Part shown: positions 1 through 32,463 of the stretch, in pieces
Layout of the letters: each line of letters begins with the position of its first letter
Numbering within the stretch: the stretch's first letter is position 1
From: Microcoleaceae cyanobacterium
GTDB lineage: Bacteria; Cyanobacteriota; Cyanobacteriia; Cyanobacteriales; Microcoleaceae
Direction of reading: 5' to 3'
Length of the DNA stretch: 32,463 bases
NCBI GenBank assembly: GCA_050331715.1
Contig: JBHJGO010000003.1
Span: 1-32,463, forward strand
Program-made: the position numbers and the translations under genes
The notes under the pieces: generated by a model
Database searches by the model: none
Told to the model about the DNA's origin: nothing
What the model saw: only the letters and a program-made list of their open reading frames with translations

Positions 1-221
1 ATAAAATATATTAATAAAAAATTTTTTTTTTATTTGGTGTTTTTGGTTTCATGCCCCCCTTCTTGGGGACTTTGTCCCAAACCCCTCCATAGTACTTATC
101 ATGATTGATTCAGGATTGCTATATGTACTGATAAACTAGTTGAAAGAAAAATAATGATCAATGTGACTGCTCGTAAATTTCCCCCTTCAGTCGAGCCCAT
201 TGGTGTGAATGTTGCGCCCTA

Positions 222-247
222 GATTTGTAAAGTTGATTTGTAAAGTT
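222..247. repeat. Tandem direct repeat, 2 x 13-mer GATTTGTAAAGTT, in the AT-rich leader upstream of the PEP-CTERM gene
   Basis: Read directly: gatttgtaaagtt gatttgtaaagtt followed by gatc. It lies ~300 bp upstream of the CDS at 555. Confidence 0.6.
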
Positions 248-554
248 GATCAGTGTCAATCTATCCCTGATATCAAAGGGGGTTTACTGTTTCGGAGGTC
301 AATACCCCCTCAGGTTTTTAAGCCGTCATGTGATAACCTTTACAAAATCTTGACACTTAGTATGTTTTCATTCACTAGATGTGATGTCAAACTAGTATTA
401 CCAAAACTCGTTAGCTGAACTCCTTGCTACAGTTGATGTTTGCTTGGATTCTCTAATATTTACTAAATTAAGCACTGCAAATCTGTAATCTGACAGCCCA
501 GATGAAAACGGATCGGCGGAAAACGAGCGTAATATCTACATTTAAGGAGGAATA

Positions 555-1301
555 ATGACTGGAACCTTTAGAGGAAACTTTAGCAAGAAGTCTTTAACCA
601 AAGGAAACTTGGCCGCCTTTGGTACAGTAATTCTGTCTATTGGTGGAATTGCAGTTACAAGACCCGCTCAGGCAGTGGACTTTGGCGAAGTGGATTTTCC
701 CGAAGGAGAAATTTCTTTCGCAGATTTTGTTGTTTCCTATGACCGAGGGCCAGATAATGGGGACTACAGCTTTGCTCCCCTGGAAGCGTTTGACAATCCG
801 GAAACGGCGGTCGGCATCCCTAATTCCGTTACAGATAGAGATGCTGAAAGAGATGGTGACTTCAGCCAACGGAGTGATGTTTCCCTTGGTGAAGGCGGTA
901 CATTAGTCCTGCGGTTCGCAGATAACTTTTTGACTCGCAGTGGTGATGATTCTGAGGATCTTTGGGTCTTTGAAGCTGGGACTGTGGTGGAAGGTGTCCT
1001 AGTTGAAATCAGTGAAGATGGCGACAACTTCTTCTCTGTCGGTCAGATTGGTGGTACTCAAGTGGGCGGCATTGATATTGATGCCTTCGATATCGATCCG
1101 GAGATTGAACTCTTTTCCTTCGTCCGCCTAACAGATGACGGTAGCAACGTCTACGATGGTGGCTGGGCCGGAGCGGATATTGATTCGGTGGGTGCAATTT
1201 CTACAATTGCCGCAGCAGATATCCCTGAACCCTCAACAGTGTTGGGACTTCTGGCAATTGGTATTCTAGGCGCAGGAACTCAACTGAAGCGCAAGGGCTA
1301 A
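555..1301 (+). CDS. PEP-CTERM sorting-domain secreted protein (exosortase substrate)
   Basis: Strong SD (taaggaggaataATG). N-terminal signal-peptide-like hydrophobic stretch. C-terminus ...DIPEPSTVLGLLAIGILGAGTQLKRKG has the PEP motif, a TM helix and a basic tail. Acidic, Gly/Asp-rich body. Confidence 0.7.
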   Translation: MTGTFRGNFSKKSLTKGNLAAFGTVILSIGGIAVTRPAQAVDFGEVDFPEGEISFADFVVSYDRGPDNGDYSFAPLEAFDNPETAVGIPNSVTDRDAERDGDFSQRSDVSLGEGGTLVLRFADNFLTRSGDDSEDLWVFEAGTVVEGVLVEISEDGDNFFSVGQIGGTQVGGIDIDAFDIDPEIELFSFVRLTDDGSNVYDGGWAGADIDSVGAISTIAAADIPEPSTVLGLLAIGILGAGTQLKRKG

Positions 1302-1345
1302 GAATTTTTTTTTCACGGTCAAGTAAACGAGTAACAATTCATTGA

Positions 1346-1373
1346 GCCATTCCAAGCTGGAATGGCTTTTCTT
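1346..1373 (+). terminator. Rho-independent terminator after the PEP-CTERM gene
   Basis: Perfect 8-bp stem gccattcc / ggaatggc with a 5-nt loop, followed by ttttctt. The 3' arm overlaps the first ATG (1362) of the next ORF, so that gene more likely starts at 1383. Confidence 0.5.
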
Positions 1374-1382
1374 ATCTCAAGG

Positions 1383-1958
1383 ATGAATACACCAAGTCAC
1401 GCCATTATTAACCTAGCGCTATTGGGCAGAAAAGCTGCTCCAGAAAATAATCTACTGATTGTTATTGGCGGCCTTCTACCGGATATTCCGATTTTTCTGT
1501 TCTATGCTTGGGCCAAACTGGTTGCTCGCCTGCCAGAATCAAGAATTTGGTCAGAGGCTTACTACTATCCCATAGTTCAGGATACGGTTGCGCTATTTCA
1601 TTCAATTCCCCTCGTCATTTTGGGATGGGGAGTTGCAGTTTATTTTAAGCAGAGTTGGTTACAACTCTTCTGTTTGAGTTTGTTGCTACACGACCTGCTA
1701 GACTTACCCGTTCATAATGATGACGCCCATCGTCACTTTTTTCCCTTCAGTGATTATCGCTTCATCAGCCCTATTTCCTATTGGGACAGGAATCATCATG
1801 CCAGTGTCGTGGCCTTTGTTGAATGGATGTTTGTATTGCTCGCAACCGTAAGAAATTTTGGGCTGGTTCAATCTATGATCGGCAAGGGGTTAATGATACT
1901 GGTGAATATTGTCTATGGGTTAGGATACTTTGTATTTTTCAGATTCCTATCAGACTAA
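1383..1958 (+). CDS. Hypothetical polytopic membrane protein (possible membrane-bound hydrolase-like; His-rich motif HNDDAHRH)
   Basis: ORF 1362-1958. The start is placed at the second ATG (MNTPSHAI...) because 1362 sits inside the terminator hairpin. Several hydrophobic helices. No family recognised with confidence. Its stop overlaps the trpC stop by 4 nt (CTAA, convergent). Confidence 0.5.
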
Positions 1959-2839
1959 CCTCCGAGCAGTTGCTCCAATGCCTGGCCAGGGTCAGCTTGC
2001 CTAATCAATGATTCGCCTATTAAAACTGCATTGGCTCCTGCTTGCTTGACAAAGTCTAAATCCGCCGCTGTGTGAATACCGGATTCACTTACAATCGCAA
2101 TATCACGACTCTGAATCTGCTGCCGCCGAGCATCAAGTAACTGAGCAGTGGTGTTTAAATCAACCGAAAAGTCCTCTAAATTCCGATTGTTGATTCCAAT
2201 TAAACTCACATCAGAAATTTCTAGAACTCGATCCAATTCCTCCAAAGAATGGACTTCAATCAGAGCGGTCATCCCCAGTTTCTTAATGATTTTGGTAAAG
2301 TATTGCAGGTCTTGATCGGCAAGAATTGCTGCAATCAGTAAAATAGCATCAGCTCCTTGGATTCTGGCCAGATAAATCTGATAGGGATAGACGATAAATT
2401 CCTTACATAAAAGAGGTAACTGAACCGCTGATCGGACTAGCCCCAAATTTTCAAAACTTCCCTGAAAAAACTTCTTGTCAGTCAGCACAGAAATACAACG
2501 GGCTCCATGCTGTTCGTAGGCCTGAGCGATGGCCACCGGATCAAAGTCTTCTCGCATCACCCCTTTACTGGGGGAAGCTTTTTTGATTTCAGCAATCACT
2601 GCTGGAGCGTTGCTTGTAGTTTTTAATGCCCCTAAAAAATCCCGGACGGGTGGTGCCGCTGGTAATTTTTTCTGTAGGTCTACCAGGGGAACCCGCTCCC
2701 GCAATTGGTCAACTTCGGTTTCTTTATACCAAACAATTTCCTCCAGGACATTCTGAGGTTTGGCATCAGATGTGACCACTTGGTAACGCAGGCTGAGGAC
2801 ATCAACGGCGGGACTGGGCACACGGCGACGAATTTCCAT
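1955..2839 (-). CDS. trpC: Indole-3-glycerol phosphate synthase
   Basis: Hallmark motif [10 protein letters not shown] and overall TrpC-like TIM-barrel sequence, 294 aa. Confidence 0.9.
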
Positions 2840-2914
2840 ATTGACTTGATTTGTTAGAATTTCCCTGGCTGGTCAAGGTTGTTTGTCTGGACTCCCGCCG
2901 ATGCGGGAATTAAG

Positions 2915-4345
2915 TTAGTGGGCCATAACCGCCCGTTTGAAGGCTTCATCCAACACTTCAGATAATGTCGGATGGGTGTGGATGGAGAATGCCAGATTCT
3001 GAACCGATTGACGCTGGGCGATCGCATTGGCAGCTTCTTGAATCAGATCAGAGGCATGGAGACCAAAGATATGAACCCCTAGGATTTCGCCATTGTCTTT
3101 GCGATAAATCACCTTGGCAATACCATCGGTTTCTCCTTCAGCAATCGCCTTGGAATTTCCCTTAAAGTATGTCCGAACCGTTGCAATCTCAAACCCTTCT
3201 GCACTGGCCAATTCCTTCGCCTGGGGTTCACTCAGTCCCACGTAGCTAATTTCAGGATGGGTAAAGGCGGCAGCCGGAATACTGCGATAGTCAACCGCTC
3301 GCGCTCGATCACAAATGGTTTCAACTACAGCTACACCCTGGGCAGAGGCCGCGTGGGCCAGCATCATTTTGCCTGTGACATCTCCAATTGCCCAAAGATG
3401 CGGCACAGGTTCGCCACCGGAGAGCACGGCCAAATGGTCATTCACAGGAATAAATCCCCGTCGATCCGTCTCAACACCAATATTCTCTAACCCTAGATTC
3501 TTGCTGAAGGGAATCCGGCCCGTTGCCACCAGGCAAGCGTCAACCTCTAGGACGTCCTCGATCTCCTTAGTCTTCGCATCAGCCAGTTCAATTAGGACAG
3601 GTGAACCAGGTGTTACCTTGAGAGCTAGCTTACTTGTATAGGTTTCAATGTCCCGAGGATTGATCAATACCCGTTGAGCAATTTTGGCAATGTCTGGGTC
3701 AAAGGTGGGCATCAGGTTATCCAGGGCTTCAATCATGGTGACTTCACAGCCCAGAGCGGTATAGATATCAGAAAATTCTAAGCCGATATACCCACTGCCA
3801 ACAATTGCAATCCACTGGGGCAGCCAATCCAGCTTAATCGCTTCATCACTGGTGAATACCGTTTTGTGATCAATTTCAATTCCAGGGGGAACAAACGGAA
3901 TAGAACCGGGAGCTAGAATAATTTCACGAGCTGTCAGAGTACGTTCACCATCAGCGGTTTCCACACTGACTTTCTGGGGTGCAGCTACCTTGCCCCAGCC
4001 ATGAATCGTATCAACTCCAAGGCGTTTGAGGCTGTTGGTCAAATCGCCCCGCAGCTTGTCAACTGTGTTTCCTGCGTGGCTTGAGATGGTTTCTCGTTCA
4101 AAGCTGACCTGACCCAGTTGAATGCCCAACGTCTGCAAATGGTGTGTATTCCGTAATTCTCGCACCCGCCCAGATGCCGCCAACAGGGCCTTGGATGGAA
4201 TACAGCCTCGATTTACACAGGTACCCCCCATGTCTGCCGCTTCAATAATTGCCGTCTTGAGACCACAGGCTACTGCATGAATTGCTGCCCCATGACCACC
4301 AACGCCAGCGCCAATGATGACCAGGTCATAGTCAAACTCGCTCAC
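2915..4345 (-). CDS. lpdA: Dihydrolipoyl dehydrogenase (E3)
   Basis: N-terminal FAD fold [15 protein letters not shown]. Redox-active disulfide [14 protein letters not shown]-terminal HTHPTLSE. 476 aa. Confidence 0.9.
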
Positions 4346-4486
4346 TCTAGCTCTCCTAGCGAAACCTATTAATGCTTCTAATTAAATACATTGTGAACCA
4401 GCGGGGGGGCATTCGACAAGCGCTGAAAATTAACGGGGATTCCCCTATTGACGCCTCAGAGTAATCCTGAGAACATCTGAGGTAAA

Positions 4487-4560
4487 TTTCGTGAAATAAA
4501 TTTCGTGGAAGTAAAGTCCGTGGAAGTAAAGTCCGTGGAGTAAAGTCCTGTGAAATGAGG
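4487..4560. repeat. Degenerate tandem array (~5 copies) of a 15-nt unit (GTCCGTGGAAGTAAA-like) in the lpdA / ankyrin divergent intergenic region
   Basis: Read directly: aatttcgtgaaataa atttcgtggaagtaa agtccgtggaagtaa agtccgtggagtaa agtcctgtgaaatgagg. A 7-bp inverted repeat cctcaga ... tctgagg lies just upstream (~4467-4495). Confidence 0.55.
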
Positions 4561-4595
4561 TTGATAAATAACAACCCCAGAGCCTCCCACAGCAA

Positions 4596-5540
4596 TTGAC
4601 GAATCCCCTTAGTTCTGTTCAATGCATTGCCTTTATGGGTACAACAACACAAAAGCAGCAATTGATTCATGCGATAGAGACCAGAAATTTAGGTGTTATC
4701 CAGAACCTTCTAACGCTAGGAGCCAGCGTCGATTTTCCAGGGCAAACAGGGCATGATTGTCTGGTCGAGGCAGTTTGTCAAGGAAATTTAGAACTGGTGC
4801 GATTGTTACTGAGTCAAGGTGTGGAAACTCAAGGCTTAACCCCAGAGGGAGATACCCTGTTGATGCCAGCAATTGATTCCGGTCAACTTGAAGTGGTTCA
4901 GTGCCTACTTCATGGGGGTGCTGACGTAAATGCTGCCTCTGAAACGGGTGAAACAGCTCTCATGGTGGCAGCCGCCATTGGAGATCTCGCAATAACCTCC
5001 CTATTACTCGCTGCTGGGGCAAGCGTTCACGCGCAAAATCAGGATGGAGAAACCGCCCTTCACGTTGCAGTGGTTGAAGAACAAGGGGAAATGGTAGAAC
5101 TATTGCTAGCTCACGGGGCTGACCCAACGGTAATCAACCTTTTGGGGGATTGCCCCCTAACTGTGGCACTACTGCAAGGATATGGAGAAATTGTGGCGCG
5201 ATTACTGAACCACACGCCCATGGAGCAGGCTGCAATATTGAACCAAGTCAATGAACAGGGAACGACGGCCCTGATTTTGGCTGCTCAACAGGGACGGCAG
5301 GAAATGGTGCAACTATTGCTAAGCCACGGTGCAAATCCAGATGTGACAGATCAAACCGAATCAACCGCCCTAATGTGGGCTGCATCCAGGGGGCATGCAT
5401 TAATTGTTCAATGCCTGACTCAGGCTGGTGCCAGCTTAAATTCGAAGAATCAGGGCGGGTGTACCGCCCTAATGCTCGCAAGCTTTAACCGACATTCAAC
5501 AGTTGTTCAGCAACTTCAGCAGTCTGGAGCTATCGATTAA
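4596..5540 (+). CDS. Ankyrin-repeat protein (~9 ANK repeats)
   Basis: Recurrent ~33-aa ANK consensus (G-TALM-AA--G-----LL--GA--). The start is a TTG at 4596. The first ATG is at 4635 and either could be the real start. Confidence 0.75.
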   Translation: MTNPLSSVQCIAFMGTTTQKQQLIHAIETRNLGVIQNLLTLGASVDFPGQTGHDCLVEAVCQGNLELVRLLLSQGVETQGLTPEGDTLLMPAIDSGQLEVVQCLLHGGADVNAASETGETALMVAAAIGDLAITSLLLAAGASVHAQNQDGETALHVAVVEEQGEMVELLLAHGADPTVINLLGDCPLTVALLQGYGEIVARLLNHTPMEQAAILNQVNEQGTTALILAAQQGRQEMVQLLLSHGANPDVTDQTESTALMWAASRGHALIVQCLTQAGASLNSKNQGGCTALMLASFNRHSTVVQQLQQSGAID

Positions 5541-5560
5541 ATAGATTTAATTAAATCTAT
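5541..5560. repeat. Perfect 20-bp AT-rich palindrome ATAGATTTAATTAAATCTAT between the convergent ankyrin and rnj genes
   Basis: Read directly. It starts 1 nt after the ankyrin stop codon. It could form an AT-only hairpin, making it a weak bidirectional terminator candidate or a protein-binding site. Confidence 0.5.
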
Positions 5561-5627
5561 CTGGCTGCTAGATCAGTTAAGTTGCTACTCGAATTTTCAC
5601 CGACGCAAGAATGATGGTTAATTCTCG

Positions 5628-7481
5628 TTAAGAGGCAACCCGAGCTGCGGTTCGGGTGCGTCGTCGTCCCTTCGGAGCTGCCGGAGTTGAGGCAGGAGCC
5701 GATGAACCTGGAGCACTCTGCTCTGCTCCCTCTCCTGGTGTCTGAAACAACAGAACAAGCAGGGGGTTACTCTTTAACTCTCGACGGAGCAAACGCTGAA
5801 TCGCAGTTTCAACCTGAGTTTTGGCCCCAGCCCAATCAATCTCCTGCTGACCCTTTTCAAAGGTGCGAGAGAATTCAGACCAGCGGTCATTCAAAGTATG
5901 CTGAACCGACTGGGTAATTTGAGCCTTCAGTTTCTCAGGCTCCAGGGAGGTTACAACGCCTTTCAGGTGAACTTCAGGTTGGGCCAGGAGCTTTCCATCT
6001 GTACCAACGGCAACTGCAACGGTCACCACTCCATCACCTGCAAGTTGTTGTCGCTCCTTCATGACATTGTCTTTCACAAAGCCGGAGCGAGATGCATCAA
6101 CGGGTTCGATGCCAGACGGAACCTGACCTGCAATCCCAATTGAGTCCTCTGTGAGTTCGACAATATCACCGTTATCGATAATCACCATATTTTCAGCCGG
6201 AATTCCCATGCTCTGAGCCGTTTGAGAATGCTTTACCAACATTCGATGCTCGCCGTGAACCGGTACAAAGAATCGGGGTCGAGTCAGGGCCAGCATTAAC
6301 TTGTGGTCTTCCTGGCAGCCATGGCCAGAAACATGAATTCCCTTATCCTTTCCGTAAACTACATTCGCACCCATTGTCATCAACTTATCGATCAAGTTGA
6401 CCACCGCAATAGTGTTACCTGGAATGGGATTGGCGGAAAAGACCACGGTATCACCTGCCTTGATGCTGATTTGGCGATGGGCTCCGTTGGAGATTCGAGT
6501 TAGAGCAGAGAGAGGCTCTCCTTGGGAACCGGTGGTGAGAATCAGAACCTTGTCATCGGGCATGTTATTAATGGCCCCTAACGGCACAAACAGATCATCA
6601 CGGCAGGTGACGTAACCCAGATTGCGAGCATGGGCAATCACGTTCAGCATGGAACGACCCACAACCGCAACCGAGCGTCCCAACTTCTGAGCTGCAGCCA
6701 GAATCAGGTTCAACCGATGAACGGAGGAGGCAAAGGTCGTTACCAGCAAACGTCCTGGTGCTCGAGCGAACACCCGCTCTAAATTCGGGGCCACAGACTG
6801 CTCGGATGGGGTGAATCCTGGAACCTCTGCATTGGTTGAATCGCTTAGCAGGCAGTGAACACCCTTCTCGCCGTACTCAGCTAGCCGCTGGAAGTCGAAA
6901 TATTCTCCATCGACTGGGGTGTGGTCAACCTTGAAGTCTCCGGTATGAATCACAACCCCCACTGGAGTATTAATTGCCACCGTAAAGCTATCAGCGATGG
7001 AATGGGTATTCCGAATGTATTCCACCAAAAAGTTCTTCCCAATCCGAACAATCTCACGGGGACGAACAGAGCGCAACTCTGTGGAATCACTCACCCCTGC
7101 TTCTTCCAGCTTGCCCTGAAGCAGAGCCATAGCTAAACGGGGGCCATAGATCACAGGAATATCGAATTGCTTTAAATGGAAGGGGATGCCACCAATATGA
7201 TCCTCATGACCGTGGGTGACAATCATTCCTTTGATGCGATCGCGGTTCTCCCGCAGATAGGTTACATCCGGCAGAACAATATTTACTCCGTGCATTCCAT
7301 CCGTTGGAAAAGCAAGCCCCGCATCCAGCAGAATAATTTCATCCTGATATTCAAAGATGCAGGTGTTCTTACCAATTTCATGCAATCCCCCTAGAGGAAT
7401 AATTTTGAGAGAATCCTGATTCAGAGACCTGCTCGAAGAAACTTTAGTCTTGATTACAGGCTTTGTTCCATTTTTAGTCAT
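5628..7481 (-). CDS. rnj: Ribonuclease J
   Basis: Metallo-beta-lactamase motif HGHEDHIGG, beta-CASP region, and N-terminal LKIIPLGGLHEIGKN. 617 aa with a Pro/Ala-rich then Arg-rich C-terminal tail (...APKGRRRTRTAARVAS). Confidence 0.9.
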   Translation of the reverse strand: MTKNGTKPVIKTKVSSSRSLNQDSLKIIPLGGLHEIGKNTCIFEYQDEIILLDAGLAFPTDGMHGVNIVLPDVTYLRENRDRIKGMIVTHGHEDHIGGIPFHLKQFDIPVIYGPRLAMALLQGKLEEAGVSDSTELRSVRPREIVRIGKNFLVEYIRNTHSIADSFTVAINTPVGVVIHTGDFKVDHTPVDGEYFDFQRLAEYGEKGVHCLLSDSTNAEVPGFTPSEQSVAPNLERVFARAPGRLLVTTFASSVHRLNLILAAAQKLGRSVAVVGRSMLNVIAHARNLGYVTCRDDLFVPLGAINNMPDDKVLILTTGSQGEPLSALTRISNGAHRQISIKAGDTVVFSANPIPGNTIAVVNLIDKLMTMGANVVYGKDKGIHVSGHGCQEDHKLMLALTRPRFFVPVHGEHRMLVKHSQTAQSMGIPAENMVIIDNGDIVELTEDSIGIAGQVPSGIEPVDASRSGFVKDNVMKERQQLAGDGVVTVAVAVGTDGKLLAQPEVHLKGVVTSLEPEKLKAQITQSVQHTLNDRWSEFSRTFEKGQQEIDWAGAKTQVETAIQRLLRRELKSNPLLVLLFQTPGEGAEQSAPGSSAPASTPAAPKGRRRTRTAARVAS

Positions 7482-7760
7482 GTTGTTTGATTTACCTTTC
7501 TTCTAAAAAAATCTGGATTTTGGTTTGGTTCGATCACGATTAATCCCACAGACAAAGTCGATAAGACTTAAACCTTGTTTAAGGAAAAGAATAAAAAATT
7601 ATGAAGATATGTATTAGCTTCAACTCGAGTCTTTCATACGAATCAATACTCAGTTAGGTCTGTTGTGAAAAACTTGCATTCTACGACTCCTGTGCCTGAA
7701 GAGAATCAGTCCCTCATGATCCTGGAACGAGCTCCAACGTCCAGGCCCTCAATTCTAGAC
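7482..7760 (-). promoter_or_regulatory. Long (~280 nt) untranslated leader / promoter region upstream of rnj, downstream of dapA
   Basis: No ORF in this stretch. It is AT-rich with scattered short inverted repeats. RNase J and RNase E genes are commonly autoregulated through long 5' leaders (established knowledge), so a leader function here is an inference. Confidence 0.3.
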
Positions 7761-8657
7761 TCAGGATCCTGAAGTCAGGTTCAATCGCTGTAAAATCGCC
7801 TTGAAATCCTGAACCAACTGAGGTTGGAAGCTGCACAAGGGTAAACGAGTCTGACCCACATCCCATCCTTGCAAACTTAAGGCCAACTTGACAGGAATTG
7901 GACTTGTTGTCACAAACAAAGCTCTAAACAATTCAAACAGCTCCAGGTGGATTTGGGTGGCAACCTGAACCTGCCCTGTCTCAAACGATTGAATCATCCG
8001 CTGTAGCCGATTTCCAACCAGGTGGCTGGCGACGCTGACAACGCCAATTGATCCAACAGCCAACATGGGTAGCGTTAACGAGTCATCTCCAGAGTAGATC
8101 CCAAACTCAGGTGATGTCAAGCGGCGAATCTGGCTGACCTGGTCTAAATCACCGCTAGCTTCCTTAATAGCAGTGATATTTGGCACTTCCGCCAGCCGTG
8201 CGACTGTCTCTGGTTCCAGATTACGACCTGTGCGTCCTGGAATGTTGTACAACATGATTGGCAAATCAGGTGTGGCCTGGGCCACTGCTTTGAAATGATG
8301 ATACAGTCCTTCTTGCGGCGGCTTGTTGTAGTAGGGCACGACCTGGAGAGAGCCGTCAAGCCCCAAACTTGCTGCCTTTTCAGTTGCCGCGATTGCTTCC
8401 TGGGTTGAATTCGATCCAGTTCCTCCCATCACCTTGGCATTCCGAGAAGCTACAGCCCCTTTAATCACCTGAAACAGTTGGTACTCTTCTTCCCAAGTTA
8501 GAGCCGGAGATTCCCCCGTCGTACCACAAACCACCAGGGTGTCTGTCCCCTGCTCAATCAAGTGAACGGCAAGACGCTCTGCCATTCCATAGTTGACAGT
8601 GCCATCGGAGTTGAACGGCGTAACCATCGCCGTCAGGACACGACCAAAATTGCTCAT
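7761..8657 (-). CDS. dapA: 4-hydroxy-tetrahydrodipicolinate synthase
   Basis: N-terminus TAMVTPF, the CGTTGES motif, and DapA/NAL-family length of 298 aa. Confidence 0.9.
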
Positions 8658-8748
8658 AGGCTTCCCAAAATTTGCATCATAAACTGCTGATAAAATGCAT
8701 CTGCAAAAAATTACTCAGAAAAATTAGAACGGTTAATTCTGGAGTCGC

Positions 8749-9798
8749 CTAGTTTGCCATGGCAAGGGATGGAACCACGACTCGATCCTGGGCAATCAAT
8801 AATTCGGCAATCTGTACCGCATTCAGTGCAGCACCTTTGCGAACCTGATCACCACTCAACCACAGCTCCAAACCACAGGGATGGGAAATGTCTTGCCGGA
8901 TGCGACCGACTAAAACATCATCCTGACCTGTCGCCTCGATTGGCATCGGGAAATGGCTACTCTGCCAGTCTTCGACTAACTTTACTCCAGCAGACTGACC
9001 TAGAATTTGCCTCACGGCATCTAGATTGACAGGTTGGTCAAACTCTAGATTAACGGCTTCAGAATGGGCCCGCAGTACGGGAACCCGAACACAGGTCGCC
9101 GAAATCCTCAGATCCTCTACTCCAAAGATCTTGCGGGTTTCATTCACCATCTTCATTTCTTCCTGACAGTAGCCCGCCTCATTCCAGGGAGAATTGTGAG
9201 GAAATAGGTTAAAAGCCAGTGGATAGGGGAAAATTTCAGCGCTAGGATCTTCTCCCGCCAGAATTGCCCGAGCTTGAGTTTCCACTTCCGCCATTGCCTT
9301 TGCCCCCGCCCCACTGGCAGACTGATAGGTTGAAACAATCATTCGCCGAATCGGTTGCAGTTGATAGAGGGGCCAAACAACCACGGCCATCAAGATTGTG
9401 GTGCAGTTGGGATTAGCAATCAATCCCTGATGTTGCAAAGCATCGTCTGGATTAACCTCTGGCACTATCAGGGGAACCGATGGCTCCATGCGAAAGGCAC
9501 TGGAATTATCAATTACCACAGCTCCAGCTTCCACAGCCCTTGGACACCATTGCCTGGAGACTGAACCACCAGCAGAGGCTAGGACAATATCAACATCATT
9601 GAAAGCCCCTTCATCAACCGCTTCCACAGTGAGCGATTCGCCCTTGAAGATTAAAGACTTTCCACTGGAGCGAGCAGAGGCCAATAATTTCAGGCTTGAA
9701 ATCGGAAACTGGCGGCTTTCCAACAACTCCAACAGCTCTGTGCCGACTGCTCCAGTAGCCCCTAAAATTGCGACTCGATAAGATTTTGACAACTCCAC
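8749..9798 (-). CDS. asd: Aspartate-semialdehyde dehydrogenase
   Basis: N-terminal Rossmann motif VAILGATGAVG, an active-site Cys region, 349 aa. The asd-dapA-rnj order matches a conserved cyanobacterial arrangement. Confidence 0.9.
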   Translation of the reverse strand: MELSKSYRVAILGATGAVGTELLELLESRQFPISSLKLLASARSSGKSLIFKGESLTVEAVDEGAFNDVDIVLASAGGSVSRQWCPRAVEAGAVVIDNSSAFRMEPSVPLIVPEVNPDDALQHQGLIANPNCTTILMAVVVWPLYQLQPIRRMIVSTYQSASGAGAKAMAEVETQARAILAGEDPSAEIFPYPLAFNLFPHNSPWNEAGYCQEEMKMVNETRKIFGVEDLRISATCVRVPVLRAHSEAVNLEFDQPVNLDAVRQILGQSAGVKLVEDWQSSHFPMPIEATGQDDVLVGRIRQDISHPCGLELWLSGDQVRKGAALNAVQIAELLIAQDRVVVPSLAMAN

Positions 9799-10109
9799 TC
9801 TCCTCCTAAAGCTAAAGAAAATTTAAAAAACACCTAGAGAAAAAATTTCAAATTTACGTCAGGAACCAAGTATGGCTTCACTTAAGCGTGGAAGTGATTG
9901 CTTAGACCCTGCCAGAAAATAAAGTCGAATGTAGCCTTCTATCACAATTCAGCATTGATCTTACTCCTGATCATACCTTGGCTGGGGTCATCTCGATCTG
10001 TCAGGAGCTAATTGAATCCATGTCCGAGGCCAAAGTGAACAATTTTGATAAAAGAGTGGGTTGGAACAAAATTCGGCTACAATGTGTAGTTCTACAAATT
10101 GTCACGACT

Positions 10110-11675
10110 ATGAAAGTTACTCAGGAAAAGCTCCCCGCCAGTCAGATTGGTCTAGATATTGAAATCCCCGCAGAACTCTCTCAAAAGGCCTACGACCAGG
10201 TTGTTCGCAAATACGCTCAGACCGCCAATATTCCAGGCTTTCGTAAAGGCAAAGTTCCCCGCCATATCCTGGTTCAACGCCTGGGTGTGAATCGTATCAA
10301 AGCGGCGGCTCTGGAAAATCTAATGCAAGACCATCTTCCCAAGGCCATCGAACAGGAAGATATTTCAGCAATTGGCGAGATCGAGTTTCGAGGAGATATC
10401 GATGAACTGATTGATCAGTATAAACCCGGTGAGATTCTTACCATTCGTGCCAAGGTAGACGTCGAGCCTGAAGTTGAATTAGCAGAGTACCAGGGATGGC
10501 AACTTCAGGCTGAAGAAGTTAAGTACGATCCAAGCAATGTTGATCAGGTCTTAAAAGCAGAGCAGGTCAAGCTAGCAACTTTAATTCCCATCGAAGACCG
10601 GGCTGCTCAGGAAGGAGATGTGGCCTTCGTTGATTTTCAGGGATACTTTCCTGAGGAGGATGAATCTGAAGAGGCAGACGCGGCTGAGGGCGATGCAGAT
10701 TTAGACGAGGACAAACTGGGCGAGGGAAGTGAAGATTATGAACCGGAAGTCGATGATCAGGGAAATCGGCTTGTGCTGATTTCTGGGGCAGGCGGAGAAA
10801 ATTTTCAGGTCAAAATTGAGGAGGGTCAGTTTATTCCAGGCTTTGCAGAAGGCATCATTGGTATGCAGCCAGAAGAAACAAAATGGATCCATTTGACCTT
10901 CCCAGAAGACTATAGCGACGAGGATTTTGCAGGGGAGGATGTCATCTTTAAAATGACGTTAAATGAAATAAAGGAAGAGGAACTGCCTGAACTCGACGAC
11001 GAATTTGCAGAAGAGATCAGTGATTTTGAAACCCTGGCAGAACTGCAAGAATCCCTGGAAAAGCGCTATCAGCAGGAAGCAGAGGACGCTACCAAGGACA
11101 ACAAGGAAAAGGTTTTGATTGAGGCTCTGGTGCAGCAAGTTACTGTCGATTTGCCCGAAACCCTCATTTATCAGGAAGTCAATCAAATCCTCACTCAACA
11201 GGCAATCCAGTTGAGTGATATGGGTATCGATGTCAAGCGGATGCTCACTGGAGACTTACTAGAAAAGATGCGGGAAGAAGCTCGTCCTGGAGCTATTGAC
11301 CGTCTCAAGCAATCTTTAGCAATTAAGGAGGTTGCTAAGCGAGAATCTATTGAGCCCAGTCCAGAGGAGATTCAAGAAGAAGAAACCAAAACCCTGGAGT
11401 TACTGGAAGGGAAAGAAGTTGATTCAGATCGTCTGCGAGAGTTCGTAACAGAAGAACTCACTAAGCGTAAGACATTCGAATGGCTGGAAGAACATTCCAC
11501 CATTGAATTGGTTCCCGAAGGAACCTTAGAACAGCAGGATGAACTTTCCGAGGCTCAAGAAGAATCTGAGGCTCAAGGAGAGGTTGAAGTAGAAGTTGTT
11601 TCTGCTGAAGCGCAGTCCGACGAACTGAAGTCAGCGGCGACAGATGCCCCAACAGAGAACGATTCAGAGGAGTAA
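10110..11675 (+). CDS. tig: Trigger factor (ribosome-associated chaperone / PPIase) with acidic extensions
   Basis: From MKVTQEKLPASQIGLDIEIP... it is Tig-like, with the ribosome-binding motif GFRKGKVP. The 44 codons upstream in the long ORF (from 9978) are not Tig-like, so the start is placed at the ATG at 10110. It has an internal acidic insert (EEDESEEADAAEGDADLDED...) and a ~50-aa acidic C-terminal tail. Confidence 0.85.
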   Translation: MKVTQEKLPASQIGLDIEIPAELSQKAYDQVVRKYAQTANIPGFRKGKVPRHILVQRLGVNRIKAAALENLMQDHLPKAIEQEDISAIGEIEFRGDIDELIDQYKPGEILTIRAKVDVEPEVELAEYQGWQLQAEEVKYDPSNVDQVLKAEQVKLATLIPIEDRAAQEGDVAFVDFQGYFPEEDESEEADAAEGDADLDEDKLGEGSEDYEPEVDDQGNRLVLISGAGGENFQVKIEEGQFIPGFAEGIIGMQPEETKWIHLTFPEDYSDEDFAGEDVIFKMTLNEIKEEELPELDDEFAEEISDFETLAELQESLEKRYQQEAEDATKDNKEKVLIEALVQQVTVDLPETLIYQEVNQILTQQAIQLSDMGIDVKRMLTGDLLEKMREEARPGAIDRLKQSLAIKEVAKRESIEPSPEEIQEEETKTLELLEGKEVDSDRLREFVTEELTKRKTFEWLEEHSTIELVPEGTLEQQDELSEAQEESEAQGEVEVEVVSAEAQSDELKSAATDAPTENDSEE

Positions 11676-11873
11676 ACAGGAACGGACTCCCTGGGCTAAT
11701 CTAGCTTAGTCTGAGTCAGTCACCTCGGCACAGTTCTGTGGAGTTGAGGCATAATGGTAGACAGTTCGGTCAGTAGGCGAGAGGTTTCTTCTTCGCGATC
11801 AGCCCCCATGGGCTGAATCATAGGAGTCGAATCTCACTGGGTTCCGAATTCAGATAATAGGTTTGAGAATGGT

Positions 11874-12608
11874 ATGAGTGTATCGAGTCAGTTTTTTCAT
11901 CCACTTCAAAGTTTTCGGGAGTCATCCGTCTCAGCAACTCGCGCTGGGGACGTTTCTTCTGAAGTCATTTCAACAACGGCAATGATTCCAAGTGCAACCG
12001 TTCCCATCGTAATCGAGCAGTCTGGGATGGGCGAGAGAGCTTTTGACTTGTATTCTCGACTGTTGCGAGAACGGATTGTTTTCCTGGGAACGCAGGTCAA
12101 CGATGAGATTGCCAATGCCATTAGCGCTCAGATGTTGTATCTGGAAGCCGAAGATCCCGAAAAGGATATTCAACTCTACATCAACTCTCCCGGCGGCTCA
12201 GTCACGGCTGGTATGGGAATCTACGATACGATGCAGCAAGTTCGTCCCGATGTTGTCACAATCTGCTACGGCTTGGCGGCCAGCATGGGTGCTTTCCTGC
12301 TGGCCTCTGGTGCGTCGGGTAAGCGCATGTCTCTTCCCAGCTCTCGGATTATGATTCACCAACCCCTAGGCGGTGCTCAGGGTCAAGCCGTAGACATTGA
12401 AATTCAGGCACGAGAAATTTTGCACCACAAACGTACCCTGAATGATTTGCTGGCGCACCACACGGGTCAGCCTCTAGAACGGATTGAGACAGATACAGAT
12501 CGAGATTTCTTCATGTCAGCTATAGAGGCCAAGGAATATGGTCTAATAGATCAGGTGGTTTCTAAGGAAAATCTGCCTGTCCCAGGCGAATCAGTTTCCG
12601 CAACTTAG
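11874..12608 (+). CDS. clpP: ATP-dependent Clp protease proteolytic subunit
   Basis: Catalytic Ser context [11 protein letters not shown] and His context MIHQP. The start is uncertain: an alternative ATG at 11982 ([10 protein letters not shown]...) would give a canonical-length ClpP. Confidence 0.85.
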
Positions 12609-12634
12609 CACGAGGCACTTAGCGCGAGGCAACT

Positions 12635-13978
12635 ATGTCCAAGTACGACTCCCATTTAAAATGCTCTTTTTGCGGCAAGTCCCAGGAACAAGTTCGGAAG
12701 TTAATTGCGGGGCCCGGTGTTTATATTTGCGACGAATGTGTCGAGCTGTGTAATGAAATTCTAGATGAGGAGCTGTTCGACTCAAGTTCTAGTCAACCTG
12801 CTACTGCTCCTCGTCCTCAGCCAACCCCCGCCGCAAAGCGTCGCTCTCGCCCTGGACGGCCTGGCCTGAGTCAGGTTCCTAAACCTCGTGAAATCAAAGC
12901 CTATCTGGACTTACATGTCATCGGTCAGGATGAGGCAAAGAAGGTTTTATCCGTTGCAGTCTACAACCATTACAAGCGTTTGGGATTTGTTCAGGGAAAG
13001 GGAACTCGTCCAGCGGCAGACGATAGTGTGGAGCTACAAAAGTCCAATATTTTGCTGATTGGCCCTACGGGTTGCGGAAAAACGTTGCTGGCTGAAACCC
13101 TAGCTAGAATGCTGGATGTTCCATTCGCTGTAGCGGATGCAACGACCTTGACCGAGGCAGGATACGTGGGAGAAGATGTCGAAAACATCCTGTTGCGTCT
13201 GCTACAGGTGTCTGACTTCGATATTGAAGAGGCACAGCGGGGAATTGTCTATATCGATGAAATTGACAAAGTGGCCCGCAAGAGCGAAAACCCTTCGATT
13301 ACAAGAGACGTTTCAGGGGAAGGGGTTCAGCAGGCTCTCTTAAAAATGTTAGAGGGAACGGTTGCCAATGTCCCGCCCCAGGGAGGACGCAAGCATCCCT
13401 ATCAGGATTGCATTCAAATCGATACTAGCAATATTTTATTCGTCTGCGGTGGGGCATTTGTCGGCTTGGATAAGGTGGTCGAACGCCGAACTGGTAAGAA
13501 GTCCATGGGCTTTGTTCAAGCTGGGGAGGAGCAGCCTCGGGAAAAGCGCTCAATTGATGCCCTGAAGCAAATGGAGCCAGAAGATTTAGTCAAGTTTGGT
13601 TTAATCCCAGAGCTGATTGGTCGAATTCCGATGCTGGCGGTTCTAGAGCCGCTAGACGAGAAAGCATTAGTCGCAATTTTGACGGAGCCGCGCAGTGCCC
13701 TGGTGAAGCAGTATCAGAAGCTGCTCCGCATGGACAATGTTCAGCTAGAGTTTGAACCAGAAGCGATTGAGGCGATCGCCAAGGAAGCTTACCGCCGCAA
13801 GACTGGAGCCAGAGCATTGCGAGGCATTGTGGAAGAGTTGATGCTGGATGTGATGTATGAGTTGCCCTCTCGCAAGGATGTGAAACGCTGTCGCATTACA
13901 CAGGCAATGGTTGAGAAGCGCTCAACGGCAGAGTTGCTAATCCACCCTTCTTCTCTACCAAAGCCCGAATCCGCCTAG
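12635..13978 (+). CDS. clpX: ATP-dependent Clp protease ATP-binding subunit ClpX
   Basis: N-terminal C4 zinc-binding domain (CSFCGK...CDECV), Walker A GPTGCGKT, 447 aa. It lies 26 nt downstream of clpP. Confidence 0.9.
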
Positions 13979-14125
13979 GTAGCCTGAGCCGTTACTGTGA
14001 GGCGGTGTATTACATTTCATCAATTCCCCTGCACGGGCGATCGCACTAGCTGAAATCGCTCTGTTTTTGATTCACCATTAGTTGGGAAGTGCCTCGATTG
14101 ATCACGGGACTTTTGATGTGACGAC

Positions 14126-14154
14126 TTGACATTTACAAGCTCAGTTTCTACAAT
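14126..14154 (+). promoter_or_regulatory. Near-consensus sigma70-type promoter (TTGACA - 17 bp - TACAAT) upstream of the transporter gene
   Basis: Read directly: ttgaca tttacaagctcagtttc tacaat. It lies ~40 nt upstream of the ATG at 14194. Confidence 0.4.
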
Positions 14155-14193
14155 TGGGAGACCTGCTTAACAAAAATACACATTTTAATCAGA

Positions 14194-15174
14194 ATGCAGT
14201 CTGAGTCCGCTCGTCCGTTGTCTTTTCTGAACCCTATCCTGTTAATTTCTCCATTTTTCCTCTGGGGGACTGCAATGGTGGCGATGAAAGCTACGGTTCC
14301 CGATACCACACCCCTCTTCATTGCAGCTTTTCGCCTGATTCCAGCCGGGATTGTTCTGCTTCTCTTTACCACCTGGCAGGGAAGACCACAGCCCCAGAAT
14401 TGGAAGGCGTGGCTGTGGATTTCTATTTTCGCGTTGGTGGATGGATCGCTATTTCAGGGATTTTTAGCGGAAGGATTGGCAAGAACAGGCGCAGGCTTGG
14501 GTTCAGTGATGATCGACTCTCAACCTTTAGCGGTTGCAATTCTGTCCCTGTGGCTCTTTCAGGAAAGAATCTACCTTGTGGGATTGGCTGGGTTAGCGGT
14601 TGGTATCTTGGGGATTAGTCTCATCGGTTTTCCTGACCAATTGATTCTAAACCTGTTTCATCCAGGAAACTCGGATTTGGCCCAAGATTTTACCCAGGGG
14701 GCGAGCCTGTTCTTTCAGAGCGGAGAATGGCTGATGTTCCTAGCGGCTCTATCAATGGCTATTGGAACGGTGTTGGTACGTTGGGTCTGTCGCTATGCTG
14801 ATCCGGTCGTGGGAACGGCCTGGCATATGATTTTGGGTGGAATTCCTATCCTGGCACTATCTGCTGGATTTGAGTCTGAACAGTGGGTTCATCTAAATTT
14901 GTTAGATTGGGCTGCTTTGAACTACGCAGCACTCTTTGGAGGAACAATTGCCTATGGCCTGTTCTTTTACTTTGCGTCTTCCGGTTCTCTCACGAGTCTG
15001 AGTTCCCTAACATTTCTAACCCCTGTATTTGCTTTGCTATTTGGTAATCTCTTTCTGGCAGAGGTGTTGACTCCTGTGCAGTCAGTCGGTGTTGGATTAA
15101 CGTTGGTCAGTATCTATCTTGTGAATCGCCGGGAGCAGTTGGCCGGGAAATTGCATCAACTGTTGCAGAGATAG
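14194..15174 (+). CDS. EamA / drug-metabolite transporter (DMT) family permease
   Basis: About 10 predicted TM helices with two-EamA-domain-like organisation, 326 aa. Confidence 0.65.
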   Translation: MQSESARPLSFLNPILLISPFFLWGTAMVAMKATVPDTTPLFIAAFRLIPAGIVLLLFTTWQGRPQPQNWKAWLWISIFALVDGSLFQGFLAEGLARTGAGLGSVMIDSQPLAVAILSLWLFQERIYLVGLAGLAVGILGISLIGFPDQLILNLFHPGNSDLAQDFTQGASLFFQSGEWLMFLAALSMAIGTVLVRWVCRYADPVVGTAWHMILGGIPILALSAGFESEQWVHLNLLDWAALNYAALFGGTIAYGLFFYFASSGSLTSLSSLTFLTPVFALLFGNLFLAEVLTPVQSVGVGLTLVSIYLVNRREQLAGKLHQLLQR

Positions 15175-15237
15175 AAATTTCAGCATGATCCTTTCTCTGC
15201 ACATACTCTCAAGGTGTGACCTAAGAACTGGGTAGAG

Positions 15238-15576
15238 ATGATGAATATCACCTCAATCAATCACCGTTCTTCACAGGGGAAACAAAATGACATCTATGAC
15301 ACATTGACATCCAGCAGTATGTCAGATCAGGATGTCTTTGTCGTCGGTGATGGCTACTCCGGATTAGGTTATGCCAGAATCACTGACTTTGACTTTATTA
15401 GCTTTGCCAACGAAACAGAATATGACCTAATTGATCTACAGGGCAGTTTCAATCCTGGCAATGTTACGCTCAACTTGGTTGGGGGAGATACTCAGATCAC
15501 CAGTTCAACGGGGGATTCGTTGGCAGTCGTTGAGAACGTTGATCTGACGACCTTGCAGAATGTTCACTTGATTTAG
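15238..15576 (+). CDS. Hypothetical protein (112 aa), Gly/Asp/Thr-rich beta-like C-terminal region
   Basis: ORF with ATGATG start and a weak SD. No family recognised. Could be a fragment. Confidence 0.35.
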   Translation: MMNITSINHRSSQGKQNDIYDTLTSSSMSDQDVFVVGDGYSGLGYARITDFDFISFANETEYDLIDLQGSFNPGNVTLNLVGGDTQITSSTGDSLAVVENVDLTTLQNVHLI

Positions 15577-15587
15577 AATCGCTGAAT

Positions 15588-15605
15588 CTAGAATTGCAAT
15601 TCTAG
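15588..15605. repeat. Perfect 18-bp palindrome CTAGAATTGCAATTCTAG, 12 nt downstream of the ORF stop
   Basis: Read directly. Operator-like or a weak hairpin. Confidence 0.5.
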
Positions 15606-15695
15606 AGTCTTAACTTGGAGTAGGTTAGGCAATACGGGGCTTGAAGCAGCTCAAGCAGTATCTCATCTGTTTGCCCACCTTTTGAGGTCGGTTTG

Positions 15696-16166
15696 ATGTT
15701 TCTTCAGACAGACGGCAGTAGCAATGCCAAAACGTTATACCTGAGAAGATCGAATTCTGAACTGGTCAGGAGAGTAACCAAAATGGCAGTCGATGATCTG
15801 AGAAAAAGCGATATGATGTCGCATTTGCTGGATGCACTGGAGGAAAAAAAAGATATTGGACACTATGGCCGTTTGGTTTTCGTAATGGTGGCACGGCACT
15901 TTCTGAGTCAGCAGGAAGTCATTCAATATCTTCAAAAAGATCACGATTTCAGTGAAGCTGATGCTAAAAGTCTCTATCAGCAGGTTACCGATAAAAACTA
16001 CAGTCCACCACAGCGAGACAGCATTTTAGAATGGCAGCAAAGCCAGGACTTTACAATTTGTCCAAATGCTGACGATCCAGATGCTTGTAACGTTTATCAG
16101 GATCTGCAGTTTCCTAAAGAGGTCTATGAACAAATCTCGGCCTATTACGAAGAGAAACAGTCCTAG
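15696..16166 (+). CDS. Hypothetical protein (~156 aa)
   Basis: ORF from TTG 15693 / ATG 15696. GAGG lies 9 nt upstream of the ATG. No family recognised. It is followed by a clear intrinsic terminator. Confidence 0.45.
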   Translation: MFLQTDGSSNAKTLYLRRSNSELVRRVTKMAVDDLRKSDMMSHLLDALEEKKDIGHYGRLVFVMVARHFLSQQEVIQYLQKDHDFSEADAKSLYQQVTDKNYSPPQRDSILEWQQSQDFTICPNADDPDACNVYQDLQFPKEVYEQISAYYEEKQS

Positions 16167-16205
16167 GATCAATTTTTATCCTGTGGGCATTAAATCAAGT
16201 CAAAG

Positions 16206-16237
16206 AATTGGGTGGTGGAGTCGCCCAATTTTTTGTT
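16206..16237 (+). terminator. Rho-independent terminator
   Basis: 9-bp stem aattgggtg / cgcccaatt (one G-U pair), a 7-nt loop, then the tract TTTTTTGTT. Confidence 0.55.
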
Positions 16238-16371
16238 AGACTCGTTTCATCTTGGGCGGAAGCTGTATCCTTTCATCAAAGGAGTTGACTACAGGCGGAA
16301 CAACTGCAAAATCCTAGAAAAGCAGTCATACTATTTGACGTAAAGGTCTGATATCTATACAGCATTTCTCT

Positions 16372-17127
16372 ATGAATCTCCAAACCCAATTTCTTCACAT
16401 TGTTGGAAGTGGGGCCAGCGCCTACATGATGGCTCGTAATATTCGAGATACCCAAACTCGCCCCAATCTTTTAGCTGGATTCCAAATGGCTGAGGCTGGA
16501 TCGGTTCCATTTCTGGAAACGCTGCGCGATCGCGCCGCTACTGAAGGTGATACCTGGCTAGCAGAGCAATTGACTAACCACGCTCATGACGAACGCCGAC
16601 ATGGAAAGATCTTTGCTCAAGCTCTCAAGCGTTTGAACAAGCGGGCCATGACCCCGGAGGAACTGGCCGAAACTCGCAGGGATTCTTCAGAACAGCGTAG
16701 TCCATTCTTTGATGCCTTTTTCAAAGGCTATCCCTCAGAGGCTTTGAAGGCGGAAAAGATCGATTGGCTTGTCTTCATGGGCAGCACCTACATCCTGGAA
16801 CTGGATGCAAGCAAGGACTTTGTGCGAATGGCCCATGCACTTCCAGCAGACAGCGTTGATACCGTCAATACCCGCAAAGGTATCCTGAGCATCGCCCAAG
16901 ATGAAACACGTCACGCTGCCTACTTATATGAAGCGCTCCATCGACGCCTGCCTGCGATTGAGGCAATGAAAGTAATTGATCAGTGGCGACAGCGCAAGAC
17001 TGACGCCCTATTGGCAATGACAGGAAACTTCATTCAACGTCAGGGGCAGATGCGATCCATGGTTCAAGATGCTGCCCCGAATCATTCTGAGGGTGACATT
17101 GAATGGTTAGAGCCTGAAGTGGCCTAG
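16372..17127 (+). CDS. Ferritin-like di-iron carboxylate protein (paired E...ExxH motifs)
   Basis: FQMAEAG ... HDERRHGKIF ... ILELDAS ... QDETRHAAYL. This is the E / ExxH / E / ExxH ligand pattern of the ferritin-like four-helix-bundle superfamily. Exact family unknown. Confidence 0.5.
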   Translation: MNLQTQFLHIVGSGASAYMMARNIRDTQTRPNLLAGFQMAEAGSVPFLETLRDRAATEGDTWLAEQLTNHAHDERRHGKIFAQALKRLNKRAMTPEELAETRRDSSEQRSPFFDAFFKGYPSEALKAEKIDWLVFMGSTYILELDASKDFVRMAHALPADSVDTVNTRKGILSIAQDETRHAAYLYEALHRRLPAIEAMKVIDQWRQRKTDALLAMTGNFIQRQGQMRSMVQDAAPNHSEGDIEWLEPEVA

Positions 17128-17198
17128 TGAGAGTCTGTCTAGTTGGTAATGGTCTAGTCAATGATTAACTACTAACCCAAGGATTGTCTAGCCAGTAA

Positions 17199-17675
17199 CT
17201 AGCCCTCAGACTTGGCCTGTACAGGAGGTTTCTGTGGCTTCCAGGAAATTCCCAGACGCTTGAGATAGTCCCAGCCCCGTTGAGGCCAGACATGGTCGCG
17301 CCCCGTCTTCTGAGCAATCCACTCCGCAACCTTCGGGCCTGACCAGTTGCCGCCATCTGGGGCTGGGCCTTGTAGGGCCTGTTTTAGCTCCTGTTGCTGG
17401 GCTGCGCTCAGGAGTGAGCGGGCAACTGGAGGTTGTCGATCACGACTACGGTTTCTGACCGAGTTAGGGCCTTCCCGGTTATAACGTCGAATGATTTCCT
17501 TGGAATAATCGTAGTTCAGTCCAACAACCTCAGCAGATTGTTTGATTGTCCAACCATTGGCAACAAGTTGAATTAGATGCCAACGGCGAGCTTCCGTTGT
17601 ATCTCTCGCCTGACGATAGCGAGCTTTCAGATCTTCCATGGAAAGATGGGCTTCGAGATGAGCTTTCGGTGGCAT
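17199..17675 (-). mobile_element. IS630-family transposase N-terminal (HTH DNA-binding) fragment with no DDE catalytic domain (remnant)
   Basis: The 158-aa ORF has the paired-HTH architecture (RWHLIQLVANGWTIKQSAEVVGLNYDYSKEIIRRYN... WSGPKVAEWIAQKTGRDHVWPQRGWDYLKRLGISWKPQKP) typical of IS630/Tc1 N-termini. Only ~70 nt remain before the convergent upstream gene, so there is no room for a DDE domain. Confidence 0.6.
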
Positions 17676-17820
17676 ACCTACGTTTTATCCGGCACGTTAC
17701 TTTATCTATCCTCTCTATTCCAGAGAATCCGGAGGTCATCAGAACTTTTAGTGAAATTTGTGGATGAAATTTACATGAGAAATTTTTCACACCACAGGCT
17801 GAACCTCTGACTAGGCTTTC

Positions 17821-17874
17821 GCAAGATTATGTTGGTTGCAAGATTATGTTGGTTTCCGCAAGACTACGAATTTG
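17821..17874. repeat. Tandem 17-mer GCAAGATTATGTTGGTT x2 plus a degenerate third copy
   Basis: Read directly: gcaagattatgttggtt gcaagattatgttggtt tcc gcaagactacgaatttg. It lies between the IS630 remnant and gatA. Confidence 0.55.
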
Positions 17875-17928
17875 ACTGGCTCTGTTTGGTAAACTCTTGT
17901 ATTGGGAATTCAAAATGAGGGTTCAGCC

Positions 17929-19386
17929 ATGACATCCATCCGAAAGTTGCATGAGCAATTAGTTAGTAAAGAACGATCAGCTCTAGAAATTGCTCAAGGG
18001 GCATTGGATCGAGTGGAACAGCTTGAACCAAAGGTGAATAGTTTTCTCTGCATTACTGCGGAGCAGGCACTCGAACAGGCTCGTAATGTAGATGCTCAAA
18101 TTGCTGCTGGAGAGAGTATTGGTTTACTTGCAGGAGTCCCCCTGGGAATAAAAGACAACCTTTGTACGGTTGGAGTTCCCACCACTTGCGGGTCAAAGAT
18201 CTTGCAGCAATTCATTCCTCCCTATGAATCTACGGTAACTCAAAAACTAAAAAATGCGGGAGCCGTAATCCTGGGGAAAACCAATTTAGATGAGTTTGCC
18301 ATGGGTAGTTCTACTGAAAACTCCGCCTATGGCCGTAGCAACAATCCCTGGGATTTAGAGCGGGTTCCGGGAGGTTCCTCTGGCGGATCGGCGGCGGCGG
18401 TCGCTGCGGGAGAATGTTTAGTGGCCCTGGGATCAGACACTGGAGGTTCCATCCGTCAGCCCGCATCTCTCTGCGGTGTCGTCGGCATGAAGCCCACCTA
18501 CGGACTCGTCTCTCGCTATGGATTAGTAGCCTATGCTTCTTCATTGGATCAGATTGGCCCCTTCAGTCGCAGCGTTGAAGATGCGGCAATTTTGTTAGAA
18601 GCAATTGCTGGCTATGATCCGAAAGATTCTACTAGCCTTAAGGTGGAGATTCCTAATTACGTTGCCAGTCTCAAGCCAGAATTTGACAGGAAGAAGCCAA
18701 TTAAAATCGGAGTGATCCAGGAAACCTTTGGAGAGGGCTTGGATTCGGAGGTCGAACAGGCGGTAAATCAGGCAATCAAAGTTCTGGAAAAACTTGGTGC
18801 TGAAGTGCAAACGGTTTCCTGTCCTCGCTTCCGTTATGGTCTACCGACTTACTACATCATTGCTCCCTCAGAAGCATCGGCAAATCTGGCCCGTTATGAT
18901 GGGGTTAAATATGGATTCCGCAGCCCGGACAGCGACAATTTGGTGGAGATGTACTGCCAAACACGGGCAGAAGGCTTTGGTGCGGAGGTGAAGCGACGCA
19001 TTATGATCGGAACCTATACTCTCTCGGCGGGATATTACGATGCCTACTATCTCAAAGCCCAGCAAGTCCGAACCCTGATCAAACAGGATTTTGAACAAGC
19101 TCTGGAAACAGTCGATGTTTTGGTGTCCCCTACGTCTCCGACTACTGCCTTTAAAGCGGGAGAAAAAACGGCTGACCCCCTGAGCATGTACCTATCTGAC
19201 TTAATGACGATTCCCGTGAATCTGGCTGGATTACCGGGCATTAGTGTGCCCTGTGGATTTGACAAGCAGGGATTACCAATTGGATTGCAGATCATCGGAG
19301 GCGTTCTGGGGGAGGCGAAGTTGCTACAGGTGGCCTATGCCTATGAACAGAACACTGAATGGCATCAATCACAGCCTGCTCTCTGA
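17929..19386 (+). CDS. gatA: Glutamyl-tRNA(Gln) amidotransferase subunit A
   Basis: Amidase signature [15 protein letters not shown]-terminus [11 protein letters not shown]. The long ORF begins at TTG 17902. The start is placed at ATG 17929 because GAGGG sits 8 nt upstream. Confidence 0.9.
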
Positions 19387-19417
19387 AGAGCGGCATTAGT
19401 GACTAGAAGCTTACCGT

Positions 19418-20140
19418 TTACAATTCAACAGGCTCAACAACCACTTCTACCGTTGAAGGGCTATCCTGGGTAATCACTGGATAGCTCGTCGTACTAACCC
19501 AACGCAGTTGGCCTTCAAAGGTGATTTGAGCCTGGACTGCATATCGATGACTTGGGTCAATCTCTTCTGGATCATAGGTCAGTTCAAAGGGGATGGGAAC
19601 CTGTTGATCCTCGATTTGAATGGTTTGTTCAGCAATCGTAACAGCACGCGCATCTGCTATGCTAGCATCCACAAGCTTGACCTTTACCACAGCTCCTGGG
19701 GGTAAGGCGACCCGCTGACGATAGGTCACCATTCCTGATACAACACCGACTGTAGCGTTCGGTTGTGCGGCGACTACATCCTCACAGGCCATGCTTAAAG
19801 CACCAATAATCGACGGCTGAATCTGCACCTCTGGACTACTTGAACCCAGAACGTTTTGCCAGCCATACCCCTCGGTATCAAGCCGTTCCATCAGGATTTT
19901 CAGTTCGTTGAGAGAGTCGATAATCCCTGTTCGAGTTGTACCTAGAAGCGAAACCAGTTCATCTGTATCTGAGGTACCTGGCATCATTTTCACAATTGCA
20001 CAGACCTGTTTGCGACTCGGCATGGTCTGGGCGCTTGCTGACAATTGCAGCGGCAACAGGCTCAAAACTGCTAAAAGAATTAGCAAGCTAGAAAGACCTT
20101 TTAATAACAAAACCCTGTAGTCCATTGGATCATATCCCAA
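19418..20140 (-). CDS. Secreted / lipoprotein-like protein with a YbaY/YscW-like C-terminal domain
   Basis: N-terminal signal peptide (LLILLAVLSLLPLQLSASA). The C-terminal half resembles the YbaY-type lipoprotein fold (VTYRQRVALPPGAVVKVKLVD ... IPFELTYDP). Family call tentative. Confidence 0.5.
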   Translation of the reverse strand: MGYDPMDYRVLLLKGLSSLLILLAVLSLLPLQLSASAQTMPSRKQVCAIVKMMPGTSDTDELVSLLGTTRTGIIDSLNELKILMERLDTEGYGWQNVLGSSSPEVQIQPSIIGALSMACEDVVAAQPNATVGVVSGMVTYRQRVALPPGAVVKVKLVDASIADARAVTIAEQTIQIEDQQVPIPFELTYDPEEIDPSHRYAVQAQITFEGQLRWVSTTSYPVITQDSPSTVEVVVEPVEL

Positions 20141-20207
20141 ATCATGAACCCAGTTTATCAGGGTATCAATATGATCGGGAGCAGGGGTTGCTTCTATTGT
20201 CCTAAAA

Positions 20208-21512
20208 TCACTTGCCAGGTTTTAGTATCACTGCGCCATAGGCATCGGGGGACAAATAGTGTTGAGCCGCTTGCTGTAAATCAGCAGGTGTGATTGATTG
20301 AATTCGATTGGGATAGTTGAGGGCTACTGTTAGATCTCCGACCAGAGTTTGATAGTAGCCGTAGAGTCCGGCGCGATCGCTAGGGGCTTCGTTGCCAAAA
20401 ACAAATCGATTCGCAACTTGTGTCTGAATTTTAGTCAGTTCAGCCTCTGACACCCACTCCTGGTGTAGCTGCTGAATATGCTGTAGAACGATTCCTTCTA
20501 CTTCAGTTAAATTTTCCATCGGCAAACGTGCCGAAATATAGAACACACCTTGGAGCCGCTGCGTCATGTGACTGGCGGAAATCGAGGAAACCAACCCTCT
20601 CTCCTCCCTCAGATCCTTTACCAAGCGTGCCGTTCTACCCTGGCCAAGAATATAAGCCAAGATATCAATCGGATAGGTTTCTAGCAACTGTTTCATGCCT
20701 GGTGTCCGCCAAACCAGAATCAGGCGGGCCTGCTGTAGCTTCTCATCAACCACTTCCCGTCGTGTTACCTGGGCGAACCCTGATTCTGGTACGAAGTCCC
20801 AAATCGGTAAGTCCTGATGGGCTTCGTGATCAACGGTTTGAAGCTGAGCCGCTTCAACTGCATCATTCACCGTTGCAATTAATTGCTCGACTGGTAAATT
20901 TCCGACTGCAACAACGGTTGCTGATTTGGGTTGATAGTACCGTTGGTGAAAACTCTTCATTTGTTGCGGCGTGACCTGTTCAATCACGGCAGCAGGCCCC
21001 AATATAGGGCGACGATAGGGCAAGCGGTCAAATGCGGTCTCCATTGCCCGTCGGAAGGAGCGGCGGCCCGGATTATCTTCAGAGCGGCGGATCTCCTCCA
21101 GAACAACCAACCGTTCGCGCTCAAAGGCCGCTTCAGGAATACTGGGATTGAAAACAACGTCGAGTTGCAGAGGGGTAAGATAGGCAAAATCCTGGGGAGC
21201 GGTTGTGATGTAGAAGTGGGTATAATCCTGACTTGTGGCAGCATTGGTCACTGCTCCCCGCTCCTCAATCCGCCGCTCAAATTCTCCGCTAGCCAGTTGG
21301 GATGTCCCCTTGAAGACCATATGCTCTAGGAAGTGAGCCATCCCATTAATATCATCGGATTCAATTGCAGAGCCAGTATTCACCCAAACATTCAGATTCA
21401 CGGCCTCAACGGGTAACTGTTCCGCCACAATTGTCAAACCATTCGGATGATAGTGAAATGTAGGTGCATTCAAGCCTGGAACTGAGGCGGGCTTCGTTAA
21501 AGTTGAGGTCAT
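20208..21512 (-). CDS. M16 family zinc peptidase (pitrilysin/insulinase-like)
   Basis: Inverted zinc-binding motif HFLEHMVFKGT (HxxEH), 434 aa. Confidence 0.85.
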   Translation of the reverse strand: MTSTLTKPASVPGLNAPTFHYHPNGLTIVAEQLPVEAVNLNVWVNTGSAIESDDINGMAHFLEHMVFKGTSQLASGEFERRIEERGAVTNAATSQDYTHFYITTAPQDFAYLTPLQLDVVFNPSIPEAAFERERLVVLEEIRRSEDNPGRRSFRRAMETAFDRLPYRRPILGPAAVIEQVTPQQMKSFHQRYYQPKSATVVAVGNLPVEQLIATVNDAVEAAQLQTVDHEAHQDLPIWDFVPESGFAQVTRREVVDEKLQQARLILVWRTPGMKQLLETYPIDILAYILGQGRTARLVKDLREERGLVSSISASHMTQRLQGVFYISARLPMENLTEVEGIVLQHIQQLHQEWVSEAELTKIQTQVANRFVFGNEAPSDRAGLYGYYQTLVGDLTVALNYPNRIQSITPADLQQAAQHYLSPDAYGAVILKPGK

Positions 21513-21588
21513 TGGGTAGTTTCTAATTCAGTCATAAATAATACTTTCCCTATCTTAAACCCTTCTTCTGATCGGGGGTTGGGTTCTA

Positions 21589-22080
21589 TCACGCTTCCCT
21601 CGCCAACTTCCGGGCCTTGATCGCCAGCATGTCTTGAGTTAGCTGCTTTAGGCTTTCGCCCTTATCCTGCTGACCGTAGAGGTCACTGGCTTTGAGTAAA
21701 TTCGTCACACTATCATCATCCTGACGTAGGTTTGCCAGGGCCAATCCGCGATTGTGATAAGCCTCTGCCAAAATGTCCATCTGCTGGATCGCCTGGGAGA
21801 AAAAGTTGACCGCCTTTCGATACTGGCCCGCTTGAAACGCATTGTAACCTCGTTGAAATTTCACAGATGCTTCTGTTCCCGCGATAGAATCCGGTAGCGA
21901 CCCTGGCAAGCTCACAGGAGACTGGAATAACACCGAAACGCTACCTGCCCCCTGGTAGGCATAGAGCATCGCTCCAACCCCTGCTCCGGCCATTGAAAGT
22001 ATCAAGAACAGCCAGGTGAGAAAGTTTGCCGTTTCTACATCCAGATTTAAGTCAAGATTTAACATGGGTCGCCAGGGCAT
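21589..22080 (-). CDS. TPR-repeat protein with an N-terminal TM helix
   Basis: TM segment FLTWLFLILSMAGAGVGAMLYAY and TPR-like helices (AYHNRGLALANL...). The start is ambiguous (ATG at 22080 or 22065). The 5' end overlaps the stop of the upstream SRPBCC gene by 14-29 nt. Confidence 0.45.
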   Translation of the reverse strand: MPWRPMLNLDLNLDVETANFLTWLFLILSMAGAGVGAMLYAYQGAGSVSVLFQSPVSLPGSLPDSIAGTEASVKFQRGYNAFQAGQYRKAVNFFSQAIQQMDILAEAYHNRGLALANLRQDDDSVTNLLKASDLYGQQDKGESLKQLTQDMLAIKARKLAREA

Positions 22081-22498
22081 ACTCCCGAAACTGGTCTAGA
22101 TTTTTCTTCAAGGTGGATTCAACCAACCGACCGAGGAATAGGTTGTCCATCAGTTTGCCCAAAATTCCAGGAATGGCGTAGGCAACAGTCAGTCGAACAA
22201 TACTGCTCTCGTGACGGTCATAGAATCGAATTGCCCCTCGATTGGGGAGGCCGTCCACTGATTCCCATTGAATGATCTGGTTTGGGATTTGCTTCAGAAT
22301 GCGGGATAACCAACTAAATTGCCAGTTCCCTACGACCCACTTCAAACGGGAGAGTTCTGGATTTTCCTCTAGGATCGTTACGGATTCAATCCAGTCCATC
22401 CAGCGGGGCATCTGCTCCAAATCTGACCAAAGACTCCAAACCAACTCGATCGGAACGGCCACCTCAACTTGAACACTATGTTCTAACCAGTCAGACAT
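22052..22498 (-). CDS. SRPBCC superfamily (polyketide cyclase/dehydrase-like) protein
   Basis: 148 aa, AVPIELVWSLWSDLEQMPRWM pattern typical of Bet v1 / SRPBCC ligand-binding proteins. It lies 4 nt downstream of pds. Confidence 0.65.
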   Translation of the reverse strand: MSDWLEHSVQVEVAVPIELVWSLWSDLEQMPRWMDWIESVTILEENPELSRLKWVVGNWQFSWLSRILKQIPNQIIQWESVDGLPNRGAIRFYDRHESSIVRLTVAYAIPGILGKLMDNLFLGRLVESTLKKNLDQFREYALATHVKS

Positions 22499-22502
22499 TG
22501 GA

Positions 22503-23942
22503 TTAACCTGCCACCTTCTCTAAGATCACTGCTGCTGCCTGACGACCTGAGATCGTTGCTCCCTCCATACTATCGATATAGTCCTGCTGTGTGTAGCTCC
22601 CAGCCAGGAAAAAGTTTGCCACTGGAGTCGATTGGGCCGGACGATATCGATCCATGCCCGGTGCCTCTCGATACAGGGATTGAGCCAATTTCACGACGCT
22701 GTACCAGGTCATATTCAGCTCCCGAGCGGAGGGAAACAATTGCTGAACTTGATGGAGAACGTGGTAGGCGATCGCTTCATTACTCTGCTTAATGAACGGA
22801 TCACCGGGGGTTAAAACCAGTTGTAGCAGGGAACCCTGACCTTCTCGGTAGTAGTCTCCTGGACTGGTCAGCGCTAAATCAGCAAAGCAAGAGAAATCTG
22901 CGTCTGGCGTGTAGAGCAAATTATCCATCCCGGCAGCATGATGCAATTGCTTACGCTGTTTGGGGTCATGGAGTTCCGTCACCCAGCCATCGAACCGCAG
23001 TTGTACCGTCGCGACAGGAACTGTGTCTAACTTATAGATGTTGTCGAACTCGGGCCATTTACGCCATTCTGGGGGAATCAGTTTCTGAGCACCTGGAACG
23101 TCACAGGCACAGACGTAGGCATCAGCTTCAACTTGTTCTTCCGTTTCTCCTTGGGCGACAACCATACCTGTTACCTGGGTCTTGCCATCTACCTCCGTGA
23201 ATTGCAATTCTCGAACCCGGCGGCGAGTATGGATCTGAGTGCCTCGCTGCTGAAGATAGTTCACAATCGGCTGGTGCAGGTATTGGTCGGGCGATCCCTC
23301 CAACATTCTCAGGACAGAAGCCTCAGTTCGAGCGGCAAAGAGCTGGAAAATCGTCAACATGCAACGGGCTGAGATATTCTCCGTGTCGATGAAGCCCAGG
23401 GCGTAGGCAATGGGGTTCCACATTCGCTTCAGGCTCCCCTCAGAACCGCCATGGCTACGGAACCAGTCTGCAAAGCTGACCCGATCCAATTCTCGAATGG
23501 TTTTCATTGCTCCATCAAAGTCAACCAAACCCCGCACGATAGGGCTAGTTCCCAGCGCCAGGGAATTTTGCAGCTTGTCTGCTGTCGACAACAGAGAGGT
23601 CGTGAAAAATGCCTTCAGCCCGTTGAAAGGTGCCCCTGTAAGGAATCGAAAATCCAGGCTACCGGTTCTCCCCCCTTGATTAACAAAAGTATGAGTGTGC
23701 TGCTTGAGCCGTAAATGCTCAAAGGCTCCGACCTGCCGCATCAACTCGAATAAATTGTAGTAGCACCCGAAGAAAACATGGAGACCCATCTCCAAATGGT
23801 TCCCCTCCGCATCCGTCCAGCTCCCAACCTTACCGCCAACAAAAGGACGTGACTCAAAAATTTCTACCTGATGTCCAGCATCAGCCAGGCTCACAGCGGT
23901 CGCCATGCCCGCCAGACCTGCGCCTGCGATTACAACTCGCAT
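22503..23942 (-). CDS. pds: 15-cis-phytoene desaturase (plant/cyanobacterial type)
   Basis: [24 protein letters not shown]... FAD fold and Pds/CrtP-like throughout. The start is placed at MRVV (23942), which matches the canonical Pds N-terminus. The long ORF extends to 23984. Confidence 0.9.
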
Positions 23943-24429
23943 TCCACTCCAGATCCTTAACGTTTTGTTCACAGATTGTAACAAAGTTCGTTTATTTCTG
24001 GGTAATTCATACTTGAGAACGTTTGAGACAGCCTGTTTTCTCCAGAGAGGAACAGGCCCTTCAGTTAAATATTGAAAGGAGCTGTTTGGAGATCTGGCAA
24101 AGTTAACGAGCTTTGTGTGAAGATTTAGTAAAGCTTAATAATATTGATAGAATTGTAATAAGCTCTGCTCAAAGTGTATGGGAGATTACAAGGAAATGGG
24201 GGTTGGGGCGGTAAGCTCAGAAGAGCACAGCAGTTGAACTGGTCTAGATGCATAATGCCTTTCAGATTTCAAAATTCTTCCAGTCAGTACAGGTTCCAGT
24301 GAGTGTAGGTCAGTGAAATCCTGCCACACGTGATGTTGTAAAAGTTTGGGTCTGTAGTTTTTTTCTCTGTGTCGTGTGCTCCCGTCTTAGCCATTGTGTG
24401 ATTGGCGCTACTGGGTTGGTGCTGTCGCT

Positions 24430-24465
24430 CCCTTCACCCTCTTTTCACAAATCATCTGTGATTGC
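24430..24465. repeat. Copy A of a ~36-nt direct repeat containing the palindrome AATCA-TCTG-TGATT
   Basis: cccttcaccctcttttcacaaatcatctgtgattgc. It pairs with copy B 111 bp downstream. Confidence 0.6.
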
Positions 24466-24540
24466 ATGGCAGTCATGGGTCAGTTATGGGAAAAGCTATG
24501 GAGGGGTTTGGGGACGAAGTCTCCAAAGAGAGGGAACACA

Positions 24541-24576
24541 CCCTCCACCCCCTTCTTACAAATCACTTGTGATTAC
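24541..24576. repeat. Copy B of the ~36-nt direct repeat, containing the perfect 14-bp palindrome AATCACTTGTGATT
   Basis: ccctccacccccttcttacaaatcacttgtgattac. It is ~80% identical to copy A. Confidence 0.6.
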
Positions 24577-24809
24577 TATGTTTCCCTGGGTTTGCTCAGC
24601 ATGTCTTTTTTTGCTCTCAAGACTTTAAGTTCAATCATTCCTTTCAAAGCATCCCTTCTTTATCAGAGAGTTAGAGGTGGTATGGGCTTCTAGAATGGGT
24701 CAAGTATATATCACCAAATATGGCGGTGTTCCATTCGACGGGTCTACGATGGGGACGGGGAGCTGCTAGGTTTTTTGTATACACTATTCGAATACTCAGA
24801 ACAATCAAA

Positions 24810-26018
24810 ATGAACCAAAATTACCATCAGAGTGACTGTCCAGTTTGCGGTTCAAGCCAATGGGATATTTTCTTTGAAATGTCTGGTGTCCCTGTTTTTT
24901 GTAACGTTTTATGGCCTGAACGCTCGGAGGCAAAAAACTGTAATCGAGGTGATCTAAAACTAGCATTTTGCTCCAATTGTGGTTTCATCGGGAATACGGC
25001 CTTTGATCCTGATCGGTTGGACTATTCCCAGGCCTACGAGAATGCCCTGGACTTTTCCCCCCGCTTTCAATCCTATGCAAAATCTCTGGCTTCTCGACTC
25101 GTTGAACAGTATGATTTGCACCATAAAACAGTATTAGAAATCGGTTGTGGCAAGGGAGAATTTCTGCTTTCACTGTGTCAATCGGGTGAGAACCAAGCAA
25201 TCGGCTTTGACCCAACCTACGTTCCCCTGGAAGAACATGCTTGGGCCGACGGTAAGATCGAGTTTGTCCGAGATTACTATTCAGAAAAGTATGCCGACTA
25301 TCAAGGTGACTTTATCTGCTGCCGTCATACTTTAGAGCACATTCCTCAACCCACCAAGTTGCTACACACTCTCCATCACAACATCCAAGGTTGCGATGAT
25401 ACTAATATTTTCTTCGAAGTTCCTAATGCGCTCGATACATTCTCTCGCTCGGCGATTTGGGACATTATCTATGAACACTGTTGTTACTTCTCGCCGGTTT
25501 CTCTCTCCTATGCTTTTTCAAGTTGCGGATTTAGAGTTGAGCAAGTGACAGAAGCGTTTCAGAGACAGTTCCTTTGCCTAGAAGCAAGTTTGGGAGAAAC
25601 GGTTAAGACTCTAACCGAAGAACAAAAGGAGGAGACTCAGCAACTTTTACAGGACATTGAGCAATTTACAGAACGATTTGAGCGAACTCTGAAGATTTGG
25701 CACGAGAAGCTGGAAAAGTGGAGTCAGAATCTTCAGAAAGTTGTGCTGTGGGGAGCAGGGTCTAAGGGAGTAACGTTCCTGAATTTCCTCAAGATCGATA
25801 GCTCTGCCGAGAGTCCAATTCAATATGTTGTGGACATCAATCCTCGGAAACAGGGCATGTATATTGCCGGAACCGGACAAAAGATTATCTCCCCTGAGTT
25901 TTTGAAAGAGTATCAACCAGATGTTGTGATTGTGATGAATCCAATCTATAAGGATGAAATCCAACAAATGTTGACGGATCTGGAAGTCGAAAACTGTGTT
26001 CTAGAAGATGGATTTTAG
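24810..26018 (+). CDS. Class I SAM-dependent methyltransferase with an N-terminal Cys4 zinc-ribbon and a C-methyltransferase-like C-terminal domain (TylCIII/NovU-like architecture)
   Basis: CPVCGS...CSNCGF zinc ribbon, SAM motif I VLEIGCGKGEF, ~400 aa. The start is placed at MNQNYHQSDCPVCG (ATG 24810), not the upstream extension from 24720. Confidence 0.65.
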   Translation: MNQNYHQSDCPVCGSSQWDIFFEMSGVPVFCNVLWPERSEAKNCNRGDLKLAFCSNCGFIGNTAFDPDRLDYSQAYENALDFSPRFQSYAKSLASRLVEQYDLHHKTVLEIGCGKGEFLLSLCQSGENQAIGFDPTYVPLEEHAWADGKIEFVRDYYSEKYADYQGDFICCRHTLEHIPQPTKLLHTLHHNIQGCDDTNIFFEVPNALDTFSRSAIWDIIYEHCCYFSPVSLSYAFSSCGFRVEQVTEAFQRQFLCLEASLGETVKTLTEEQKEETQQLLQDIEQFTERFERTLKIWHEKLEKWSQNLQKVVLWGAGSKGVTFLNFLKIDSSAESPIQYVVDINPRKQGMYIAGTGQKIISPEFLKEYQPDVVIVMNPIYKDEIQQMLTDLEVENCVLEDGF

Positions 26019-26121
26019 GATGGCCAGATAAGCTGACGTGATTGACGTTACTCAGAAATTCGGCGGACAAGGTGAAGATTTGTTAAGGTAGTAGGGTTAA
26101 TCTCTATGCCGAGCTGAAACG

Positions 26122-27777
26122 ATGAACCGCACAATTGTTTGGTTTCGTCGTGACCTCCGAATTTCTGATCATGCCCCCCTGTATCGAGCGACCAAGCGGG
26201 GAGAGGTAATTCCTGTTTTTATCTTAGATTCTGCCCTGCTACATCATCCTGAAACCGGAGCAGCACGGGTAGCTTTCATGTTGGACTGCCTTCAAAAACT
26301 GGATCAGGATCTACAGGAACGAGGCGGTCGGCTAATCCTGCGGTTTGGTGATCCGGTGGAAGTCTTACCAAAGCTCATTCGGGACACCGAAGCAGAGGGA
26401 ATTTATACCTACATTGACTACGAACGAATTTATGGTCGGGTACGAGATGCGCGGCTGAATCAGGTACTTGACCAGGAACAGATGAAAATTCGCTGGTTTG
26501 AGCCTGCGGCAGGAACCGCAAGTTTGATCGCCTATCCCCAATATCGAGAGTGGTGGTTTGCCCAGATGCAGGAACCGATGCACCCAGCACCCCAACGGAT
26601 TAAGGTTCCTGAAACGGTGGAGAGCGAACCGCTACCCACTTTACCAAGCTTGGGATTAATGCTGGATAAAAAACCGATTCCTCCTGCTGGAACCGAAGCC
26701 GCCCGCAATCTTTTACGAGATTTTTTGGCCAACAAAACCCAGCGATATTACTGGCAACTCTCCTATCCCAGTGCTGAAGCAACCACTGGCATTAGTCCCC
26801 ATGTAAAGTTCGGCGTGATTTCTGTTCGAGAATGTTACCAGGTGATCCAGGCGTATCCCGCTGAGGGGGACAATCGGGTTGAACGCAGTAAACAGCAAGC
26901 GATTGCTCGGTTGCGATGGGGCGTTGGATTTGCCCAACGGTTTCGTTACTTACCGCAGTTGGAGCTGCGATCGCTCTATTCCATCTTCGACGAGGAAGGT
27001 TGGCCCTTTGACGAGGAACTGTACGAAGCCTGGAAACGAGGCCAGACAGGATTTCCAATTGTGGATGCGGCAGCTCGGTGTCTTCAAGCGACGGGCGGTT
27101 GGCAAGCACTGAATTTTCGCAGTCGAGCGATTTATGCCAGTTTCTTGGGAAACCTGTTAGGCATGGACTGGCGCTATGGTGCATTGCACTTTATGCAGCA
27201 CTTGATCGATGGGGATTGCCCGATTGACCATTATCAGTGGGCCATGCAGGTGGGAGTCACCCACTGCATTGATAAAACCTGGACAAGAATTTACAATCCT
27301 GGCCAGGTGGCAGTAGATCGGTGCGATCCGGAAGGAGCCTTTATTAAATATTGGTTGCCAGAACTAGCTCACTTACCACCGGAGACTTTGGGAAATCCTC
27401 CGCCAACGGCAGGCTATCCTGCTCCAATTTTGGATTATCGCAAAGCCCGCAAACAGCGAGTTGATCAGCTACAGCATCAGCGAGAAGTCTTTCTGGGCCA
27501 TGAAAATGTGTTAGGTTTCCTGGCTCGAATGCCCCAGGACTTGACGCCCTTTGGTAGTCATCTCAGGCAGTGCGAGGTGAGTTGGGCGATGAATTGTCCC
27601 GGTGAACTTTTCCCAAAAGCGTTAAATCTGGAGAGTTTGACTGAAACCCAAGCGAAGGCACTCCGCACCTGGTTTGTGGCTCATGTGGATATCAAGCCCC
27701 CCCGCAAGCGAACGCGCCGCCGCAAAAAGAAACCCGTTGATTCAGACGAGTTTGTGCAGTTGTGTTTACCGATCTAG
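26122..27777 (+). CDS. Photolyase/cryptochrome family (CPF) flavoprotein with a poly-basic C-terminal tail
   Basis: N-terminus TIVWFRRDLRISDHAPL and FAD-binding core RGQTGFPIVDAAARCLQATGGW...RSRAIYASFL. 551 aa. Tail KPPRKRTRRRKKKPVDSDEF. Subfamily (CPD photolyase vs CRY-DASH vs other) not resolvable by eye. Confidence 0.8.
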   Translation: MNRTIVWFRRDLRISDHAPLYRATKRGEVIPVFILDSALLHHPETGAARVAFMLDCLQKLDQDLQERGGRLILRFGDPVEVLPKLIRDTEAEGIYTYIDYERIYGRVRDARLNQVLDQEQMKIRWFEPAAGTASLIAYPQYREWWFAQMQEPMHPAPQRIKVPETVESEPLPTLPSLGLMLDKKPIPPAGTEAARNLLRDFLANKTQRYYWQLSYPSAEATTGISPHVKFGVISVRECYQVIQAYPAEGDNRVERSKQQAIARLRWGVGFAQRFRYLPQLELRSLYSIFDEEGWPFDEELYEAWKRGQTGFPIVDAAARCLQATGGWQALNFRSRAIYASFLGNLLGMDWRYGALHFMQHLIDGDCPIDHYQWAMQVGVTHCIDKTWTRIYNPGQVAVDRCDPEGAFIKYWLPELAHLPPETLGNPPPTAGYPAPILDYRKARKQRVDQLQHQREVFLGHENVLGFLARMPQDLTPFGSHLRQCEVSWAMNCPGELFPKALNLESLTETQAKALRTWFVAHVDIKPPRKRTRRRKKKPVDSDEFVQLCLPI

Positions 27778-27800
27778 ATTCGCTCAACCTACCCACGAGA

Positions 27801-28862
27801 TTAACCAGAATCTCTCATCTGATGGGGTGGGATTACAGGCTGCTGATTGGATTGCACTGAAGTGGACTGACCCATATTCTCAATTACCCCTGGCACATCA
27901 AGACCCGTGGTTTGTTTCAATTCTTCCAGGAACTGAGCAATTTTCGTAGCTGAACTGCCATTCTTGCTGTCAATCACCGTCACCTGATCCACTTCGACTT
28001 GAGGTACCGTTGAAACCATGGTTTTGAGCAGGATTTCTAGTTTCTGATAGAGGAAGATTTCTCTGGCATTGGTTCCGGCCGCCTGCCAGGACTCGGCCAA
28101 ACGTTTGATCCCCTCTGCCTGGGCTTTTCCTTCCTCAATAATCCTGGAGGCATCTCCTTGAGCCTGGGCAATTGATTGTTTACAATTGGCTTCTGCCGGA
28201 GCAATCACATCAGCTTGCAGTTGTTGCTCAACCTGCTTAATCCTCTCCTGTTGCACAGCAACCTCTGCCTGGGTTCGGGCGACTGCTGCTGCAATTTCGG
28301 ATTCAGATTCGGCAATCACCGCCTGACGCTTGGTCAGGGCATCTTGCACGCGCCGCTCCGCCTCAACTCTGGCCACTTCAATTTCCGTATCCAAATTTTT
28401 CAGGGCTGTATTTCTTTTATTCTCTGCGGTGCGAATCATGGACTCAGCGCGGGTTTGGGCCTCAGTAATTCGGGCATCCCGGAGCAACTCTGCCTGTTGC
28501 TTGCGGCCAATGGAATCCAAATATCCAACATCATCGGAAATATTCTGAATTTGCAGGGTATCCAGAATCAATCCTAACCGTTCCAAATCATCCTCAGCTT
28601 CCTCCAGCAAGCTCTTTGCTAAAGCTAACTTGTCCCCATTCACCTGTTCTGGGGTGAGGCTGGCTAGAACCCCCCGCAGATTTCCTTCCAGGGTTTCCTT
28701 GGCAATCCGCTCAATGGCTTTGCGATCTTTACCCAGTAATCTTTCAATCGCATTGTGAATCGTCGGTTCCTCACCTGCAATCTTGATATTGGCAACGCCT
28801 TCAACGTTGAGCGGGATTCCACCTTTGGAATAGGCATTGGAAACCTTCAGATCAATGATCAT
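27801..28862 (-). CDS. SPFH/band-7 flotillin-like protein, anchor-less 353-aa ORF (C-terminal portion of a disrupted flotillin paralog)
   Basis: Its sequence aligns with residues ~120-471 of the adjacent intact flotillin (NAYSKGGIPLNVEGVANIKI / NAYSRGGTPLNIQAIANVKI). Ala/Glu/Gln-rich coiled-coil tail. Confidence 0.55.
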   Translation of the reverse strand: MIIDLKVSNAYSKGGIPLNVEGVANIKIAGEEPTIHNAIERLLGKDRKAIERIAKETLEGNLRGVLASLTPEQVNGDKLALAKSLLEEAEDDLERLGLILDTLQIQNISDDVGYLDSIGRKQQAELLRDARITEAQTRAESMIRTAENKRNTALKNLDTEIEVARVEAERRVQDALTKRQAVIAESESEIAAAVARTQAEVAVQQERIKQVEQQLQADVIAPAEANCKQSIAQAQGDASRIIEEGKAQAEGIKRLAESWQAAGTNAREIFLYQKLEILLKTMVSTVPQVEVDQVTVIDSKNGSSATKIAQFLEELKQTTGLDVPGVIENMGQSTSVQSNQQPVIPPHQMRDSG

Positions 28863-29090
28863 GTTGGTTTAATCCATCCGATAGGCTTGCTCCAGCAAAG
28901 GAACTCGAATGCTACTACCACCCTTGACAATCCGGTATCCTACGTCCTGACTTTTTTTTTTTTATGTTAGTGCTACCTCATATATCTACACTTCACTGGG
29001 CTGACAGATGTAGTAAAGATTCCGAATGATAAAGGCCCCGGCTCCGGTTCCCACACCCAGTACCGTGAGCAATGCAATCAAAATTTCCAT
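28863..29090 (-). pseudogene. Disrupted N-terminal part (membrane anchor + start of SPFH domain) of the flotillin paralog, containing three in-frame stop codons
   Basis: Minus-strand translation from the ATG at 29090 gives MEILIALLTVLGVGTGAGAFIIRNLYYICQPSEV*IYEVALT*KKKSQDVGYRIVKGGSSIRVPLLEQAYRMD*TNMIIDLKV... This is colinear and in the same frame as the neighbour's ...ALPIALSVFGVIAIIWFINSFLQICKPNEVLILSGRKRKNKDGHELGYRVIFGGRTLCIPILETVKTMDLTTMPVPVEV. The stops are at + coordinates 28986-28988 (TAG), 28962-28964 (TAA, at the edge of the A12 run) and 28869-28871 (TAA, where the neighbour has Leu). Confidence 0.55.
28952..28963. repeat. T12 homopolymer (A12 on the coding strand) inside the disrupted flotillin N-terminus
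   Basis: Read directly. It encodes the KKK stretch aligned to the neighbour's RKRKNK. Homopolymers like this are prone to slippage. Confidence 0.7.
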
Positions 29091-29151
29091 GATTTTAATG
29101 TCCTAGTTTCTTACAGCAATGTCTACAGCAATTTCAGTAATATTTGTGGTC

Positions 29152-30567
29152 TTAGCGCTCTGGGTTAATATTTACGCCAGAACTCAGTTGAGGGGGGACT
29201 TTTCCGTTGGTTTCGGAGCAGGAGCCAGTCAGATGAATTCCCAGGGTTTGATCCACGTTTTGCAGGAATTGACGGAAGATTTCGGGATAGGCATTCACCA
29301 AGTTGGCGATTGATTTGCCATCGCCGTTATCGATCACATTCACCTGTTTCAGATCTACGCGACCGGGAATCTTTGCCGCTTCTTGCAGAATCATTTCAAT
29401 TTGTTGTAAGTAGAATAGCTCCGCTGCATCTTTTCCCGTTTCCTGCCAAACCGCCGATAATAAATCGTTGACTTGAGCAGTCGCACGGGCATTTTCCAGG
29501 ACGGGAGCCGCTTCTCCCTTGGCATTCAATTCTTGCGCTTGCCGCTGGGCCTCTGCGGGTAGCACTTGATCAACTTCCAGCCGTAGGCGTTCTAGCTCAG
29601 CCCGAATCGTCTGTAACTGCTGTTCCGCACGGGCGCGGGCTTCTTTCGCAGCGGCAATGGTACGTTCTTCCTCGGAGCGAGCCTGCTGTTCGAGTTCAGC
29701 TTGAATCTTGCGGAGTTCGTTTTGCTTCTGCTGAACGGTGGTTTGGGCCTGAGTTTTTACTACTTCTGCTTCCCGTTTGCAGTCGGCTTCCGTTTGTTCG
29801 GCTTCGGCCACTGCATTGGATTCGGCCACTTCAGCATCGCGGGCAATCATGGCAATCTGACGCCGACCGATGGAACTAAGGTAATCCACATCGTCAGAAA
29901 CACTCTGAATTTTCAACGTATCCAATTGCAGTCCTAGTTTCGACAGATCGCGGGAAACGTCTTCGGCAATCCGCTCTGCAAATTGCAAGCGATCCTCATT
30001 CAACTGTTCCGGTGTCAGGGTACTAACCACACCCCGCAGATTACCTTCAAGGGTTTCACGGGCAACCCGCACAATCTCAGAGCGATCGCGATCCAGGAAA
30101 CGCTCAATTGCATTGCCAACAATCGTGGGGTCATTAGAAATTTTGACATTGGCGATCGCCTGAATATTCAGGGGCGTTCCACCCCTGGAATAGGCGTTGG
30201 TGACTTCCACGGGAACTGGCATCGTGGTCAAATCCATGGTTTTCACCGTTTCCAAAATTGGAATACACAGGGTACGTCCCCCAAAAATCACCCGATAGCC
30301 CAACTCGTGGCCATCTTTGTTCTTGCGCTTACGACCGGAGAGGATCAGCACTTCATTGGGCTTACAAATTTGCAGAAAGCTATTGATGAACCAAATGATT
30401 GCAATCACCCCGAACACTGACAGGGCAATGGGAAGAGCGGTGAGAACTTCCCCCCGTAGATTATTGTTGCTATTATTCTGAGCCACCAACTGGGAATCTG
30501 GAGTCGTCTGCACCACTTCGACAGTGACCACATCGCCCTCTAAGGAAGAAACTAACTGATTATTCAT
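29152..30567 (-). CDS. Flotillin-like SPFH/band-7 membrane protein (YqiK/FloT-like), intact
   Basis: N-terminal TM helix (LTALPIALSVFGVIAIIWFINSF), SPFH domain, then a long Ala/Glu/Gln/Arg-rich coiled coil. 471 aa. Immediately downstream of the NfeD-like gene. Confidence 0.8.
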   Translation of the reverse strand: MNNQLVSSLEGDVVTVEVVQTTPDSQLVAQNNSNNNLRGEVLTALPIALSVFGVIAIIWFINSFLQICKPNEVLILSGRKRKNKDGHELGYRVIFGGRTLCIPILETVKTMDLTTMPVPVEVTNAYSRGGTPLNIQAIANVKISNDPTIVGNAIERFLDRDRSEIVRVARETLEGNLRGVVSTLTPEQLNEDRLQFAERIAEDVSRDLSKLGLQLDTLKIQSVSDDVDYLSSIGRRQIAMIARDAEVAESNAVAEAEQTEADCKREAEVVKTQAQTTVQQKQNELRKIQAELEQQARSEEERTIAAAKEARARAEQQLQTIRAELERLRLEVDQVLPAEAQRQAQELNAKGEAAPVLENARATAQVNDLLSAVWQETGKDAAELFYLQQIEMILQEAAKIPGRVDLKQVNVIDNGDGKSIANLVNAYPEIFRQFLQNVDQTLGIHLTGSCSETNGKVPPQLSSGVNINPER

Positions 30568-30690
30568 GATATTTATCTCAATTGAGTTTTAACGAGAAAT
30601 GGCATCACTTGCAAGAAACAATCTTTTAAACTAAGTGCATTTCTAAATTTCTAAAACTTGCCCCATTCCTGATCAGGGCTGCGATGGGAA

Positions 30691-30738
30691 ATTATGCAAG
30701 GGATTATGCAAAAAATTATGCAAAAAACTATGCAACGG
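30691..30738. repeat. Four tandem 12-mers (ATTATGCAAGGG / ATTATGCAAAAA / ATTATGCAAAAA / ACTATGCAACGG) in the nfeD-flotillin intergenic region
   Basis: Read directly. On the coding (minus) strand this places a TTGCATA core every 12 nt, ~125 nt upstream of the flotillin start. Confidence 0.65.
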
Positions 30739-30760
30739 GAGTTGCGCGTACTGCCACAAC

Positions 30761-31363
30761 TTAATCGTCAGTTTTTCCAAAGGCAAGCTCAGAAACTACC
30801 CAAACTCGATTGTTCTCTACACCAACCACATAGACTGGAGACCCCGCTGCAAAGGCTGTCTTTTCCTCCGTCATCGCTGAAAAGTCAACCCAGGTTCCCT
30901 TGACCCGGAGCCGTACTTTGCCTCTGCTCTCGGTATCAAAGGGAATTTCTACCACTCCTTGCAATCCGAGCAAGTCCTGGGAACGAACCAGGCTATCAGC
31001 CTGTTGATGTTGCAGCGCTCGAAAAACCCACACCATCGCTGTACCGCAAATCAAACCTACCAACGCAGCAAGCATTAAGACTTGTCTGGCCGACAAGTCA
31101 GCCCCCAGGACAGACAAAAGAATACCTGCCAATCCAAAAAAACAACTCCCAAATGTCCAAAATCGCAGGTTGAAAAACGGTACGCCCAGCGTCTTGATCC
31201 AGGAAGAGCGTCGCTTAGTTTGATTCATCGAATTTGATGAGTCCACCAACTCCACATCTGGATCAAAATCCAGTTCAAAGTCAGCTCCATCTAGTCCCGC
31301 GATCGCAGCTAGCCCAACAAATACCCCTCCCACGATTAGACAAAATAGGTAAAGCGTAAACAT
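30761..31363 (-). CDS. NfeD-like membrane protein (short YuaF/YqiJ type), flotillin partner
   Basis: Two N-terminal TM segments, an acidic linker, further TM helices, and a C-terminal beta-rich OB-fold-like region (GKVRLRVKGTWVDFSAMTEE...PVYVVGVENNRVWVV). NfeD is classically encoded immediately upstream of flotillin/stomatin genes. Confidence 0.65.
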   Translation of the reverse strand: MFTLYLFCLIVGGVFVGLAAIAGLDGADFELDFDPDVELVDSSNSMNQTKRRSSWIKTLGVPFFNLRFWTFGSCFFGLAGILLSVLGADLSARQVLMLAALVGLICGTAMVWVFRALQHQQADSLVRSQDLLGLQGVVEIPFDTESRGKVRLRVKGTWVDFSAMTEEKTAFAAGSPVYVVGVENNRVWVVSELAFGKTDD

Positions 31364-31562
31364 AGCATTGATAGATTCCTAAATCATGATCGGGTCTCTG
31401 GTCAGTCATTGTACCTGATGTGAATAGTTTTCTTGCAAAGACTTCCTGCGGAGGTGATTGAACAGTATCAACATCGGATACCATCTATTCTGGCAAATCC
31501 CTCTCCGGATCTGGCAGGAACTTATCAAAATTTGACATACTCACCGTCCTGAAGGAGCGGTA

Positions 31563-32332
31563 ATTCTCATTGATTATAGGTTGCTAACGAGACTACTTAA
31601 TTGCTCTGGTTTCCCATCACAATCAGTGGCAGGACTCTCCCCTGTCGTTCCCTCTTCCGAGGCAGTTTCCCCATGCCCTAGGGTACTGTCAATGTTCCAC
31701 TCATGGCCTAAGGTATTCATCCCTCGCTGCAAGATATTCATTGCTGCGGCTGTATCCCTACAAGTCTCAAACTTGCAATTCGGACATGAATGAGTTCTGG
31801 TACTGAGAGACTTCCTCTCTCTATGTCCACAATTGGGGCAATCTTAACTTGTGAAGCGTGGGTCTACAGCTATCACCGTCTTATCCCAAATCTGTCCATA
31901 GTAGTTGAGCCATTGAGTAAATTGATACCAACCAGCATCAGATATAGATTTAGCTAGGTTATGGTTCCTAACCATGTTCGCCACCTTCAGGTCTTCATAG
32001 ACAATCACATCGTTAGAGTGAACTACGCACCGAGCGGTCTTTACTGCCCAGTCTTTACGCTGTCTTTGTACCTTGAGGTGGGCTTTGCCCAGTCTCTCTC
32101 TGGCATCGTGGTAGTTTTTTGATTGGGGCTTTTTGCCCTTCACAAACTTTTTAGATAGTCGTCGCTGTAGTTTTTTGATTCGCTGTTCTGCTTTTCTCAG
32201 ATATTGAGGATAGACAATAGCATTGTCGTTCTGGTCTTTGTAGAAGTACTTCAAACCAAGATCTAAGCCCACTATCTGCCCGGTATAGCGGATTTCAGAA
32301 TTATGAAGTACATTTAGTAATAAAAAAAACAA
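31563..32332 (-). mobile_element. tnpB: IS200/IS605-family TnpB (OrfB) remnant: C-terminal half only, with an in-frame TAA in the zinc-finger region
   Basis: The ORF 31844-32332 matches the TnpB RuvC-like core (GLDLGLKYF ... IVYEDLKVANM ... LAKSISDAGWYQF ... VDPRFTS). Translation continues in the same frame past a TAA at 31844-31846 (where a Gln is expected) into DCPNCGHRERKSLSTRTHSCPNCKFETCRDTAAAMNILQRGMNTLGH..., which is the TnpB zinc finger and C-terminus. It ends near 31563. The N-terminal ~200 aa are missing. Confidence 0.6.
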
Positions 32333-32342
32333 CGGTAGAGCA

Positions 32343-32463
32343 ATGAAATCCTACTCCCTTGACTTCCGTCAAAAAGTGATTGAAACCTACGAAAATGAAC
32401 CCATCTCACAGCGCCAACTCGCTCAACGATTTCGGGTTGCTCCGAGTTTCGTCACCAAACTTC
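32343..32463 (+). mobile_element. IS630-family (ISY100-like) transposase gene, 5' end, truncated by the window edge. The element appears inserted into the TnpB gene
   Basis: MKSYSLDFRQKVIETYENEPISQRQLAQRFRVAPSFVTKL matches the characteristic N-terminal HTH of cyanobacterial IS630/Tc1 transposases. TnpB homology on the opposite strand stops at ~32305. Confidence 0.6.

Follow-up and report, generated by a model that had tools for sequence, protein, structure and literature searches.

In-frame stop codons in the second flotillin gene of a Microcoleaceae metagenome-assembled genome probably belong to the deposited consensus and not to the gene

The second flotillin gene of a Microcoleaceae cyanobacterium, deposited with three in-frame stop codons, is probably an intact and ordinary gene; the deposited consensus would contain local errors or, at most, represent an allele that is not fixed. 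The DNA we analysed (the window) is a complete 32,463-nt contig of a metagenome-assembled genome (MAG), the neighbouring proteins of which carry accessions MGF14909xx and locus tags ACFBSC_. A first-pass annotation of this contig had reported two tandem flotillin-like genes on the minus strand, the distal one interrupted in its N-terminal part, and had offered three explanations: (i) a recent pseudogene with a truncated product, (ii) translational recoding or readthrough, and (iii) a sequencing or assembly error in a low-complexity patch. Both genes and all three stops are indeed present in the deposited sequence (Table 1). Of the three explanations, the last is best supported, because an independent Logan assembly has the sense codon TTA (Leu) at stop 3, and because stops 1 and 2 lie in a patch that is missing from that assembly.

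Three co-directional minus-strand genes make up the locus: an nfeD-like gene, flotillin paralog 1 and flotillin paralog 2, with a spacer of 61 nt between the two paralogs. The remaining genes of the window are densely packed and intact. The NfeD-like protein matches the C-terminal NfeD domain weakly (E = 2.2e-5, under the Pfam cut-off). Among 80 orthologous loci, a paralog lies directly upstream of the second flotillin gene in 74, and an nfeD-like gene lies upstream in 71. With an NfeD-like gene upstream on the same strand, the locus falls in the NfeD-associated flotillin (SPFH2) family. An operon of NfeD2 and two SPFH2 (flotillin-like) genes, in which the SPFH2 member is duplicated, has been described for cyanobacteria (Hinderhofer et al. 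2009, BMC Evol Biol 9:10; PMC2636767). The tandem flotillin arrangement is therefore known and ordinary. In gene order and shared strand the locus is like the cyanobacterial NfeD2-SPFH2-SPFH2 operon of the Syc1604_d / Syc1607_d / Syc1608_d type, from which it shows no biological difference, the interruptions of the deposited paralog 2 not being reproduced in independent data. It is, in short, an ordinary, widespread and conserved cyanobacterial nfeD-floT1-floT2 cassette.

Table 1. Features of the flotillin cassette and of the interrupted stretch (positions are those of the window)
Feature	Position (nt)	Strand	Description	Basis
nfeD-like membrane protein gene, first gene of the cassette	30761..31363	-	200 aa	Pfam NfeD C-terminal domain
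Flotillin paralog 1	29152..30567	-	471 aa, intact	Band_7 domain, E = 1.6e-22
Flotillin paralog 2	27801..29090	-	429 codons + stop; three in-frame stops as deposited	Translation, BLASTP, orthologues
A/T-rich patch, 47 nt	28952..28998	-	Absent from Logan; holds stop 1, the candidate deletion, stop 2 and the A12 run	Contig ends
Stop 1, codon 35	28986..28988	-	TAG; orthologues Leu (TTG/TTA/CTN)	Translation and DNA alignment
Codons 36-38	28977..28985	-	ATA TAT GAG; orthologues ATT TTT GCN	DNA alignment, 45 orthologues
Stop 2, codon 43	28962..28964	-	TAA, at the edge of the A12 run	Translation, frame 3, DNA alignment
A12 homopolymer	28952..28963	-	T12 on the + strand; longest homopolymer of the window	Sequence
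Stop 3, codon 74	28869..28871	-	TAA; Logan TTA (Leu); residue invariant in orthologues	Logan and orthologues
Residual 353-aa ORF	27801..28862	-	Starts at Met77	NCBI 'MAG: flotillin family protein [Microcoleaceae cyanobacterium]' (P0001)
Codon 157	28620..28622	-	TTA (Leu) in the window; Logan TTT (Phe)	Phe invariant in 16 aligned orthologues

Both flotillin-like proteins belong to the SPFH / Band 7 superfamily (PF01145): against a cut-off of 23.6 bits, copy 1 scores 80.9 bits and copy 2, with its stops masked as X, scores 80.0 bits. They are flotillin-family proteins and not FloT equivalogs, because they reach 136-170 bits with NCBIfam NF058507 (the B. subtilis-type FloT equivalog), for which the cut-off is 700 bits. 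Inspection by eye of the paralog 2 translation shows a hydrophobic N-terminus, MEILIALLTVLGVGTGAGAFII, which is a putative membrane anchor, and an Ala/Glu/Gln-rich region, which is a putative coiled coil. The same N-terminal anchor, SPFH/Band_7 domain and long Ala/Glu-rich helical region are found in Bacillus subtilis FloT (YuaG), known together with NfeD2 (YuaF) and likewise operon-paired with NfeD. FloT of B. subtilis is, however, a distant relative, and its operon has one flotillin whereas there are two here.

The conceptual protein of paralog 2 aligns with paralog 1 from residue 2 onwards (BLASTP, 39% identity, E = 2e-86), without a gap in the interrupted region, and the orthologues align with it codon for codon. 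The homology that had been claimed for the two copies through the interrupted N-terminus thus held at the level of codons. The spacing between the EV and YR anchors, also part of that claim, is equal in both copies, at 51 nt (17 codons) and not the 54 nt originally given. Homologues of paralog 2 number thousands; the closest, from Lyngbya, Limnoraphis, Capilliphycus, Planktothrix, Okeania and Trichodesmium, are 73-79% identical and all full-length. Their residue is Leu at the sites of stop 1 (EVLIFAG) and stop 3 (RMDLTNMII), whereas at stop 2 it is basic and variable. The N-terminus is uninterrupted in 79 of the 80 orthologous loci, the remaining one being cut by a contig edge, so the check for an intact second copy that the first-pass annotation had proposed comes out in favour of one; a truncated form like the 353-aa ORF occurs in none of the 80. 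In the GTDB species-representative set there is no relative near enough for a base-by-base comparison (amino-acid identity is at most 79%).

The conservation of the N-terminus does not suggest a long-standing pseudogene. Across codons 1-34 and 48-76 (63 codons), identity to the nearest orthologues is 79-84%, and for codons 77-400 it is 79-83%. There is consequently no relaxed-constraint drift, since outside codons 35-47 the N-terminus is conserved to the same degree as the remainder of the gene. Judging from these sequences, three stops that had accumulated independently, during a long period of drift in a pseudogenised N-terminus, would have left a different picture. At the 208 columns that are invariant among 16 orthologues, the window differs at 12. 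Three of these (positions 35, 37 and 39) are inside the patch and two (positions 74 and 157) are contradicted by the Logan assembly; the other seven are conservative (I/L, Y/F, D/E, T/A, V/A, I/V and Q/K) and common to the Logan assembly.

Read in frame from 29090 to 27801 on the minus strand, paralog 2 gives MEILIALLTVLGVGTGAGAFIIRNLYYICQPSEV-stop-IYEVALT-stop-KKKSQDVGYRIVKGGSSIRVPLLEQAYRMD-stop-TNMIIDLKV..., then 353 open codons. To resolve the interrupted stretch, codons 29-54 were aligned at the DNA level with 45 orthologues. Where the orthologues have ...GTG TTG/CTN ATT TTT GCN GGN AGY..., the window has GTG TAG ATA TAT GAG GTA GCA C. Stop 1 needs a single T>A change (TTG to TAG), and the next two codons probably carry a T>A change each (ATT>ATA and TTT>TAT); ATA is rare in the window (15 of 521 Ile codons). 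Codon 38 appears to have lost one nucleotide, the C of GCA, between 28979 and 28978, which would cause a frameshift and turn the Gly-Ser codons GGT AGC into the reading GAG GTA GCA. Frame 3 here reads GSTNIKKKK, with the near-invariant Gly39 at its exact position and Ser40 next to it, as in many orthologues. With A11 in place of A12, the GS TNI KKK reading rejoins SQDVGYR, and the repaired reading has 16 codons between EV and GYR, as in most orthologues. Stop 2 would thus be an out-of-frame reading and not a substitution, as it lies between the deletion in codon 38 and the extra A (A11 to A12), which compensate each other; it is gone once both are repaired. We infer that the true patch sequence would read EV-LIFAGSTNIKKKSQDV-GYR. 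The earlier description of three independent nonsense changes without any frameshift therefore does not fit stop 2, which stems from two compensating 1-nt indels.

No A-run is present at the position of the patch in any of the 45 orthologues of the DNA alignment. A search of the window for a direct or inverted repeat, or for a second copy, from which template switching or gene conversion could have made the 47-nt patch, found none. An origin of the patch from paralog 1 was considered and rejected, as the patch has no resemblance to the equivalent segment of the paralog.

Five Logan contigs of SRA run SRR6462995 were retrieved via exact-protein look-ups of the neighbouring genes. They cover positions 168-13334, 15243-20325, 24545-28951 and 28999-31628 of the window, with 13335-15242 and 20326-24544 outside the comparison. 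Over the 25,317 nt aligned there are no gaps and seven mismatches (99.97% identity), and the paralog 1 protein has an identical copy in contig L081. In contig L082 the frame stays open at codon 74, which is TTA (Leu): ...EQAYRMDLTNMIIDLKV... Stop 3 and F157L are therefore absent from the independent assembly, and the origin of stop 3 from TTA, which the first-pass annotation had proposed, agrees both with the Logan codon and with the Leu that is invariant in orthologues. Lesions of a fixed pseudogene should reproduce in independent data from the same organism; stop 3 did not. The sense codons that had been named as decisive against the original claim were accordingly found at stop 3 (TTA), while stops 1 and 2 fall in the stretch that the Logan contigs skip. 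For these two, we infer the same technical origin as for stop 3.

The skipped stretch coincides with the patch. The end of L081 is at 28999, and L082 begins at 28951, directly after the A-run; the GC content of the patch between them (28952-28998) is 28%, that of the window 48%. Elsewhere, L083 and its neighbour L084 share 30 nt (k-1), as expected for a k=31 graph. At the patch, by contrast, either coverage was missing or a bubble in the graph was left unresolved. Such a bubble could lie between two real alleles. The Logan assembly does not directly contradict stops 1 and 2. The start of L082 directly after A12 is the sole hint that touches on heterogeneity in the length of the run. When the 353-aa ORF and the N-terminal ORF of 34 aa were looked up as exact proteins, no assembly other than the MAG turned up with the lesion region, and two DNA scans of JGI metagenome contigs, with anchors on either side of the patch, gave no match to it.

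All seven mismatches between the Logan contigs and the window (positions 3067, 4307, 4377, 4717, 28620, 28870 and 31412) are A<->T transversions; transitions, C<->G changes and indels are all absent. The changes by which the sense codons of the orthologues would become stops 1 and 3 belong to this class, too. In natural polymorphism transitions dominate, and the chance of seven A<->T differences out of seven is about 1e-7, assuming that one natural SNP in ten (10%) is A<->T. This gives the disagreements a technical appearance. No shared sequence motif was seen around the seven sites, and we know of no platform or pipeline that yields only A<->T errors. Not every one of these differences, however, would point to an error of the MAG. 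At 3067 (codon 427 of lpdA) the MAG has Phe, common to the three closest orthologues, and Logan has Ile; among 118 homologues 58 have Ile and 39 Phe, so that this codon appears to be naturally variable. The difference at 4717 (Q/L) is in an ankyrin-repeat protein without close orthologues, for which a homologue search gave generic ankyrin matches.

The variation in lpdA is among the observations that speak for a different reading, which we regard as unlikely: that the lesions are a real and very recent floT2 null allele of the strain, of a sub-population or of a subset of chromosome copies. By this account several A:T>T:A changes and the -1/+1 indels at a slippery A-run arose in a clustered event and made a functionless nascent pseudogene; the MAG consensus is the null allele, and the Logan assembly shows the intact allele where it could. 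The Ile/Phe difference suggests that some of the differences between the MAG and Logan are genuine strain differences, and pseudogenes do occur here, a TnpB remnant in the window carrying a genuine in-frame nonsense codon (CAA>TAA). The lesions come from a deposited assembly, so some reads presumably carry them, and the ends of the Logan contigs coincide with the two edges of the patch, which a two-allele bubble would produce. The A12 run, being the longest of the window, is intrinsically prone to slippage. With the MAG from a different sample than SRR6462995, its allele could be real.

The distribution and type of the lesions, however, argue against a null allele. Seven A<->T differences out of seven, without transitions, are unlike natural polymorphism. 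At least five lesions in about 40 nt, against a 0.03% difference over the 25-kb flank, would require a single complex event and not drift. The compensating indels would bring no selective benefit, since the shifted segment holds a stop. The rest of the N-terminus shows no excess divergence, and the operon is conserved, with the gene intact in all but one of the orthologous loci. Explanation (i), a recent pseudogene with a truncated product, hence stays as a minority rival. It is still less likely, and in our view rather improbable, that the MAG allele is a real null of the second flotillin that segregates in a filamentous, probably polyploid population and was made by one clustered error-prone event; if this were true, A<->T-only differences over 25 kb would mean an unusual in-situ mutational process. 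A long coding A-run with an apparent +1 change in length resembles poly(A)-tract frameshift pseudogenes and contingency loci. Tamas and colleagues (PNAS, 2008) reportedly described endosymbiont genes with interruptions at poly(A) tracts, for which transcriptional slippage brings a partial rescue. In contrast to such pseudogenes, the gene analysed here has extra nonsense codons beyond what slippage could rescue, and the run is absent from orthologues.

Long A-runs promote transcriptional and ribosomal slippage, and the overall length of the gene is preserved, both of which would suit programmed recoding, i.e. production of the full-length protein by readthrough or suppression of stops, combined with slippage of the ribosome or the RNA polymerase on the A-run. 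This would need two different readthrough events and, within the same 120 nt, two frameshifts. Stops and comparable A-runs are absent from all orthologues at these positions, so that there is no conserved recoding site, and sense codons are present in 79 of 80 orthologous loci. Nor does the window give any sign of a suppressor tRNA or an altered code: its genes end in TAA (11 genes), TAG (10) and TGA (5), and it contains no tRNA gene. One of the stops, moreover, is the sense codon TTA (codon 74) in the Logan assembly. On these grounds explanation (ii), recoding or readthrough, was rejected, and we assign it practically no probability.

The 353-aa ORF exists as had been reported, is open and highly conserved, and is annotated by NCBI as a protein. 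It could in principle be expressed from Met77 as a soluble flotillin fragment without the anchor which, for example, co-assembles with paralog 1, a scenario that we consider very improbable. That it is open follows from an intact gene in the population, as the Logan assembly indicates, and does not call for selection on the fragment itself. In all orthologues Met77 is a conserved internal residue, part of the 'NMII' motif; the sequence upstream of 28862 has no Shine-Dalgarno-like motif at a suitable spacing; and, as noted above, the 80 orthologous loci hold no such truncated form. The description of this ORF as an anchor-less SPFH protein also understates what is lost. The repaired copy 2 scores 83.1 bits with Band_7 and covers profile positions 4-176, whereas the 353-aa ORF scores 59.2 bits and covers positions 45-176 only; in addition to the membrane anchor it lacks the first 44 of the 176 profile positions, that is, the first quarter of the SPFH domain and with it part of the SPFH fold.

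We thus favour errors of the consensus in an intact gene. The interruptions would then belong to the deposited MAG consensus and not to the gene, and would comprise A<->T miscalls (TTG>TAG, ATT>ATA, TTT>TAT, TTA>TAA and TTT>TTA) and a -1/+1 indel pair around the A11/A12 homopolymer. These errors would be concentrated in or near the 47-nt, 28%-GC patch, which short-read data would have covered poorly. MAG consensus errors occur at stretches of low coverage, low GC or homopolymers. The lesions resemble such errors in that they cluster in a 28%-GC patch, which contains a 12-nt homopolymer and which the k-mer assembly did not cross, and in that they include a change of homopolymer length. The A<->T-only spectrum, in contrast, fits no textbook error profile of any platform known to us.

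The biological significance of the interruptions is little, as the operon was already known in 2009 and the population seems to carry an intact gene; the second gene would encode a normal membrane-anchored flotillin-type SPFH scaffold protein. Caution is nevertheless warranted, as a truncated 353-aa 'flotillin family protein' is now in public protein databases, and counts of pseudogenes, dN/dS estimates or arguments for soluble flotillins that draw on this MAG would be misled. If the A<->T-only discrepancy were biological, it would point to an unusual mutational process.

Over the 25,317 nt compared, the Logan assembly of SRR6462995 differs from the deposited MAG contig at seven single bases, and all seven differences are A↔T transversions. 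They run in both directions and are grouped in two zones (3067-4717 and 28620-31412), with zero differences between the two assemblies in 9485-13334 and 15243-20325. A search for a motif common to the seven sites found none.

Features of the window discussed here
Feature	Window position	Strand	Detail
Ankyrin-repeat protein	4635-5540	+	301 aa
Small HTH-only 'transposase' ORF	17199-17675	-	158 aa; HTH_23/HTH_32
Photolyase/cryptochrome-family gene	26122-27777	+	551 aa
IS605-type TnpB remnant	31574-32332	-	OrfB_IS605, E = 4e-19
A↔T difference sites, MAG contig versus Logan	3067, 4307, 4377, 4717, 28620, 28870, 31412		

Near the contig end, the TnpB remnant is interrupted by one in-frame TAA (31844-31846, minus strand), read from the deposited contig alone because it lies outside the Logan contigs. 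This codon sits where TnpB usually has Gln (RFTS-Q-DCPNCG), that is, CAA>TAA, and the zinc-finger/RuvC C-terminus stays in the same frame beyond it; the N-terminal half is absent or degraded toward the end of the contig at 32463. The HTH-only ORF stands isolated, flanked by housekeeping genes, and probably represents the N-terminal portion of an IS630-like transposase. For the ankyrin-repeat protein, no close cyanobacterial orthologue was found among the best 120 database matches, the top ones being generic ankyrin proteins (30-40% identical).

The photolyase/cryptochrome-family gene is convergent with the flotillin operon, only 23 nt separating the two stop codons, and its product has an unusual C-terminal tail, rich in Arg/Lys (KPPRKRTRRRKKKPVDSDEF...). 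Within the operon, floT2, the second flotillin paralog, belongs to the shorter of two length classes seen among its orthologues, ~410-450 aa versus ~505-540 aa (protein alignment A1, columns 400-540; P0002, P0006, P0010, P0014, P0028 and others). In the longer form, a conserved stretch of ~80 aa (...GGQExLKxxFNHPxVYIPTAMVxxWL) extends the C-terminus.

The nfeD-floT1-floT2 cassette (27801-31363 in the window) is kept at 74 of the 80 orthologous flotillin loci, L001-L080, and its conservation extends over Oscillatoriales, Nostocales, Pleurocapsales and Leptolyngbya-like genomes. Because floT1 and floT2 are only ~39% identical to one another, whereas each is 65-80% identical to its own orthologues, the sequences point to an ancient duplication. 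The two flotillins may also constitute an obligate pair.
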